Notes under the pieces: generated by a model
Told to the model about the DNA's origin: nothing
Seen by the model: the letters and a program-made list of their open reading frames with translations, nothing else
Databases searched by the model: none
Origin: Rhodobiaceae bacterium
GTDB taxonomy: Bacteria > Pseudomonadota > Alphaproteobacteria > RS24
DNA length: 64,000 nt
Assembly: GCA_024639515.1 (NCBI GenBank)
Contig: JAHEIG010000001.1
Coordinates: 19,904 to 83,903, forward strand
Direction of reading: 5' to 3'
Program-made: the position numbers and the translations under genes
In this document: piece by piece, positions 1 through 64,000 of the stretch
Layout of the letters: every line of letters begins with the position of its first letter
Position numbering within the stretch: the stretch's first letter is position 1

Positions 1-368
1 GAAAAACAATCGGCCACCTGCCAATGCGCGATGGCGCTAATTTGCGCCTCGGTGAGACCGGCGTCGCGGGCGGCTTTGCAATGTTGCGAAAAAACAAATT
101 GCGAGCCGACCGCATAACCGGCGCGGGTCTGGCCCAGCTCGCGCAGTTTCGGGTCAATTTGGCGTTCGGGGTCGCGGTAAAAGCGAAACCCTTCAGTGGT
201 ATGCTGAAAAGCATCGGGAACGATATTAAACACCGTCCACCAATTGCCCGGCGTGCCGGTGGCGGTACCTGGTTGCTCTATCGGGTCGCGATCGCCGAAC
301 AAAATATTGAAAATCTGTTCTGCATAAGGATTACCGGCTTCGCGTCCGGCCTGTTTCAAACGCGGCAT
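1..368 (-). CDS. Carboxymuconolactone decarboxylase (AhpD-like) family protein, 3' end outside window
   Basis: Manual minus-strand translation from ATG 368-366 runs with no stop to the window edge (MPRLKQAGREAGNPYAEQIF...SQHCKAARDAGLTEAQISAIAHW). GGGAG sits 6 nt upstream of the ATG. The + strand ORF 24-374 is its antisense shadow. Family call is from motif recollection only. Confidence 0.5.
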   Translation of the reverse strand, partial: MPRLKQAGREAGNPYAEQIFNILFGDRDPIEQPGTATGTPGNWWTVFNIVPDAFQHTTEGFRFYRDPERQIDPKLRELGQTRAGYAVGSQFVFSQHCKAARDAGLTEAQISAIAHWQVADCF

Positions 369-460
369 ATCTAACTCCCTTTTGAAAAGCTTAGCGGCAA
401 AACACGGCGAGCGGCAAGTCGCGAATTTAGCTCTGGCGCTGACTGCCAAGACAGGAAATA

Positions 461-1321
461 ATGTCGCCATCACGGGAGACCAAAATGACCATTGACCGCG
501 CGCGCTTAAAACAACGGCTGGCTCAGGCCGAACCGATTATCGCCCCCGGCGTTTATGACGGCTTGTCTGCGCGCATCGCTGATCAGCAATCTTTCGACGT
601 GCTGTATCTCTCCGGCTATGGCGTATCGGCCAGCCTGTTGGCCAAACCCGATAATGGGTTTTTAACCGCCGCAGATATGCAATTTAGAATTTCCACCCTA
701 TGCGCAGAACTGCAGACGCCGCTCATTGCCGATGCCGATACTGGTTTTGGCGGCCTTGCCGAAACTCAAGCCACCGTCCGCGCCTATGAAGCAGCAGGGG
801 CCGCGGGCATTCAGATCGAAGACCAGCAAGTGCCAAAAATCTGCGGCCATATTCCGGGCCGCGAAGTTGTCTCGCGCGACGATGCAGTGGCTAAAATCGC
901 CGCCGCCGCGCAAGCCCGGCAAGATGAAAACTTCTTAATTGTCGCGCGCACCGATGCCCGCGAACAACACGGGCTAGACGAAGCCATCGCCCGTGGCCGC
1001 CTGTTTGCCAAGGCCGGAGCGGATATTATTTTCGTCGAGTCGCCGGAAAGCGAGGCCGAGTTTGCCGCCATTGGCACAGCCCTCAGCGGCCTGCCGCTTT
1101 TGGCCAATATGGTGGAAGGCGGGCGCAGCCCGTTACTGTCACGCCAGCGCCTACAAGAGTTGGGCTTTGGCTTTATCATTTATCCGGTGGCTGCCATGGC
1201 CGCCACCGCCGCCAGCCTGCAAAACGCCTATGCGCAACTGGCCGAGGGTGACCTCGAGCAAGGGCGCGTCAGCTTTAAACAGCTCAGCCATTTGGTCGGC
1301 TTTGAGGCGAAGGACGAGTAG
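461..1321 (+). CDS. Isocitrate lyase / PEP mutase family protein (methylisocitrate-lyase-like or carboxyvinyl-carboxyphosphonate phosphorylmutase-like)
   Basis: 286-aa ORF with the family pattern APGVYDGLSA, DADTGFGG, IEDQ..PK.CGH, ARTDA. AGGAA lies before the ATG. An alternative ATG at 485 is possible. Confidence 0.75.
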   Translation: MSPSRETKMTIDRARLKQRLAQAEPIIAPGVYDGLSARIADQQSFDVLYLSGYGVSASLLAKPDNGFLTAADMQFRISTLCAELQTPLIADADTGFGGLAETQATVRAYEAAGAAGIQIEDQQVPKICGHIPGREVVSRDDAVAKIAAAAQARQDENFLIVARTDAREQHGLDEAIARGRLFAKAGADIIFVESPESEAEFAAIGTALSGLPLLANMVEGGRSPLLSRQRLQELGFGFIIYPVAAMAATAASLQNAYAQLAEGDLEQGRVSFKQLSHLVGFEAKDE

Positions 1322-1376
1322 GACGAGAAGCACGAGAAGAACTGGGCGACGGCGTTAATCGGCTGGGCCGCCTCGG

Positions 1377-2480
1377 CTAGATGATAAACTGCACCAGCCC
1401 CAGCATCATCGCCGCCATCAGCAGGGTTTGCACACCAACCATGAAGAGCGGGCGCCAACCGGAATCGCGCATCGCCTCGAAGCTGGTTTTAATGCCCAAG
1501 GCGGCCACCGCCATGACTAAGAAGAAGCGGGCGGTTTCGGTCATGAAACTGGCCAGCGGCGCCGGCAGCAAACCAAAAGAATTGACCGCCACCACCAGCA
1601 AAAACATCAGCAGAAAAGACGGCACTTTCGGCACCGAAGCCCCGGTGCCGCGCGCCCCGACCCAAAAAGCAATCAGCGTGACAATCGGAAACAGCAGGGC
1701 GACGCGCAGCAATTTGGTCACTGTGGCGACCTCGCCCGCATCATCGCTGACCGCATAACCGGCCCCCAGCACTTGCGCCACATCGTGAATGGAACCGCCG
1801 AAGAAAACCCCCGAGGCGATGTCATCAAGCTGCAATTGCGTCGCGGCGATGGGATAAACAATCATCGCCACAGATGACATAGTGGCGACGCTGATAATGA
1901 CGAAAATCGTGTTGCGCTCCAGCGTCTCTGATTTCGGCAAGACGGAGGATACCGCCAAGGCCGCCGAGGCGCCGCAAATAGCCACCGCGCCACCGGCCAA
2001 AACCCCCAACTCGCGCGGCAATTTTAGAATTCTTGCGAGCGCCACGCCTGAGAAAAACGTGATGGCAACCACCCCGACCACCGCCAAGACGACGCTATAG
2101 CCAAGCCCAGCGATTTCTTGAAAGGTCAGTTGCGCGCCGGAAATCGCAATGCCGGTGCGCAACAGGTTCTTGGCGGCAAAATCTAGCCCCGGGGCGGTTT
2201 GCTCAACCTTGGCGAGAAAGTTCAACGCCATGCCAACCAGCAAAGCGAAGAAAACTGCTGGCGCCAGATAGTGTTCGGCCAAAAACAGCGCTGACAAAGC
2301 GATGATCAAAACCGTCGACAGGCCCGGCGTCAGCCGCTTAATGCCGTCGACACTCCACAGCTTAACCGGCGCCGCCTCTAGCGTCGGCAGACCCTCCATC
2401 GAGTCCATATGGCTGAGATTGGCATAATTGAATTGCGAGAGACCCTGTTGCGTCTGCTCACGATCGCTGGAATGTGGCAT
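1377..2480 (-). CDS. YeiH/UPF0324 family integral membrane protein (putative sulfate exporter family)
   Basis: Polytopic membrane ORF. The track ORF extends to 2582, but ATG at 2480 (MPHSSD...) avoids overlapping the divergent TetR gene. Start is uncertain. Confidence 0.65.
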   Translation of the reverse strand: MPHSSDREQTQQGLSQFNYANLSHMDSMEGLPTLEAAPVKLWSVDGIKRLTPGLSTVLIIALSALFLAEHYLAPAVFFALLVGMALNFLAKVEQTAPGLDFAAKNLLRTGIAISGAQLTFQEIAGLGYSVVLAVVGVVAITFFSGVALARILKLPRELGVLAGGAVAICGASAALAVSSVLPKSETLERNTIFVIISVATMSSVAMIVYPIAATQLQLDDIASGVFFGGSIHDVAQVLGAGYAVSDDAGEVATVTKLLRVALLFPIVTLIAFWVGARGTGASVPKVPSFLLMFLLVVAVNSFGLLPAPLASFMTETARFFLVMAVAALGIKTSFEAMRDSGWRPLFMVGVQTLLMAAMMLGLVQFII

Positions 2481-2606
2481 ATGACCCCTCGCGTGAATGC
2501 CGCTAGAGCATAGCAATGTTTGCCACCCACCGCCAGATGCGCTGAAGCTGATCGGGGGCAGGCGATATTTTCGTTGACCCATGCAAACACCTTGCTAGAA
2601 CAAGGT

Positions 2607-3227
2607 ATGTTACACGAGCGCGATAAACCGCAGCAAACGCGGTCCAAAAAACGGGTTGAGGCAACGCTGCAAGCGGCCAAGAAAGTGCTGGCCGAGAGCG
2701 GCTATGCCAGCATGACGCTGCAAGCTGTATGCCAAGAGGCGGATGTGAAACCGACCTCGATTTACCGCTATTGGCCCAATCAAGCGGCCTTGCTGACCAG
2801 TCTGTTAGAGGTGTTTGAAGAAGAAATGGCTGCCCTGATTCTTGGCCACGCCGAAAACGGCGACTCCAGCGATTGGCGCCACAGCCTGCGCCAGTTGATA
2901 GGCGACATCACGGATTATTGCGAAGCCAATCTCTGGGTCTATGCCGGACGCACGGCGCTGTCGGATAATTCGGTTTTCATGCAAATGCACAAGCAAACAT
3001 TTGCCCTTTTCGCGCAGCATATCAGCCGCTTATTCGACGCCATGGGCATGGTCGATGATGCCAAAAAACTCCACGCGGCGCAAACCTACACGCTGATCAT
3101 GGACGCTTATATGGGCGCCGTGTCGCGCGATAGCGGCAATCGCGAGGCCATCCGCCAAATTCAAGGCACTTTCATGGAAGTCATCTGCGCGTTTGTGGCG
3201 CCGTATTTTGAGGCAACCTCAAGCTAA
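2607..3227 (+). CDS. TetR/AcrR family transcriptional regulator
   Basis: N-terminal HTH (SGYASMTLQAVCQEADVKPTSIYRYWPN) typical of TetR. Start taken at ATG 2607 inside track ORF 2520-3227. Divergent from the YeiH-like gene. Confidence 0.75.
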   Translation: MLHERDKPQQTRSKKRVEATLQAAKKVLAESGYASMTLQAVCQEADVKPTSIYRYWPNQAALLTSLLEVFEEEMAALILGHAENGDSSDWRHSLRQLIGDITDYCEANLWVYAGRTALSDNSVFMQMHKQTFALFAQHISRLFDAMGMVDDAKKLHAAQTYTLIMDAYMGAVSRDSGNREAIRQIQGTFMEVICAFVAPYFEATSS

Positions 3228-3313
3228 CCCACCGGCTTGCGCCAACCCCACGCCCGTATTGCAAAGCCGCGCCTTTGTGCTAGCCTTTGCCTCAACTATT
3301 TAGGGGAGTTGTC

Positions 3314-4165
3314 ATGTTATCCGTTGTTGTTACCGGCGCATCATCCGGTATTGGTCGCCAAATTTCGCAGACACTTGTGGCCAATGGCTATCGGGTGTTT
3401 GGCTCTGTGCGCAAAGCCAGTGATGGCGAGGCGGTTGCCGCCGATTTGGGCGGAAACTTCGTGCCTTTGGTGTTTGACGTTACTGACCGCGAGGCTGTTG
3501 ACCGCGCCGCCCAACAAGTCGATGCGGCGCTGCAAGGTAAAACCCTTGCTGGTCTGATTAACAATGCCGGTATTGCGGTGATCGGGGCGATACAAAATCT
3601 GTCGCCGGAGGAGTTCCAAAATCAGTTTGATGTCAATCTGATGGGGGTGTTCCACTGCACGCAAGCGTTTCTCGACCTGCTCGGGGCCGATAGCGGGCGC
3701 GACGGCGCGCCGGGCAAAATCATTAATATCAGCTCGGTTTCGGGTGAGATTGGTATGCCGCTGATGGGTGCTTACAATATGAGTAAATTTGGGCTCGACG
3801 GTTTTTCCGAGGCCCTGCGGCGCGAGCTGATGCTGTTTGGCATTGATGTTGTGGTGCTTGCACCAGGGCCAGTGAAAACCCCGATCTGGGAAAAAATGCC
3901 CGGCGACGAAATGCTGGTCCGCTATGACAACTCAGCCTTTCGCGATGTGCTGGCCCGGATGATGGGCTTCACCGAACAAATGGAGAGCGGTGGTTATGAA
4001 CCAGAGGTCATTGCCGACCGCGCCTTGGCCGTGTTGCGGGCCGCTAAGCCGAAAACCCGCTACACGCTTGACGCCCAGTGGATGCAGAACCGGCTTCTGG
4101 CCCGCCTGCCCAAGCGCATGGCCGACAAAATGATTGCCAAGCAAATGGGGCTACAGAAAAAATAG
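3314..4165 (+). CDS. SDR family oxidoreductase
   Basis: TGASSGIGRQ cofactor motif, NNAG, and the S...YxxxK catalytic pattern (YNMSK). GGGGAG RBS lies before ATG 3314. Confidence 0.85.
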   Translation: MLSVVVTGASSGIGRQISQTLVANGYRVFGSVRKASDGEAVAADLGGNFVPLVFDVTDREAVDRAAQQVDAALQGKTLAGLINNAGIAVIGAIQNLSPEEFQNQFDVNLMGVFHCTQAFLDLLGADSGRDGAPGKIINISSVSGEIGMPLMGAYNMSKFGLDGFSEALRRELMLFGIDVVVLAPGPVKTPIWEKMPGDEMLVRYDNSAFRDVLARMMGFTEQMESGGYEPEVIADRALAVLRAAKPKTRYTLDAQWMQNRLLARLPKRMADKMIAKQMGLQKK

Positions 4166-4215
4166 CCTGCCCCTTGGGGCAATTCCCATAAAGCTTTTGG
4201 GCGGCATAAAATAAA

Positions 4216-4245
4216 TTGACACTCAATGTGTCATAAATCTATCTT
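4216..4245 (+). promoter_or_regulatory. Sigma-70-type promoter candidate for the DUF2855-DUF4396-MFS module
   Basis: TTGACA (4216-4221), an 18-nt spacer, TATCTT (4240-4245). Lies 29 nt upstream of ATG 4274. Confidence 0.5.
4217..4233. promoter_or_regulatory. Inverted repeat TGACAC-N5-GTGTCA overlapping the -35 (operator candidate)
   Basis: Perfect 6-bp arms at 4217-4222 and 4228-4233. A TetR-type regulator is encoded 1 kb upstream. Confidence 0.4.
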
Positions 4246-4273
4246 ACAACCTGCAAGATAGGAGACACCCCAC

Positions 4274-5386
4274 ATGCGCCTGACTTCAACTGATTTCGTT
4301 TTTAACCCTGACGACTTTCGGGACGCCAAATTTATCGACGGCGGTGAGCTGGATAGTGACCAGTTAAACGACGGCGAGGTGATTATTGCCGTCGACCGTC
4401 TGGCCCTGACCGCCAATACCATTTCCTATGGCATCGCTGGCAAGTCCGGCCTTATCCGCTATCTCGAGAGTTTCCCGACTGACGCGCCTTATGCGCGCAT
4501 GCCGTTTTGGGGGTTTGGCGATATTGTCGCCTCGGCCCACCCAGATTTGCCGGTCGGCGAGCGGCTTTACGGCTTCTACCCGTTATCGACCTATCTGCTG
4601 TGCCAAATGGATCATGTGAGCGCGGTGTCTTGTCGCGATATGACGCCGAGCCGAGCCAGCATTCCGGGGTTTTATAGCGACTATGCGCGGGCCACCGCCG
4701 AGCCGGGCTATGCCGCAGAATTTGATGATATTCAAAGCCTGTTGCGGCCTGTCATCAGCACCTCTTTTCTGCTTGAGAGCTATCTGATGGATCATGATTT
4801 TTACAACACGCGCAATATCATCATCACCAGCGCGTCGAGCAAAACCGCTTTTGGCTTTGGCCATTTTCTGCTCAATAAACACAGCGACAAATGCCGCGCC
4901 ATTGGCCTGACATCGGTCAGCAATAAAGCCTTTGTCGAAAAGACCGGCTGTTATCACCAAGTGTTGACCTATGACGAGGTCGACCAATTACCGCTCGAAA
5001 GCGCCACGGTTTTTGATATGGCCGGTAATGCGCAATTGCGCCAAGCCATCCACCAACACCTTGGCGAGCACATCGCCTATAGCGGTATTGTCGGCGCCAC
5101 CCATTGGGATGCCGGTGGCGTCAGCAAAAACCTGCCCGGCCCGCGACCGGTTTTCTGGTCGGGGCCAGACCAAATCGCGCGGCTTGAGAAAAAGCTCGGC
5201 TCGACCCACAACATTCTCAATGAAGTGCAAGGTCAGGTATTGGGTCTGATTCTGGAGAGTGCCAACTGGCTAGAAATATCGCAGTTTCAGGGAGAAGCAG
5301 AAATCACCAGCGCCTATCGCGACATGCTAGACGGCAAAGTCGGGGCTGAGACAGGTGTTATTTTTTGCGCCAAAGGCGTATTTTAA
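4274..5386 (+). CDS. DUF2855-like protein (MDR-fold-like, function unknown), paralog 1
   Basis: 370 aa. Shares FxxTANxxxYGxAG, WGF, VGERxxGYxP, SASSKTAxG, GLTSxxNxxFVExxGCY and THW blocks with ORF 11763-12872. AGGAGA RBS. Confidence 0.6.
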   Translation: MRLTSTDFVFNPDDFRDAKFIDGGELDSDQLNDGEVIIAVDRLALTANTISYGIAGKSGLIRYLESFPTDAPYARMPFWGFGDIVASAHPDLPVGERLYGFYPLSTYLLCQMDHVSAVSCRDMTPSRASIPGFYSDYARATAEPGYAAEFDDIQSLLRPVISTSFLLESYLMDHDFYNTRNIIITSASSKTAFGFGHFLLNKHSDKCRAIGLTSVSNKAFVEKTGCYHQVLTYDEVDQLPLESATVFDMAGNAQLRQAIHQHLGEHIAYSGIVGATHWDAGGVSKNLPGPRPVFWSGPDQIARLEKKLGSTHNILNEVQGQVLGLILESANWLEISQFQGEAEITSAYRDMLDGKVGAETGVIFCAKGVF

Positions 5387-5431
5387 TCCTGCCCCATTGA
5401 AAAACCCGTCGCCATGTCCAATATCTAATAT

Positions 5432-5890
5432 ATGAGCGAAACAACACCAAAAACCGCCTCGCCTTTCAGCATTGATTGGCGCTGCCGCCCAACCTGGCGC
5501 ACCGCCAGCTATAACACCTTATGGTGCCTCATCGGCTGTTCGATTGGCGATATGGGCACCATCCTTTATTTCCAACTGACCGGCATTGCCTGGCCGGTCT
5601 GGGCAATTATGGGGCTGGCGATTATCAACGGCTTGCTGACCTCGATTGCGCTGGAAACCATTTTGCTGGCCCGCCAAATGGCGCTGAAAGCAGCCTTTCA
5701 TACGGCCATTGGCATGTCGCTGATTTCTATGGTGTCGATGGAACTGGCAATGAACATTGTCGATGTGCTGGTCACTGGCGGCGCCCGCCTCACCCTCTGG
5801 GTTTTGCCGCTGATGTCGTTGGCCGGCTTTATCACCCCACTGCCGTATAATTATTGGCGCCTAAAAGCCCTCGGCAAGGCCTGCCACTAG
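5432..5890 (+). CDS. DUF4396-like small integral membrane protein
   Basis: 152 aa, about 4 TM, with a CLIGCSIGDMG motif in the first helix. Family recalled from that motif. No clear RBS. Confidence 0.5.
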   Translation: MSETTPKTASPFSIDWRCRPTWRTASYNTLWCLIGCSIGDMGTILYFQLTGIAWPVWAIMGLAIINGLLTSIALETILLARQMALKAAFHTAIGMSLISMVSMELAMNIVDVLVTGGARLTLWVLPLMSLAGFITPLPYNYWRLKALGKACH

Positions 5891-5956
5891 CATTAACTGT
5901 TTTCTTTTTCCAACAGCTTGTATAGCCTTCTCACACGTAAGAGGGAGTTCAAGTTT

Positions 5957-7204
5957 ATGGAGCAAGTCAATGAGTTTAAGCGCGGTTGGAAGGTTCTATT
6001 CGCTTGTTTTTTGGGTATCGCGGTTAATCTGGCCACACTTCCCTATTATACCAATGGTATTTTCATTCGCTTCTGGCAGGAAGAATTTGGCTGGAGTCGC
6101 GCCGAAATAGGTGCCCAGACAAGTATCGCCGTGATTGTCATGGTGCTCAGTGCACCGCTTGCCGGACGCTTGCTCGACCGCTATGGCATCCGTTTGGTGG
6201 CCTCTATTTCGCTGACGCTTTTCGCGGTGACGCTATATTCAGTGCGCCATGTCGTTGATTCACTGGCCGACCTTTACATCATCTCTATGCTATATGCGCT
6301 TTTAGGTATCGCCTCGACACCGATTGCTTTTACCCGCGCGATTAGCGCGTTTTTCGTCAAACATCGCGGCCTGGCGCTTGGTATCGGCCTTTCTTCAACC
6401 GGCCTGACAGCTTATTTCTCGCAAACCTATCTGACGCCTTATGTCGCCGAACATGGCTGGCGCGCCGGTTATGACATTCTGTTCTGGGTGGTCATGGTGA
6501 CGGTGCCATTCGTCTATTTCTGGACCCGCGATTATCCCGAGGACACGCCAACACAAAACCAAGACAGCGAGACAGCACCCAGTGAGCAGAGAGCGCAAAG
6601 TGCACATAGTGATTATGACCTAACCTTCTCGGAAAGCATCCGCACCGTCACATTCTGGAAACTCGCGACTATTTTCTTTATCCTCGCCGTGGCCATTCTC
6701 GGCATTGTGCCAGCCTATATTCCGCTGCTTCTCGACGCTGGCCTATCGCCCGCCGAGGCCGGTCAAATTGGCGGGGTGATGGGCATTTCGGTATTGGCAG
6801 GACGCCTCATCATCGGCGCCGCTCTGGACCGCGTCTATCCGCCTTATGTGGTCGCCACCGTCTTTACATTGGTCGCCGCCAGCTGCTTGGCATTGGGCAT
6901 GGGGGGTATTGAATATGCCTTGCTCACGGCCATCGCTCTGGGCTTTGCCGTCGGCGCCGAAGTTGACCTTATTGGCTATTTCACGGCGCGCTATTTTGGC
7001 CTGTCCCATTACGGGGCCATTTATGGTCTGCAATACAGCATTTTCATCGGCGGTGCTGGGGTCAGCCCGATTTTGGTCGGCTATAGCTGGGACGTCACCG
7101 GCAATTATGATGTGGCGCTGATTGGCGCCGCGTGCATGCTGATACCGGTGGTGCTGATCAGCTTCACCCTGCCGCGTTTTAACGACGAAATGGCCGCCCA
7201 TTAA
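5957..7204 (+). CDS. MFS transporter
   Basis: About 12 TM segments split by a central hydrophilic loop (PTQNQDSETAPSEQRAQ), plus an MFS-like GRLLDRYG motif. ATG 5957 follows GAGGGAG. TTG 5918 is an alternative start. Confidence 0.75.
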   Translation: MEQVNEFKRGWKVLFACFLGIAVNLATLPYYTNGIFIRFWQEEFGWSRAEIGAQTSIAVIVMVLSAPLAGRLLDRYGIRLVASISLTLFAVTLYSVRHVVDSLADLYIISMLYALLGIASTPIAFTRAISAFFVKHRGLALGIGLSSTGLTAYFSQTYLTPYVAEHGWRAGYDILFWVVMVTVPFVYFWTRDYPEDTPTQNQDSETAPSEQRAQSAHSDYDLTFSESIRTVTFWKLATIFFILAVAILGIVPAYIPLLLDAGLSPAEAGQIGGVMGISVLAGRLIIGAALDRVYPPYVVATVFTLVAASCLALGMGGIEYALLTAIALGFAVGAEVDLIGYFTARYFGLSHYGAIYGLQYSIFIGGAGVSPILVGYSWDVTGNYDVALIGAACMLIPVVLISFTLPRFNDEMAAH

Positions 7205-7324
7205 GCCGCCCATAGGGGTATTCGCAAGGCCTTAAGCCGGCTGATGACGGGGCCGCCAATGCTTGACTTATCGACACCGGGGTGCCAGCATCTTTAGCAA
7301 TCTTGGGAGGATTGTGACAGTCGT

Positions 7325-7368
7325 GTTTTTGACGCGATGGAGGTTGCGTTTTTGGACGCGATAGGAGG
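7325..7368 (+). repeat. Imperfect tandem direct repeat GTTTTTG(G)ACGCGAT(A)GGAGG x2
   Basis: Copy 1 at 7325-7343, copy 2 at 7348-7368, a 23-nt period with one single-base indel in each copy. Copy 2 supplies the RBS of the 7377 ORF. Confidence 0.7.
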
Positions 7369-7376
7369 AGTAAACA

Positions 7377-8276
7377 GTGTTTAAATATAAACCGAAAACA
7401 GTCGATGAAATTGTCATTCGGGATTTTTCCTTTGAATTTCCAGATGACATTGATCCCGTATGGATTCCCAATCAACGTGTGCGCAGTCACATGTTCAACG
7501 GCCTATCTCTGACCATGCCGCATCTTGAGCCATATCTGGTCAAGACAGCCCGCGAGTCAGCCCGTGGCATTGAATGCGAAGAATTGCTGGCCGATATTCG
7601 TGGCTTCTGCGGCCAAGAGAGCCAGCATTATAAATGTCATCGCCGTCTCAATGATGTGCTGACCGCCAATGGCTATCCTGAGTTCGCGAAAGTCGAAGAA
7701 CGCATGGATAAGGCATGGAAAAAACTAATGACCCAAAGCCTCGAAAAGCGGCTCGCCTATTCAGCCGGTTTTGAGTGTATGACCAATGGCTTCACCCTGT
7801 GGCTGATTAAAAAGCGTCTGCAATTATTCAAAAATGCAGATCCGCATATCACCTCTTTCTGGCTGATGCATATGATTGAAGAAACCGAGCACAAAACCGT
7901 TGCGCTCGATTGCTATATGGCCCATTCGGGTCGCTATTGGACGCGCTTCTTGGGCGTGTTCCACGGCTCGTTCCATGTCGTCGGCTGGGGTCTTATCGGC
8001 ATGATGTCGGGCCTTAAACAAGATGGCGTGCTGAAAAAACCAAGCACATGGTTTGAGCTGGCCCGCGAAATGGGGTCGATGATTTATAATGTCGGGCCGT
8101 TTTTGCTCCGCGCCTTAAAGCCCGGCCATGACGCGCGTGACGAGATTGACCCGTCATGGATGCATCAATGGACGGATGGCTACGCCAAAATGCCTGCTGA
8201 ACAGCCTATCCCGCTCCTGGATACAGAACATCCGGACATGCCGGTACCTTTTGAAACCTTACAGGCAGCTGAATAA
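7377..8276 (+). CDS. Predicted metal-dependent hydrolase family (PF10118-like) protein with diiron-like ExxH motifs
   Basis: GTG start 7 nt after AGGAGGAG. N-terminal FSFEFPDDIDPVW pattern. E51...E81-S-Q-H84 and E133...E169-T-E-H172 motifs. Confidence 0.5.
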   Translation: MFKYKPKTVDEIVIRDFSFEFPDDIDPVWIPNQRVRSHMFNGLSLTMPHLEPYLVKTARESARGIECEELLADIRGFCGQESQHYKCHRRLNDVLTANGYPEFAKVEERMDKAWKKLMTQSLEKRLAYSAGFECMTNGFTLWLIKKRLQLFKNADPHITSFWLMHMIEETEHKTVALDCYMAHSGRYWTRFLGVFHGSFHVVGWGLIGMMSGLKQDGVLKKPSTWFELAREMGSMIYNVGPFLLRALKPGHDARDEIDPSWMHQWTDGYAKMPAEQPIPLLDTEHPDMPVPFETLQAAE

Positions 8277-8302
8277 CCTGTAGATCTGTCTGGGAGGACA
8301 TT

Positions 8303-8782
8303 ATGGATAGATATCAAAAACTAATGATCGCGCATGGCTTTTTGGTCACGTTGGTTGGCCTGCTGGCCGGCTTTATGCTGATGTTTAGCATGTTGGGTGG
8401 GCTTGAGCTTGGGCCTGGCAACTGGCTGGAATTTAGCGTCTATGGCAGCGTCGATGGCTGGGTGCGGGCGCACAGTGGCGGCCTCACCAATGGCATGCTG
8501 ACAGTGATTGTCGCGCTCGCCTTGCCGAAACTCGAGATCAGCGAAAAAATGACCAAGTTCTTTGCTTGGGGTCTGATTTATTGCGCTTGGACCTTCACCG
8601 CCTTCTATTGGATTGGCAACGCTTCAGCCAACCGTGCTTTGTCGATTGGCGACAATGTATTTGGTGCGGCTGACTGGCTTAGCATTATCGGCTTCTTGCC
8701 GGGTCTGCCGAGCATCTTTATTGGCCCTGCCGTGCTGTATATCGGTGCGCGCGGCGCGCTGCGGGCGATACAAAAAAGCTAA
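8303..8782 (+). CDS. Small 4-TM membrane protein, styrene-oxide-isomerase (StyC)-like candidate
   Basis: 159 aa with four hydrophobic helices. The GWVRAHSGGLTNG motif gives His57 and Asn63, and Tyr102 follows. This matches my recollection of the StyC haem/catalytic residues (His58, Asn64, Tyr103). Not verified by alignment. Confidence 0.4.
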   Translation: MDRYQKLMIAHGFLVTLVGLLAGFMLMFSMLGGLELGPGNWLEFSVYGSVDGWVRAHSGGLTNGMLTVIVALALPKLEISEKMTKFFAWGLIYCAWTFTAFYWIGNASANRALSIGDNVFGAADWLSIIGFLPGLPSIFIGPAVLYIGARGALRAIQKS

Positions 8783-8803
8783 TCGCTAAAAATACGGCGA
8801 GCC

Positions 8804-9508
8804 TCAGCTAACCGCATCTTGCTGCGGATAGTTGAGGCTCTGCCGCTTTTGCTGCCAATCCGGCAGAAACTTATCCATCAGTCGATAAAACCGCGCATTG
8901 TGATAGCGCTCGAATAAATGCACCAATTCGTGCACCACGACATATTCCAACAAGGCCACAGGCTTATGCGCCAAATCGCTATTCAACCGAATGGTGGCGC
9001 GGCGAATATTGCAACTGCCCCAGCGCGTCTTCATCCGTTGCACATAAAGCCCATTGGGTTTGACCTGCATCACCTCGGCCCAATGGGCAATGAGTGGCTC
9101 GGCCTCGGCGCGTAATTGCTGGCGCAACCACGCCTCGAGCAAATCATAACGTTGCTCGCGTGTGGCCTGCGCGCGGCAATGTAAAACCACCTCGTCGCCG
9201 CTTATCTCGACGCATTGGCGATTACGGCTTGGCCGCACCCGAAGATAATAATCGGCGCCCCATAGCTGATAAGTCTCACCATCGAGAAACTGCGCCTCGC
9301 GCGTCGGGGCTTGCGCTTGCAGCCGTGCTTGGTGCTTTTCAATCCAGCTTTGTTTTTCGCGGACAAACTGCTCAATCGTCGCCAGCCGTGTGCCATGCGG
9401 GGCCGATATTTGCACCTGCCCATCAGGCGGGGCGATTTTTAGATTGACGTTTTTGATCGCCTTAAAGGTGACATTGACGCTCTGCCCACCAACTTGCACT
9501 TGTGTCAT
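8804..9508 (-). CDS. M48 family metallopeptidase (YgjP/DUF45-like)
   Basis: HELVHLFERYHN zinc motif near the C-terminus. Start at ATG 9508 is preceded by a GAGGGAAGGGA purine tract. The track ORF extends to 9604. Confidence 0.75.
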   Translation of the reverse strand: MTQVQVGGQSVNVTFKAIKNVNLKIAPPDGQVQISAPHGTRLATIEQFVREKQSWIEKHQARLQAQAPTREAQFLDGETYQLWGADYYLRVRPSRNRQCVEISGDEVVLHCRAQATREQRYDLLEAWLRQQLRAEAEPLIAHWAEVMQVKPNGLYVQRMKTRWGSCNIRRATIRLNSDLAHKPVALLEYVVVHELVHLFERYHNARFYRLMDKFLPDWQQKRQSLNYPQQDAVS

Positions 9509-9638
9509 AGCGTCCCTTCCCTCAGGCTTCAGCAAAAAAAATAACGCCCAATCATAAGCCTGTTTGTCGCCAGCGCAATCGACCAACTGCGACCTTTCGC
9601 GCATCGTGGTTGACCCGGGGCTTGGCTAAAACAAACCC

Positions 9639-10010
9639 ATGCTTATCGGTGCGGGCCGTGTAAGGCCGTTTGTTAATCTGCTTATGCTGACGCTGTTTGT
9701 TTTCAGCGGCATCGGCGCGTCTGCCTGCCACAAGGTCGGCGATGTGATGACCATTTGCGGTGCCTCGGGCTTTGAAACCGTCTATATCGACTGGCAAAAC
9801 GATAGCTCGTCATCTGATCAGCACGAGGTCGACAGCGAACCAAGCTGCTGTGACACCGGTCTGCATAAAACCGCATTATCGGCCAAACGGGCCAGCCTAT
9901 TTGCCGCGCCGAGCGACAGCCTTCTGCCGCCGCGCCAGAATATCCACCTCCCCGAAACCCTCACCCGCTCTTACCACTCGCGGGCCCCACCTGTTTCAGC
10001 CAATACCTAA
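9639..10010 (+). CDS. Hypothetical membrane-anchored Cys-rich protein (DUF2946-like?)
   Basis: N-terminal hydrophobic segment, Cys/His positions (ACH, ICG, SCCDTGLH), C-terminal SRAPP. Sits 30 nt upstream of the outer-membrane barrel gene. Coding status is not certain. Confidence 0.35.
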   Translation: MLIGAGRVRPFVNLLMLTLFVFSGIGASACHKVGDVMTICGASGFETVYIDWQNDSSSSDQHEVDSEPSCCDTGLHKTALSAKRASLFAAPSDSLLPPRQNIHLPETLTRSYHSRAPPVSANT

Positions 10011-10039
10011 AAAACCTACTGAAACAGACTGGAAAAATT

Positions 10040-11122
10040 ATGAACATCTTAAAAAACCTGCCGGGCGCCCGCCTGGTCGTCACTGCTGTGGCAACCCTTA
10101 CCCTTTCAACCGCTTTCTCAACCGCCTTTGCTGACGCCCGCGCCATTGACCACGCGCCGATTGGCGTGATGGCCGACCATATGCACAAAGCCGGCGAATG
10201 GATGGTCTCTGTGCGCCACATGCAGATGCAGATGGACGGCAACCGCAATGGTCGCAACAAAGCCAGCGATGCCGATATTCTGCAAATCGCCAACAGCCAT
10301 AGCGGCCCCGCCACATTGAAGGTGGTGCCGCAAAATATGACCATGGATATGACCATGCTCGGCATGATGTATGCGCCAAGCGAGGACATCACATTGATGG
10401 TGATGGCGAATTATCTTGAAAACCAAATGACCGCCACCACCTACGCCATGATGGGCGGGGCCAAATTAGGCACTTTCACCACCCACTCAGAAGGCCTTGG
10501 CGACACAACCATCGCCGCTTTGTTCAAGGTGGGCGCCCTGCCAGCCGGTGAAAACGGCAAATGGCACGGTAGCTTCGGCATCAGCCTGCCCACTGGCTCG
10601 ATTAAACAGGCCGATAGCATTCTGACGCCGATGAATATGAAAATGGTCGCCCGCCTGCCTTATGCCATGCAATTAGGCTCCGGCACTTATGATGTGAAAC
10701 CATCACTGACCTACACCGCCGATAAGGGCTCTTATGTCTATGGCGCGCAAATTAACGCGACACTGCGGCTTGATGACAATAGCCAAGGCTACACACTGGG
10801 CGATAAAGCCAGCGCCGAAGCATGGGTGATGACCTCATTCAGCGACCAATTGAGCGGCTCGCTGCGCCTGAAAGCCGAAACCAGCGGCGACATTGACGGC
10901 CAAGATGCGGCAATCGACAAGCCGGTGCAATCGGCCCAGACGCATATGTATGGCGGAGAGCGCGTGCATCTCGGCCTCGGCTTCAACGTCATCGGCCATC
11001 ACGGCTGGCTGGCTGGCCACCGCTTCGCCTTTGAAGCGACAATGCCGATCTATGAAGACCTCAATGGCCCGCAAATGTCGCAAGACATGAACCTGACCTT
11101 GGGTTACCAGAAAGCTTGGTAA
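10040..11122 (+). CDS. Outer-membrane beta-barrel protein, Met/His-rich (Phenol_MetA_deg-like transporter family)
   Basis: Signal peptide ending AFA-DA. HAPIGVMADHMHKAGEWMVSVRHMQMQMDG motif. Alternating beta-strand pattern. C-terminal aromatic residue (YQKAW). Confidence 0.55.
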   Translation: MNILKNLPGARLVVTAVATLTLSTAFSTAFADARAIDHAPIGVMADHMHKAGEWMVSVRHMQMQMDGNRNGRNKASDADILQIANSHSGPATLKVVPQNMTMDMTMLGMMYAPSEDITLMVMANYLENQMTATTYAMMGGAKLGTFTTHSEGLGDTTIAALFKVGALPAGENGKWHGSFGISLPTGSIKQADSILTPMNMKMVARLPYAMQLGSGTYDVKPSLTYTADKGSYVYGAQINATLRLDDNSQGYTLGDKASAEAWVMTSFSDQLSGSLRLKAETSGDIDGQDAAIDKPVQSAQTHMYGGERVHLGLGFNVIGHHGWLAGHRFAFEATMPIYEDLNGPQMSQDMNLTLGYQKAW

Positions 11123-11132
11123 TGATGCTTTT

Positions 11133-11159
11133 GGCCTCCGGCAGCATCTGTCGGAGGCC
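11133..11159 (+). terminator. Stem-loop downstream of the outer-membrane barrel gene (weak terminator candidate)
   Basis: GGCCTCCG-N11-CGGAGGCC, an 8-bp perfect stem 11 nt after the stop. The trailing sequence GCGAGCGTTTCTGG is only weakly U-rich. Confidence 0.35.
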
Positions 11160-11258
11160 GCGAGCGTTTCTGGGCGCGCCGGCGGCGATAAAACGCTTGC
11201 CAAGCTCGCCGGTTTGCCGCGATAAAATAACAACACAATCAACCACAGGGAGAACACG

Positions 11259-11675
11259 ATGATTGGACGGTTAAACCATGTCGGCGTCGCTACGCCGTCG
11301 ATTGATGAGAGCGTAAAAATGTACCGCGACATTCTCGGCGCGACGCATATTGGCGAGAAGTTTGCGCTTCCCGAGCAAGGCGTGCATGTCTGCTTTGTCG
11401 ATGTCGACAATAGCCAAATCGAGCTCATCGAACCCTATGACGAGAACAGCCCGATTAATGGCTTTCTGAAAACCAACCCGAGCGGCGGCCAGCACCATGT
11501 GTGTTACGAAGTCGACGATATTCACGTGGCGCGCGACGAAATGATTGCCAAAGGCGTGCGGGTGCTCGGCGAGCCGCGCATTGGCGCCCATGGCACGCTG
11601 ATTATTTTTCTTCATCCGAAAGATATGGGCGGTGTGCTGACCGAATTAATGGAACGCCCAGAAGCGGCGCATTAA
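11259..11675 (+). CDS. mce: Methylmalonyl-CoA epimerase (VOC/glyoxalase fold)
   Basis: 138 aa. LNHVGVATPSID, QIELIEP and GGQHHVCYEVDDI are typical of the epimerase. GGGAGA RBS. Confidence 0.85.
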   Translation: MIGRLNHVGVATPSIDESVKMYRDILGATHIGEKFALPEQGVHVCFVDVDNSQIELIEPYDENSPINGFLKTNPSGGQHHVCYEVDDIHVARDEMIAKGVRVLGEPRIGAHGTLIIFLHPKDMGGVLTELMERPEAAH

Positions 11676-11762
11676 CTGGCAAAAGCAATATAAAGCGAGC
11701 ATGGACATAGGGCCGACGCTGGGAAATAATACCCGCAAGAGACGTGCCAAGGAGGCGAGAAA

Positions 11763-12872
11763 ATGAGCCAATTACAGACCTATAAGAGCGATCTGGTGAA
11801 AACACGGATTGTCGAAACCGACGAAGCCGCCGCCCGCGACGGGCTGCGACAGGGCGACATCCTCGTGCGCATTGAAAGCTTCTCCTTCACCGCCAATAAT
11901 GTGACCTATGGCGCGGCTGGCGACGATATTGGCTATTGGCAATTCTTCCCCGCCCTCGACAATGAGGATGGTGCATGGGGGCTGATTCCAGTTTGGGGAT
12001 TTGCCGAGATCACCGCCTCAAAGGCCAACGGGCTGGAAGTCGGCGAACGGATTTTCGGCTATTTCCCACCGGCTGATTTTCTTACCCTGTCACCGTCGAA
12101 AATGTCGCCTGTGCATTTCGTTGACGGCGCCGACCATCGCGCCGACTTGCCGCCGGTTTATAATAATTACGTCCGGCTTTCTGGTGAGGCCGATTATGAT
12201 CCGGCGATGGATTACACGCGGGCGCTGCTATTCCCGCTGCATGTCACCTCCTTCTGCCTGTGCGACGCGCTGCAAGATGCTGGCTATCACAACGCCAAGC
12301 AGGTGATTATCGTCAGCGCCTCAAGCAAAACGGCGATTGGCTTGGCCCAAGGCCTGAAAGACGAAGCCAACGCACCAACCACTTTCGGCCTGACATCGGG
12401 CGGCAATCGCACCTTTGTTGAGAGCTTGGGCTGTTACGACCACGTGATTTGCTATGACGAGCTGGATAAACTCGACGCCAGCTTGCCCAGCGTCATGGTC
12501 GATATGTCGGGCGACCGCTTCGTGCTCGGCACGGTGCACGGCGCGCTCGGCGATAATATGCTGAATTGCATCCAAGTCGGCATGACCCATTGGGAATATC
12601 GCGACGCCGAAAAAGACCCCATCGCGGCGCAGATTATCCAACAACGCAGCGCCTTCTTCTTCGCCCCGAGCCATATTCAAAAACGTATCGGCGATTGGGG
12701 GCAGGATGGTTACAAAGCCCGCACTAATGCCTTTATGGCAGCGCGCGCCGCCCAAAGCCGAGAATGGATGCATATCGAGACGATATCGGGCATGCAGGCT
12801 TTCAGCCGCACCTATGATGAGGTTGTCGTCGGCAATATGAAACCAAGCGAAGGGTTGATTATTCTCCCGTGA
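11763..12872 (+). CDS. DUF2855-like protein, paralog 2
   Basis: 369 aa, collinear with ORF 4274-5386 (same conserved blocks). Its stop overlaps the purT GTG start (GTGA). Confidence 0.6.
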   Translation: MSQLQTYKSDLVKTRIVETDEAAARDGLRQGDILVRIESFSFTANNVTYGAAGDDIGYWQFFPALDNEDGAWGLIPVWGFAEITASKANGLEVGERIFGYFPPADFLTLSPSKMSPVHFVDGADHRADLPPVYNNYVRLSGEADYDPAMDYTRALLFPLHVTSFCLCDALQDAGYHNAKQVIIVSASSKTAIGLAQGLKDEANAPTTFGLTSGGNRTFVESLGCYDHVICYDELDKLDASLPSVMVDMSGDRFVLGTVHGALGDNMLNCIQVGMTHWEYRDAEKDPIAAQIIQQRSAFFFAPSHIQKRIGDWGQDGYKARTNAFMAARAAQSREWMHIETISGMQAFSRTYDEVVVGNMKPSEGLIILP

Positions 12873-14026
12873 CCGCGTTTTCACATAGCCGTAAAATTCT
12901 GCTGCTCGGCAGCGGCGAGCTTGGCAAGGAGCTGGTGATTAGCCTGCAACGCCTCGACCAGCAGGTTATCGCCTGCGATTGCTATGACGGCGCGCCCGCC
13001 ATGCAGGTGGCCGATGGCTATGAAGTATTTGATATGCTCGACGCCGCCGCCTTGGAAGCGGTGATCGAGCGCCACCAGCCAGATTTCATCGTGCCAGAAA
13101 TTGAAGCGATTGCGACCTCTCTGCTGGTCGACAAAGAAGCCGAGGGCTACACCATTGTGCCATCGGCCAAAGCCGTCGACCTGACCATGAACCGCGATAA
13201 AATCCGCGATCATGCCGCCTCGATTGGCCTGCGGACAGCCCGCTTTGCCTATGCCGAAAGCGAAGATGAGTTGCTGGCACGGGCCAGCGAGATTGGCGGC
13301 AAAGTGGTTATCAAGCCGGTGATGAGTTCATCGGGGAAAGGCCAAAGCACGGCCACCAGCCAAGACCAATTACGCGCCGCATGGCGTTACGCCCTAGACG
13401 GCATGCGCGGCGACCGGGCGCGGGTGATTGTCGAGGAATTCATCGATTTCGATTATGAGATTACCCTGCTGACCATTCGACAAAAAACCGGCGACACGCT
13501 GTTCTGCCCACCCATCGGCCATGTGCAGGCGCGCGGCGATTATCAATATAGTTGGCAAGCTGCGGCATGTTCCGATGCGGTCATCGCCGATGCCCAAGCC
13601 ATGGCTGCTAAAATGACCGCAGCGCTTGGCGGGGCTGGCTTATTTGGCGTCGAGTTTTTTGTCACCAAACAGGGCGAGGTGGTGTTTAGCGAGCTCAGCC
13701 CGCGCCCGCATGACACTGGGCTGGTGACGCTTTACACGCAAGATTTGAGCGAGTTTGACCTGCACGCGCGCGCCCTTCTGGGCCTGCCCATCCCGCCGAT
13801 TACGCTGCTGCGCGAAGGCGCCAGCCAAGTCATCTTGGCCGATGCCGAGGCCAGCGGGCCTTATGACATAGACGGCATTGACGCGGCCTTGGCGGTGGCG
13901 AATTGCGATATTCGGATTTTTGGCAAACCGGTGGCGCGCCCCTATCGCCGCCTTGGTGTGGTGCTCGGCCCCGACATTGCGACGGCGCAAAAAGCCGCGC
14001 AGTGTGTCAGCGTGCGTGCGCGCTAA
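12869..14026 (+). CDS. purT: Formate-dependent phosphoribosylglycinamide formyltransferase (GAR transformylase 2)
   Basis: ILLLGSGELGKE N-terminus, ATP-grasp body, 385 aa. GTG start overlaps the upstream stop. Confidence 0.9.
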   Translation: MTAFSHSRKILLLGSGELGKELVISLQRLDQQVIACDCYDGAPAMQVADGYEVFDMLDAAALEAVIERHQPDFIVPEIEAIATSLLVDKEAEGYTIVPSAKAVDLTMNRDKIRDHAASIGLRTARFAYAESEDELLARASEIGGKVVIKPVMSSSGKGQSTATSQDQLRAAWRYALDGMRGDRARVIVEEFIDFDYEITLLTIRQKTGDTLFCPPIGHVQARGDYQYSWQAAACSDAVIADAQAMAAKMTAALGGAGLFGVEFFVTKQGEVVFSELSPRPHDTGLVTLYTQDLSEFDLHARALLGLPIPPITLLREGASQVILADAEASGPYDIDGIDAALAVANCDIRIFGKPVARPYRRLGVVLGPDIATAQKAAQCVSVRAR

Positions 14027-14089
14027 CACAGCGCTTCCTCTGGCAGCTTTTTGCCGCTAGGCTCGACGCTCACATAAGGGGAGAAAAAC

Positions 14090-15064
14090 ATGAGCATTTC
14101 AGAAAACCAAAAACCGATTGAGACGGGTCTCGGCCCGCGTCCCGAACCAGCCGACATTCTGGCTGGCATTGATTTGAGCGACAAAACCGCTCTGGTCACT
14201 GGCGGCTATTCAGGCATTGGGCTTGAAACCGTGCGCGCCTTGGTCAATGCCGGTGCCCATGTGCATGTGCCCGCCCGCGACAAAGCCCGCGCCGCGCAAG
14301 CGCTGAACGGCATCTTGGAGGCCAGCCATATCGGTGAGATGGATCTCGGAGACGTCAACTCAGTCTATCGCTTTGCCGAAGATTTCTGCGCCCAGCAGGA
14401 CAATCTCGATATTCTCATCGCCAATGCCGGCGTGATGGCATGTGCCGAAAGGCGCACCGCGCAAGGCTGGGAAACCCAAATCGGCGTCAACCATTTCGGC
14501 CACTTCGCCCTGATCAGCAAGCTGATTAACCAACTAACCGCCGGAGATGGCGCCCGGGTTGTAGCGCTGTCCTCCATCGGCCACCGGCTCGGCGGCATTG
14601 ATTTTGACGACATGCACTATCAAACCCGGCCTTACGAGAAGTGGCAGGCCTATGGCCAATCGAAAACCGCCAAATCGCTATTGGCCGTCGAATTGGACGC
14701 CCGCTACAAAGACCAAGGAGTGCGCGCCTTTGGTGTGCATCCGGGTGGGATTTTCACGCCGCTTCAGCGGCATTTGCCGAATGAAGAAATGGTCGCCCTC
14801 GGGTGGAAGAACGAAGACGGCAGCGCCAGTGATGTCGCCGCCAGCATCTTCAAAACACCGGCCCAAGGGGCTGGCACCAGCCTGTGGGCGGCAACCAATC
14901 CGAGGCTCGACGGGCTGGGCGGGGTGTATTGCGAGGACTGCAATATCGCCGCCGTCTCAGACGCTGATGACACCGCACCTGCCGGTGTACGCGCATGGGC
15001 GGTCGATGGCGACATCGCCCGACGCTTGTGGGAAGAAACAGAGAAAACTCTGGCGGCGCTTTAG
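14090..15064 (+). CDS. SDR family oxidoreductase (retinol-dehydrogenase/WWOX-like)
   Basis: VTGGYSGIGLET, NAGVM and YGQSK motifs. GGGGAG RBS. Confidence 0.85.
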   Translation: MSISENQKPIETGLGPRPEPADILAGIDLSDKTALVTGGYSGIGLETVRALVNAGAHVHVPARDKARAAQALNGILEASHIGEMDLGDVNSVYRFAEDFCAQQDNLDILIANAGVMACAERRTAQGWETQIGVNHFGHFALISKLINQLTAGDGARVVALSSIGHRLGGIDFDDMHYQTRPYEKWQAYGQSKTAKSLLAVELDARYKDQGVRAFGVHPGGIFTPLQRHLPNEEMVALGWKNEDGSASDVAASIFKTPAQGAGTSLWAATNPRLDGLGGVYCEDCNIAAVSDADDTAPAGVRAWAVDGDIARRLWEETEKTLAAL

Positions 15065-15717
15065 TCTGCGTTTAACAAATCTTCGGGGTTCGGCCATTTT
15101 GTCGCCAGACAAGAAGGCCGCGCCCCGATTTTTTTGTGCCACGCCGTCATCGCCGGTAAAGCAGCGACCATCTCAGCCCCTTCCGGGGTCATCAGCGCGG
15201 CATCAATATTGCCATACATAAAAATATCCGCCAGCGAGACATCCGGCCCAGCCATAAACGGCGCCTGCGCCAAACGCTGCTCAACCACACGCAAGTGATA
15301 AGCGATATGGGGCAATGCCTCACTAATCATTTGCTCATTCGGTTGCCGCCCCATCAGCGGCGCCACCAGACGCGGCAAAACCAAGCGTTCTTCGAGGATG
15401 GGAAAGACATAATGGCTGGCCACACCAACCCATTGCAGGCAACGCGCGCCCGCTTCGGCATCGGCGGGCTGCAGGGCGCGGTTATTATATTTGCTGTCGA
15501 GATAGCTGGTAATCGCCAGCGTCTCATAAAATTCGACCCCGTCAATAGTGGCGGCGGGTGTGCGCAAAAATGGGTGATGCTGGCCCGCTTCTTTGGTGCC
15601 CGTGCCGGTGGCTTGCAGGCGCCACGAGACGCCAGCTTCTTCGGCGACAATCGAACACACGCGCGAAAACATCGAGACTTGCGGCGCGTATAACACCATC
15701 ACTTCTTGCTCGGCCAT
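15061..15717 (-). CDS. Glutathione S-transferase family protein
   Basis: GST-like N-terminal thioredoxin fold and C-terminal helical domain. ATG 15717 is preceded by AGGAGA. The track ORF extends to 15774 and would overlap the upstream gene. Confidence 0.7.
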   Translation of the reverse strand: MAEQEVMVLYAPQVSMFSRVCSIVAEEAGVSWRLQATGTGTKEAGQHHPFLRTPAATIDGVEFYETLAITSYLDSKYNNRALQPADAEAGARCLQWVGVASHYVFPILEERLVLPRLVAPLMGRQPNEQMISEALPHIAYHLRVVEQRLAQAPFMAGPDVSLADIFMYGNIDAALMTPEGAEMVAALPAMTAWHKKIGARPSCLATKWPNPEDLLNAD

Positions 15718-15728
15718 AGCGGGGTCTC

Positions 15729-16691
15729 CTATGTGATGACGCGGGCTACGAAGTCGGCGATTTCCTGATTGCAAATCTTCGACATCCGCGCCCCCGGCAC
15801 GAAGCCGTTAAAGCCGTGAATGGCGCCCGGGAAAACATGCAATTCGCACGCAACGCCGGCTTGCGATAGACGCTGGGCATAGGCGATATCTTCATCAAGG
15901 AACAGGTCTAAATCACCAACCGGTAAATAGGTCGGCGGCAGGCCCGATAGATCATCGGCGCGGGCCGCCGCCGCATATGCCGATACACCGTCGCCGCCCG
16001 GCGCGTGGCCTAGAAACGACGTCCAGCCAAATAAATTCGCCTCGCGTGACCAAACCGGCGTGTTTTCGTGGTCTGCATCGGGCTGAGCGATATTGCGGTC
16101 ATCAATCATCGGATACAGCAAAACCTGCCCGACCAAACTGATCGGGGCTTGGTCGCGCACCCGCAAAGCCAAGCCAGCCGCCAATCCGCCGCCCGCACTG
16201 GCACCGCCAAGGGCAATGCGCGTGGTATCAATGTGATAATCAGCAGCCTTGTCGACCAGATGCATCAAGCCGTCATAGCAATCATTATGCGGGGCTGGAA
16301 ATGGATGCTCGGGGGCCAGCCGATACTCGACCGACACGCCGATACAGCCGAGCTGGCTGGCAAAACGCGCCATCAGCGCATCGTCTTGCGCCGCCGAGCC
16401 GAGCACATAGCCGCCGCCATGCATCCAATAAACCAGCGGCACCGGCGCATCGCCCAAATGGGTCGGGCGCATCATCCTCAAGGGGATTTGATGGCCATCC
16501 GACCCGCTGACCATGATCACCTCTCGGGTGACATTGTCTGGCATCTCGAAATTTGACAGCAACAGTCCATTGCGCGCCGCAGCAGCGGCGCGCGAGGCTG
16601 GTAAATCGTCACCGAGATTGGCGCCCAATGGCATGGCCACCTTTAGCATCGCCAAACCGTCAAGCAATTCCGGATCAACGCGCTCTAGCAC
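15729..16691 (-). CDS. Alpha/beta hydrolase, hormone-sensitive-lipase-type esterase
   Basis: HGGGY oxyanion motif, GASAGG nucleophile elbow, and C-terminal DxL...H residues. GTG start. Confidence 0.85.
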   Translation of the reverse strand: MLERVDPELLDGLAMLKVAMPLGANLGDDLPASRAAAAARNGLLLSNFEMPDNVTREVIMVSGSDGHQIPLRMMRPTHLGDAPVPLVYWMHGGGYVLGSAAQDDALMARFASQLGCIGVSVEYRLAPEHPFPAPHNDCYDGLMHLVDKAADYHIDTTRIALGGASAGGGLAAGLALRVRDQAPISLVGQVLLYPMIDDRNIAQPDADHENTPVWSREANLFGWTSFLGHAPGGDGVSAYAAAARADDLSGLPPTYLPVGDLDLFLDEDIAYAQRLSQAGVACELHVFPGAIHGFNGFVPGARMSKICNQEIADFVARVIT

Positions 16692-16694
16692 GGC

Positions 16695-17867
16695 TTAGCT
16701 CTCGACTTTGAAGGTCAGGCCCGCATTGGCGACCAAACGCTCAATCAGCTTGTGACCCATGGATGGCGCGGTTGTCAGCACACCGCCGGCAGCCCCTTCC
16801 GAGTCTTTCAGCAAGCACATGGCACTTTCGGCAATCATTTTCGAGGTCGAGCCATAGCCCGGGTCGAGATCGCCGCTGACGCTAGCTGTCAGTGTTTCAC
16901 CGGCAGCTGTCGTGCCGTGGAACAAAATGTCGTAATTGCCGGCTTCGCGCGACTCTTTCGTCGGGCCTTCGCCCGGTTGTGGCACATCATCGCCTTCCAG
17001 CGGATTGGTCGCCGCAACGAATTCAGCAACCGCTTTGCCTTCATCACCAGCGCCAGTCATCATCATTTCGTCATAGACGAAATCTTCGCCATAGGCGTGG
17101 CCGAGCAAAGCATTCGAGCGGTGAACGTTTTTGGTGTTAATCGGCGCCATAATAAACGGTGCCAACCATTGCCCCATAACCTCGTCTTCCACCGGCTTGC
17201 TATCATCCGGCTGGGCTGGGCCTTGAAAGCCATTGGCCAGCGAGAACGGATTGGCCAGCACATTAATCAGCTCTGGGTTTTTCGCAATGGCTGCCATGGT
17301 GGCACCCAAAGAGGCTGCCGTGCCGCCTGAAAACTCGCCATTCATGGCGCGCACACGGCCTCGCACGCGCGGGCACGGAGCGCCGAATTTGTCTTGCGAC
17401 GCTTGCTGCAAAAAGTAAACGCCGAGATCAAACGGGATCGAGTCAAAGCCGCAAGAATGGACAATCCGCGCGCCAGAGGCTTTGGCGGCGGCGTCATGGG
17501 CGTTAATCGTCTCATGCATCCAGCCCGGCTCGCCCGACAGGTCAACATAATCCGTGCCCAGTTCAGCACAGGCCGCGACAATATCTGAGCCATAAAGCTG
17601 GTATGGGCCAACGGTTGTGCACAAGACGCTGGTGCGCCCGACCATGTCGCGCACTAAGGCCGGGTCACTGGCATCGGCGACAACCAGCGGGGTGTCCGGA
17701 TTGGCACCAATGAGGTCTCTGACTTCGGCCAGTTTATCGGCGCTGCGGCCAGCCATCGCCCAGTTAACGTCGCGGCCATATTGACCTTCCATATATTCGG
17801 CGACGAGACGTCCGGTAAAGCCAGTGGCGCCATAGACGATTATATCAAATTCTCTGTTCTTACTCAT
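16695..17867 (-). CDS. Saccharopine dehydrogenase family / trans-acting enoyl reductase-like protein
   Basis: FDIIVYGATGFTGRLVAEY Rossmann N-terminus, 390 aa. AAGGAG RBS. Confidence 0.8.
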   Translation of the reverse strand: MSKNREFDIIVYGATGFTGRLVAEYMEGQYGRDVNWAMAGRSADKLAEVRDLIGANPDTPLVVADASDPALVRDMVGRTSVLCTTVGPYQLYGSDIVAACAELGTDYVDLSGEPGWMHETINAHDAAAKASGARIVHSCGFDSIPFDLGVYFLQQASQDKFGAPCPRVRGRVRAMNGEFSGGTAASLGATMAAIAKNPELINVLANPFSLANGFQGPAQPDDSKPVEDEVMGQWLAPFIMAPINTKNVHRSNALLGHAYGEDFVYDEMMMTGAGDEGKAVAEFVAATNPLEGDDVPQPGEGPTKESREAGNYDILFHGTTAAGETLTASVSGDLDPGYGSTSKMIAESAMCLLKDSEGAAGGVLTTAPSMGHKLIERLVANAGLTFKVES

Positions 17868-17924
17868 TGGTAACTCCTTAATTTTTGAAAAGTCAGTTTA
17901 CTCGCACGGCCTCCAGACGCAAGC

Positions 17925-19082
17925 CTAGCGTGTGCGGTCGCGCCATAAATATGGCCAGAAAAATGCAAAGCCGGTGACAATCAGTCCGATGTAAAGATAG
18001 CTCAGACGATGGAACGCCCCGCCCTCGACAAGCATACCGGCGAGAAACGGCCCCAAAGCCGCGCCGAGCAAACCGACGCCGGCATTGACCCCCATCAGGC
18101 GGCCTTGTGTATCGAGACGCGCCACAACCGCCACCAAAAACGGGTCGGTGAAATTTTGCGCAAAGCGCGACACGCCGAACAAAATGATAAAGCTCAGCGG
18201 CACGCTGGCTTGCGGCACCAAGGCCGAGCACAGCCACAAGCTGGCACCGCCAATCAGCACCGGCCAGAAACTGCCCCACTTCTGCCCGACCGCCGCCGCT
18301 AGACCAGCCCCTGCCAGCCCGACAAAAATACTGGCGGCAAAAATCGTCCCGATGGTCGCCAAATCCAGCCCGATCGCCACCCCCATGCGTTCGGTGAACG
18401 ACCACAGCGCCATGCCCGCCGTGGCAACCAAAACTGCATAACAGGCAAGGCGTATGGCGTCACCGCGCATCGCCGGTGACAGGGGCGTTGGTGGCGGGCC
18501 GTTGGCCGGAAGCAAGAGAAACACAGGCGCGGCAATCAACGTCATCACCGCCAGAAAGCCATAGGCGCCAGCCAAGGCGTAAAACTCAATCAGATAGGGC
18601 AGCACGAGATATAAAAGCACGGCCACCGCCGAGTCGAATAGGATAATCAACGCCGTCAGACGCTCGGGATTATGCGATAATGGAATGGTGGCGGCCAAAA
18701 TAGCCACCAAAATACCGGCCGACGCGCCAGCCAGCATGCGCTCAAGATAAAACAGCCCTGGCATCCAGTTCCACGCCGAGGAGAATTGCATCAGCGCCAA
18801 CACCAAGGCGGCGCCAAAGGCCCAACGCTGGCGATGCAGGCGATTAATATTTGGGGCCAGCAAAATCGCTACCGCCGCCATGGAGAGCAGCTCAAGACTG
18901 CTGAAAATACCCGCCTGCGAGGTCGAAAACCCGCGATGGTCAATCAGCGCGCCAACCACCAAAGGGGCCACAGTGAGGCTTTGATAGGCAATCAGGCCAG
19001 CCAGCGCGGCCGGTATTAACAAAGCCCGCACGCCGAGCATTGTGTAATCTGTCTCGCTCATATCAGGCGCCGATTGTGTCAT
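17925..19082 (-). CDS. MFS transporter
   Basis: 385 aa, about 12 TM. AAGGAA before the ATG. The antisense ORFs in the track are rejected. Confidence 0.7.
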   Translation of the reverse strand: MTQSAPDMSETDYTMLGVRALLIPAALAGLIAYQSLTVAPLVVGALIDHRGFSTSQAGIFSSLELLSMAAVAILLAPNINRLHRQRWAFGAALVLALMQFSSAWNWMPGLFYLERMLAGASAGILVAILAATIPLSHNPERLTALIILFDSAVAVLLYLVLPYLIEFYALAGAYGFLAVMTLIAAPVFLLLPANGPPPTPLSPAMRGDAIRLACYAVLVATAGMALWSFTERMGVAIGLDLATIGTIFAASIFVGLAGAGLAAAVGQKWGSFWPVLIGGASLWLCSALVPQASVPLSFIILFGVSRFAQNFTDPFLVAVVARLDTQGRLMGVNAGVGLLGAALGPFLAGMLVEGGAFHRLSYLYIGLIVTGFAFFWPYLWRDRTR

Positions 19083-19183
19083 TTTTATTCCTTATGGAGC
19101 GCCGCTTCAGGCGAGATGTGTAACGCTTAGGAGGTAAGCTTTTCGTCAGCCATGTCAATGAGGCTGGTGTGTTTTAGCTGATT

Positions 19184-19711
19184 TCAAGACCGCGAGACCT
19201 GCTGATAAATCACCAATACGAGACGCAGCGACAACTGAAAAGCCAGCGCCAAAAGCGCCGCCAGCACGGCGAGGCTTTTCATTTGCGTGGTCTCACTGGC
19301 GGCCGACACTGCCGCCTCGGTGATCTCTGGGAAGCCACTGAGTAGGAAATATAATTGCACATTCTCGGCCAAATCGAAGGCCATCACGAAAACCGGCAAA
19401 ATCGCCAGCAAGCGCAATATCGGAAACGCCGCCAAACGCAGCAATAAGCCGATGGCCAGCGTGCCATAAACAAACGGGAAAATCGCATCCAGCGTGATAC
19501 TGGCCAGCGCGTAGCTGGCCCGCCCGTCAGCCCCATAGACCAGCATCAACTCGCGCAAAGTCATGAGGTCATAGCCGCCCTGCAAAGTATCGAACATCGG
19601 CCCGCCAAGGCGTTGGGTCAATTCCTGAAACGCCATAATCAGCACCACCGACAAAATCGTGCAGGCCATCAGCACTCTGCGGTCTTCAATAAATTTAATT
19701 ATGCCGCCCAT
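19184..19711 (-). CDS. Hypothetical integral membrane protein
   Basis: 175 aa with several hydrophobic helices. AGGGGA RBS. No family recognised. Confidence 0.45.
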   Translation of the reverse strand: MGGIIKFIEDRRVLMACTILSVVLIMAFQELTQRLGGPMFDTLQGGYDLMTLRELMLVYGADGRASYALASITLDAIFPFVYGTLAIGLLLRLAAFPILRLLAILPVFVMAFDLAENVQLYFLLSGFPEITEAAVSAASETTQMKSLAVLAALLALAFQLSLRLVLVIYQQVSRS

Positions 19712-19743
19712 TTATGTCCCCTAATTCATAGAATTCGATTATT

Positions 19744-20490
19744 GTGGTAAAAATTTATTCACACAAGCGAATACCGCTTGCCCCATGCGCCGCCTTGGCG
19801 CCGCCGACACAACATAGGGAGCCCGCCATCAGCGACACACAAAACACCTTTCAAGCCGTTATATGGGATTTTGGCGGAGTCATTACCTCCAGCCCATTTG
19901 AAGCCTTCAAACGCTATGAGGCTGAGCACAATCTGCCAGAAAACTTCATTCGCGGGATTAATGCGACCGACCCGGACACCAATGCATGGGCGTTGTTCGA
20001 GCGCAGTGAAATTGACGCCGCTAGATTCGACACGCAGTTTCTGGCCGAAGCCGAAGCGCAAGGCCATAGCGTGCGTGGTGCCGATGTGCTGGCTTTGCTG
20101 GCCGGCAGCGTGCGCCCCGAAATGGTCGACGTGCTTGACCGCCTGAAGCAAGATGGCTACCGCATCGCCTGTATCACCAATAATGTGAAGACCGGCAGCG
20201 GCGCCGGCATGGCGCGGACAGATGAAAAAGCTGCGCAAGTGGCCGAGGTGCTGGCCCGCTTTGAGCATGTCATTGAAAGCTCAGAAGTCGGCATCCGCAA
20301 GCCTGACCCGGCGATTTACCTAATGGCCTGCGACAAGCTCGGTGTGGCACCAGAGAACTGCATCTTCCTAGATGATTTGGGCATCAACCTAAAACCGGCC
20401 CGAGCGCTGGGCATGGCGACGATTAAAGTCGGTGCCGCCGCGCCCGCGATTGAGGAATTATCCAAATTGCTCGGCCATTCTCTGGCCTAA
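19744..20490 (+). CDS. HAD-IA family hydrolase (epoxide-hydrolase N-terminal phosphatase-like)
   Basis: AVIWDFGGVITSSP (DxG motif I), ITNN (motif II), K...DD (motifs III/IV). Start is unresolved: GTG 19744, TTG 19795, or an ATC at 19828 that follows GGGAG. Confidence 0.8.
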   Translation: MVKIYSHKRIPLAPCAALAPPTQHREPAISDTQNTFQAVIWDFGGVITSSPFEAFKRYEAEHNLPENFIRGINATDPDTNAWALFERSEIDAARFDTQFLAEAEAQGHSVRGADVLALLAGSVRPEMVDVLDRLKQDGYRIACITNNVKTGSGAGMARTDEKAAQVAEVLARFEHVIESSEVGIRKPDPAIYLMACDKLGVAPENCIFLDDLGINLKPARALGMATIKVGAAAPAIEELSKLLGHSLA

Positions 20491-20513
20491 AATCGCCGCC
20501 CACGGGCAGCCAT

Positions 20514-20559
20514 AAAAAAAACCCCGACATGTCGCCATGCCGGGGTTTTCTTTTGTTTG
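20514..20559. terminator. Bidirectional intrinsic terminator between the convergent HAD and RND genes
   Basis: AAAAAAA-CCCCG(A)CATG-TCGC-CATG(C)CGGGG-TTTTCTTTTGTTTG. A GC-rich stem flanked by an A-run and a T-run. Confidence 0.7.
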
Positions 20560-20568
20560 TCTATCGCC

Positions 20569-23172
20569 TTAGTGCGACAGCGCTCCTGATGGCGCGCGTG
20601 GAGGTGCTTTACGTGGGAACAGCATCTCCAGAACCACCGCCAGAGCTGGCAGAGCGGTTACCGCCATAATCATGTTCACCAAGAACATGAAGGTCAGCAG
20701 CAGACCCATATCTGCCTGGAATTTCAGTGCTGAGAAGGCCCATGTTGACACACCAACGGCCAGCGTCAGCGCGGTAAACACCACAGCCATACCGGTTTCT
20801 GTCAGCGTCAGCTTAAAGCTCGCAGTCACATCAAGACTTTCCGACAAGTGGAACTGAATGCGGTTATAGATGTAGAACGCATAGTCCACCCCCAGACCGA
20901 CAGCCAGCACCATCACCGGCAAGGTGGCAACCGTCAGACCGATTTCCAGCACTTCCATGAACCAGTAGCCCATAAAGGTCGCCAGTGTCAGCGGCACACA
21001 GCACGCAACCGTGGCGCGCCAGTCACGATAGGTCAGAATAACAAGCGCGATAATCGTCAGATACACATAGATCATCATCGGCAATTCGGACTCTTCGATT
21101 TCCTCATTCACCGCCGCTTGCACACCCATATTACCGGACGCCAGACGTATCGACACAGGCACCAATTCGTGGCTGGTCACTTTCACGCCTTTGGCGCGAA
21201 CCGCAGCAAGCAGGTCATCTGGGTTGTCAGAAGCGACATCATAAGTAATCGACAGCGACGTGTTACGGCCATCGTCCAAGACGTCGGCACGGATACCCAT
21301 GTCATAGTCATAGGCGTCGCGCAGTGGCGGGTCAGTGATGATGTTCAGGCTGGCGATTGGCGCAGGGTTTTCAGCGCGGAATTGTTTCACCGCGGCGGTC
21401 ACGCCCTTAATGGTTGTTGCTTTCGCATCATCAAGGAAGATCAACTGCGTCATCAATGTGCATTCTTCATTCAGAAGGCCAGTTGATGTGCCAATCGGAG
21501 ACTGTGACTGCACCAGCGCATATTTGTTACGCGGTAGTGCTTGCCATTTCAAGTTACCCTCATTGAAGCCGGAGTTCGACTGACGTGTCAGATAAGGCAA
21601 TGACAAGACCAGCGATACACCGTCAACGTTACGCAGATACCAGGTAAACTCATTCAGGTATTTCATGTATGAGTAATTGATACATGACTCACGCGGGGTC
21701 TCCACAATCACCGTCAGCAAATTCAGACCGAGAGAGAACTTCTCTGCAATCGAGCGGCTGTCTTGGTTGTAGCGGGCGTCAACGCGCAGCTCAGGTGAAC
21801 CAGCGTGCAACGCTCCAACGTGGCGGTCTTGGCTTTGGATAAAGGCTGTCACGAACAAGACGGCTGATACAATCAGAACCACAATCGCTGGTTTTGGATT
21901 GGCGATGTTGCCCAATTTCTCCATCAGACGCACACGGGTTGCCCGCGCCTTCCCCGCACGAGCGACAAAGCCGTCATCAATCCGGAAGTAGCTTGCCAGA
22001 ATTGGCAGCATAACCAGATTGGTCAGGATTTTCAGTGCCACACCGATAGACGCGGTAATCGCCAGTTCTTTAATCATCACAATCGGGATCAAGATCAGCG
22101 TACCGAAACCAACAAGGTCAGTGACCAGCGCCATTGAACCCGGGATCAACAGACCACGGAACGAGGCGCGCGCCGCTTCTTCGCTTGATTTACCCGATGA
22201 GATTTCAGCGGTGATCAAGTTAATCTGCTGCACACCGTGGCTCACACCAATGGCGAACACAAGGAACGGCACCAGAATAGCCAGCGGGTCAAGGCCGAAG
22301 CCGAGAATGTTCAAAATACCGAACTGCCAGACCAGTGAGGTCAGCGAGCAGAAAATCGGCAAGAAGGTCAAAATGGCGGAGCGGGCGTAGATGTACACTG
22401 ACAAAATCGTCAGCAACAGCGCCACAGCAAAGAACTGCACCACCGTGCCAGCACCGTCGGCAATGTCACCAATCAGCTTAGCAAAGCCAATAATTTGAAC
22501 CTGATATTTATCATTTTCGAATTTGTCGCGAATTTCGGATTCCAGTTTAGAGGCCAGATCGAAGTAATCGAGGCGCTCACCGGTTTTCACGTCAATGTCG
22601 AGCAATTCAGCCCGCACCATGGCGGCTGAGAAGTCATTGGCCACCAAACGGCCTACGAAGCCGCCGCGCACCACATTATTCTCAATAATATCAAGAGCTG
22701 GTTCGCAGGTTGTCGCCAAGCTGGCTGTTTTCAAGCGGGAGATACAGTCGCTGTCGAGGTTATCTACGGTAATGGTGCCCGGGATAACATCATCGGCGAC
22801 AAAGCCATCTTCTGTAATTTCAAAATAACGGGAGTTTGGCGTCCAAAGAGACGTCAGTGTGTGGCGTGCGACACCAGGCATATAGAACAAAGCGTCTGTC
22901 AGGTCTTTATAAGTCCCGAAAAAATCTTTGTTCCAGATTTTACCTTCGCGCTCTTTCAGAACAACAATAATCCGGTTCGACCCAAAAAGGCGATCGCGAT
23001 ATTCTTGGAATGTCTGAATATATTCATGGCCCGTAGGTAGCTGCTTTTCAAAACCAGCATCCATGGTCAATTGGGTAGCAAAGTAACCACCGTAAATTGT
23101 GAAGGCCGCAAACGCTGTCAGAATTAAGACGCGAAAGCGGAAAACGAGATTTTCTAAAAAAGGAACCATCAA
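20569..23172 (-). CDS. RND superfamily (MMPL/HpnN-like) transporter
   Basis: 867 aa with two 6-TM bundles separated by large periplasmic loops. Typical RND/MMPL architecture. Confidence 0.8.
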   Translation of the reverse strand: MMVPFLENLVFRFRVLILTAFAAFTIYGGYFATQLTMDAGFEKQLPTGHEYIQTFQEYRDRLFGSNRIIVVLKEREGKIWNKDFFGTYKDLTDALFYMPGVARHTLTSLWTPNSRYFEITEDGFVADDVIPGTITVDNLDSDCISRLKTASLATTCEPALDIIENNVVRGGFVGRLVANDFSAAMVRAELLDIDVKTGERLDYFDLASKLESEIRDKFENDKYQVQIIGFAKLIGDIADGAGTVVQFFAVALLLTILSVYIYARSAILTFLPIFCSLTSLVWQFGILNILGFGLDPLAILVPFLVFAIGVSHGVQQINLITAEISSGKSSEEAARASFRGLLIPGSMALVTDLVGFGTLILIPIVMIKELAITASIGVALKILTNLVMLPILASYFRIDDGFVARAGKARATRVRLMEKLGNIANPKPAIVVLIVSAVLFVTAFIQSQDRHVGALHAGSPELRVDARYNQDSRSIAEKFSLGLNLLTVIVETPRESCINYSYMKYLNEFTWYLRNVDGVSLVLSLPYLTRQSNSGFNEGNLKWQALPRNKYALVQSQSPIGTSTGLLNEECTLMTQLIFLDDAKATTIKGVTAAVKQFRAENPAPIASLNIITDPPLRDAYDYDMGIRADVLDDGRNTSLSITYDVASDNPDDLLAAVRAKGVKVTSHELVPVSIRLASGNMGVQAAVNEEIEESELPMMIYVYLTIIALVILTYRDWRATVACCVPLTLATFMGYWFMEVLEIGLTVATLPVMVLAVGLGVDYAFYIYNRIQFHLSESLDVTASFKLTLTETGMAVVFTALTLAVGVSTWAFSALKFQADMGLLLTFMFLVNMIMAVTALPALAVVLEMLFPRKAPPRAPSGALSH

Positions 23173-23392
23173 GCCCTCCCAAGCTTAAAAAGGCCCAAAA
23201 TGGGCTCTAAACGCGTTTGCAGTCTCGACAATAAATGGTCGCTTTTCAAGCAAAATATCGCTTTAGGGGCCGATTAATTGGCCGGAAAACGGCGATATGC
23301 GTGCATCTGTGAAAATGTGACGCAGGTGAGACATTCAGCTTTACTTCGCAGACGGCTAAAATTATGTATTGTTCACAATTTAGTAGCGTTTT

Positions 23393-23430
23393 CGGCCGAT
23401 GGCCTCCTCACTGTCGGCCGTTTTTCTTTT
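23393..23430 (+). terminator. Intrinsic terminator with no upstream + strand gene (orphan)
   Basis: CGGCCGA (23393-23399), 14-nt loop TGGCCTCCTCACTG, TCGGCCG (23414-23420), then TTTTTCTTTT. Confidence 0.55.
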
Positions 23431-23517
23431 CTGCCAAATGTGCCCGCCCAAATTCACACATTGAGAGAATTGAGACGGCCCGCTTAACTTTGCCGTAAAA
23501 AGCGCTAAGTTAGCCCC

Positions 23518-24039
23518 ATGCCTGAAGCCGACGATAGCCAAGCATCTTTAGACCTGCCCACGGCGGACCTGCAAGATGGCCGCCAATCGCCGGCGGCGCT
23601 TGCCTTACAACGCGGCGTCACCCGTATGCTGGCGCAACACGGCGTTGCCTGCCTGCCGGAAGTCAGCCTGCCGAATTACCGCCGCGCCGACTTGCTGGCT
23701 CTGAGCAAAAAGGGCGAAATCTGGATTATTGAGCTGAAAAGCAGTTTGGCCGATTACCAAGCCGACAAAAAATGGCCTGATTATCTCGACTATTGCGACC
23801 GCTTTTACTTTGCCGTGGCGCCCGATTTTCCAGTTGAGGTGCTGCCGTCCGATGCCGGCTATATGCTTGCCGATAAATATGGCGCCGAGATTATCCGCGA
23901 GGGCCAAGGCGATTGTCAGGGGCGCAAATTACCAGCCGCGCGACGCAGCCTTATCACCCGCTTAATGGCGCGGGTTGGGGCGTTTCGCTGGTCACGCCAA
24001 CTCAACCCGTCGCGGCGCAACACGCCACCGCGCGATTAA
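23518..24039 (+). CDS. mmcB: MmcB family DNA repair protein (PD-(D/E)xK nuclease-like)
   Basis: RRADLLALSKKGEIWIIELKSSLADYQADKKWPDYLDYCDRFYFAV matches the recalled MmcB family core (D...ELK nuclease motif). Confidence 0.6.
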   Translation: MPEADDSQASLDLPTADLQDGRQSPAALALQRGVTRMLAQHGVACLPEVSLPNYRRADLLALSKKGEIWIIELKSSLADYQADKKWPDYLDYCDRFYFAVAPDFPVEVLPSDAGYMLADKYGAEIIREGQGDCQGRKLPAARRSLITRLMARVGAFRWSRQLNPSRRNTPPRD

Positions 24040-24059
24040 CACTGAGAAATAAGGTAGAT

Positions 24060-24614
24060 TTAGCGCGGCGCGCGTTTGGCCAGAATCCGCTGCAAGGTGC
24101 GCCGGTGCATGTTCAAGCGGCGCGCCGTTTCAGACACATTACGGTCGCATAATTCAAACACACGCTGGATATGTTCCCAACGCACGCGGTCTGCCGACAT
24201 TGGGTTTTCCGGTGGTGGCGCTTTGCCCGCTGGGTCGGCCATCAGTGCCGCGTGAATTTCATCGGCATCTGCCGGTTTGGCGAGATAATCTACGGCGCCG
24301 CGTTTCACCGCTTCCACCGCCGTGGCGATATTGCCATAGCCGGTTAGCATAATAATGCGGGCGTCAGGGTTTTCGCTCTGTAGACTGCGCACCACATCTA
24401 AGCCATTGCCATCTTCGAGCCGCATATCAACCACCGCAAAGGCTGGTTTGACCTGCTTGCCGAGTTGGATGCCCTCGCTGACCGAGCCAGCGCTATGCAC
24501 TTCATAGCCGCGACTGTCCATGGCCCGCGCCAGGCGTTCCAGCCATGTGCGGTCATCATCGACAATCAATAATGTCGGCTTTTGCTCATCTGTATCGTTT
24601 TGCATCGTTGCCAT
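24060..24614 (-). CDS. regA: Redox response regulator RegA/PrrA/ActR
   Basis: Receiver domain (LLIVDDD ... D ... K) plus the near-invariant C-terminal HTH NVSETARRLNMHRRTLQRILAKRAPR. Confidence 0.9.
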   Translation of the reverse strand: MATMQNDTDEQKPTLLIVDDDRTWLERLARAMDSRGYEVHSAGSVSEGIQLGKQVKPAFAVVDMRLEDGNGLDVVRSLQSENPDARIIMLTGYGNIATAVEAVKRGAVDYLAKPADADEIHAALMADPAGKAPPPENPMSADRVRWEHIQRVFELCDRNVSETARRLNMHRRTLQRILAKRAPR

Positions 24615-24665
24615 TCCGCAAATCCCTGTGTCGTTGTAGAGGATATAGGTGAAAGACCCGTTATT

Positions 24666-26051
24666 TCAATAACCTTGTTCGATTGCCGAGCGCGGCCAGA
24701 TGATTTTCACACATGCTCCGGTGCGGCTGGCCGTCGGCTCCTGGCCGTCCTGTTGCATTTTCTCAATCCGTCGATCGATTTCCGACGGGCGCAAATTATA
24801 AGCGTTAATTTGCCCGCCAAAGCGTTGCAGCAGCGTGCGCGCGATAAAAAAGCCGAGACCTAAACCAAATTCATCATTTTCATCGCGTTGCGTCGAATCC
24901 GAGCGCCTCGAACTGGTATACGGCTCGCCCAAATGGGTCAAAATATCGGCGGCAAAGCCCGGCCCGTCGTCAGATACCTCAACTGCGATGACATCGGCTG
25001 AATAAGACGCCTTCAGCCAGACATGCTGATCGGCAAACTCAGTGGCGTTTTCGATGATATTGCCGAGCCCATAAATCAGCTCGGGTTGGCGCAGCAAGCG
25101 CGGCTCGGGGCCAGCATCATCTGTTTGTGGGACGCAGCTAATGTGGATTTGTTTCTCAAGCAGCCCGACTTCCAGCACCGCCTCATCAAGGAAGCCGCGG
25201 AAAGATAGACCTGAAAGTACCGGATCTTTTTCTTCTTCGCTGGTCAGCGAAGTCAAAATATCGCGCGAGCGCAAAGCCTGTTCGCGGATCAGGCTGACAT
25301 CCTCTTTCACCGCATCGGGCACTGCCGGGTTATTCTGCAATTCGCCGCTGACCAAAACAATCGTGCCCAGCGGGGTGCCGAGTTGATGGGCGGCGGCGGC
25401 GGCCAGCCCGTCCAATGCCGATAAACGTTGCTCGCGGGCCAACACACTGCGCGTCGCCGTCAGGGCCATCGACATGCGCCGCCCCTCGCGGCTCACCCGC
25501 CAAACATATGTCGGAATAAACACCAGCCCCAAAAGCAAAGCGCTCCAAAGGCCGATGCGGTACAGCTCAGGGATTTGCGGCGCCTCACCCTGCCACGGCA
25601 AAGGCTGAGAAAACCACAGCAGGCCAGTCACCAAAATACTGGCCAGCGCCACCAAAGCCACCGTGGTGCGGGCGTTGAGCAGCGAGGCCGATACCGTCAC
25701 CGGCGCCAGAAACAGCAGTGCAAAAGGGTTCACAATCCCCCCCGTCAGATACAGAAGCGCGCTTAATTGCAGCAAGTCATAGGCCAAATAGACCGAGGTC
25801 TGGCGCCGCGATAATAGGGTCGAGAATGAATACCGCAAACCAAGCCAGATATTAAGCGCCACCGACATGGAGATAATCAGCAATAGCTCAATCAGCGGCA
25901 GCGGAAAGCCAAAACCAAAATACACCGCCAGAACCGCCGCCAATTGTCCGGCCACCGCCATCCAACGCAAAGCGATTTGACCACGCAGACGCACCGCCAG
26001 CGGCGTCGGCGGCAGCCCCATATCAATCGAGTTGGTCTGGTTTTCGGACAT
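24666..26051 (-). CDS. regB: Redox-sensing histidine kinase RegB/PrrB/ActS
   Basis: Six N-terminal TM helices, H-box AAAAHQLGTPLGTI, a Cys in ISCVPQ upstream of GPEP...GLGNIIENATEFA, and an ATPase domain. Confidence 0.85.
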   Translation of the reverse strand: MSENQTNSIDMGLPPTPLAVRLRGQIALRWMAVAGQLAAVLAVYFGFGFPLPLIELLLIISMSVALNIWLGLRYSFSTLLSRRQTSVYLAYDLLQLSALLYLTGGIVNPFALLFLAPVTVSASLLNARTTVALVALASILVTGLLWFSQPLPWQGEAPQIPELYRIGLWSALLLGLVFIPTYVWRVSREGRRMSMALTATRSVLAREQRLSALDGLAAAAAHQLGTPLGTIVLVSGELQNNPAVPDAVKEDVSLIREQALRSRDILTSLTSEEEKDPVLSGLSFRGFLDEAVLEVGLLEKQIHISCVPQTDDAGPEPRLLRQPELIYGLGNIIENATEFADQHVWLKASYSADVIAVEVSDDGPGFAADILTHLGEPYTSSRRSDSTQRDENDEFGLGLGFFIARTLLQRFGGQINAYNLRPSEIDRRIEKMQQDGQEPTASRTGACVKIIWPRSAIEQGY

Positions 26052-26686
26052 TAGTCGCGCTCAGCGGCTTCCAGCAGAGCAGCGATGTCGCGATGGCGCA
26101 TCTCGCGGGCCCAATCCAGGGCCACCCGCCCTGTGCTGTCGCTTTCATCAATGTCGGCACCGGCCGCCAGCAGCATTTTAGTAATGTCATAGGCGCCGAG
26201 ACGCGAGGCCATCAGCAACGGCGCTTCATAATTATAACCGGAGCGGTTTGGGTTGGCGCCGGCTTCGAGCAAATAGCTAACAATGCTCTCGCGCTCGCGC
26301 AGCACCGCATAGGTTAGCGCGGTGTGGCGGTCGCCGGCGCGCTTTTCAAGGTCGGCGCCATTTTCCACCAAAACCACTACCGCCGCCAATTGGTTCCATT
26401 CGCTGGCGATATGCAGGGCCGTGCGCTTTTCGCGGCCCAGCTGATCAATCTTGTCGCCATCTTGCAGCCGCTCGATGATGGCATCCAAGTCGCTTGTCCG
26501 CGCTGCTTCAATTAAGGCGGTATCGGGTATGACCGGCAGGTTCTGCGCTTGCGCCGAGGTCAGCCCGATGGCGACACAATTCAGCAAACAGCACCAAACC
26601 GCGACCATGCGCCCCGCTTGGCGTTTTGAAGGTTTTTGACCATAATACATCAGCAAGGTATAACCGCCTTCAGCGGTTTTCTGCAA
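26051..26686 (-). CDS. Secreted ankyrin-repeat protein
   Basis: Signal-peptide-like KRQAGRMVAVWCCLLNCVAIGLTSAQA followed by 4-5 ANK repeats (TALHIA...GADL, TALTYA...GANPN, LLMASR...GADID). Its stop overlaps the regB ATG (TAATG). The start could be 26686, 26650 or 26608. Confidence 0.8.
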   Translation of the reverse strand: MQKTAEGGYTLLMYYGQKPSKRQAGRMVAVWCCLLNCVAIGLTSAQAQNLPVIPDTALIEAARTSDLDAIIERLQDGDKIDQLGREKRTALHIASEWNQLAAVVVLVENGADLEKRAGDRHTALTYAVLRERESIVSYLLEAGANPNRSGYNYEAPLLMASRLGAYDITKMLLAAGADIDESDSTGRVALDWAREMRHRDIAALLEAAERD

Positions 26687-26744
26687 GAGCCGAAACGTTT
26701 AATCACAACCCGCCCGCCCGGCGGCGCGTAAAAGAGAAAACATC

Positions 26745-27377
26745 ATGTCGCAAGATAATCGCCAAACAAGCCGCCCGCGCGCGCGTCACATCAGTCTGAT
26801 CATTGCCAGTTCCGGTCTTGTGGTGCTGCTGGCGCTATTGCTCATCGGCCAATTTCAGAACACCCCACAACCGACAGGCCGCGCCAATGTCGGCGGCGAC
26901 TTCAGCTTGGTCGATCAAAACGGCGTCACCCGCACGCAGGCCGATTTCGCTGGCAAATACACGCTGATTTATTTCGGCTTCACCTATTGCCCAGATGTCT
27001 GCCCGACGGCGCTTGAAATTATGGGCCGCGCTCTAGAAGAACTGGCACAACAAGCCCCCGATAAGGCGGCCGCCATTCAGCCTTTATTCATCTCGGTCGA
27101 CCCCGAACGCGACACGGTGGCGGCGATGGCTGAATATGTAAAATATTTCCATCCGCGTCTGGTCGGCCTCACTGGCTCGCCAGCGCAGATTCAGCAAGCC
27201 TTGCAGTCGTATAAAGTGTATGCGGCGCGCGTGGCAACAAATGACGACGCAGATTACACCATGGATCACAGCTCGCTGTTTTACCTGATGGATGGCGACA
27301 ATCAGTTCGTCCACCATTTCGACCACGCCCAAACACCGGCCAAAATGGCTGAGGGGCTGGCACAGCTCATCCCGTAA
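26745..27377 (+). CDS. senC: SCO1/SenC/PrrC family copper chaperone / thiol-disulfide oxidoreductase
   Basis: N-terminal TM anchor, the CPDVCP motif and a downstream His (MDHSS). Divergent from ank-regB-regA. Confidence 0.85.
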   Translation: MSQDNRQTSRPRARHISLIIASSGLVVLLALLLIGQFQNTPQPTGRANVGGDFSLVDQNGVTRTQADFAGKYTLIYFGFTYCPDVCPTALEIMGRALEELAQQAPDKAAAIQPLFISVDPERDTVAAMAEYVKYFHPRLVGLTGSPAQIQQALQSYKVYAARVATNDDADYTMDHSSLFYLMDGDNQFVHHFDHAQTPAKMAEGLAQLIP

Positions 27378-27382
27378 GCGTT

Positions 27383-29251
27383 TTATTTACCAAACAGCCA
27401 ATCGAATAGGCCGCCAATGCCGCGACGTATACCGCCGCCAGCAGGCAGGGCGACATCGTCCATCATGGATTTTTGCGTCAGCATAAATTCGCGCCAAATC
27501 TCCGCCGGTAGCCCGGCGCCGGAGACTTTATTCATCGGCGTGCCATCATCATTGCCGACCCAGACACCAGCGACCAGCGAGCCGCTATAGCCGACAAACC
27601 AAGCATCGCGCCAGTTTTGCGAGGTGCCGGTTTTGCCAGCCAAATCATAGCCCTTAATATTGGCCCGCCGCCCGGTGCCTTGCGCCATTGTGTAGCGCAG
27701 CATCTCATTCAAAGTGCCGATATGTTCGGGGTTGGCGACCGGCAAATCGCGCGACGGGGCGCGTTCATATAATATGGCGCCGCTGCCCGTGGTCACCGAA
27801 TTGATAATATAGGGAATGGTCTGGCGCCCGCCATTGGCGAAATGCGCATAGACGGTGGTCAGTTCCAACAAGTTCACTTCAAAACTGCCCAGTGCCAAAG
27901 AGGGGTGAGGCCGCAACCGGCTTTCAATCCCCAAGCGTCGCGCCAAATCAATCACATTGCGCCGACCGGTCTCCTCACTGACCTGCACCGCCACTGTGTT
28001 GAGCGATTTGGCCAGCGCTTGTTGCACCGTCACCTTACCGCGATACTCGCCATCATAATTGCGCGGCGACCACTCGCCAATCCACAGCGGCTCATCATTA
28101 TATTCATCGTCTGGTTTCACACCATTTTCTAAACCGGCGAGAAACACAATTGGCTTAAACGCCGAGCCGGGCTGACGATTGGCGAAAACCGCGCGGTTAA
28201 ACGGGCTACGTTCATAGGAACGCCCGCCGACCATGGCGCGAATGGCGCCATCGGGGGTCATCACCACCATCGCCGCTTGACCGGCATTGCGCATCTCGCC
28301 TTTGGCCGCCAGAACTTTGTTAATCGCCCGCTCCGCCGCCAGTTGCACAATAGGGTCAATCGTCGTGATGATGTCGAGGTCAGAGCGTGGCCGCCCAACA
28401 AAGCCGGGTAATTGGTCAATCGTCCAATCGACAGCGTAATGCGCCGCATCGCTGCTGCGATTGACAATCATCACCTGCTCATTGGCCACTTCTTGCGCTG
28501 CCGCCGCATCCAAAAAGCCGGTTTCATACATTGCGTTGATGACCAGCAAAGCGCGTTTGCGGGCGCCATCGGGGTTGCGGGTCGGGGCATAGCGCGACGG
28601 GGCTTTCAGCAGGCCCGCCAACATCGCCGCTTCACCGCGCGTCAGGCTTTGCGCTGGACGGTTGAAATAAGTCTCTGCCGCCGCCTTCACGCCATACGCA
28701 CCGGCGCCGAAATACACGCGGTTGAAATACAGTGTCAGAATTTCCTGCTTCGACAAGCGCGCCTCCATCCAGAAGGCTAAGAGCAGTTCTTGGATTTTCC
28801 GCTTAATCGTCCGGTCTGGTGTGAGAAACACGTTTTTGGCCAATTGCTGGGTCAGGGTCGAGCCGCCTTGCGTCACCCGACCGGCGCGCAGATTATTGAC
28901 CATGGCGCGGGCCAGCCCACGCGGGTCGAGCCCGTAATGATCGAAAAACCGCCGGTCTTCAATCGCCACCACTGCTTGCACCAAATGCTCGGGGAAATCG
29001 TCATAGCGCAAAGCCTGCCCGCCACGCCGCCCGCGCCGCGCCACCAACCGATCATCGACGCTGTAAATGCTAATCTCCGGCGATTGCGAGACTTTCCATA
29101 GATCGTCGGTATCCGGCAGGGTGAGGGCGTAATAAAACACCACACCAGCGACAGCAATGCCGGCCCACAAACCAAGCACAATGAGCCAGTAAACAAGGCG
29201 ATAAAGACCGCTTCTGGTTTTTGGCGACGTCTTGGCTATGGCGCTCTCCAT
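27383..29251 (-). CDS. Class A penicillin-binding protein (glycosyltransferase + transpeptidase)
   Basis: GT51 motifs (EDRRFFDHYG, GGSTLTQQLAKN, RKIQE) and transpeptidase motifs SAFKP, SLN, KTGT. N-terminal TM anchor. Confidence 0.85.
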   Translation of the reverse strand: MESAIAKTSPKTRSGLYRLVYWLIVLGLWAGIAVAGVVFYYALTLPDTDDLWKVSQSPEISIYSVDDRLVARRGRRGGQALRYDDFPEHLVQAVVAIEDRRFFDHYGLDPRGLARAMVNNLRAGRVTQGGSTLTQQLAKNVFLTPDRTIKRKIQELLLAFWMEARLSKQEILTLYFNRVYFGAGAYGVKAAAETYFNRPAQSLTRGEAAMLAGLLKAPSRYAPTRNPDGARKRALLVINAMYETGFLDAAAAQEVANEQVMIVNRSSDAAHYAVDWTIDQLPGFVGRPRSDLDIITTIDPIVQLAAERAINKVLAAKGEMRNAGQAAMVVMTPDGAIRAMVGGRSYERSPFNRAVFANRQPGSAFKPIVFLAGLENGVKPDDEYNDEPLWIGEWSPRNYDGEYRGKVTVQQALAKSLNTVAVQVSEETGRRNVIDLARRLGIESRLRPHPSLALGSFEVNLLELTTVYAHFANGGRQTIPYIINSVTTGSGAILYERAPSRDLPVANPEHIGTLNEMLRYTMAQGTGRRANIKGYDLAGKTGTSQNWRDAWFVGYSGSLVAGVWVGNDDGTPMNKVSGAGLPAEIWREFMLTQKSMMDDVALPAGGGIRRGIGGLFDWLFGK

Positions 29252-29292
29252 CTCAGTGCGATGTGGTGTCTCAATGCGATGCGCCGTCGCAT

Positions 29293-32900
<3,608 letters not shown>

Positions 32901-32956
32901 CGCTTTCCCCGTATTTAACTCAACACGCGTTTGCACCATTGGCACAGCTTCCGCCA

Positions 32957-34078
32957 TTACACGCGCATCGGCATCAGAACATACAGAGCGTTCGTGTCTT
33001 CATCATCGCGAACGATGGTCGGTGAACCGCTATCTGCCAGTTCAAATGTGGCGCTCTCGCCATCAAGCTGACCGGCGATTTCCATCAGATAGCGGGCGTT
33101 AAAGCCGATATCCATGGCGTCGGCGTCATAGCTGACGCTCAGTTCATCGGTGGCGCTGCCGCTGTCTGGGTTCGACACAGACAGGCTGAGCTGATCTTTT
33201 TCCAAAGCCAGTTTCACGGCCCGTGACTTCTCGCTTGAGATGGCCGAGACGCGGTCAACACTTTGGGCAAAGCTTTTGGCGTCGACGCCGAGCACTTTGT
33301 CATTATTGGTCGGAATAACCCGTGTGTAATCAGGGAATTTACCGTCAATCAGTTTCGAGGTCAGCACGATGTTTGAAAACGCGAAATTGATTTTCGTGTC
33401 AGACACTTGCAGCGACACTTCGCCGGTTTCTTCTTCCAGCAATTTCTGCACTTCACCGACGGTTTTGCGCGGCACGATAATTGACGGCATCTCGCCCGAG
33501 CCAACCGGCTGAGGCATTTGCACACGCGCCATACGGTGGCCATCTGTGGCCACGGCGCGCAACAGCGCGTCGCCATCTTCTTCCAGCGCGTGGAAATAAA
33601 TACCGTTTAGATAATAGCGGGTTTCTTCCTGCGAAATCGCAAAGCGGGTTTTTTCAATCAACCGACGTAACTCGCTGCCCAGCAGGGCAAAGCTGACCGG
33701 CATCTCGTCTTGCGCCATGGCAGGGAAATCTTCGCGCGGCAGGGTTTGCAGGGCAAAAGATGATTTGCCCGAGACCAAATTCAACCGGCCACCGCCATTG
33801 TCTTCGGTCGACAATTCAACTTGCGCACCATCCGGCAATTTGCGGACGATGTCATACAGCATATGGGCTGGCGCGGTAATCGCCCCCGGCTCAGCGACCT
33901 CGGCTTCGACGCGCTCACGCATTTCGATTTCAAGATCGGTCGAGGTCAGCCCCAACACGCCGTTTTCGGCGTCCAGCAACACATTTGATAGAATAGGGAT
34001 GGTATTGCGTCTCTCAACAACACTCTGGACATGATTGAGTGCCTTTAGCAGTGCACTGCGTTCGATTGTGGTTCTCAT
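32957..34078 (-). CDS. dnaN: DNA polymerase III beta sliding clamp
   Basis: 373 aa. N-terminus LLKALNHVQSVVERRNTIPILSNVLL and C-terminal LMPMRV are typical of DnaN. Confidence 0.95.
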   Translation of the reverse strand: MRTTIERSALLKALNHVQSVVERRNTIPILSNVLLDAENGVLGLTSTDLEIEMRERVEAEVAEPGAITAPAHMLYDIVRKLPDGAQVELSTEDNGGGRLNLVSGKSSFALQTLPREDFPAMAQDEMPVSFALLGSELRRLIEKTRFAISQEETRYYLNGIYFHALEEDGDALLRAVATDGHRMARVQMPQPVGSGEMPSIIVPRKTVGEVQKLLEEETGEVSLQVSDTKINFAFSNIVLTSKLIDGKFPDYTRVIPTNNDKVLGVDAKSFAQSVDRVSAISSEKSRAVKLALEKDQLSLSVSNPDSGSATDELSVSYDADAMDIGFNARYLMEIAGQLDGESATFELADSGSPTIVRDDEDTNALYVLMPMRV

Positions 34079-34118
34079 GCGACCCTCTCTAGGCTGGATA
34101 GCGACCGAAACAGGCCGC

Positions 34119-34127
34119 TGTGGCTAA
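34119..34127. promoter_or_regulatory. DnaA-box-like nonamer in the dnaA-dnaN spacer
   Basis: TGTGGCTAA matches TGTGGATAA (complement of TTATCCACA) at 8 of 9 positions. A single site only. Confidence 0.3.
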
Positions 34128-34273
34128 CGCGACAATGTTCTCCTCAACCGGTTCTGACGGCCAACATAACGGCGCGAATCAGTCGTGCTGATTTGAACGA
34201 ATCTCTAGCAAAAACTATAGCAGAATTGCGCCCTCACGGGACTTTTTTTTGCCTTAAACAGCGGTCGGAAAGC

Positions 34274-35806
34274 CTAGTTTTCCAGCATCCGGCGCAGCAA
34301 ATCGACATCTTCGTCAAGCGCCGGATCTTCCTCGCGCAATTGCTCGATTTTTCGCACAGCATGGATCACTGTTGTGTGGTCTCGACCGCCAAATTTGCGG
34401 CCAATCTCAGGCAGCGAGCGGGTGGTCAGCTGTTTCGACAAATACATCGCAATCTGGCGTGGACGCGCCACCGAACGGGCCCGGCGGGCCGATAGCATAT
34501 CGCCCATTTTGACGTTGAAATATTCCGCCACACGACGCTGAATCTCGTCAATCGTCACACGGCGCTCAGACGCCCGCAACAAATCGCGTAACACGTCTTG
34601 TGCCATTTCCAGTGAAATCGGGCGGCCAACGAAAGAGGCATAGGCCACCACGCGGTTCAGCGCACCTTCCAATTCACGGATATTGCTGACAATGCGTTGC
34701 GCCAAAAACTCAAGAACCGGTTGCGGCGTTACCGCGTTTTCGGCCCGAGCTGACAGCGCATCGGCTTTTGACTGCAAAATGCCTAGGCGCAATTCGTAAT
34801 CGGTTGGGTGAATATCAGCCACCAGACCCCAGCCAAGGCGCGAGCGGATACGCTCCTCAATGCCTTCCAAATCGGTCGGCGAGCGATCGGCAGAAATAAT
34901 CACCTGACGGTTATGATCAATCAGCGCATTAAATGTATGGAAGAATTCTTCCTGCGTAGAGTCTTTACCAGCGATGAATTGAATATCGTCAATCATCAGC
35001 ACATCGACTTCACGGAATTGCTGTTTGAAGGCCATGGTATCTTTGAATCGCAAAGCGCGGATGAATTGATACATGAATTTTTCAGCCGAGAGATACAGCA
35101 CTGTGCGCTCTGGGTCCTGACGGCGAATTTCCCAGGCAATGGCGTGCATCAAATGGGTTTTACCCAGACCCACACCGCCATACAGAAATAATGGATTAAA
35201 CGCCACATCACCGGAGCGCGTCAGACGCTGCGCGGCGGCATGGGCCAGTTCGTTGGATTTACCAACCACGAAATTATCAAATGTAAAACGCGGGTCCAGC
35301 GGCGCGCCGAGGTCGTCGCGCAATGGTTGCGGTTCGGCCACAGGCGGAGCCGGTGGGCGCGGTGCCGTGGTCGCGGCCAAACTTGGCGGCATCATCCGGC
35401 TTGGCATGGCTTTTTGCTCACGCGGCTGTGGCGCGTCGGCGGCGGGTGTCCATTCGGCCTGCATCTCAATATCGATGCGCTTGACGCTGGCATCTTCGGC
35501 CTGCCAATGGCTCCGGATGCGGGTCAAATAATGCGCTTCAATCCAGCTTCGAACAAAACCGGTCGGCACACGCAAGGTCACGCGGCCACGTTGGGCGCCA
35601 GACACTTCGAGCTGTTTGAACCAGCTATTAAAAGTGGCCTCGCCCAGCTCAGCCCGCAGGCGCGAGCGCACACGGCCCCATTGCTCTTGTAATTCTGTTG
35701 ATGGCACAGGGTTTGCCGATTTGGGGGTTGCAGCTTGGCCGTTCGCTTCGGACAAGGTTTCCGCATCTTTATTGGTGGATATCGCCTTGCCGTCTTGATC
35801 GCCCAT
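34274..35806 (-). CDS. dnaA: Chromosomal replication initiator DnaA
   Basis: AAA+ Walker A GGVGLGKTHLMHA, Walker B MIDDIQF, and the domain IV HTTV motif (GGRDHTTVIHA). AAGAGG RBS. Confidence 0.97.
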   Translation of the reverse strand: MGDQDGKAISTNKDAETLSEANGQAATPKSANPVPSTELQEQWGRVRSRLRAELGEATFNSWFKQLEVSGAQRGRVTLRVPTGFVRSWIEAHYLTRIRSHWQAEDASVKRIDIEMQAEWTPAADAPQPREQKAMPSRMMPPSLAATTAPRPPAPPVAEPQPLRDDLGAPLDPRFTFDNFVVGKSNELAHAAAQRLTRSGDVAFNPLFLYGGVGLGKTHLMHAIAWEIRRQDPERTVLYLSAEKFMYQFIRALRFKDTMAFKQQFREVDVLMIDDIQFIAGKDSTQEEFFHTFNALIDHNRQVIISADRSPTDLEGIEERIRSRLGWGLVADIHPTDYELRLGILQSKADALSARAENAVTPQPVLEFLAQRIVSNIRELEGALNRVVAYASFVGRPISLEMAQDVLRDLLRASERRVTIDEIQRRVAEYFNVKMGDMLSARRARSVARPRQIAMYLSKQLTTRSLPEIGRKFGGRDHTTVIHAVRKIEQLREEDPALDEDVDLLRRMLEN

Positions 35807-35891
35807 TTTTGTAACCTCTTTTACACTCTACAGTGGGCCGCATGTGGTCCCGCCGCGTTCAAATTTCAATAAGGGCAGTGATGCCCATCCC

Positions 35892-35919
35892 GTATAGATC
35901 GTCGTGCTCTCTGGTGAAG
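35892..35919 (-). promoter_or_regulatory. Promoter candidate for dnaA
   Basis: On the minus strand: CTTCAC, a 16-nt spacer, CTATAC. About 90 nt upstream of the dnaA ATG. A TGTGG pentamer abuts the -35. Confidence 0.3.
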
Positions 35920-36248
35920 CCACACCCCCAAGATGTGTTGTCTTCAAGCCCTCACAGATTGCCGTCGCACAGTCCAATATTCCCAAACATCGACTAAAAG
36001 CTGTTCCCGACGCACCTAAATTTTACAGACTGGGCGACTTGACCTTCCCCCTTTAGCCTACAACTTTGTTTTCTTTAAGATTTTCTGAGACCCTCTTAAA
36101 TGACGTCAGAAAAGCGCGGAGAGAACAAGTTGTTTGACTGAAAAGACGATACAAATAAGGCGTCACCAGCGCAACGGGAAGGAAACAAGAACAGCAAGAA
36201 ATTATGAAAAAAGTGACGTTTTTTTTGACAGGGCGACACAGCGGTCAC

Positions 36249-36275
36249 AAAAAAAGGCGCTCACCAAGGAGCGCC
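36249..36275 (-). terminator. Intrinsic terminator of rpsT
   Basis: On the minus strand: GGCGCTC-CTTGGT-GAGCGCC followed by TTTTTTT. Starts 28 nt after the rpsT stop. Confidence 0.7.
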
Positions 36276-36303
36276 ATTTTCACATTTTATGGTTTCGCGA
36301 TGA

Positions 36304-36567
36304 CTAGCTGACAGCTGCCACACGTTTTGCCAGACGCGATACTTTGCGTGAGGCGGCGCGCTTGTGCACCAGACCTTTGCGACCGGCTTTGGCGATCAAT
36401 GGCTGGGCATTTTTCAAAGCTTCTTGCGCTGCTTCTTTATTGCCACTGGCAATCGCTTCTTCGACAGTGCGAATAGAAGAACGCATCCGCGTACGCTGAT
36501 CGCGGTTGATAGCTGTGCGGCGCGCAATTTTGCGGACCATTTTCTTGGCTGAACTTGTGTTGGCCAT
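36304..36567 (-). CDS. rpsT: 30S ribosomal protein S20
   Basis: 87 aa, [30 protein letters not shown], a typical S20. Confidence 0.95.
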
Positions 36568-36626
36568 AATATCTTTCCTGTTTCTTTAGAAACTCATAAC
36601 GTCAGGCTGAAGCCTGTAGTTGGCGC

Positions 36627-36655
36627 GTTATAAGACGCGCAAGTGCACAGGTCAA
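36627..36655 (-). promoter_or_regulatory. Promoter candidate for rpsT
   Basis: On the minus strand: TTGACC, a 17-nt spacer, TATAAC. About 60 nt upstream of the rpsT ATG. Confidence 0.5.
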
Positions 36656-36678
36656 CAGCCAATCGCGCCTTTTACAGC

Positions 36679-37455
36679 CTATTTATTGCTGAATTTAGGC
36701 GCCCGTTTATCAATAAACGCCTGCATCCCCTCGGTTTGGTCTTCAAAAGCGAAAAGCGAGTGGAAAACCCGCCGCTCAAAATGCACCCCTTCGCGCAAGG
36801 TCATCTCATAGGCGGCGTCGACGCACTCTTTGGCAATCAACACAGATGGGCGCGATTTCTCGGCAATCTTCTCGGCCACCTCAACCGCTTCATCAAGCAA
36901 ATCATCGGCAGGCACGATGCGGCTGACGAGGCCAACGCGCTCGGCTTCTTCGGCATCCATCATGCGCCCTGTCAGGCACATTTCCATGGCTTTTGATTTG
37001 CCGACCAGACGGGTCAGGCGCTGTGTACCACCGGCCCCTGGAATAACCCCAAGGTTGATTTCCGGTTGGCCAAATTTGGCGGTGTCGGCGGCGATGATAA
37101 AGTCGCACATCATCGCCAGTTCGCAGCCGCCGCCCAACGCATAACCAGCAACCGCGGCGATAATCGGTTTGCGGGCACGCGCTGCAGCTTCCCAATTGGC
37201 GGTGATGAAATCCATCCGCATGGCATCGGCATAAGACTTGCCAGCCATCTCTTTAATATCGGCACCGGCGGCAAACGCCTTGGCCGAGCCGGTTAACACC
37301 ATGCAGCCAATATTATCGTCGGCTTCAAAGCTTTCAATGGCGTGGGTCACCTCATCCATCAAGTCATTGCACAGCGCGTTCAAGGCTTGCGGGCGATGCA
37401 GCGTGATAATGCCAATGGCGTCACGGGTTTCGGTTAGAATATTTTCATATTTCAT
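36679..37455 (-). CDS. Enoyl-CoA hydratase (crotonase family)
   Basis: 258 aa. [26 protein letters not shown] and the FGQPEINLG motifs. Confidence 0.9.
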
Positions 37456-37536
37456 GGTTCTGTTCCCTCATATCATCTGCTGAGAGGCGGTGTTCGCGCC
37501 CGAAAATCAGATGACATACTCCCTATTTCATAAGTC

Positions 37537-37956
37537 CTATGGTGTCGGGTTGAGGTCAAAAATGACCTGATCCCCATCTACCGTTATACGCAACATTTCG
37601 CTTTCGCGTTTGAAAGTCAAGCTGTCATCGGCGGCCTCTTGTTGCTGCCAACCGAGATTTGGCAAAGCCTGCTGATAGAAACCCAAGACCTGCGCCGCCG
37701 AAACTTGTTTTTGTGGGTCGCTGGCGGTGATGCGGATAATCCGCCCTTGCGGTTTATCAAATAAAACCGGCCCGTCAGCGCTTTCTTGCAAGCCCGGCAG
37801 TAGCGGAATATCGCGCGCTGCTGATAAATAATTATCCGGCGCTGCAATGGCACCACTGGCCAAGACGCAGGCGATGCAACCGGCCAGCAGGGCCGATAAG
37901 CGGCTGACTGCCTGACGGCGTCGGGCGCTTGTGCGATGTCGCGTCTTATCTATCAT
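37537..37956 (-). CDS. Hypothetical lipoprotein
   Basis: 139 aa. Basic N-region, then an LLAGC lipobox-like sequence. No family recognised. Confidence 0.5.
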   Translation of the reverse strand: MIDKTRHRTSARRRQAVSRLSALLAGCIACVLASGAIAAPDNYLSAARDIPLLPGLQESADGPVLFDKPQGRIIRITASDPQKQVSAAQVLGFYQQALPNLGWQQQEAADDSLTFKRESEMLRITVDGDQVIFDLNPTP

Positions 37957-37978
37957 CTCTTATACCCGCCTTATGTTT

Positions 37979-38866
37979 TCATCTCTGACACGCAGAACAA
38001 AAGAAACTTGAACGCCCTGACTGCACGATGCGTTTCACGCTAGCATGGCAGCCATCGCTCGAACAAGTTTCACCCTCACGGTCATAGACACGAAACTGGT
38101 GTTGAAAATATCCCAACTGGCCATCGCTGGCGGCGAAATCGCGTAGCGTCGAGCCACCGGCTTCAATGGCGGCTTGCAAGACCGTGCGGATGGCGGGCAC
38201 CAAGCGCTCAAGCCGCGCCCGCCCGACATTGCAGGCCAGACGCCGTGGGCTGATGCCCGACATATAAAGCGCCTCGCAGACATAGATATTGCCCAAGCCC
38301 GACACCACGGTCTGATCTAACAGGACATTTTTAATCGGGCTTTTGCGGCCCTGACAGGCGGCATAGAGCATCGCCGCATCAAACCCATTGCCCAAAGGCT
38401 CCGGCCCCAAATGTGCCAAAAACGACGACGCCTCGGGTGCCCCGTCGACCAAATCCATAAACCCGAAGCGGCGCGGGTCGGCATAGGTCAGCACCGCGCC
38501 GTCATCCAGCGTCAGGCGCACATGCACATGTTTTTCGGCTGTCTCGGCTGACACATCATGGGCATATTGGCCCGGCTCCATATTGCCGCCATCTGGCTGA
38601 TACAACATATAGCGGCCGGTCATGCCGAGATGGCTAAGCCAATAAAGCGGTGCTTCAGAGTTTTGCGGGGCGTGCAGCTCGGCCAGCAAATATTTGGCGC
38701 GACGGGTGAAATGGGCAATCCGCATGCCGGTCATCCGGCGGGCGAAATTATCGGGAAAAGGAAACCGCAAATCTTTGCGGTTCAGCGTCACATCGACAAT
38801 CTGGCGACCTTCAATGTGAGAGGCTAATCCGCGACGAACAGTTTCAACTTCGGGCAACTCTGGCAT
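37979..38866 (-). CDS. mutM: Formamidopyrimidine-DNA glycosylase
   Basis: MPELPEVETVRRGL N-terminus and a C-terminal CxxC...CxxC zinc finger (CSSDGC...FFCSACQ). Confidence 0.95.
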   Translation of the reverse strand: MPELPEVETVRRGLASHIEGRQIVDVTLNRKDLRFPFPDNFARRMTGMRIAHFTRRAKYLLAELHAPQNSEAPLYWLSHLGMTGRYMLYQPDGGNMEPGQYAHDVSAETAEKHVHVRLTLDDGAVLTYADPRRFGFMDLVDGAPEASSFLAHLGPEPLGNGFDAAMLYAACQGRKSPIKNVLLDQTVVSGLGNIYVCEALYMSGISPRRLACNVGRARLERLVPAIRTVLQAAIEAGGSTLRDFAASDGQLGYFQHQFRVYDREGETCSSDGCHASVKRIVQSGRSSFFCSACQR

Positions 38867-39015
38867 GGCGCCATCATATATCAGCGCGGTGAAAACACCA
38901 GCGATACGAATGGGCTGGGCAAGCGTGATAATCCGGCTATATGTCGCACAGACATAGCGAGGCTTTCATTAGGGCCAGCTTTCGGCTATCGTCGCCACGA
39001 TAAATCGGGTGAGTT

Positions 39016-39786
39016 ATGAACGCTTCAGAAGAAACAACGAGTTTTGGCTTCAAAAACGTCAATGTCGAAGAAAAACAAGGGCTTGTGCGCGGCGTCTTTG
39101 ACGCGGTGGCAGATAAATACGACCTGATGAATGACCTAATGTCAGCCGGTCTGCACCGCGTGTGGAAGCAACGCCTGATTGATACACTCCATATACGCCC
39201 GAATGCCAGCCAACAGCTGCGCCTCGTCGATATGGCTGGCGGCACTGGCGACATTGCCTTTCGGGCCTGCCAACGGGCGCAAAAATGTGGCTCGCGCATG
39301 TCGGTGCAAGTGGTTGATGCCAATGAGCAAATGGTCAGTGTCGGGCGCAATCGCGCCGAGGCCGCCAATATCACGGCGGTTGATTTCCTCACCGGCACCG
39401 CCGAGGCTCTGCCGCTGGTCGACAACAGCGTTGATTATGTCACCATCGCTTTTGGTATCCGCAATGTGACGCATCGCGACCGCGCCTTGGCCGAGGCCTA
39501 TCGGGTGCTGAAACCGGGCGGGCGTTTTGTCTGTCTCGAATTCTCGCATCTGCCATCGGCGACGGCACAGAAACTTTATGACGCTTATTCGTTCAATGTC
39601 ATCCCGCCGATGGGCAAAGCAATTACCGGCGATGCCTCGGCCTATCAATATCTCGTCGAGTCGATCCGGCAATTCCCCAAGCCCGGGGCGTTTCAGGCCG
39701 AGATTGAAGCAGCCAGTTTCGAGCGCTGCAAATTCCAGCGCCTCAGCGGCGGCATTGCGGCCCTGCATACAGGCTGGCGGATATAG
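39016..39786 (+). CDS. ubiE: Ubiquinone/menaquinone biosynthesis C-methyltransferase UbiE
   Basis: FGFKNV...KQGLVRGVFDAVADKYDLMNDLMS, the SAM motif DMAGGTGDIAF, and FGIRNVT. Confidence 0.92.
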   Translation: MNASEETTSFGFKNVNVEEKQGLVRGVFDAVADKYDLMNDLMSAGLHRVWKQRLIDTLHIRPNASQQLRLVDMAGGTGDIAFRACQRAQKCGSRMSVQVVDANEQMVSVGRNRAEAANITAVDFLTGTAEALPLVDNSVDYVTIAFGIRNVTHRDRALAEAYRVLKPGGRFVCLEFSHLPSATAQKLYDAYSFNVIPPMGKAITGDASAYQYLVESIRQFPKPGAFQAEIEAASFERCKFQRLSGGIAALHTGWRI

Positions 39787-39789
39787 CTC

Positions 39790-41337
39790 ATGGGCTTATT
39801 TCGTCTCATCAAATTACTACGCATGTTGCGGCTGTTGCTGGCCCAAGACGAGCTATTGCCAGATGGCTATCACAGCCGCGCCTCCTTTGGCACCAAAATG
39901 GCGCGGCGGGTTTTCACGCTGGGCGCGCGCCGCCAGCGCGACGATGATGAAAGCCCTTATTTGGCCGAATTTATCCGCCGCCTTGGCCCCAGCTATATCA
40001 AGCTCGGGCAGTTTCTCGCTACCCGCTCAGATATTATCGGCCCTGCTATGGCAGCCGATTTGGCGCATTTGCAAGACCGCCTGCCGCCATTTGATTTAGC
40101 CACGGTGGAGAAAATCCTCAGCGATGAATTGGGTGATTACCAAGCCTTGATGCAGGCGCCCGGCCCGGCTGTTGCAGCGGCCTCTATCGCGCAAGTGCAC
40201 CAAACCCATCGGCCTGGCGCACCGGATGACAAATTCGCCGTGAAAGTTTTGCGGCCACACATCGAGACGACGATTGCCAAAGAACTGGCCGTTTTCATGG
40301 CCCTAGCAAAATGGGGCGAGCGGCTGATGCCGAGCATTCGCCGTCTGCGCCCGGTCGCTGCGCTGGAGACACTGTCGCGCTCTATTCGCGGCGAAACCGA
40401 TTTACGCATGGAAGCCGCCGCGCTGTCTGAAATGGGCGCCAATATGGCCAATGACGCGGGCTTTTGTGTGCCGGAAGTGATATGGGAGGCCAGCACGCGG
40501 CGGATTTTGACGATGCGCTGGATTGACGGCCTTCCGGCCTCAGATCTCGACGCCCTGAAAGCGGCAAATCACGACCTACCCGCCTTGGCCCATCGTTTGA
40601 TCCAGACTTTCCTGACACAAGCCCTGCGCGATGGCTTCTTCCACGCCGACATGCACCAAGGCAATTTGATGATTCAAGCAGACGGCACGATTGTCGGCAT
40701 TGATTTGGGGATTACCGGCCGCCTCGACCATGACAGCCGTCGTTTCCTTGCCGATATTCTGCACGGCTTCATCACCCGCGATTATCAAAAAGTTGCCGCC
40801 GTGCATCTCGAAGCCGGTTATGTGCCGGCGCATCACGATGTTGGCGAATTTGCCCAAGCCTTGCGCGCCATTGGCGAGCCGATACGCGACCAAGACGCTG
40901 ACAATATCTCCATGGCCCGCCTGCTGACGCAATTATTCGACGTCACCGAGCAATTTGATATGGAAACCCAGCCGCAATTATTATTGCTGCAAAAAACCAT
41001 GGTCACCGTCGAAGGCGTGGCCCGCAGCCTCGACCCGAAACTGAATATCTGGGACGCCGCCGAACCGATTGTCGGCGACTGGCTGAAAAAACAATTAGGG
41101 CCGGAAGCGATTTTCAAAGACATGAAGCAAAACGCGGGCCGCACACTGCGCTCGCTACAACGCTTGCCCGATACGTTGGCGCAAGCCGAACGCGGTGCTG
41201 CGGCACTGGAAAACATGGCCAGCCAAATGGCCGAAGACGGCAGCCAAGGCAAAACCACCAGCGGACGGGTGACCAAAATCATCGCTTGGGTGGCGCTGGC
41301 GGTGGCGGCAGCGGCCACCGCGCTAAATTTCATGTAA
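39790..41337 (+). CDS. ubiB: Ubiquinone biosynthesis regulatory protein kinase UbiB (ABC1/ADCK family)
   Basis: GPSYIKLGQFLATRSD, AAASIAQVH, FHADMHQGNL and a C-terminal TM helix. Starts 3 nt after ubiE. Confidence 0.9.
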   Translation: MGLFRLIKLLRMLRLLLAQDELLPDGYHSRASFGTKMARRVFTLGARRQRDDDESPYLAEFIRRLGPSYIKLGQFLATRSDIIGPAMAADLAHLQDRLPPFDLATVEKILSDELGDYQALMQAPGPAVAAASIAQVHQTHRPGAPDDKFAVKVLRPHIETTIAKELAVFMALAKWGERLMPSIRRLRPVAALETLSRSIRGETDLRMEAAALSEMGANMANDAGFCVPEVIWEASTRRILTMRWIDGLPASDLDALKAANHDLPALAHRLIQTFLTQALRDGFFHADMHQGNLMIQADGTIVGIDLGITGRLDHDSRRFLADILHGFITRDYQKVAAVHLEAGYVPAHHDVGEFAQALRAIGEPIRDQDADNISMARLLTQLFDVTEQFDMETQPQLLLLQKTMVTVEGVARSLDPKLNIWDAAEPIVGDWLKKQLGPEAIFKDMKQNAGRTLRSLQRLPDTLAQAERGAAALENMASQMAEDGSQGKTTSGRVTKIIAWVALAVAAAATALNFM

Positions 41338-41360
41338 TTTCCTATTATTTACACAATTTT

Positions 41361-41390
41361 CTTGGAAAATTAGCCGCGCCGTGGCTATAG
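41361..41390 (+). promoter_or_regulatory. Promoter candidate for the coaBC-dut-rrf2-cysK-moeB string
   Basis: CTTGGA, an 18-nt spacer, CTATAG. 25 nt upstream of ATG 41416. Confidence 0.3.
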
Positions 41391-41415
41391 TGTCTCGTTA
41401 TCAAAACGGTGAGGG

Positions 41416-42678
41416 ATGATGAGCGAACCACGTGTTCTTCTGATTATTGGAGGCGGCATTGCGGCGTATAAAGCGCCGGAACTTGTGCGCCAATTAAAAG
41501 CTCAAGGCATTGCCAGCCGATGCCTGCTGACAGCGGCGGCTGAGCAATTCGTCTCGCCCTTATCGCTGGCCAGCGTGTCGGGCGATAAAGTATATGAAAA
41601 CCTGTTCGACCTGACCGATGAAGCCGAAATGGGGCACATCCAATTATCCCGCGATGCCGATTTGATTGTCGTCGCCCCCGCCACCGCCGATATGATTGGT
41701 AAAATGGCGCAAGGTCTGGCCAATGATTTGGCCAGCACAACATTGCTGGCCACCGACAAGCCGGTGATGATTGCCCCAGCGATGAATGTGCGCATGTGGG
41801 AGCATCCGGCAACACAGCGCAATCTCGATACATTGCGCGCTGACGGCGTCACGCTGATCGGCCCCGACGAGGGCGATATGGCGTGTGGTGAATTTGGCCT
41901 TGGTCGCATGTCCGACCCGGTCGAGATTGCCGCCGCCGCCAAACAGCTGATAGCCAAAGCACCGCGCGCCGACCTCAAGCCAGCCGTCGCGCCCGACACG
42001 CCCTTGACCGGACGCAAAATTCTCGTCACTGCTGGCCCGACCCATGAGCCAATTGATCCGGTGCGCTATATCGCCAATCGTTCATCCGGCAAGCAGGGTT
42101 ATGCGGTGGCCGAAGCCTTGGCCGCTTTGGGTGCCGATGTGCATCTGATCAGCGGGCCGACCGCCTTGAATGACCCGCGCGGGGTCACCACCACACGGGT
42201 TGAAACCGCCCGCGATATGCTGGCCGCGTGCCAACAGGCGCTGCCCGTCGATGCGGCGATTATGGCCGCTGCCGTGGCCGACTGGCGGCCCGAGCAGGCG
42301 CAAGACAGCAAAATCAAGAAAACCGAAGCCGGTTTGCAAGACATCAAACTGACCGAAAACCCCGATATTCTGGCGTCACTGGCCCAAGCCGATAGCAACC
42401 GGCCAGCGCTGGTGGTCGGCTTTGCCGCAGAGACCCATACGGTTGAAGCCCATGCCAATGACAAGCTGGCGCGCAAAAACTGCGACTGGATTGTCGCCAA
42501 TGATGTCAGCCTCAACAGCAGCGTCGAAGGCGGGGTGATGGGCGGCGATGAAAACCAAATTCATTTAATCAGCAAATCCGGCACGCAAAGCTGGGATAAA
42601 ATGCCAAAAACCGAAGTGGCGGCAAAGCTGGCCCATCAGGTGGCGGGGTTTTTCACTGACCATAAGGAGAGCCAATAA
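41416..42678 (+). CDS. coaBC: Bifunctional phosphopantothenoylcysteine decarboxylase / phosphopantothenate-cysteine ligase
   Basis: N-terminal flavoprotein domain (GGIAAYK, PAMN) and C-terminal CoaB domain (TAGPT.EPIDPVR.I.NRSSGK). 420 aa. Confidence 0.93.
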
Positions 42679-43145
42679 TGTCTGGCCCGACAATCGAAAT
42701 TAAACGCCTCGCACATGGCGAAGGCCTGCAACTGCCAGCCTATGAAACACCAGAAGCGGCGGGCATGGATTTGCGCGCCGCACTCGGCGAAGACGAGACC
42801 GTGACCCTGAAGCCGGGCCAAAGCGCCATGGTGCCAACCGGCCTGTCAATGGCCATACCGATGGGATTTGAGGCGCAAATCCGGCCACGTTCTGGCTTGG
42901 CCGCGAAAAATGGCGTCACTGTATTGAACACACCGGGCACGATTGATAGCGATTATCGCGGCGAGCTGAAAATTATTCTGATCAATCTCGGGCAGGAAGA
43001 TTTCGACATCACCCGCGACATGCGCATTGCCCAGATGATTATCGCACCGGTGGTGCAAGCCCAGTTAATCGAAACCGATACGCTGTCCGACACATTGCGC
43101 GGCACTGGCGGCTTTGGCTCAACCGGCACGGATGCGAAAGGATAA
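42678..43145 (+). CDS. dut: dUTP diphosphatase
   Basis: [24 protein letters not shown] and a C-terminal [10 protein letters not shown]. The ATG overlaps the coaBC stop (TAATG). Confidence 0.95.
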
Positions 43146-43149
43146 GCAG

Positions 43150-43605
43150 ATGATTAGTCTCTCGCGCAAATCTCTACTCGCCCTTGAAGCGGTTGTCGAT
43201 GTCGCCATTCACGCCCGCCCCGATCCAGTGCAAGCGCGCGAAATTACCAAACGCCAAGGCGTGCCCTTGCGCTATCTCGAACAAGTCATGCAAGCCCTGG
43301 TGCGGGCCAATATTCTGCGCGGTGTGCGCGGCCCGCGTGGGGGCTATCGTCTGGCCCGTGAACGCCGTCGCATCACCGTGCTCGACATCATCAATGTGAT
43401 TGACGCTTTTGAGGCCCAAGAAGCCGGCCCGCCATCGCAATCACCAATTAGCCAACAAGTGATTGAGCCATTGCGTCAGCGTTTGCTGCACGCCATCGAA
43501 AAAGAAACCGGCAATATGACCATCGCCGATTTATGCGCCATGGCCGAACAAGCCGCCGCCGAAACCCCGGCGGCAGCCGACACCAACCCCGATTTCACCA
43601 TTTAA
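43150..43605 (+). CDS. Rrf2 family transcriptional regulator lacking the 3-Cys cluster ligands (CymR-like)
   Basis: N-terminal winged helix (SRKSLLALEAVVDVA...ITKRQGVPLRYLEQVMQAL). Only one Cys in the protein. ATG 43150 lies 4 nt after the dut stop. Confidence 0.8.
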   Translation: MISLSRKSLLALEAVVDVAIHARPDPVQAREITKRQGVPLRYLEQVMQALVRANILRGVRGPRGGYRLARERRRITVLDIINVIDAFEAQEAGPPSQSPISQQVIEPLRQRLLHAIEKETGNMTIADLCAMAEQAAAETPAAADTNPDFTI

Positions 43606-43617
43606 CAGGAGTGGAAG

Positions 43618-44589
43618 ATGAAAACCGAAAACCCAGAAAACAAAAAACCAGGCCGTGGCCGCATCTACACATCAATCACCCAAACCATTGGTGACACGCC
43701 GATTGTCCGGCTGGATAATCTGATGAAAGAATATGGCGTACGCAGCACATTGCTGGCCAAGCTGGAATTCTTTAACCCGATTGCCAGCGTCAAAGACCGT
43801 ATCGGCGTGGCCATGGTCGAAGCCTTGGAAGCGGAAGGCAAGCTGAACACCAACACCGTGCTGGTCGAGCCGACATCGGGCAATACCGGTATCGCGCTGG
43901 CTTTTGCCTGCGCTGCTAAAGGCTACCGGCTGATTTTGTGCATGCCAGTGAGCATGTCGATGGAACGGCGCAAAATGCTGTTGCTGCTCGGCGCTGAATT
44001 GGAGTTGACCCCAGCCGACCAAGGCATGAAGGGCGCCATTGGACGGGCCGAAGAATTGCTCGCCGAAAACCCAGACTGGGTGATGCCGCAGCAATTTAAC
44101 AATCCGGCCAACCCGCAAATCCACCGCGAGACAACGGCTGAAGAAATCTGGAACGACACAGATGGCGAAGTCGACGCGATTATTTCTGGCGTCGGCACAG
44201 GCGGCACCTTTACCGGTCTCGGCAGTGTGCTGAAAGCCCGTAAGCCAGAGCTGAAAATGATTGCTGTCGAGCCTGAAGACAGCCCGATTCTGTCGGGTGG
44301 TGCGCCTGGCCCGCATAAAATCCAAGGCATTGGCGCCGGTTTTATTCCCGGCAATATGGAACAAAATCTGGTCGACGAAGTGGTCACTATTGGCAATGAA
44401 ACAGCCTTTGAAACGGCGCGGCTTCTGGCCCGCCTCGAAGGTGTGCCGGGTGGCATCAGCTCAGGCGCGGCGATTGCCGCAGCGCTTGAAGTAAGCCGCC
44501 GCGAGGAAATGGCCAGAAAAAATATTGTGATTATTCTGCCGAGCTTCTCTGAGCGTTATTTGTCGACCGCTTTGTTTGAAGGTCTATAG
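43618..44589 (+). CDS. cysK: Cysteine synthase A (O-acetylserine sulfhydrylase)
   Basis: [17 protein letters not shown] (PLP lysine), [10 protein letters not shown] and GVGTGGT motifs. Confidence 0.92.
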
Positions 44590-44606
44590 GCCAGCGGGTC
44601 TGCTGC

Positions 44607-45374
44607 ATGTCATTAAGCGATGACCAGATAGAGCGCTACCAACGCCACATCCTGCTGAAGGAAATTGGCGGCGCCGGACAACAGAAACTGGCGCAAGCTC
44701 GGGTTCTGCTGGTCGGCATGGGCGGCTTGGGCAATCCGGCGGCGCAATATCTCGCCGCCGCCGGTGTCGGCACGCTGGGGCTGGCCGATGACGATGTGGT
44801 GAGCCTGTCTAATCTGCAACGCCAAACCTTGTTCGGCACAGACGACATCGACCAACCGAAAGTGGCGGTTGCGGCGCGGGCCTTGCTCAACATCAACCCG
44901 CATATCGCGCTCAACACCCACGCCTACCGCGTCACGGCTGACAATATTGACGGCTTATTGGCGGACTATGATGTAGTGGTTGATGGCAGCGATAATTTCG
45001 CCTCGCGTTTTTTGCTCAATGACCATTGCTTCGCCCAGCGCAAAACGCTGATTAGCGGCGCGGTGGGCCGGTTTGACGGGCAAGTGACCTGTTTTAAGCC
45101 ATGGCTGACAGATGCCGACGGCACCCCCTTGCCGTGTTATCGATCCTTGGTGCCGGAAGCCCCTGAGATAGAAGAAGATTGCGCCACCACCGGTATTATC
45201 GGTGCGCTGACCGGGGTGATTGGCAGTCTCATGGCGGTGGAAGTGATTAAAGAAATCACCGGCGCTGGGGACAGTCTGGCCGGTCGGCTGCTGATCTATG
45301 ATGGCCTGAGGGCAAGCATGCGGACGGTGAAACTCAACTGGGATCCGCGCAACCCGAATAATGGCCGGGCTTAA
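44607..45374 (+). CDS. moeB: HesA/MoeB/ThiF family adenylyltransferase (MoeB-like)
   Basis: RYQRHILLKEIGGAGQQKL, GMGGLGNPAAQYLAAAGVG, NLQRQ and PCYRSL...C motifs. Confidence 0.8.
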   Translation: MSLSDDQIERYQRHILLKEIGGAGQQKLAQARVLLVGMGGLGNPAAQYLAAAGVGTLGLADDDVVSLSNLQRQTLFGTDDIDQPKVAVAARALLNINPHIALNTHAYRVTADNIDGLLADYDVVVDGSDNFASRFLLNDHCFAQRKTLISGAVGRFDGQVTCFKPWLTDADGTPLPCYRSLVPEAPEIEEDCATTGIIGALTGVIGSLMAVEVIKEITGAGDSLAGRLLIYDGLRASMRTVKLNWDPRNPNNGRA

Positions 45375-46366
45375 TCAAGCGCCGCGCTGGGCAAGACGCG
45401 ATCCGGCGGGCGGTGCCCATCAGCCCATGAGCGAATATTGATAATCACCTTCTCACCCATGCCCTGACGCCCCTCCATAGTGGCGGACGACATATGCGGC
45501 AGCAAAATCACATTATCAAAATCACGCAAACGCGGATTGAAAGCCGGTTCGCGCTCAAACACATCAAGCGCCGCGCCGCCAAGTTTTCCAGCGGCTAATT
45601 GGTCGGCCAGCGCGTCTTCATCAATCACTTCGCCGCGACTGGTATTGACGACAATGGCGTGCGGTTGCAGCAAAGCCAGGCGGCGGGCTGACAGCAAATG
45701 ATAAGTCGCCGGTGTGTGCGGGCAGTTCAGCGAGACAATATCCATACTGCGCAACATGCGGTCGAGATTGTCGATATAGGTGGCGTCAACCGAGGCCTCA
45801 ATGTCAGCGTGGAGGCGACTGCGGTTATGGTAGAAAACCTCTACGCCAAATGCGCGTGCGCGCCGCGCCACGGCTTGGCCAATCCGCCCCATGCCAATAA
45901 TGCCGAGCTTCTTGCCGGCCAGACGTCGCCCCAACATCCAGTTCGGCGACCAGCCGGTAAACGCCCCTTCTTGGCGCATAATCCGGTCGCCCTCAACCAA
46001 GCGGCGGGGCAGGGCCAAAATTAGCGCCATGATCATATCGGCGGTGTCATCGGTCAGCACAGAGGGTGTATTGGTGACAATAATGCCGCGCTCATGCGCC
46101 GCGTCGATGTCGATATTATCCGTGCCATTGCCGAAATTGGCGATCAGTTTCAACTGCGCGCCAGCCCCTTCAATCAGGCGTCGGTCAATGCGGTCGGTAA
46201 TGGTTGGCACCAGCACGTCATTATTGGCCATCATCGCCGCCAGACCCTCAGCCGCGAGCGCGCGGTCGTGCTCGTTCCACGTCACATCGAAAAGCTCAGA
46301 CATGCGCAATTCAATTTCGCTGGGCAAGCGCCGTGTCACAGCTACGCGGGTTTGGTTATGGGCCAT
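45371..46366 (-). CDS. D-isomer-specific 2-hydroxyacid dehydrogenase (glyoxylate/hydroxypyruvate reductase-like)
   Basis: GIIGMGRIGQAVARRA NAD motif, and RG..ID/H catalytic residues (TSRGEVIDEDAL, LPHMSS). Start taken at ATG 46366. Its stop overlaps the moeB stop (TTAA). Confidence 0.85.
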   Translation of the reverse strand: MAHNQTRVAVTRRLPSEIELRMSELFDVTWNEHDRALAAEGLAAMMANNDVLVPTITDRIDRRLIEGAGAQLKLIANFGNGTDNIDIDAAHERGIIVTNTPSVLTDDTADMIMALILALPRRLVEGDRIMRQEGAFTGWSPNWMLGRRLAGKKLGIIGMGRIGQAVARRARAFGVEVFYHNRSRLHADIEASVDATYIDNLDRMLRSMDIVSLNCPHTPATYHLLSARRLALLQPHAIVVNTSRGEVIDEDALADQLAAGKLGGAALDVFEREPAFNPRLRDFDNVILLPHMSSATMEGRQGMGEKVIINIRSWADGHRPPDRVLPSAALD

Positions 46367-46460
46367 AAGCATCCTTTGATTAGCTTTCAATCTATCAGAT
46401 TGGCGGCCAATTCTCTAGCTTGGACTTGCTGAGGGCGGCGCAAATTTGTATCAAAGAAGC

Positions 46461-47012
46461 ATGAGTGTTTTTATCCGCGCCTGTTTATGTGCTGTCGTGT
46501 TGCTGGGCCTTGGTGGGTTAATCGCCGAGCCACCAAGCCGCGCCGCCAGTGCCACACCAGATCAACTGGCCGACACCCGCCAACGCGGCAAAAGTGGGCT
46601 ATTGCTGCCGCGCTTTGTCTCGATCAATCAAAACCTCGCCAATGTGCGCCGTGGCCCGGGCAAAGAATACCCACTGCTGTGGCAATATCAGCGCAGTGGC
46701 ATCCCGCTGGAAATCATTGCCGAATATGGCGACTGGCGCCACATCCGCGATTATGACGGCAGCGAGGGCTGGATGCACAAACGCCTCTTGCGCGGGCCGC
46801 GTATGGTCAAACTGCGCGGCACCGACACCAGCCTCGCCCTGCGCAGTCAAGCAAAGCCCGAGGCCGGCGTGTTAGCCCGCGTGCAGGCTGGCAGTTTTGC
46901 CCGCCTCGACGCATGTCAGATTGGCTGGTGCCGACTGCAGATTGGTCAGCATACAGGTTGGATGCGCCGCCCCGATATTTGGGGGGTCTATGATTTTGAG
47001 TTTAACCAGTAA
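46461..47012 (+). CDS. SH3-like domain protein (COG3807/DUF1058-like), secreted
   Basis: Signal peptide, then two SH3b-like segments (ANVRRGPGKEYPLLWQYQRSGIPLEIIAEYGDWRHIRDYDGSEGWMH). Confidence 0.6.
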   Translation: MSVFIRACLCAVVLLGLGGLIAEPPSRAASATPDQLADTRQRGKSGLLLPRFVSINQNLANVRRGPGKEYPLLWQYQRSGIPLEIIAEYGDWRHIRDYDGSEGWMHKRLLRGPRMVKLRGTDTSLALRSQAKPEAGVLARVQAGSFARLDACQIGWCRLQIGQHTGWMRRPDIWGVYDFEFNQ

Positions 47013-47019
47013 GCCGCGC

Positions 47020-47613
47020 TTAGGCGTCGAAATCAGCAGATAGAGAGGCTTTGCTCTCGGCCGTCAGTACCGTCATATGCGCATAATTCTCATGCTCAAA
47101 GCCCAACACGATTTGCGTATCCGGCGCACCGAATTTAGCAATCAGCTCGGCTGGGAATGGGAAATGCAGAAAATGTACAGATGAGGTTTTGCCGTCCGGC
47201 GCGGTGCGTTCGACTTCCTGCTCTGGCTTGGCGAATACTTTGTCATCGCCAAGCTGCACGTAAGCCGTTAGTTCGACATCGGTCAGCTGGCGCAGAACCT
47301 GCCCGCGACGCACTTCATCGTTGATTTCAAACATCAGCGTGGCGGTCAGTTCTTGGCCTTGCGGGATCATTGGGTTATAGGCTTGCAGCTCGTCTTCGAC
47401 CTGCTCGTCGCCGCCTTTTTCGATATACAGCATTTCAAGAACCTGCTGTTTCATCGTCGCATAGTTTTCGAAATAGAACGTCGCATCGGGGCCAACGGCG
47501 ATCCGGCGCGGCTTTTTCAAGGCGACATTGGCACGGCGCAATTCATCACGCACGGCGGCATATTCGTCGAGCGACATCAAGTCATTTTTGGTCAGGGTTT
47601 TGGGAGTTGTCAT
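47020..47613 (-). CDS. DUF3501 family protein
   Basis: 197 aa. The pattern (FYFENYATMKQQVLEMLYIEK, AYNPMIPQG.ELTATLMFE, SSVHFLHF) matches my recollection of DUF3501. Last gene of the rubrerythrin operon. Confidence 0.6.
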   Translation of the reverse strand: MTTPKTLTKNDLMSLDEYAAVRDELRRANVALKKPRRIAVGPDATFYFENYATMKQQVLEMLYIEKGGDEQVEDELQAYNPMIPQGQELTATLMFEINDEVRRGQVLRQLTDVELTAYVQLGDDKVFAKPEQEVERTAPDGKTSSVHFLHFPFPAELIAKFGAPDTQIVLGFEHENYAHMTVLTAESKASLSADFDA

Positions 47614-47639
47614 TAATTTTTTCCTAGAACAAATTGGGT

Positions 47640-48998
47640 CTAAACAAGTTGATAGGCGCGTGCGAAGACCTCAATCGGGTGCTTCGCTTCCGGAGGGGTG
47701 TTCTCGTTAATATCTTCGACCAGCTGGACCAGATGTTTGGCCGCCAGCGGGCAGTCTGAGCACACTGTGTCAGGCTCGCTTTTGGCCACCGTGCGGGCCG
47801 CCGGCTTGCCGACTTTTACCGCCAGCGGGCGGGTTTCTTTCATCACCCCAAACGTGCCGCCATGGCCCGAGCAACGCTCAACCACAGAAACTTTAGCTTC
47901 AGGGATGAGGCGCAGTAGTTCAGCCGATTTCGGGCCGACATTTTGCGCCCGCGCGTGGCACGCCAAATGCATGGCGATGTTTTCAGTGCCGCTATCAAGG
48001 GCGGCGAGACCGTCGGTCAGACCTTCCTTATTGGCGATGCTGACGACATATTCAGAGATGTCACGGGTCGCCGCACTCAACGCTTTGACGTCTTCATTGT
48101 CTGGCACAATCAGCGGCCATTCGAATTTGAACATCAGGCCACAGCTGGCGGTGAGGGCGATAATATCTTTGCCAGCAATGACCAGTGGACGCAGCGCGGC
48201 GGCGACTTTCTCAGCCTGCTCGGCGACCTTGGCCAGATTGCCCTGCTCGAGAAACGGCATACCGCAACAGCCAGGATATTCGGTGGTCACGTCGACGCCG
48301 AGATGGGCCAACACTTTGGCCGCGGCTTCGCCGACTTGCGGGTTGTTATAATTCACCGCACATGTGGCGAATAACACCGCTTCGCGGCCCTTGGCCGGGC
48401 CGTTTGGATTGGCTGTGTACTCGCCGCGCGAAACCGCTTCGGCGGCCCGCTTGACGAAGGTCTTACCGGCAAATTTCGGCAGCTCGGCCTGCCGGTCGAT
48501 ACCAGCAACGGCTTCCAAAGCCGGTCGCGTCAGCGCATTGCCTTTTTTCGAGCCCCAATTGGCCAGCGGCGCAACAGGTGCCAAGGCGGTGCCATTGCGA
48601 TCCATTTGGGCCAGTTGGTTTTGAACGAATGGCACTTTGCCTGTTTCCTTCAATTCGACGGCGCGGTAGCGCAGCATCAAATGCGGAAAATCGAGATTAA
48701 ATTCATGTGGCGGCACATAAGGGCATTTGGTCATGAAGCACATGTCACACATGGTGCAGGCGTCAATGATCGGAGAGAAATCTTTGCTGTCGACCGTGTC
48801 TAATTCGCCGCTTTCGCTATCGTCGATGAGATCAAACAAGCGCGGGAAGCTGTCGCACAGATTGAAGCAACGGCGGCAGCCGTGGCAAATGTCAAATTGA
48901 CGACGGAGCTCGTCATCCAGCGCGGCGCGGTCGTAAAATTCTTCGCTGTGCCAGTCAAGCGGGTGGCGCGTCGGCGCGTCGATACTGCCTTCTCTCAT
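47640..48998 (-). CDS. Heterodisulfide-reductase-D-like (GlpC/GlcF-like) Fe-S protein with CCG domains
   Basis: Two ferredoxin-type motifs (CHGCRRCFNLCDSFP and CTMCDMCFMTKCPYVPP), a CCG motif (EYPGCCGMP) and a second Cys-rich domain (CHARAQ...ERCSGHGG). ATG 48998 follows GGAGAG. Confidence 0.8.
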   Translation of the reverse strand: MREGSIDAPTRHPLDWHSEEFYDRAALDDELRRQFDICHGCRRCFNLCDSFPRLFDLIDDSESGELDTVDSKDFSPIIDACTMCDMCFMTKCPYVPPHEFNLDFPHLMLRYRAVELKETGKVPFVQNQLAQMDRNGTALAPVAPLANWGSKKGNALTRPALEAVAGIDRQAELPKFAGKTFVKRAAEAVSRGEYTANPNGPAKGREAVLFATCAVNYNNPQVGEAAAKVLAHLGVDVTTEYPGCCGMPFLEQGNLAKVAEQAEKVAAALRPLVIAGKDIIALTASCGLMFKFEWPLIVPDNEDVKALSAATRDISEYVVSIANKEGLTDGLAALDSGTENIAMHLACHARAQNVGPKSAELLRLIPEAKVSVVERCSGHGGTFGVMKETRPLAVKVGKPAARTVAKSEPDTVCSDCPLAAKHLVQLVEDINENTPPEAKHPIEVFARAYQLV

Positions 48999-49079
48999 CA
49001 AAACTCTCCAAACTAGATGATAAAGATATTTCCGACGCGCCGCAGACAAGGCCGCGACACGCCGGAAAAATCAAATGAC

Positions 49080-49496
49080 TTATTCCATTGAATCCAGAGC
49101 TTTCTGGAAACGACCTGCGTGAGACTTTTCAGCCTTGGCAAGGGTTTCGAACCAGTCAGCAATTTCATCAAAGCCTTCTTCGCGGGCGGTACGCGCCATA
49201 CCCGGATACATATCCGTGTATTCGTGTGTTTCGCCTGCGATGGCGGCTTTCAGGTTTTCATCGGTTGAACCAATTGGCTCACCAGTCGCTGGATCACCAA
49301 CTTCTTCCATGAATTCCAAATGGCCGTGCGCGTGGCCGGTTTCGCCTTCCGCTGTTGAGCGGAATACGGTGGCAACATCGTTGTAGCCTTCAATATCGGC
49401 TTTTTGCGCGAAATACAGGTAACGACGATTGGCTTGGCTTTCACCAGCAAAGGCCGCCTTCAGGTTTTCAATGGTTTTTGAGTCTGCGAGTGACAT
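49080..49496 (-). CDS. Rubrerythrin-family diiron protein without a rubredoxin domain
   Basis: 138 aa. [25 protein letters not shown] and AEKSHAGRF give the E / ExxH x2 diiron pattern. No CxxC pairs. GGGAGAGG RBS before ATG 49496. Confidence 0.85.
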
Positions 49497-49581
49497 AAGA
49501 CCTCTCCCAAATTGAGTGTTAAAAGACAGCCAAGAACCGCTTGGTTCTGGGCTCACCGGAAAGGTTTTTCCGACTGAAATT

Positions 49582-49611
49582 AAAATAGGTCGGCCCCTAG
49601 GGCGTGTCAAG
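49582..49611 (-). promoter_or_regulatory. Promoter candidate for the rubrerythrin operon
   Basis: On the minus strand: CTTGAC, an 18-nt spacer, TATTTT. About 85 nt upstream of ATG 49496 and 4 nt downstream of the ICE palindrome. Confidence 0.45.
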
Positions 49612-49615
49612 GTTT

Positions 49616-49632
49616 CTTAGAATAATTCTAAA
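49616..49632. promoter_or_regulatory. Iron control element (Irr box)
   Basis: CTTAGAATAATTCTAAA matches the ICE consensus TTTAGAA-N3-TTCTAAA at 16 of 17 positions. Lies between the irr stop and the rubrerythrin promoter. Confidence 0.6.
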
Positions 49633-49637
49633 ATAAA

Positions 49638-50066
49638 CTATTTATTGCTGAGGCGGATGACGATTTGGATGCCGTCTGTCTGGTAGCCGGATGGCGGCTT
49701 GGGCAAATCGCCCATGACAATCTCGTCTTGATCAATGTCAATCAAGCGGGCTTCGCTCTCGACATAGAAATGATGATGTTCTTCCAGATTAGTGTCAAAA
49801 TAACTCCGCCCTTGGTCGATAATGACCTCATGCAGCAGACCAGCTTTATGGAATTGATTGAGCGTGTTGTAAATCGTCGCCTGCGACACCCGCAAACCAG
49901 AACGAGACGCCTCGTCAAACAAGATTTCGGCGGTAATGTGGCGGTTGCCGGCACCAAATAGCAGATGCGCCAACAGAATGCGCTGCTTGGTGGTGCGCAG
50001 ACCTGCAGAGCGCAGTTTCTCACTGAGATTAGCTTTAACTTGGCTGGAAAGGGACAGAGGCGCCAT
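49638..50066 (-). CDS. irr: Iron response regulator Irr (Fur family)
   Basis: Strong resemblance to rhizobial Irr: AGLR.T.QR, ITAE, ATIYNTLNQF, YFDTN and the HHH motif (EEHHHFYVE). Divergent from fabA, as in many alphaproteobacteria. Confidence 0.85.
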   Translation of the reverse strand: MAPLSLSSQVKANLSEKLRSAGLRTTKQRILLAHLLFGAGNRHITAEILFDEASRSGLRVSQATIYNTLNQFHKAGLLHEVIIDQGRSYFDTNLEEHHHFYVESEARLIDIDQDEIVMGDLPKPPSGYQTDGIQIVIRLSNK

Positions 50067-50086
50067 GAAACACACGTTATTTGAAA

Positions 50087-50103
50087 GTTAAAATCATTCT
50101 AGA
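50087..50103. promoter_or_regulatory. Weaker ICE-like site in the irr-fabA divergent spacer
   Basis: GTTAAAATCATTCTAGA matches the ICE consensus at 14 of 17 positions. 21 nt upstream of the irr ATG. Confidence 0.35.
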
Positions 50104-50204
50104 AAATAAATATTCCCTGCCGCGCTGTCAAGTGTCGAATATGCTTGGGCTGCCTTGGGCACCATGTTAGTTTCGAGACTTATTAAATAGGGAAGTTAAA
50201 ACTC

Positions 50205-50717
50205 ATGTCCGGCCAAAATTCATATAATTATGACGAACTCATCGCCTGTGCCAATGGCGAACTTTTTGGCGAGGGCAATGCCCGCCTGCCAGCACCACCA
50301 ATGCTGATGTTCGACCGGATTACGCAAATTAATAGTGATGGCGGCAATTACGGCAAAGGCGCGATTGTTGCCGAGCTGGATGTGAAGCCTGATCTGTGGT
50401 TTTTCGAGTGTCACTTCCGCGAAGATCCGGTGATGCCCGGTTGCCTCGGCCTCGATGCGATGTGGCAGCTCATTGGGTTTTATCTCGGTTGGGCAGATAA
50501 CCCAGGCCGTGGCCGCGCGCTGGGCTCCGGCAAGGTGAAGTTTACCGGCCAAGTGATGCCAGATGTGAAACTGGTGCGCTATGAAATTGACATTAAGCGC
50601 ATGATGACCGGTCGTCTGGTTATGGGCATTGGCAACGCCCGCCTATTCGCAGATGATGAACTCATCTACACAGCAGAAGATTTGCGGGTCGGCCTGTTCC
50701 GTCCCGAACAAATGTAA
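50205..50717 (+). CDS. fabA: 3-hydroxydecanoyl-ACP dehydratase/isomerase
   Basis: 170 aa. [37 protein letters not shown]. Confidence 0.95.
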
Positions 50718-50736
50718 TCAACACCAAGGATATAAA

Positions 50737-51948
50737 ATGCGGCGCGTAGCAATTACCGGAATTGGAATTATTTCCAGCATTGGCAATAATGCCGACGAAG
50801 TAGCGGCAAGCCTGAAGGCTGGCCGTTCGGGTATCACAAAAGCCGAAAAGCATATTGAGTTGGGGTTCCGCAGCCAAGTTGCCGGACAACCGAGCTTCGA
50901 CATTGACGCCAATATCGACAAGCGCAACCGCCGCTTTATGGGCGATGGCGCGGCGTGGAATTTCGCCGCCATGGAACAAGCGATTGCCGATGCCGGTCTC
51001 GAAACCGACGATATTTCAAACCCGATGACCGGCCTGATTATGGGCTCGGGTGGACCGTCGACCAAAGCTCTGATTACCGCAGCCGATACGGCGCGCAATG
51101 CCAGCCCAAAACGGGTCGGGCCTTTTGCCGTGCCCAAATGCATGTCGTCAACCAATTCGGCGACACTGGCCACACCGTTCCAGATTAAGGGCATTAACTA
51201 TTCCATCTCATCGGCTTGTGCGACTTCTAATCACTGCATCGGCAATGCCGCTGAAATGATTCAATGGGGCAAGCAGGATGTGATGTTCGCCGGTGGTGGC
51301 GAAGAGCTGGACTGGGCCTTGTCGGTTCTGTTTGATGCCATGAGCGCTATGTCGAGCAAATATAATGACACGCCGGGCAGCGCCAGCCGCGCCTATGACG
51401 CCAATCGCGATGGCTTTGTGATTGCCGGTGGCGCCGGTGTTCTGGTGCTTGAAGAAATGGAACGGGCGAAAAAACGCGGCGCCAAAATCTATGCCGAAAT
51501 TACCGGCTATGGCGCCACCTCAGACGGCCACGATATGGTGCAGCCATCTGGCGAAGGGGCTATTCGTTGCATGCAAATGGCGATGAAAGACCTCGACTGC
51601 CCGATTGACTATATCAACCCGCACGCCACCTCGACTCCGATTGGCGACATTAAAGAAATCGAAGCGCTGCGGACATTGTTCGGCGCCGATTGCCCGCCAA
51701 TTAGCGCGACCAAATCATTGACCGGTCACTCGCTGGGCGCGGCCGGTGTGCAGGAGGCGATCTATTCGCTGCTGATGATGCGCGATAATTTCATCGCCGC
51801 CTCAGCCCATATCGAAACGCTTGACCCAGACTTCGCCGATATGCCGATTGTCCAACAGCGCCGCGATGATGTGAATTTAAACTGCGTGATGTCCAATGGC
51901 TTCGGCTTTGGCGGCACCAATGGCACATTGGTGATGAAAAAAGTTTAA
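50737..51948 (+). CDS. fabB: Beta-ketoacyl-ACP synthase I
   Basis: [18 protein letters not shown], active-site SSACATS, and the [14 protein letters not shown] motifs. AAGGA RBS before ATG 50737. The track ORF start at 50629 lies inside fabA. Confidence 0.93.
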
Positions 51949-51970
51949 GCCGCTTTTTCAAAACCTAAGC

Positions 51971-52016
51971 AAATAAAAACCGCCGCATGGATCTCCCACG
52001 CGGCGGTTTATTTTTG
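51971..52016. terminator. Bidirectional intrinsic terminator between the convergent fabB and pnp genes
   Basis: AAACCGCCGC (51977-51986), a 13-nt loop, GCGGCGGTTT (52000-52009). A perfect 10-bp stem flanked by AAATAAAA and ATTTTTG. Confidence 0.75.
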
Positions 52017-52037
52017 TCAGCTTAAAGACCCGACGAC

Positions 52038-54164
52038 TTAGTCGTCAGAGTCTTTTTTCGCTTCAAGGTCTTCACCAGTTTCTTGATCGACCACTTTCAT
52101 CGACAAGCGAACCTTACCGCGATCGTCAAAGCCCATCAGCTTCACTTTCACTGTGTCGCCTTCTTTCACAACATCGGTTGTGTTTTCGACGCGCTTATCA
52201 GCCAGTTGCGAAATATGCACCAAACCGTCGCGCTTACCGAAGAAGTTGACGAAAGCGCCAAAGTCCATGGTTTTCACAACAGTGCCTTCATAAATCACAC
52301 CAACTTCTGGCTCGGCAACGATTGAATTAATCCAATCCAGTGCCGCGCGGATGGCTTCGCCATCTGATGATGCCACTTTAATCAGGCCGGTGTCACCAAT
52401 ATCAATTTTGGCGCCAGTTGTTTCAACAATCTCACGAATGACCTTGCCGCCGGTACCGATAACCTCACGGATTTTATCCTGAGGTACCTGAATGGTTTCG
52501 ATTTTCGGTGCGTACTCGCCCATTTCTTCGCGGGCTTCGGTGAGAGATTTAGCCATTTCACCAAGAATGTGGACACGGCCACCTTTGGCTTGGTCAAGCG
52601 CGACCTGCATAATCTCTTCGGTGATGCCGGTGATTTTAATGTCCATTTGCAGCGAGGTAATACCATCGGCCGTACCAGCTACTTTAAAGTCCATGTCACC
52701 AAGGTGATCTTCGTCGCCGAGAATATCTGACAAGACAGCGAAACGATCGCCTTCTTTGATCAGACCCATGGCAATACCTGCAACTGGTTTTTTCAGCGGC
52801 ACACCGGCATCCATCATCGCCAAAGAAGAACCGCAAACGGTCGCCATAGACGACGAGCCGTTCGACTCGGTGATTTCAGAAACCAGACGCAATGTGTAAG
52901 GGAACTCGTCCTTGCTTGGCAGCATCGCTTTCAGCGAACGCCATGCCAATTTACCGTGACCAATTTCGCGGCGACCGGTAAAGCCTACACGACCCGTCTC
53001 ACCAACAGAGTATGGCGGGAAGTTGTAATGCAGCATGAAGTTTTCGCGATATGTGCCTTCCAGCGCATCGACGAATTGCTCATCATCGCCTGTGCCCAAA
53101 GTGGCCACGACGAGGGCTTGCGTTTCACCACGAGTAAACAGGGCAGAACCATGTGTCCGTGGCAGCACGCCAGCTTCAGCAACAATCTGGCGCACATCGG
53201 CCAGACCACGACCATCAATACGTTTTGAGGTATCGAGGATACCGCCACGCACAATGTCGCTTTCAACTGATTTGAAAGCACTTGAAACAGCGGTGCGCTC
53301 ATCAGGGGATGCGTCTTCAGCAACCAATTCAGCGTTCACCGTGTCGCGCAATTCAGCGATTGCTGATTGGCGGCTTTGTTTGTCGGCTTGTTGGTAAGCC
53401 GCTTCGAGACCAGAGCTGGCCAGACCAGAAACTTTTGCTTTCAGTTCTGAATCATCTGTTTGCGGCACTTCGCGTGGCTCTTTGGCAGCTTTTTCTGCCA
53501 TCCGCACGCATGCGTCAATCACTGGCTGGAAGCCTTTGTGACCGTGCATCACGGCGCCAAGCATGACATCTTCTGACAATTCATTGGCTTCTGATTCAAC
53601 CATCAGAACCGCGTCAGACGTACCAGCCACCACAAGGTCAAGCTCGCTGTCTTCCATTTGGTCCAAGGTTGGGTTGAGCACATATTCGCCGTCAATAAAG
53701 CCGACGCGGGCGCCACCAATTGGGCCTTGGAAAGGAATGCCTGAAATTGTCAGGGCGGCAGAAACCGCAACCATGGCAACAACATCTGCATCATTTTCCA
53801 AGTCATGGCTGATGACGGTGGCAATCACTTGCGTTTCGTTTTTGAAACCTTTGACAAAAAGCGGACGAATTGGGCGGTCAATCAAACGAGAGACCAGTGT
53901 CTCTTTTTCGCTTGGGCGTCCTTCGCGCTTAAAATAGCCGCCGGGTACTTTACCCGCCGCATAAGCTTTTTCCTGGTAGTTCACCGTCAGTGGGAAAAAG
54001 TCGAGGCCCGGTTTCGGGCTGCGGTCGGCAACAACGGTTGCCAGAACACTTGTTTCGCCATAGGTCGCCAGAACGGCACCATCGGCTTGGCGTGCAATAC
54101 GCCCTGTTTCCAATACGAGCGGACGTCCGCCCCAATCAATTTCTTCTCGTGTAATATTAAACAT
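52038..54164 (-). CDS. pnp: Polyribonucleotide nucleotidyltransferase (PNPase)
   Basis: Two RNase PH domains plus KH and S1 domains. Start taken at ATG 54164 ([16 protein letters not shown]). Confidence 0.97.
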
Positions 54165-54385
54165 ACGTTTTCCTATCAAAGCGGGGGGCGATACGTTTCC
54201 TTGCCTTACCCGCCAAGCCATAACAGCCCTATTGCTGTCTCATGGCCGTGTCGAGAACCTGTCGAAAGACCAAGCCGGTTCTCAGTCGTTTTAGTGTCAT
54301 CTCGCCATCGCCCCATGCGACAGCAAAACATATCTGGCTTGTCGATATGTTGGCACTGGCCCCACACAGTGAGGCCAGCCCAAAA

Positions 54386-54655
54386 TTAACGCCGCAATCC
54401 GAGCTTTTTAATAATGCCCTGATAGCGTTCCTCATCGCGGTCTTTGACATAGTCAAGCAGACGACGACGCTGAGAAACCATTTTCAAAAGGCCGCGCCGC
54501 GAATGGTTATCCTTGGCATGGGTTTTGAAATGTTCCGTCAGATTGGAAATACGTTCTGAAAGAATGGCAATCTGCACTTCAGGTGACCCAGTGTCACCGG
54601 CGGCGGTTGCGTGCTCTTTAATAAGCGCTTCTTTGCGCTCTGCTGAAATCGACAT
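54386..54655 (-). CDS. rpsO: 30S ribosomal protein S15
   Basis: 89 aa. [38 protein letters not shown] lies 5 nt before ATG 54655. Confidence 0.95.
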
Positions 54656-54683
54656 CACAACTCCTTCTTGGCCCGAGGCCAGA

Positions 54684-55619
54684 TTAGAGGTTAAAAACCC
54701 GCAGAGGCTTCACGGTCATCGCGTCGATCCAGCCAATCGCAACCGGTTGATGGGCACAATGCACATAAACCACTTGCCCCGGATCAATGGTCTCACCTTG
54801 CGGCTCAACCAAAGTTTGCGGAGATACGGCCTGCCCCTGCCTAATGCGTGACGCTTGTGTGTCGTTAACGGCCAACGCCGGGATGTCGTCCAGCGGGGTC
54901 GCTAATGGCAGCAGACAAGCGTCCAGAGCAGCCAAATCGAGCGCACTATGGCCCAAAAGCTCAAGTTTTTCCAGCCCTATTGCGTTTTTTTCGTCAAATG
55001 CCCCAACCCGCGTCCGGCGCAACCGGGTGACATGGCCGAAAGTCCCTAAAAACTGCGCTAAATCGCGGGCCAGAGAGCGGATATACACGCCTTTGCCACA
55101 GGCGACATGCAGGTCTATTTGCGCCTCGGCGGGGCTGTCGAGCAGCTCAATCGCGTCAATCCGCACACGGCGCGGAGCTAAATCGACGGTTTCGCCAGCC
55201 CGCGCCAACGCATAGGCGCGCTTGCCGTCTTTGCGGATGGCCGAGAATTGCGGCGGAATCTGGTCAATCTCGCCAGTGAAATGCGGCAACGCGTCGACCA
55301 CTTGCTGACGCGATGGCAAGTGGTCGCTGGAGGCGATTACCTCACCCTCAAGGTCGTCCGTATTGGTCGCCGTGCCCAGCGCGATGCTCACGTCATAGGC
55401 TTTGGCGGCATCTTGCATAAAGCTGACGGTTTTCGTCGCCTCGCCCAAAGCAATCGGCAAAATGCCAGTGGCCAGCGGGTCGAGCGTGCCGGCATGACCG
55501 GCTTTATTGGCATTGAATAAGCGGCGAATGGCGGAGACGGCAGTGGTCGAGCCCATTTCCAGCGGTTTATCGAGATTGACCCAACCGCTAATGGCGCGCC
55601 CTTTTTTGCGTCGCCCCAT
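54684..55619 (-). CDS. truB: tRNA pseudouridine(55) synthase
   Basis: [12 protein letters not shown], the catalytic [12 protein letters not shown] motif, and a PUA-like C-terminus. The ATG overlaps the rbfA stop (TAATG). Confidence 0.93.
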
Positions 55620-56035
55620 TACTCACCATCTTCACTTTGGGTGTCGCGGGTGACCGGCTGCGAGGCCAAAAGCGCATCCATTTTCAAGGCCGCCTCAAAA
55701 CTACCATCGGGGGCGAAAATAATATCCGGCGTGAATTTCAACCGCATTCCCGACAGGGCCGATTTTTTCAGCCGTGGCACTTCGGCGTTCAACAGCTCAA
55801 CAATCTTCGCCAAATTCTCGCCGCCCAGCGGCATCACATAGGCAGTGGCGTGGCGCAGGTCTGGGCTGATGCGTACTTCGGTGACGCTAATCACCGCGCG
55901 CTTCAGAATTTTTGCTTCAAAGTCGGCCTTTTGCAGCACCTCGCTGAGCCGGTGGCGCAATAGCTCACCGACGCGCAACTGGCGTTGGCTGGGCGGTTTG
56001 CCTGCAATATTCTTTTTGCCAGATCCGGCAGCCAT
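55619..56035 (-). CDS. rbfA: Ribosome-binding factor A
   Basis: SQRQLRVGELLRH..S, VTEVRISPDLRHATAYV. 138 aa. Confidence 0.9.
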   Translation of the reverse strand: MAAGSGKKNIAGKPPSQRQLRVGELLRHRLSEVLQKADFEAKILKRAVISVTEVRISPDLRHATAYVMPLGGENLAKIVELLNAEVPRLKKSALSGMRLKFTPDIIFAPDGSFEAALKMDALLASQPVTRDTQSEDGE

Positions 56036-56046
56036 CTCAAACGCGC

Positions 56047-58503
56047 CTAGTCGTCCAAAGTCCGAGCGACTTCTTCGACTTCATAACATTCGATAATGTC
56101 GCCGGCTTTCAGGTCGGTATATTTCTCAAATGCCATACCGCATTCTTGACCCGAATTGACCTCTTTCACTTCGTCTTTAAAGCGCCGCAGAGAACTCAAC
56201 TCGCCTTCATGAATAACAATGTCATCGCGGATCAAGCGGACTTTGGCACCACGGCGCACAATACCGTCGCGCACGCTACACCCAGCCGCTTTCTCGCCTT
56301 TACCAAAGGCAAAGATTTCCAGCACTTCGGCTTTACCCAGCGCGGTTTCGCGCAAGTCCGGCGACAGCATGCCAGCCATCGCGGCTTTCAAATCATCGAC
56401 CAAATCGTAAATTACATTGTAGTAACGAATTTCTGTGCCCGTCGCATCGGCGGCGTCGCGTGCTTGGCCATTGGCCCGCACATTAAATCCGACAACCACC
56501 GCATTAGAGGCTGAGGCCAAGGTCACATCGCTTTCGGTGATGCCGCCAACCCCGACATGCACGGCGCGGGCGGTGACTTCGTCATTGCCGAGTTTTTCAG
56601 CCGCTTGCGCGATGGCTTCGACCGAGCCTTGCACATCGCCTTTAACGACCAAGGCCAGCTCTTTCACTTCGGCGTCTTTCAACTGTGTCATCATCTGATC
56701 CAGCGAAGCCACGCGTGGGGCGGTTGTGCTGGTTTTCTGACGGGCTGTACGGCTGCGATATTCGGCCACTTCACGGGCCCGGGCTTCATTTTCCACGACC
56801 GAGAAAATCGTACCGGCACCTGGTGCGCCACCGGCGCCCAGCACTTCCACCGGCACTGATGGCCCAGCTTCTTTAATCTGCTCTCCGCGATCATTAATCA
56901 GCGCCCGCACACGGCCAGACTCGCTGCCGACCACGAAAATATCTCCAACCCGCAAAGTGCCGCGTTGCACCAGAACCGTCGCCACGGCGCCGCGTCCTTT
57001 GTCCAATTTGGCTTCAATGACAACGCCTTCGGCATCGCGATCTGAGTTGGCTTTCAGTTCCATCAACTCGGCTTGCAGCGCCACCGCTTCCAGCAGGTTA
57101 TCGAGACCGTCGCCGGTTTTGGCAGACACTTCAATCATTTGCGTATCGCCGCCCATTTCCTCGGAAATCACTTCATGCTGCAGCAATTCGTTTTTCACCC
57201 GCGTCGAGTCGGCTTCTGGTTTGTCGATTTTGTTAATCGCCACAATAATCGGCGCTTCCGCCGCTTGCGCGTGGTTAATCGCTTCAACAGTTTGTGGCAT
57301 CACGCCATCATCAGCGGCGACCACCAGAATAACAATATCCGTCACCCGTGCCCCGCGTGCGCGCATGGCGGTAAAGGCTGCGTGGCCCGGCGTATCAATA
57401 AACGCAATGACATCGCCATTCTTGGTGGTTGTTTGGTAAGCACCAATATGTTGGGTAATACCACCAGCTTCGCCATCGGCGACTTTGGCCTGACGCAAAG
57501 CATCGAGCAGCGAGGTTTTACCGTGGTCAACGTGGCCCATCACCGTCACCACAGGGGCGCGCGGTGATTTGTTTTCTTCCGCATCATCGTCGCCGACAAT
57601 ACCGATTTCAATATCACTATCCGACACGCGTTTCACCGTGTGGCCGAATTCTTCGGCGACAATCTGCGCGGTATCGGCGTCAATGACGTCATTGATTTTC
57701 AGCATCAAGCCTTGTTCCATCAGCACTTTGATAACCGCGACGGCGCGTTCTGCCATACGGTTGGCCAGCTCCTGAATGGTAATGGTTTCTGGCAGCTGAA
57801 CGACACGCGAGACTTTCTCGGTGTTTTCATTGACGTTTGATTGACGCTTCTCGCGTTCGCGGCGGCGTTTAATCGACGCCATGGAGCGCACCCGCTCCTC
57901 ATCGTTCAACGCATCATTAATTGTCAGCTTACCGGCGCGGCGACGGCGTTCACCTTCGCGGCGGTCGGCCGGACGTTTATTTTCCGGACGCGGCTTGGCT
58001 TCTTCGCGACGGGCTGGCGCGGCTTTGGCCGGTGCCTCAGAAGGGGCTACTTCGGCGGCGGTTTTCTTATCAGCTTTTTTCTTCTCGCGGGCTTGTTCTT
58101 CAACCCGGCGGGCTTCTTCAGCTTCTTGAATGGCGCGTTCTTCGGCGCGTTTTTGCGCGTCAATTTCGGCTTGTTTGGCTTCTTCTACGGCGCGCACTTT
58201 GGCTTCGGCAACCGCTGCCAAACGTTTTTCTTGCTCGGCCTTAGACAGACCATCCGGCACATTGACCGCCTCTTGGGCAGGGGCTGGTGCTTCGGGGGCT
58301 GGTGCGGCTTCAACGACGGCTTGCTCTTCCGTGCTGCCGGGTTTGACGGTGCGCTTGCGGCGGCGTTCCACCACAACAGATTTACTGCGGCCATGCGAAA
58401 AGCTCTGGCGTACCTGACCAGACTCAACAGTCCGTTTAAGGCTCAGTGTTTTTCCGCGTGGGCTATTGCCTTCGCCTTCATCGCCTTGGTTTGTATCGCT
58501 CAT
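56047..58503 (-). CDS. infB: Translation initiation factor IF-2
   Basis: Charged A/E/K/R-rich N-terminal region. G domain ([21 protein letters not shown]). C-terminal domains. The ATG overlaps the ylxR-like stop (ATGA). Confidence 0.97.
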
Positions 58504-59066
58504 TCGCTTTCACTCCTGTTACCCCCGTGCTGTGACCCAAGATAGGCCGACAGACGGTTCGCTTGCTGCTGGATGCGTTGCGCCCAGTCACCATCTGTAA
58601 CCGCCGCATGTATCACATTTGCGCCGCCAAAAGCCAAGCACAATTGTTCGACAGAAAAAGCCTCAATCACGGTTAAGTGCCGTGCATCGGCGCGGGAGGA
58701 AAGCTGTTTCCGCCCATTTTCTGCCCCATCATGTGCCGCCAACAACATCGCCACACGCTGGTTTTTCAGTGCCGCGTCCACTTTCGTGAAACCTAACACA
58801 ATTTTTCCTGCCTTGCGGGCCAATCCCATCAGAGACAAGGCCCGCTTTTCCAGAAGAACCGCCACTTGATCGGCCAATGCTTGCGGCACGTTCAACCCGT
58901 CTTGGTCTTCCAACTGGGCCACCAATCTATATTGATTGAGAACCCAAAAGCTGTCGCCCGGCAGTTTCTCTGCCAAATCCGGTGTTACCACACCATCAGG
59001 GGCCACAACAAATCGCAACATATCGGCCGTATCAGCCTCAATACCGGATACCCGACACAGTTGCAT
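58500..59066 (-). CDS. YlxR (DUF448)-like RNA-binding protein fused to an L7Ae/YlxQ-like domain
   Basis: N-terminal CRVSG...MLRFVV...PD pattern. C-terminal half [23 protein letters not shown]...[11 protein letters not shown] resembles YlxQ/L7Ae. Sits between nusA and infB. Confidence 0.7.
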
Positions 59067-59080
59067 GACGCTATCCGGCG

Positions 59081-60772
59081 TTAAACAGCCGGAGCCTCGT
59101 CATTAGAGCTGGCTTCCGGCGCCTCAGACGGGGCTGCGTCAGCCGCTGCTTCACTGGCTTCTGCCTCGGCTTCGGCTCGCGCTGCCGCTTCGGCTTCGGC
59201 TTTCATCGCATCAAGCTCTTCCTGCGTCACCCAACCGGCTTTCACGCGCGATTGCATAATCAAGGCTTCCGCCTCATCGGCAGAAATGTCAAAGCCGTCG
59301 AGAATACCGTCCTGACGCACCCGCTTGCGCTCAACCGTTTCAAACCAACCGGTCAAATCATCGGTCACGCAACCGGCGAAATCTTCCAATGTCTTAATAT
59401 CATTTTCACCAAGACGCACCAACATGGCGGGTGTCAGACCCTCAATACCGGCGACGTCGTCGCTGACGCCAAGTTCTTTGCGTTGCGCGTCAAACGCTTC
59501 GTTTTCGCGGTCGAGATAATCGCGGGCACGGTTTTGAATTTCTTCCGCCGTGTCATCATCAAAGCCTTCGATATAGGTGATTTCTTCAAGCGGCACATAG
59601 GCCACTTCTTCTACTGAAGCAAAACCTTCCGAGGCCAGAAGCTGGGCAATCATCTCATCCACATCAAGCGCACCCATGAACAATTGTGTGCGTTCGCTAA
59701 ACTCGGTCTGACGACGCTCGCTTTCTTGCGCTTCGGTCATAATGTCAATGTCCCAACCGGTCAGCTGAGAGGCCAGACGTACATTCTGACCACGGCGACC
59801 AATCGCCAAGCTCAGTTGCTCATCAGGCACCACCACTTCGATGCGCTGCAAGTCTTCGTCGAGCACCACTTTCGCCACTTCGGCAGGGGCCAGAGCGTTG
59901 ACGATAAAGGCGGCGGCATCTGGCGACCATGGAATAATATCCACTTTCTCGCCCTGCAATTCATTGACCACAGCCTGCACACGGCTACCGCGCATACCGA
60001 CGCAAGCGCCGACCGGATCAATACCCGGGTCATTGGAAATAACACCAATTTTAGCACGACTACCGGGGTCACGGGCGACCGAACGAATTTCAATCACGCC
60101 ATCATAAACTTCCGGCACCTCTTGCATGAACAATTTGGCCATGAAAGACGGGTCGGTGCGCGACAGAATAATTTGCGGGCCACGCTGTTCGCGGCGCACA
60201 TCGCGGATATAAGCGCGAATACGATCTCCCGGGCGGAACACTTCGCGCGGGATCAGATTGTCACGCCGCACAACCGCTTCGCCACGGCCCAGATCAAGCA
60301 CCACATTGCCGTATTCGACACGCTTCACCACGCCATTGATAATTTCACCAACCCGGTCTTTGAATTCTTCATATTGTTGCTCGCGCTCGGCTTCGCGCAC
60401 GCGCTGCACAATCACCTGTTTGGCGGCTTGTGTGGCGATGCGGCCAAATTCCACCGGCGGCAATTCGTCGATAATCTCATCGCCAATTTGTGCTTCGGGG
60501 TTTTCGCGTTGGGCGACTGGCAGCGATACTTGCGTATCGTCATTCTCGACCAATTCCACAACCTGCACGGCGCGCAGCAAGCGGGTTTCACCGGTTTTCG
60601 GGTTAATATCGACACGAATGTCGTTCTCTGCCCCGTAACGGGCTTTCGCCGCTTTCTGGATAGCATCGGCCATGGCCGATAAAACGATGTCGACCTCGAT
60701 GCCTTTTTCGCGTGCGACAGCATCTGCGATTTGAAGCAATTCGAGTTTATTTGCACTAATACCTGTGGCCAT
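59081..60772 (-). CDS. nusA: Transcription termination/antitermination factor NusA
   Basis: N-terminal, S1, KH1/KH2 and acidic C-terminal repeat domains. ATG 60772 follows GGAG. The track ORF extends to 60799. Confidence 0.96.
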   Translation of the reverse strand: MATGISANKLELLQIADAVAREKGIEVDIVLSAMADAIQKAAKARYGAENDIRVDINPKTGETRLLRAVQVVELVENDDTQVSLPVAQRENPEAQIGDEIIDELPPVEFGRIATQAAKQVIVQRVREAEREQQYEEFKDRVGEIINGVVKRVEYGNVVLDLGRGEAVVRRDNLIPREVFRPGDRIRAYIRDVRREQRGPQIILSRTDPSFMAKLFMQEVPEVYDGVIEIRSVARDPGSRAKIGVISNDPGIDPVGACVGMRGSRVQAVVNELQGEKVDIIPWSPDAAAFIVNALAPAEVAKVVLDEDLQRIEVVVPDEQLSLAIGRRGQNVRLASQLTGWDIDIMTEAQESERRQTEFSERTQLFMGALDVDEMIAQLLASEGFASVEEVAYVPLEEITYIEGFDDDTAEEIQNRARDYLDRENEAFDAQRKELGVSDDVAGIEGLTPAMLVRLGENDIKTLEDFAGCVTDDLTGWFETVERKRVRQDGILDGFDISADEAEALIMQSRVKAGWVTQEELDAMKAEAEAAARAEAEAEASEAAADAAPSEAPEASSNDEAPAV

Positions 60773-60845
60773 TATGATCTCCTGCCTATGGCTGCCCATC
60801 TGGGCTGGTTATGGTTTGTCGGACATCCGACGGATCGTTTAATCT

Positions 60846-61403
60846 TTACTTCTGTTTATTCAGTTTCTTACCTTTGCTGGCCCGCAAAGACGCATCAAAC
60901 GCGTCATTATCCGGCACCAAGCGGGCTTCGGCGACATCGGCCAATTGGAAGCCCAAAATCTGTGGCGTGTCGAAGCCGCTCAGCGTCACTTCAAGGCGCG
61001 CCTCGCCATCTTCAAAACCCTCAATCAGCCCACGGAACCGGCGCTGGCCTTCGACCGCGTGCAATAGTTCCAATTTGGCCTCTTGCCCAACCCAGCGTTG
61101 GAAATCAACCGGACGGGTCAACGGACGCGCCGCCCCCGGTGACGACACCTCCAAGGCGTAAGCCCCGCTTATCGGGCTTTCCACATCCAACACGGCAGAC
61201 AGGTTCCGGCTAATTGTCTCGCAATCGTCAATCCGCAACTCGCCTTCATTGTCATCGGCCATAATCTGCAAAATCATCTTAGTGCCTTCGCCGGTTATGC
61301 GAATGCGCACCAAATGAAAACCAGCGTCTTCGACGACGGGCTGAACAATATCCAATAATGGCCGAGCTGGTCCCGGAGCCAATAAATGGGCAATGTCTTG
61401 CAT
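60846..61403 (-). CDS. rimP: Ribosome maturation factor RimP
   Basis: 185 aa immediately upstream of nusA. The pattern (GFHLVRIRI, LEVSSPG..RPL) is typical of RimP. Confidence 0.9.
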   Translation of the reverse strand: MQDIAHLLAPGPARPLLDIVQPVVEDAGFHLVRIRITGEGTKMILQIMADDNEGELRIDDCETISRNLSAVLDVESPISGAYALEVSSPGAARPLTRPVDFQRWVGQEAKLELLHAVEGQRRFRGLIEGFEDGEARLEVTLSGFDTPQILGFQLADVAEARLVPDNDAFDASLRASKGKKLNKQK

Positions 61404-61454
61404 CTAGCAACCTTTTCCACGAGGCAAAGCCTCAGCTTTTAACATTTTGGCACT

Positions 61455-61483
61455 AAAAAAAGCGGGTCTCTTTCGAGTGCCCC
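61455..61483 (-). terminator. Intrinsic terminator/attenuator in the rimP-nusA-infB leader
   Basis: On the minus strand: GGGGCACTC-GAAA-GAGACCCGC followed by TTTTTTT. About 50 nt upstream of the rimP ATG and downstream of a promoter-like site. Confidence 0.5.
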
Positions 61484-61511
61484 ACTTTCAAAAAGTGTAT
61501 CAATGAGCCGC

Positions 61512-61540
61512 ACTATACGCTTTTTCGGCCTCACCGCAAG
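61512..61540 (-). promoter_or_regulatory. Promoter candidate upstream of the rimP leader terminator
   Basis: On the minus strand: CTTGCG, a 17-nt spacer, TATAGT. Confidence 0.45.
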
Positions 61541-61604
61541 TCTTGTTTGCGAAAAACCGTCGCCTGCGCCTTTGGCCAAACCCTGCGCCTTGGCGCCTAA
61601 TATC

Positions 61605-62315
61605 TTACAAAGCCCCTTGCGAGAGGGTCTCGCGGCGGGTGAAATCGAGATATCCGGGCTGGCGGCCAGCGGCAATCGCTTTTGCTTCATAGCGCGTGCC
61701 CGGCCAGCCTTCCGGCGGGGTTAGCCAATCATCGGCCCGCGCCGCCGTCCACGCAAACCCACCATGGCGGCGCACATGGGTCAGCGTCCATGACAGATAA
61801 TCGGCAATATCGCTGGCCACCACCAGCTTGCCGCCCGGTTTCAGAACCCGAAACAGCGCATCGAGGTTTTCTTGGCTGATAAAGCGGCGCTTATTGTGTC
61901 GCAATTTCGGCCACGGGTCGGGATACAGCAGATAAATCTCGTCGAGCGCGGCAGCCCCCAGCGCGTCCAGCACATTGCGCGCGTCATCATTATAAATCCG
62001 GATATTGTCGATTTTTTCTTCATCAATGGTCAGCAATAATTTGGCCACGCCATTGAGAAATGGCTCGCAGCCAATATAGCCGGTCTGCCGGTTGGCTTGG
62101 GCCCGGGCCGCCAAATGCTCGCCGCCGCCAAAACCGATTTCCAGCACATGCCGCTGATGCGTCGTGCCAAAGCAATCGGCCAGCGAGGCCGCCTTGTCGA
62201 TGTCGAAGCGCAGTGTCGGCAACAGCTCGTCGACCAGCCGCGCTTGGCGCGGATGCAAGCGATGGCCTTGCCGACGGCCATAAATAAAGCGACGATTTTT
62301 GATGTCTTCTGTCAC
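61605..62315 (-). CDS. trmB: tRNA (guanine46-N7)-methyltransferase
   Basis: LEIGFGGGEHL, YLLYPDPWPK..H.KRR, and GG.L..ATD-like motifs. Confidence 0.9.
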   Translation of the reverse strand: MTEDIKNRRFIYGRRQGHRLHPRQARLVDELLPTLRFDIDKAASLADCFGTTHQRHVLEIGFGGGEHLAARAQANRQTGYIGCEPFLNGVAKLLLTIDEEKIDNIRIYNDDARNVLDALGAAALDEIYLLYPDPWPKLRHNKRRFISQENLDALFRVLKPGGKLVVASDIADYLSWTLTHVRRHGGFAWTAARADDWLTPPEGWPGTRYEAKAIAAGRQPGYLDFTRRETLSQGAL

Positions 62316-62335
62316 GCGCGTGCCTGCCGACCGGC

Positions 62336-63505
62336 TTATAAAGCGGCCTTAATCGCATCGACCAAATCTGTGCGCTCCCAAGAGAAGCCGCCATCGGCAT
62401 CCGGCGTCCGGCCAAAATGGCCATAGGCGGCGGTGCGCGCATAAATTGGGCGGTTCAACTGCAAATGCTCACGAATACCACGCGGGCTCAAATCCATGGC
62501 TTCGGCCACCGCTTTTTCCAGCGCGCTTTCATCAGCCGCGCCTGTGCCATTCGTATCAACCAATATTGACAGCGGTTGCGACACGCCAATCGCATAAGAC
62601 AATTGAATGGTGCAGCGCTCGGCCAGCTCAGCGGCGACGATGTTTTTCGCCAGATAGCGCGAGGCATAAGCGGCTGAGCGGTCAACCTTGGTCGGGTCTT
62701 TGCCGGAAAACGCGCCACCGCCATGCGGGGCGGCACCGCCATAGGTATCGACAATGATTTTGCGGCCCGTTAGGCCGGCGTCACCATCTGGCCCGCCAAT
62801 AACGAATGTCCCCGTTGGGTTGACGTAAAATGCCTCTTCGGGGCACATCCAGCCATCTGGCAGAACATTTTCGACAAATGGGCGCACTTTTTCGCGCACC
62901 TCAGATTGCGACAGGCCTTCATCATGCTGGGTCGAGACAACCACCGAGGTGGCACCGACCGGCTTGCCATTTTCATACCGCAACGACACCTGACTTTTGC
63001 TGTCCGGGCCAAAGCCAGTGACCGTTCCGGCGTGACGCGCGGCCGCCATATCGGCGAGAATTTGATGCGAATAAGCAATCGGTGCCGGCATCAGGCTATC
63101 GGTCTCGCGGCAAGCATAGCCAAACATAATGCCTTGGTCGCCAGCCCCTTCATCTTTATTGCCGCCATCGGCGTCAACGCCTTGCGCGATATGGGCCGAT
63201 TGCGCATGTACGCGCACTTGCACTTCGGCATTTTGCCAATGGAAACCGTCTTGCTCATAGCCAATATCTTTGACCGCTTGGCGGGCAATGGCTTCCATTT
63301 CTTCCGGCGACACCAGATTATCCGGCCGCACTTCACCGGCCAGCACAATCAGATTTGTCGTGGTCAGCGTTTCTACGGCAACGCGGGCGTCGCTTTGGCG
63401 TGACAAAAAGGCGTCAAGGACGCTGTCAGAAATGCGATCGCAAACTTTATCTGGGTGTCCCTCAGAGACGGACTCGCTTGTGAAAACATAAGACTGGCGT
63501 GGCAT
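62336..63505 (-). CDS. metK: S-adenosylmethionine synthase
   Basis: [41 protein letters not shown]. Confidence 0.97.
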
Positions 63506-63571
63506 ATTTCGCTCCCAACGTGTCGAAAACTTACGGCACTTTTTCTCGCAGGTCAGTGTGCCAGCGTCAAG

Positions 63572-64000
63572 TCAGGATTTCGTATCTCCGGCAACCCGCG
63601 CAATATCTTCGACAATGGCGAGGATTTTTCGCCGCGTTACATCATCTTCTATTTTCAAAAACGCCTTATTAAGTTGGACACCTTCACCACTGGAAACGAA
63701 ATCCAAATAGGGGGACACCGTATTGGCCTCTTGCAAAGAGTCATAATCGGATGGCAAATCGGGGTTGCTCAGCCCTTCAAAGAAATAATTCACCGGCACA
63801 CTCAACGCCCGCGCCAAAGCATATAGGCGGCTGGCTGAAATACGGTTCACGCCCTTCTCATATTTCTGAATTTGTTGGAATGTCAGAGACAGTTGTCCAC
63901 CCAAAGACTCTTGGCTCATCCCCAGCATCAATCTGCGCAGGCGTACACGGGCGCCTATATACGCATCAATAGTTTGTTCCCTTTTTTCGTGGCATTTTAG
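63572..64000 (-). CDS. XRE family helix-turn-helix transcriptional regulator, 5' end outside window
   Basis: The minus-strand frame stays open from 63931 to the window edge (…IDAYIGARVRLRRLMLGMSQESLGGQLSLTFQQIQKYEKGVNRISASRL). It is the canonical XRE HTH. The track start at 63931 is an internal TTG. Confidence 0.75.
   Translation of the reverse strand, partial: LKCHEKREQTIDAYIGARVRLRRLMLGMSQESLGGQLSLTFQQIQKYEKGVNRISASRLYALARALSVPVNYFFEGLSNPDLPSDYDSLQEANTVSPYLDFVSSGEGVQLNKAFLKIEDDVTRRKILAIVEDIARVAGDTKS

Follow-up and report, generated by a model that had tools for sequence, protein, structure and literature searches.

A conserved gene pair for a predicted diiron protein and a styrene oxide isomerase-like membrane protein in an alphaproteobacterial contig

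Near one end of the 64,000 nucleotides of Rhodobiaceae DNA that we analysed (the window), five genes follow each other on the same strand, separated by intergenic gaps of 45, 66, 172 and 26 nt (Table 1). They code for a DUF2855 protein, a DUF4396 membrane protein, a transporter of the major facilitator superfamily (MFS), a protein of Pfam family PF10118 and a membrane protein resembling styrene oxide isomerase (SOI). A sequence-only reading had described this arrangement, together with a promoter-like site and its palindrome, and all of it was reproduced; profile searches with Pfam and NCBIfam likewise confirmed its five family assignments. The start of the MFS gene depends on the procedure: a mechanical ORF opens at the TTG codon at 5918, and gene callers working on identical contigs take the ATG at 5957. 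The protein read from the latter has L-lactate and oxalate/formate transporters as its nearest NCBIfam models.

Table 1. Features of the region discussed in the text (positions refer to the window)
Feature	Position	Strand	Basis or remark
TetR-family regulator	2607-3227	+	family search
SDR oxidoreductase	3314-4165	+	family search
Promoter-like site TTGACA-18-TATCTT	4216-4245	+	
Palindrome TGACAC-N5-GTGTCA, exact	4217-4233		overlaps -35 hexamer
Second inverted repeat	4239-4261		overlaps -10 hexamer
DUF2855 ORF	4274-5386	+	ORF call; Pfam E 9e-73
DUF4396 membrane protein ORF	5432-5890	+	Pfam E 7e-35; CLIGCSIGD motif in translation
MFS transporter ORF, oxalate/formate or monocarboxylate type	5957-7204	+	MFS_1 E 1e-35
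Spacer, MFS gene to PF10118 gene, 172 nt	7205-7376	+	
PF10118 (Metal_hydrol) ORF, 299 aa, GTG start	7377-8276	+	Pfam E 8e-53
SOI-like membrane protein ORF, 159 aa	8303-8782	+	NCBIfam StyC model E 2.4e-34; PDB 8pnu match
YgjP-like metallopeptidase gene, convergent	8804-9604	-	marks 3' boundary of unit

The site upstream of the DUF2855 gene is the best promoter-like site between positions 2000 and 10500, with 10 of 12 positions matched, in a scan that gave 11 sites where chance alone would give 6.6 +/- 2.5, and it makes a plausible candidate promoter. The palindrome that overlaps it is found as an exact copy only once in the whole window. Together with the second inverted repeat, it is a candidate operator for the TetR regulator encoded just upstream. 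Further down, the spacer that precedes the PF10118 gene contains a tandem near-duplicate of about 24 nt (7320-7343 and 7343-7368) with GGAGG inside, and the scan found neither a promoter-like nor a terminator-like site there. At the other end, the YgjP-like gene is reached 21 nt past the stop codon of the SOI-like gene, and its synteny is kept in some relatives (L023-L025, L098).

Of the five genes, only the last two form a conserved unit. Of the 78 species genomes that could be assessed, 71 have the PF10118 gene directly upstream of the SOI-like gene in the same orientation, at a median distance of 33 nt and with overlap in five pairs; in the other seven the SOI-like gene stands without it. 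The reciprocal test covered 75 assessable metagenome loci: in 62 an SOI-like gene comes directly 3' of the PF10118 gene of this clade, in three more the two are about 0.6 kb apart, and about 7-10 loci have PF10118 without an SOI-like gene. The identities of the two proteins to their counterparts in the window co-vary across genomes (r = 0.89). The genes around the pair keep changing: the two closest ORFs on either side match 140 and 129 different Pfam families, no flanking family is seen more than 7 times in about 137 ORFs, and the recurrent neighbour families of 80 genomes include no conserved reductase, ferredoxin or aldehyde dehydrogenase. Many uncultured bacteria carry it, in marine, freshwater, groundwater and other metagenomes, and it is present even in streamlined genomes of about 1.8 Mb (L017, L021). 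The pair is previously undescribed, a literature search having yielded nothing on it.

The block upstream behaves quite differently. Its DUF2855, DUF4396, TetR and SDR genes adjoin the pair only in contigs that are about 97-100% identical to the window at the protein level (L001-L004); none of them is near the pair in any of the 80 other species genomes or in any other metagenome locus. The expectation that the two families of the pair would travel with DUF2855 is thus borne out for the pair itself and fails for DUF2855, its companion in the window species only. The MFS gene adjoins the pair in a single further, related lineage (L098), in the order MFS-PF10118-SOI. In comparisons with 17 related genomes, the closest ones used (L011-L026, L053), nucleotide similarity starts at 7361-7410, at most about 35 nt from the start of the PF10118 gene, and ends in most of them at the stop codon of the SOI-like gene. 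As for DUF2855, its orthologues (61-68% identity) adjoin sulfatase and GST-like genes. Its model (pLDDT 91.3), with a GroES-like domain and a Rossmann fold, agrees with the MDR fold suggested earlier, and Foldseek ranks NADP-dependent double-bond reductases on top (PTGR1, plant DBR, CurA; E about 1e-15, TM 0.6-0.7). These structural neighbours reduce the C=C bond of enones or enals and are not aldehyde oxidoreductases, which speaks against the role in aldehyde handling that the sequence-only reading had given to this protein. Up to a distance of 10 kb from the pair, the window species has no aldehyde dehydrogenase gene; the StyA/StyB epoxidase and a phenylacetaldehyde dehydrogenase are missing both from this interval and from the recurrent neighbours in the 80 genomes. 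The proposal of a single conserved module, to which the TetR and SDR genes might have belonged, is therefore not upheld: membership of DUF2855 and DUF4396 in the unit of the pair is doubtful, while a link with the MFS gene is possible but weak.

Judged by its sequence, the 159-aa protein is a true SOI homologue, and a divergent member of that family. It matches a solved SOI structure, 8pnu (8pnv is another), over the transmembrane core (phmmer E 2.8e-24, residues 4-140 on residues 19-152 of the chain), and the precomputed Pfam assignment to the SOI superfamily, PF26512, is found on all 120 relatives listed. The place in the SOI/StyC family proposed for it earlier is supported, although with 33-37% identity to StyC and 118.5 bits it does not reach the 150-bit cut-off of the StyC equivalog NF045734. 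The spacing of His, Asn and Tyr residues that had been likened to that of SOI does reflect alignment: H57, N63 and Y102 face H58, N64 and Y103, and they are kept in 116, 117 and 115 of 117 unique sequences, respectively, TM3 being the most conserved segment of the protein. In SOI, H58 is the axial haem ligand (PMC11374702; PMC12502698) and N64 and Y103 position the epoxide oxygen (PMC11374702). A haem b liganded by H57 is thus predicted here, and no second conserved His is present as a haem ligand.

Other parts of the active site have changed. Asn99 of SOI is replaced by Phe (F98) in 114 of 117 clade sequences, and position 94, in place of Asp95, has V, C or I. In the enzyme from strain VLB120 these two residues belong to hydrogen-bond network 1, the N99A variant being inactive and D95A impaired (PMC11374702); the D94A variant of the Rhodococcus enzyme is still active (PMC12502698). 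Because the pocket differs in this way from that of true StyC, styrene oxide is probably not the substrate.

The other member of the pair belongs without difficulty to PF10118 (180.1 bits, against a gathering score of 33.2 bits) and contains no hydrophobic segment. What the sequence-only reading had noted as a twice-repeated E..ExxH pattern is real (E51, E81xxH84, E133, E169xxH172) and is embedded in the ligand pattern of AurF/CylC-type proteins, E...[D/Q]ExxH...E...Hxx[D/E]ExxH, here E51, Q80-E81-x2-H84, E133 and H165-x2-E168-E169-x2-H172. The AurF-like halogenase CylC has the same signature, QExxH and HxxDExxH (PMC12101540). Residues E51, Q80, E81, H84, H88, E133, H165, E168, E169 and H172 are invariant (113 clade sequences; 40 diverse family members); within the 40 members, which share 24-56% identity, invariance is limited to nine columns, all of them Glu or His, and 97-98 of 102 representatives of the wider family carry QExxHxxxH and HxxEExxH. 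A further motif, the C-terminal tail PLxDTxxPxMPVPF (residues 279-292), is conserved and restricted to the SOI-linked clade of PF10118.

The AF2 model of this protein is all-helical (pLDDT 91.7). The first 21 PDB matches given by Foldseek are R2lox or ribonucleotide reductase R2 (probability 0.93-0.99), with CmlI and AurF lower in the same list, the matches being weak by other measures (E 0.03-0.4, TM 0.37-0.47). At the level of profiles, PF10118 members cross-match AurF, Rubrerythrin and Ferritin_2: Pfam AurF is matched weakly by 4 of 40 members (best E 2e-4) and Rubrerythrin by 3 of 40, the window protein itself having no match to Pfam AurF (PF11583) at E up to 5. The family profile also gives a weak match to BesC (E 0.46), which has the haem-oxygenase-like diiron fold (HDO), so that this fold is a possible alternative to a ferritin-type one. 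Model and signature residues agree with the earlier view of a diiron-like protein rather than a hydrolase, and we predict a diiron oxygenase or oxidase of the ferritin type, similar to AurF and CylC. We found no solved structure for any PF10118 member and, in the literature, no member tested by experiment.

The best explanation that we can offer, with a probability of about 0.45, is that the region consists of a self-contained oxygenase and haem-isomerase cassette placed beside an unrelated, regulated block, and that the cassette performs epoxide chemistry. The soluble PF10118 protein would carry an AurF/CylC-type dinuclear iron site and activate O2, oxygenating a lipophilic substrate, most likely at a C=C bond that would become an epoxide. 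The oxygenated product would then partition into the membrane, where the SOI-like protein would hold haem b via H57, leaving an open sixth site flanked by N63 and Y102. The conserved tail probably serves to dock the diiron protein onto its membrane partner. True StyC is encoded alongside styA and genes for a flavin reductase and an aldehyde dehydrogenase, which suggests that PF10118 takes here the place of the epoxidase. As for the block that runs from the TetR gene to the MFS gene, promoter-like site included, co-transcription with the cassette is possible in this organism, but the block does not belong to a conserved pathway. Enzymes of the AurF type are N-oxygenases and CylC is a halogenase; neither type is known to epoxidize. 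A bolder generalization is tentative and, in our opinion, rather less likely to be right than wrong: the pair would be a widespread two-component system of uncultured bacteria, converting alkenes to epoxides and then to aldehydes or ketones, where PF10118 would be the first family of single-subunit AurF-like diiron epoxidases and the SOI-like clade a second, larger Meinwald branch with a non-aromatic pocket. If this were true, the name 'metal-dependent hydrolase' would be wrong for about 1,800 protein clusters that carry it today, all of them being diiron enzymes that activate O2.

Other interpretations have to be weighed against this one. The most inclusive would make of the five genes, with TetR and SDR, one styrene-like pathway, in which a diiron epoxidase and a membrane isomerase are completed by an MDR protein acting on the aldehyde and by MFS transport. 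The common strand, the short gaps, a single good promoter-like site with palindromes, the lack of a terminator-like site before the PF10118 gene and the gene order repeated in one related lineage would all fit; yet we consider it improbable, given that four of the added genes are absent near the pair in all other genomes and loci, that DUF2855 orthologues have unrelated neighbours, that the structural neighbours of the DUF2855 protein act on C=C bonds, not on aldehydes, and that similarity to the closest relatives compared begins at, or next to, the PF10118 gene. Retaining the name of the family, one might also see in PF10118 a metal-dependent hydrolase that liberates what the membrane protein acts on or processes what it makes. 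Pfam, NCBI and source annotations agree on that name, which is however a prediction, with no tested member found in the literature behind it; hydrolase folds are absent from the top 50 PDB matches of the model, the pattern of invariant residues is of the diiron type, and the cross-matches lead to AurF, Rubrerythrin and Ferritin_2. The label looks like a mislabel, and hydrolysis is very improbable.

Two further readings keep both the diiron site and the haem. In the one that we regard as unlikely, but the most serious of these rivals, the SOI-like protein is no isomerase here: with its haem b it would anchor the diiron protein to the membrane and pass electrons to it, for instance from quinol, the two subunits forming a membrane-associated oxidase, hydroxylase or desaturase that acts on a lipid or a quinone. 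The absence of a separate, conserved reductase nearby would make sense, as would the tail, suggestive of a stable complex, the self-sufficiency of the pair in variable contexts, ~1.8 Mb genomes among them, and the loss of Asn99 and Asp95 from the catalytic network; SOI as the membrane anchor of a complex has been suggested (PMC12502698). Nevertheless, N63 and Y102, the residues that in SOI handle the substrate oxygen at the open face of the haem, hardly vary, and conservation is highest in TM3, which fits a catalytic distal pocket better. Moreover, the second His is missing, and electron-transfer haems usually have bis-His ligation. The order of events might also be reversed, with the SOI-like protein turning an epoxide made elsewhere (a lipid epoxide, for example) into an aldehyde or ketone on which the diiron protein would then act, by deformylation or oxidation for instance. 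Such chemistry has a precedent in the cyanobacterial aldehyde-deformylating oxygenase, a ferritin-like diiron enzyme that acts on fatty aldehydes; R2lox, the top structural neighbour, has a fatty-acid ligand bound, and the lack of a conserved aldehyde dehydrogenase near the pair would be understandable. We hold this order to be decidedly improbable: the signature, with its three His, is of the AurF/CylC type, and the deformylating oxygenase has one with two His; independent evidence of an upstream source of epoxide is absent.

The preferred reading, an oxygenase followed by a haem isomerase, finds partial counterparts in several known systems. In styABCD, the genes of styrene side-chain oxidation, as in the window, a member of the SOI family is encoded beside an enzyme that uses O2 or, in the window, is predicted to, and the haem His is kept in the SOI-like protein along with the Asn and Tyr; the pair has a PF10118 diiron-like partner instead of the StyA/StyB flavin epoxidase, is without an aldehyde dehydrogenase such as StyD, which acts on phenylacetaldehyde, and its SOI-like protein has Phe and Val, Cys or Ile where StyC has Asn99 and Asp95. 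R2lox, the best structural match to the PF10118 model, is a single ferritin-like protein that combines a dinuclear site with a lipid-binding channel; TM is only about 0.4 and sequence similarity is absent. AurF, CmlI and CylC-type enzymes are, like PF10118, single-subunit helical proteins with the same ligand pattern; the window protein is without significant sequence similarity to them, and its family differs by the extra invariant His88 and Glu171, the clade-specific tail and an obligate membrane haem partner. Finally, PaaABCE with PaaG and BoxAB with BoxC associate a ferritin-like diiron epoxidase with an enzyme that rearranges or opens the epoxide, which is the very logic that we propose for the pair, a diiron epoxide former followed by an epoxide processor. 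These are multi-subunit systems with dedicated reductases, working on CoA thioesters and relying on a soluble crotonase-type enzyme, whereas the pair would entrust the second step to a membrane haem isomerase.

The conserved unit of this region is, at about nine chances in ten, a two-gene cassette (7377-8782) which couples a 299-residue PF10118 ('Metal_hydrol') protein to a 159-residue protein resembling styrene-oxide isomerase (SOI, StyC). These genes close a run of five same-strand ORFs, with gaps in order of 45, 66, 172 and 26 nt, that the sequence-only reading had taken for a single sty-like pathway. The run was recovered with its gaps, and Pfam and NCBIfam profiles returned every family assignment proposed; ORF limits were cross-checked against the genes called on contigs that encode proteins 97-100% identical to those of the window.

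Genes of the five-ORF run and the two genes that precede it
Feature	Position	Profile search or remark
TetR gene	2607-3227	upstream of the five ORFs
SDR gene	3314-4165	upstream of the five ORFs
DUF2855 gene	4274-5386	E 9e-73
DUF4396 gene	5432-5890	E 7e-35; CLIGCSIGD motif present
MFS_1 gene	5957-7204	nearest models are lactate and oxalate/formate transporters
PF10118 'Metal_hydrol' gene	7377-8276	GTG start; E 8e-53
StyC-like gene	8303-8782	NCBIfam E 2.4e-34

Linkage recurs for the last two genes only. Context look-ups with SOI-like proteins at 58-69% identity found, in five neighbourhoods unrelated to one another, a PF10118 gene just ahead of the SOI-like one. A genome scan limited to one per species gave 80 loci, 78 with upstream DNA, and in 71 of these 78 a same-strand PF10118 gene immediately precedes the SOI-like gene. 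The gap between the genes has a median of 33 nt (range -43 to 100, five overlaps), and the identities of the two proteins to their window counterparts co-vary (r = 0.89). Reciprocally, among 80 metagenome loci retrieved with the PF10118 clade, 75 of them assessable, an SOI-like gene stands directly downstream in 62 and about 0.6 kb off in three more, so that the proposed co-occurrence of the two families holds both ways. When the window is set against the 17 closest related genomes compared (L011-L026 and L053), similarity at the nucleotide level starts at 7361-7410, at or near the PF10118 start, and for the majority of them stops at 8753-8782. The two nearest ORFs per side in the 80 genomes fall into 140 and 129 different Pfam families, none exceeding 7 of about 137 ORFs; neither neighbour clustering nor Pfam scans of these ORFs gave a conserved third partner. 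Baeyer-Villiger-type flavin monooxygenases (13 loci), SDRs (14) and luciferase-like oxygenases (10) recur too rarely for linkage. At the seven SOI-like loci that lack PF10118, no gene recurs as its replacement: a P450 is nearby in one, an aldehyde dehydrogenase in one, and in another an ORF that resembles, judged by eye alone, DUF2236 oxygenases. What looked like fused PF10118-SOI ORFs in four genomes of high GC content proved to be out-of-frame read-through, not true fusions.

The window's DUF2855, DUF4396, TetR and SDR genes are absent from the vicinity of the pair at every locus examined outside the window's own species, and the MFS gene adjoins the pair in one further lineage, L098 (identities: MFS 73%, PF10118 79%, SOI 82%, and 66% for the YgjP-like metallopeptidase gene that converges on the pair from 8804-9604, minus strand). 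Because linkage of the pair recurs while these upstream genes are absent elsewhere, the conserved unit is confined to the pair, and the DUF2855, DUF4396, MFS, TetR and SDR genes make up a species-specific neighbouring block. A single conserved five-gene module is thereby not supported, nor is the expected co-occurrence of DUF2855 with the pair or the inclusion of TetR and SDR in the conserved unit. Orthologues of this DUF2855 protein (61-68% identity) adjoin sulfatase and GST-like genes. Its supposed medium-chain dehydrogenase/reductase fold stands, with a model at pLDDT 91.3 whose best structural matches are the NADP-dependent enone/enal double-bond reductases PTGR1, plant DBR and CurA (E ~1e-15); its supposed action on an aldehyde found no specific support, and a literature search on DUF2855 returned nothing relevant. 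A second DUF2855 paralogue (11763-12872, 30% identical to the first) overlaps by 4 nt a PurT-like ATP-grasp gene (12869-14026); both are syntenic with a glyoxalase-like gene (11259-11675) and the YgjP-like gene in the related Rhodobiaceae MAGs L023-L025. Missing between the latter two genes in L023-L025, by nucleotide comparison, is the region 9639-11122, where a small Cys-containing ORF (weak DUF2946 match) comes before a 360-residue protein whose N-terminal part is rich in His and Met and which weakly matches Phenol_MetA_deg outer-membrane channels; in L027 a homologue from this region precedes the SOI-like gene by ~2-3 kb.

The promoter-like site announced ahead of the run, TTGACA-18-TATCTT (4216-4245), is present with its overlapping palindrome. 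It is the top match in 2000-10500 (10 of 12 positions), in a background of modest excess, 11 sites against 6.6 +/- 2.5 expected by chance. The exact palindrome, TGACAC-N5-GTGTCA (4217-4233), occurs as a single exact copy in the window and overlaps the -35 hexamer; a further inverted repeat, at 4239-4261, overlaps the -10 hexamer. One nucleotide past the SDR stop, a GC-rich hairpin, CTGCCCC-TT-GGGGCA (4167-4182; T-run on the minus strand only), may divide the TetR and SDR genes from this site. Directly 5' of the PF10118 GTG start lies a tandem near-duplicate of ~24 nt (7320-7368; GTCGTGTTTTTGACGCGAT.. / GTTGCGTTTTTGGACGCGAT.., ending GGAGG), called by a general repeat search and not by TRF. An Rfam search of the window returned no RNA element, and nothing in its base composition suggests an island acquired recently.

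Judged from its sequence, the 159-residue protein is a genuine SOI homologue, as its residue spacing had led the sequence-only reading to propose: a phmmer search of the PDB matches the solved SOI structures 8pnu and 8pnv over the entire membrane core (E 2.8e-24), with H57, N63 and Y102 kept. Cryo-EM of SOI shows ferric haem b held by H58 and the epoxide oxygen positioned by N64 and Y103; variants N99A and Y103A are inactive, N64A and D95A impaired (PMC11374702). In an ungapped alignment, where the StyC reference is the stretch shown in the PDB alignment, H57, N63, C94, F98 and Y102 of the window correspond to H58, N64, D95, N99 and Y103. Among 117 unique clade sequences H57 is found in 116, N63 in all and Y102 in 115, while position 98 is Phe in 114 and position 94 is Val, Cys or Ile. 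The protein scores 118.5 bits, below the NCBIfam StyC equivalog cut-off of 150 bits. This score and the residue pattern together place the protein in an SOI-family clade of its own, which keeps the haem-ligand His and both residues that position the oxygen but has a more hydrophobic pocket.

For PF10118, sequence and profile searches of the PDB gave no significant solved relative. An AlphaFold2 model from 32 homologues (pLDDT 91.7) is all-helical, and R2-like ligand-binding oxidases and ribonucleotide reductase R2 fill places 1-21 of its Foldseek matches in the PDB, with CmlI and AurF lower; probabilities reach 0.99, but E values (0.03-0.4) and TM scores (0.37-0.47) are both weak. The sole invariant columns in 40 family members (24-56% identity) are E51, E81, H84, H88, E133, H165, E168, E169 and H172, and the motifs QExxHxxxH and HxxEExxH are present in 97-98 of 102 full-length wider-family representatives. 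These residues match the pattern E / [D/Q]ExxH / E / Hxx[D/E]ExxH of AurF and of the AurF-like dimetal halogenase CylC (PMC12101540). Weak Pfam cross-matches in the 40 members go to AurF (4, best E 2e-4), Rubrerythrin (3) and Ferritin_2 (1). The haem-oxygenase-like diiron enzyme BesC gives a weak profile match (E 0.46) which aligns the same HxxxExxH element, making a haem-oxygenase-like fold conceivable. Whichever the fold, the scaffold is predicted to be dinuclear and O2-activating, as had been suggested, rather than hydrolytic; the rival reading of PF10118 as a true hydrolase, in keeping with its name, has both the invariant Glu/His pattern and the structural matches to contend with. The protein has no hydrophobic segment. 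The wider family counts 1,843 clusters at 50% identity, no member being characterised or solved, and a literature search for a function of PF10118, COG3687 or UCP07580 found nothing relevant.

The clade also carries a C-terminal tail, P279-L-x-D-T-x-x-P-x-M-P-V-P-F292, nearly invariant in 113 clade sequences and present in one of 102 wider-family representatives, that of the window's own clade. AlphaFold2 confidence drops there, and the tail is probably a flexible peptide. Restricted to the SOI-linked clade, it resembles a docking motif, which would fit the published suggestion that SOI possibly anchors a complex at the membrane (PMC12502698).

All 80 scanned genomes (L011-L090) are by title metagenome-assembled or single-cell, with no cultured isolate. 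They span the Parvibaculales/Rhodobiaceae/PS1 clade, Pseudomonadales, Myxococcota, Binatia, Limisphaerales and others; two titled Klebsiella pneumoniae MAGs (L047, L050) look mislabelled. PS1-clade and Rhodobiaceae MAGs are among the closest relatives, and streamlined Parvibaculaceae MAGs of ~1.8 Mb have the pair. In the closest relatives L177 (7377-12633) and L179 (7355-12620), with PF10118 79-82% identical, an acyl-CoA ligase gene lies directly upstream of the pair, a convergent molybdopterin/2Fe-2S aldehyde-oxidoreductase-type gene downstream, and a P450-BVMO-SDR-ferredoxin group 6 kb upstream; L049 has an aldehyde dehydrogenase nearby. These neighbours, like the 13 monooxygenase loci, are compatible with catabolism of lipophilic compounds and prove nothing. 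On plasmids of Acinetobacter (53 records) and Ralstonia (125 records), remote homologues of PF10118 at 30% identity are frequent. On the one plasmid examined (L095, Acinetobacter NZ_CP118893.1) PF10118 sits beside TetR, a BtrH-domain gene and two PaaI thioesterase genes; the proximity of a P450 cluster to PF10118 on the Acinetobacter plasmid is uninformative, an IS element lying in between.

As to mechanism, we tentatively propose as the simplest reading, at slightly less than even odds, an oxygenase-plus-isomerase pair: the predicted diiron protein would oxygenate a lipophilic compound, most probably turning an alkene into an epoxide, and haem-Fe(III) would, as a Lewis acid, rearrange the epoxide into a carbonyl compound in the membrane. 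Against this reading stand the loss of Asn99, the lack of a conserved electron donor or aldehyde dehydrogenase with the pair, and the fact that we know of no AurF-type enzyme that epoxidises. Among the rivals, the haem protein might be an anchor and an electron conduit, to be weighed with the docking-like tail on one side and the retained oxygen-binding residues on the other; or the diiron protein might act downstream of the isomerase step.

Under the oxygenase-plus-isomerase proposal, a divergent branch of a known isomerase family would be coupled to an oxygenase family that is uncharacterised and probably mis-annotated; no description of an SOI homologue paired with PF10118, or of SOI with a diiron protein or hydrolase, was found in the papers searched. 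SOI is in use in biocatalytic cascades, and to our knowledge no other enzyme family catalyses the Meinwald rearrangement. A large clade apart from it, having another pocket and another built-in oxygenase partner, would widen both this chemistry and its known biology. Evidence for PF10118 as a predicted diiron, O2-activating family would correct a widespread annotation. Since all its known carriers are metagenome-assembled or single-cell genomes, the pair may mark an unrecognised oxidation route for lipophilic compounds in uncultured bacteria. In the true sty cluster StyC comes after a flavin epoxidase and before an aldehyde dehydrogenase, whereas in the window it is the predicted diiron, O2-activating PF10118 protein that takes the epoxidase place.

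Follow-up and report, generated by a model that had tools for sequence, protein, structure and literature searches.

An irr-linked rubrerythrin, Fe-S protein and DUF3501 gene cassette in an alphaproteobacterium, with an iron control element next to the rbr promoter

A three-gene set encoding a rubredoxin-less rubrerythrin (RBR), a CCG-domain Fe-S protein (RFO) and a DUF3501 protein has been defined as the "aerobic-type rubrerythrin system", with all three genes present in 185 genomes (Cardenas, Quatrini & Holmes 2016, PMC5114695). The same authors published the idea that the Fe-S protein substitutes for the rubredoxin domain, and the literature on the system also records DUF3501-RFO fusions, RBR-DUF3501 pairs without RFO, RBR and DUF3501 without RFO in the Thermoproteales, and RFO in the Sulfolobales (PMC5114695). 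Gray et al. (2020, PMC7050145) later treated the set as a named system too, with protists targeting the trio to mitochondria, and the electron-partner hypothesis was repeated in a 2025 Burkholderia pseudomallei preprint. Rodionov et al. (2006, PMC1698941) predicted that Irr, through the iron control element (ICE), controls a rubrerythrin in Pelagibacter, Rhodospirillum and Magnetospirillum.

In the 64 kb stretch of DNA analysed here (the window), the minus strand carries, in order, irr, an ICE, a promoter, rbr, the RFO gene and the DUF3501 gene. The gaps are 81 nt between rbr and RFO and 26 nt between RFO and the DUF3501 gene, bearing out the initial annotation of three tightly spaced minus-strand genes downstream of irr. 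Domain annotation of the surrounding genes places irr, an SH3 gene and fabA next to the trio. The features are as follows.

47020..47613, minus strand: DUF3501 protein, 197 aa, no Cys (PF12007, E 4.6e-55)
47640..48998, minus strand: RFO, CCG-domain Fe-S protein of 452 aa, 2x[4Fe-4S] and 2xCCG (Pfam PF02754 twice; GlpC-like at 193.6 bits, below cut-off)
49029..49068, minus strand: terminator-like stem-loop of 17 bp with 10 G-C pairs and the tail TATCTTTATC
49080..49496, minus strand: rbr, aerobic-type rubrerythrin of 138 aa, a diiron four-helix bundle without rubredoxin domain (Pfam PF02915 only)
49582..49610, minus strand: predicted sigma-70 promoter of rbr, TTGACA-17-TATTTT (promoter scan)
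49616..49632, unstranded: iron control element (Irr box) TTTAGAATTATTCTAAG, one mismatch to TTTAGAA-N3-TTCTAAA (16/17)
49638..50066, minus strand: irr, Fur-family iron response regulator of 142 aa (NCBIfam IrrA, 180.9 bits against a cut-off of 150, and Pfam FUR)
50087..50103, unstranded: weak ICE-like site with three mismatches, its start coinciding with the final base of the irr -10 hexamer (ICE scan)
50103..50131, minus strand: predicted sigma-70 promoter of irr, TTGACA-17-TATTTT (promoter scan)

The window trio is identified by its sequence as another instance of the RBR/RFO/DUF3501 system, and is in that respect already known. This identification follows from its domain content, the match of RBR to B. 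pseudomallei Rbr (BpRbr), the published definition, the colinearity of related loci and the gene order in Burkholderia. The locus encodes a diiron-only rubrerythrin of about 140 aa in the BpRbr/sulerythrin clade, a co-localised COG0247-type Fe-S oxidoreductase with CCG domains, and a co-localised PF12007 gene that starts 26 nt after RFO. Among informative alphaproteobacterial loci, rbr, RFO and the DUF3501 gene are colinear in 70 of 71 and irr lies directly upstream of rbr in 67 of 71, and the alphaproteobacterial version is a four-gene cassette of irr, ICE/promoter, rbr, hairpin, RFO and DUF3501. The earlier view of the trio, a conserved module of neighbouring genes built on a rubredoxin-less rubrerythrin, thus stands, as does the co-occurrence of DUF3501 with this rubrerythrin clade and the CCG protein that had been named as a check on it. 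The biochemical assays reported concern RBR homologues only, in keeping with the initial annotation. A tblastn search of plasmids found the system only on Burkholderia chromids without annotation, one of which was annotated by hand.

PF02915 spans residues 10-133 of the 138 in RBR, leaving no space for a rubredoxin domain, which confirms the domain loss noted initially. Candidate diiron ligands are E19, E52, H55, E89, E92, E123 and H126. The protein matches BpRbr (4DI0/9ONM) at E 4e-69 and sulerythrin (1J30) at E 3.5e-52, and shows 82-96% identity across 73 loci. By analogy with its close homologues, it is well founded to regard RBR as the catalytic diiron hydroperoxide reductase: ferriperoxin of Hydrogenobacter thermophilus is an NADPH/FNR-dependent peroxidase essential for aerobic growth, and sulerythrin of Sulfolobus tokodaii is described as having peroxidase activity. 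Two other identities were rejected. A classical rubrerythrin does not fit a protein that stops at residue 138 and contains zero Cys, and the classical model RuberyRbr reaches 135.5 bits against a cut-off of 200 over model positions 3-145 of 194 only. MbfA, an iron exporter of the membrane that contains a VIT1 domain, does not fit either, as the FeExpMbfA model gives 20.6 bits against a cut-off of 450 and the membrane domain is absent. The "rubrerythrin-like" gene of Bradyrhizobium that the initial annotation cited as a classic ICE target is a different protein, namely blr7895, to which MbfA shows good homology (PMC3413700).

The association with Irr raises the question of whether RBR mainly handles iron, as a ferroxidase or in iron detoxification, co-regulated with iron storage by Irr, while RFO and DUF3501 load or release the metal. 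Typical Irr-repressed targets are indeed bfr and mbfA (PMC3413700, PMC1698941), SAR11 rbr was annotated by its authors as a hypothetical ferroxidase, ferritin is absent from SAR11, and BpRbr binds metals promiscuously according to the 2025 preprint. However, a domain-swapped dimer of 138-aa chains has no storage cavity, the enzymology of the homologues shows peroxidase activity together with an aerobic-growth phenotype, and rubrerythrin expression tracks oxidative conditions, rising under oxic or UV stress. We consider an iron-handling role highly improbable.

The partner Fe-S protein had been called HdrD-like, a description that holds only in part. It does carry two CCG domains and two 4Fe-4S motifs (C38-x2-C-x2-C-x3-C and C81-x2-C-x2-C-x4-C-P), whose eight Cys are invariant in 75 sequences, although the Pfam Fer4 families stay below threshold on it despite these visible motifs. 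There are 15 invariant Cys in the same 75 sequences, of which seven align in a profile alignment to the 10 HdrB CCG cysteines: C213, C244, C245 and C286 in domain 1, and C347, C376 and C416 in domain 2. Compared with the HdrB profile, domain 2 reads CSG for CCG, and both CxxC motifs are down to one Cys. The closest family is GlpC, at 193.6 bits against a cut-off of 278, and TfrB scores 64 bits; a further NCBIfam equivalog model gives 110.6 bits against 279.9, and RFO falls below every NCBIfam equivalog cut-off. A sequence search of the PDB returned no match at E<=0.01, and HdrB was reached by profile search only (E 1e-3). The AlphaFold2 model is confident in the CCG half, which resembles LutA (TM 0.81), HdrB (0.60-0.66) and EtfD, and the N-terminal cluster-binding region has pLDDT <50. 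Inspection of the neighbouring genes revealed no flavoprotein, HdrE/cytochrome b, HdrA/HdrC or GlpAB. GlpC itself was rejected as an identity on the bit score and the absence of glpAB nearby, and an HdrD/HdrB type on the seven of 10 CCG cysteines and the lack of HdrE or HdrA/HdrC alongside.

On the basis of the eight plus seven invariant Cys, the LutA/HdrB/EtfD fold and the best match to GlpC, we propose that RFO acts as an electron wire. It would be the dedicated electron-input module of RBR, replacing the lost rubredoxin domain, with electrons entering at the two degenerate CCG domains and passing through two cubane [4Fe-4S] clusters to the RBR diiron site. FNR and NADPH suffice for ferriperoxin activity in vitro, so RFO may not be obligatory, and the occurrence of RBR and DUF3501 without RFO in the Thermoproteales counts against this scheme as well.

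The CCG proteins of aerobes (GlpC, GlcF, LutA, SdhE, EtfD) connect to the quinone pool. For this reason, and because GlpC is the nearest relative of RFO, we place membrane quinol slightly ahead of thiol as the candidate donor; by this analogy quinol itself falls short of even odds, and other donors such as ferredoxin are on a par with thiol. No quinone-binding partner is encoded near RFO, and RFO has no membrane segment. The initial annotation had favoured a thiol/disulfide couple, in which RFO would oxidise glutathione, another low-molecular-weight thiol or a protein thiol at an HdrB/TfrB-type CCG site and feed RBR, with DUF3501 as a carrier. The two CCG domains and the fold likeness to HdrB suit this scheme, the family matches include TfrB, which passes electrons from thiol oxidation to an acceptor, and electron flow from thiol to RBR is thermodynamically easy. 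Yet the loss of three of the 10 HdrB cluster cysteines, with CSG in domain 2 and single Cys in place of CxxC, and the far better match to GlpC than to TfrB make the case for a thiol donor weak. Sulfolobales, to our knowledge, lack glutathione but possess RFO, so a single small thiol cannot be the universal donor. The whole scheme is, in our estimate, somewhat unlikely, and quinol-fed input through RFO is the version that we slightly prefer.

The carrier function assigned to DUF3501 in the thiol scheme does not survive: the window protein has zero Cys, and no column of an alignment of 80 sequences exceeds 17.5% Cys. With no conserved Cys, DUF3501 is not a thiol carrier. The AlphaFold2 model is confident (pLDDT 91), and a Foldseek search against solved structures gave a single match at E <= 0.001, PDB 3fjv, the uncharacterised structure of its own family, which offers no clue to function. 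That family comprises 3111 clusters at 50% identity, and none of the best 150 matches of a representative-library search is a fusion of DUF3501 to RFO. Together with the published DUF3501-RFO fusions and the RBR-DUF3501 pairs, the lack of conserved Cys and the fold result lead us to suggest that DUF3501, free of cofactor and Cys, would be a structural adaptor or an assembly factor that docks RBR to its reductase, carrying neither electrons nor thiols.

The hairpin between rbr and RFO modifies the initial picture of a single operon, such that the "one operon" is probably rbr plus read-through. The rbr-RFO spacer has a minimum free energy of -32.4 kcal/mol (z = -3.8), and a strong hairpin without sequence conservation follows just 3' of the rbr stop codon in nearly all loci. 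An Rfam scan of 46800..50400 at E<=1 gave no match, hence the hairpin and the rbr 5' UTR lie outside described RNA families. The hairpin is probably a partial terminator or 3' stabiliser through which rbr is expressed more strongly than its partner genes; by ending or stabilising most transcripts, it would leave RBR in excess over RFO and DUF3501.

Upstream of rbr, both regulatory sites in the initial annotation are confirmed. The promoter given there as CTTGAC-18-TATTTT is the same site as ours, shifted by one base, with an implied 5' UTR of about 79 nt from the predicted start site. A riboswitch or other structured leader was rejected, the rbr 5' UTR sequence showing no conservation. The ICE, at 49632..49616 with one mismatch, lies at the module promoter directly downstream of irr and ends 5 nt upstream of the -35 hexamer. 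The match exceeds chance: it is the sole match with <=1 mismatch in the window, and 0/100 shuffles produced one. Across 1.01 Mb of related loci, each of the 32 best ICE matches with <=1 mismatch falls upstream of rbr. The element (TTTRGAAYNRTTCYAAA) is thus found in the promoter region and is conserved in orthologous promoters, being kept upstream of rbr in 54/70 loci at <=2 mismatches. A spacer alignment of 12 relatives has just two invariant blocks, the ICE and the -35 hexamer. In 59/64 loci TTGAC follows the ICE after 1-6 nt, and in 40 of these after exactly 3 nt.

The adjacent regulator is of the Irr type, with zero Cys and an H97-H98-H99 haem-binding HxH motif that is kept in about 88% of 64 Irr orthologues; it also scores on PerR models. 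It is well founded that this Irr, a haem sensor of the Fur family carrying HxH, has a near-perfect operator directly against the rbr -35 hexamer. The weak ICE-like site at the irr promoter is a possible autoregulation site. Such sites (<=3 mismatches) occur upstream of irr in 18/68 loci, compared with 1/68 in an equal-length coding-region control.

Irr activates or represses according to ICE position, and direct activation is common. At rbr, we put the odds slightly in favour of repression. Apo-Irr at about -57..-41 would most likely occlude the -35/UP region of the rbr promoter under haem or iron scarcity, and haem, possibly along with oxidative inactivation of Irr, would lift the repression. 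A -35 hexamer this close to consensus needs no activator, and the gap between ICE and hexamer, which varies from 3 to 6 nt, is more easily reconciled with steric occlusion than with an activator contact at a fixed distance. At R. sphaeroides ccpA, an Irr box of similar geometry, some 40 nt ahead of the transcription start, mediates roughly 2-fold repression by Irr. Alternatively, apo-Irr could recruit RNA polymerase when haem or iron is scarce, so that a haem-independent peroxidase replaces haem-dependent catalase or cytochrome c peroxidase. An ICE centred about -47 to -49, just upstream of the -35 in 59/64 loci, is activator-like in position, and minimal Irr regulons hold either a di-haem peroxidase or an aerobic-type rubrerythrin (PMC1698941). 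Moreover, under iron limitation rbr mRNA rises 1.57x and SAR11_0401 (DUF3501) protein 2.21x in Ca. Pelagibacter ubique, whose cassette and ICE geometry match those of the window; this is the opposite of what simple repression predicts and a point against it. These increases are, however, small and measured against a shrinking proteome, and inducing a system whose RFO-RBR unit requires 14 Fe atoms or more would be costly during iron starvation. Activation is in our view rather unlikely; nevertheless, given the ICE upstream of the -35 and the SAR11 changes, the initial statement that the system is produced under iron sufficiency alone stays unproven.

Taken as a whole, the explanation that we judge best, and moderately probable, is peroxide reduction by RBR, RFO and DUF3501, with electron input through RFO, DUF3501 as an adaptor, RBR raised by the hairpin, and repression by Irr. 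More speculatively, the cassette may be an ancestral core of the Irr regulon in which Irr is an activator and haem scarcity brings in a haem-independent, quinol- or thiol-fed peroxide reductase in place of catalase and cytochrome c peroxidase. This is distinctly unlikely, but if it were true, ICE-N3-TTGAC would be a dedicated activation architecture, and the enzyme system under it would be one that persists in the mitochondria of some protists. The module is widespread, being present in SAR11 and other abundant marine Alphaproteobacteria, in Burkholderia and in the mitochondria of protists. Cells with streamlined genomes may rely on it as a major defence against peroxide in the cytoplasm, and the conserved Irr operator ties haem and iron sensing to that defence. 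None of these points belongs to the window alone, and the hypotheses have been published before; the locus is useful as a clean, compact example for experiments.

Several known systems resemble this locus in part. PerR/Fur-rbr operons of anaerobes such as Desulfovibrio likewise have a Fur-family regulator gene adjoining the rubrerythrin gene, but encode classical rubrerythrins with a rubredoxin domain, and their regulator senses peroxide by metal-catalysed oxidation, not haem. Bradyrhizobium japonicum blr7895 (MbfA), the classic ICE target under negative control, shares Irr/ICE control and a ferritin-like (erythrin) diiron domain with the window RBR. Its ICE presumably overlaps the transcription start. 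The ICE position at blr7895 is consistent with repression (PMC3413700), whereas the ICE of the window is upstream of the -35 hexamer. GlpC, GlcF, LutA/LutB, HdrB/HdrD, TfrB and EtfD have in common with RFO a ferredoxin-like 2x[4Fe-4S] region and two CCG domains, but the partner of RFO is a diiron protein. Ferriperoxin, sulerythrin and BpRbr belong to the same RBR clade as the window protein, domain-swapped diiron four-helix bundles without rubredoxin domain, although the in vitro reductant of ferriperoxin was FNR with NADPH, and the RFO gene of its host is not linked to it.

Closer still are whole loci. The Burkholderia copy has the rbr-RFO-DUF3501 order of the window, but upstream of it a YCII gene and one for an ECF sigma factor take the place of irr. 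In Ca. Pelagibacter ubique HTCC1062, SAR11_0396-0403 comprise fabB and fabA, then a Fur-family irr, rbr, 'glpC' and a hypothetical gene (Rodionov 2006; Smith 2010; gene order from the Smith 2010 supplement), in a synteny identical to that of the window, including the divergent fabA-fabB and a nearby moeB. Two SAR11-lineage loci of our set (L066 and L077) have ICE-N3-TTGAC, the Irr box having been predicted in 2006. The SAR11 proteins are only about 53-87% identical to those of the window, the partner genes are annotated as GlpC and hypothetical protein, and expression is mildly up under iron limitation. With the system of Cardenas 2016, the window shares the families, the rbr-RFO-DUF3501 order, the rubredoxin-less RBR and the hypothesis of RFO in place of rubredoxin. 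The alphaproteobacterial copies, that of the window included, add the upstream irr and the ICE operator, which are absent from the 2016 discussion; nothing essential differs.

The cassette comprises four minus-strand genes within 47020..50066 of the window, where the layout described in the initial annotation is confirmed as to genes, gaps, iron control element (ICE, the Irr box) and promoter.

Features of the cassette and its neighbourhood (window positions)
50205 onwards, plus strand: fabA and fabB
50103..50087: ICE-like site upstream of irr
50066..49638, minus strand: irr; NCBIfam IrrA at 180.9 bits (cut-off 150)
49632..49616: ICE TTTAGAATTATTCTAAG in the irr-rbr spacer, one mismatch to TTTAGAA-N3-TTCTAAA
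49610..49582: rbr promoter TTGACA-17-TATTTT, five nt downstream of the ICE (promoter scan)
49496..49080, minus strand: rbr, 138 aa; Pfam Rubrerythrin over residues 10-133, no other match
49068..49029, minus strand: terminator-like stem-loop, 17 bp with 10 G-C pairs, tail TATCTTTATC (scan)
48998..47640, minus strand: RFO (CCG Fe-S protein), 452 aa; PF02754 matched twice
47613..47020, minus strand: DUF3501 gene, 197 aa; PF12007 at E 4.6e-55
46446..47012: SH3 (SH3_4-domain) gene, convergent with the DUF3501 gene
44607..45374: MoeB/ThiF-like ORF

Conserved ATG codons mark the starts of rbr, RFO and the DUF3501 gene (49496, 48998 and 47613, respectively); longer TTG-initiated ORFs of the mechanical list would traverse the promoter and hairpin. 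The intergenic gaps of 81 and 26 nt are as tight as initially reported, and the match of the rbr product (RBR) to Pfam Rubrerythrin alone agrees with its description as a rubrerythrin without a rubredoxin domain. Downstream, the stop codon of the SH3 gene at 47012 is just 7 nt from that of the DUF3501 gene at 47020, leaving no room for a terminator between these convergent genes. Over 43618-54221, synteny is kept out to SAR11: fabA-fabB diverge from irr on its upstream side, an SH3_4-domain gene converges on the cassette from downstream, and a moeB/thiF-like gene is close by.

The cassette is real, and its conservation exceeds what could be known to a reader of the window. A DUF3501 profile scan of one genome per species found 586 relatives, the best 80 of which we examined; nearly all are from Alphaproteobacteria. 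The closest among these 80 are Rhodobiaceae, PS1-clade and Parvibaculales MAGs, and on this affinity we place the source of the window in the same group, as a marine bacterium not yet cultured. The initial annotation proposed checking whether the trio of RBR, RFO and DUF3501 is co-conserved, and it is: the genes are colinear in 70 of the 71 loci with enough sequence, and 67 of these 71 have a co-oriented irr immediately ahead. The loci without an adjacent upstream irr belong to one Sphingomonadales MAG, one Hyphomicrobiales MAG and two Methylocystis genomes. The sole non-colinear informative locus (L040, 3777-7573) carries RBR and DUF3501, an RFO fragment of 129 residues and widened spacing; gene decay to a pseudogene, an insertion or faulty assembly may explain it.

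Relative to the window proteins, RBR has a median identity of 89%, as against 59% for RFO, 55% for DUF3501 and 50% for Irr, which points to an unusually strong constraint on the 138-aa RBR. Across alphaproteobacterial orders RBR stays near-constant at 82-96% while RFO, DUF3501 and Irr have diverged to 50-60%, and Burkholderia Rbr is still very close (BpRbr, 4DI0/9ONM; E 4e-69, residues 3-137 aligned). Sulerythrin matches the window RBR at E 3.5e-52.

The entire cassette, including an Irr homologue of 42% identity, is also present in Arhodomonas sp. SL1 (L053, NZ_JBPODZ010000007.1, 4593-7576), labelled a gammaproteobacterium, with an ICE (2 mismatches) ahead of rbr. Irr and the ICE were previously reported as confined to Alphaproteobacteria, yet both are found here, which suggests that regulator, operator and operon were horizontally transferred together. 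MAGs labelled Flavobacteriaceae, Mesoflavibacter and Cybelea (L023, L043 and L026) also carry the cassette, and may be mis-binned.

The iron control element and promoter-like sequence first noted ahead of the trio are upheld by comparison. At one mismatch or fewer the ICE is the single match in the 64-kb window, and 0 of 100 shuffles gave any; in 1.01 Mb of related loci, all 32 such matches are upstream of rbr. Sites with 2 mismatches number 22 before rbr, 4 before irr and 5 in other places. TTGAC follows 1-6 nt downstream of the ICE in 59 of 64 loci (ICE at ≤3 mismatches), the distance being exactly 3 nt in 40 loci and 5 nt in the window, and among 12 aligned relatives the only invariant blocks of the irr-rbr spacer are the ICE and the -35 hexamer. 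ICE-like sites with ≤3 mismatches are also found upstream of irr (18/68 loci, versus 1/68 for a coding control). That of the window starts on the final base of the -10 hexamer of irr, which suggests autoregulation of Irr, the haem/iron-responsive Fur-family regulator. In the two Methylocystis genomes (L068, L075), where irr is not adjacent, an ICE-like TTTTGAATTATTCTAAT with 2 mismatches lies 65 nt before the rbr start codon, with no adjacent TTGAC. The layout there suggests that rbr may answer to an Irr whose gene lies at another site, acting in trans on a promoter of different geometry.

The direction of Irr control is the weakest point of the initial interpretation. The usual sigma-70 geometry places the ICE at about -57 to -41 relative to the predicted start. 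A Fur-family footprint over this region would extend to the -35/UP region, and this argues for repression of rbr by Irr at low haem or iron, as do the near-consensus -35 hexamer, which makes an activator unnecessary, and the ICE-to-(-35) gap, which is not fixed (3 to 6 nt). A further argument for repression comes from R. sphaeroides ccpA, whose mapped 5' end lies ~40 nt beyond the Irr box and whose expression in iron-limited cells is derepressed about 2-fold when irr is mutated. However, the ICE is upstream of the -35 hexamer, and the action of Irr depends on ICE position, with activation being frequent. In addition, iron limitation of Ca. P. ubique raises rbr mRNA 1.57x (P = 0.025) and the DUF3501 protein SAR11_0401 2.21x (P = 0.003), small effects recorded while the global proteome was shrinking; the SAR11 lineage has the ICE-N3-TTGAC geometry (L066 and L077). 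These rises do not fit the claim that the system is made only when iron is sufficient. On balance we lean towards repression, and regard activation of rbr by Irr as rather unlikely. The window Irr has an HHH motif and no Cys, and so appears to fit the type that loses DNA binding when haem binds. As reactive oxygen species made by haem-bound Irr destroy Irr (PMC4700492), a PerR-like peroxide input through Irr is conceivable.

The rbr-RFO spacer contains a strong hairpin in nearly every related locus (~70 alphaproteobacterial loci), beginning a few to a few tens of nt past the rbr stop codon and with z-scores mostly from -2 to -7. Its position is conserved and its sequence is not, and in low-GC genomes a T-run stands behind it; RFO-DUF3501 gaps are short. 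We infer that the hairpin is a partial terminator or 3' stabiliser, with the rbr message exceeding that of RFO-DUF3501, and that the trio would form one transcription unit solely by read-through. Acting inside the operon, such a terminator would probably set how much RBR is made relative to RFO and DUF3501.

RFO was initially described as having two 4Fe-4S motifs plus CCG domains of the heterodisulfide reductase (Hdr) type. The motifs and domains stand, with 15 Cys invariant among 75 sequences; the Hdr assignment does not. C38/41/44/48 and C81/84/87/92 make up two ferredoxin-type motifs, despite which Pfam Fer4 models fall below threshold on RFO. Aligned to the HdrB profile, the CCG domains (C213/C244/C245/C286 in domain 1, C347/C376/C416 in domain 2) retain 7 of the 10 cysteines that serve as cluster ligands in the CCG signature: domain 1 is missing the first Cys of CxxC, while in domain 2 CSG replaces CCG and a lone Cys replaces CxxC. 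This pattern indicates a CCG-fold protein without the full HdrB-type signature. Among protein families GlpC scores highest (193.6 bits, under the 278 cut-off), followed by LdhH, TfrB (64 bits) and GlcF. The CCG half of the AlphaFold2 model resembles LutA (TM 0.81), HdrB (0.60-0.66) and M. smegmatis EtfD, the model having an overall pLDDT of 71 and an unreliable N-terminal cluster region.

Of the two roles proposed for DUF3501, adaptor or carrier, only the first survives. The window protein has zero Cys, and the maximum Cys share in any column of an 80-sequence alignment is 17.5%, which excludes DUF3501 as a carrier of thiols or disulfides. A role as adaptor or in assembly is in keeping with the published DUF3501-RFO fusions of Nitrosomonas and the existence of RBR-DUF3501 pairs lacking RFO (PMC5114695). 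Conserved residues are chiefly Glu, Tyr, Arg and Lys, together with H174-x2-Y177, and no cofactor motif is recognisable among them. The structural model is confident (pLDDT 91), and its sole match in the PDB at E ≤ 0.001 is 3fjv, the solved structure of the family, titled "uncharacterized novel protein". The alphaproteobacterial DUF3501 profile has among its best matches P0257, P0263, P0281, P0298 and P0333, which are 260-309 aa long, with N-terminal extensions of ~50-115 residues in which Arg, Ser and Leu are abundant and acidic residues scarce. These resemble mitochondrial presequences, and would agree with the mitochondrial versions reported in protists.

The best-supported reading of the trio has three parts. 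RBR would be a diiron hydroperoxide reductase; RFO would be its electron-input module, in which two cubane clusters link the CCG site with the diiron site of RBR; and DUF3501 would be a non-redox docking or assembly subunit. As for the donor, GlpC, GlcF, LutA and EtfD come from systems exchanging electrons with the quinone pool, and Sulfolobales, to our knowledge, have no glutathione. Because the nearest relatives of RFO are quinone-linked, its HdrB signature is incomplete and it is present in Sulfolobales too (PMC5114695), we rank quinol, by analogy, as only slightly more probable than a thiol. Ferriperoxin, an RBR homologue required for aerobic growth, is an NADPH/FNR-dependent hydroperoxide reductase, so ferredoxin or FNR may be a third option.

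The "rubrerythrin-like" ICE target of Bradyrhizobium, initially cited as precedent, is a different protein: blr7895, which is MbfA-like and which we take to be an erythrin-VIT1 membrane protein. Identification of the window RBR as MbfA was rejected, as it scores 20.6 bits against the model cut-off of 450. Good homology between R. sphaeroides MbfA and blr7895 has been reported (PMC3413700).

Closer precedents are in print. Cardenas, Quatrini & Holmes (2016, PMC5114695) defined the "aerobic-type" rubrerythrin lineage, which is without a rubredoxin domain, and found it to co-localise and co-occur with DUF3501 and a COG0247/CCG Fe-S protein, named RFO; all three genes were in 185 of 4461 genomes and RBR and DUF3501 alone in 25, and loss of the rubredoxin domain was proposed to be compensated by RFO. 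Gray et al. (2020, PMC7050145) described mitochondrially targeted RBR, RFO and DUF3501 in Andalucia and further protists, with an inferred origin from Alphaproteobacteria. For B. pseudomallei Rbr, a preprint from 2025 restates the electron-partner hypothesis and gives no biochemistry of the partners, and the Irr link of rubrerythrin was anticipated by the Irr box prediction of Rodionov et al. (2006). The biochemical question of the trio concerns the whole system and nothing particular to the window.

In the Burkholderia cenocepacia chromid (L081, 1676-6588) the trio has the same order as in the window; the genes upstream encode a YCII-domain protein and a sigma factor of the ECF type (Sigma70_r2/r4 plus DUF6596), and there is no ICE at this trio; thus, Irr linkage is an addition made in Alphaproteobacteria. 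About nine GACGCAC heptamer repeats lie between the sigma gene and rbr (~3830-3890). SAR11 HTCC1062 has the order fabB, fabA, Fur-family protein (SAR11_0398), rbr (0399), 'glpC' (0400), hypothetical (0401), hypothetical (0402), moeB (0403) (Smith et al. 2010, supplement), sharing with the window fabA/fabB, the cassette and a moeB-like gene. Both the RBR/RFO/DUF3501 system (2016, 2020) and the Irr box belonging to it (2006) have therefore been described before, and the hypothesis of the initial annotation is already in print. To these known systems the present analysis adds, incrementally, the near-universality of the four-gene irr cassette in Alphaproteobacteria, the composite promoter of ICE-N3-TTGAC form, the conservation of a hairpin behind rbr, the 7/10 CCG cysteine pattern of RFO and the Cys-free DUF3501.
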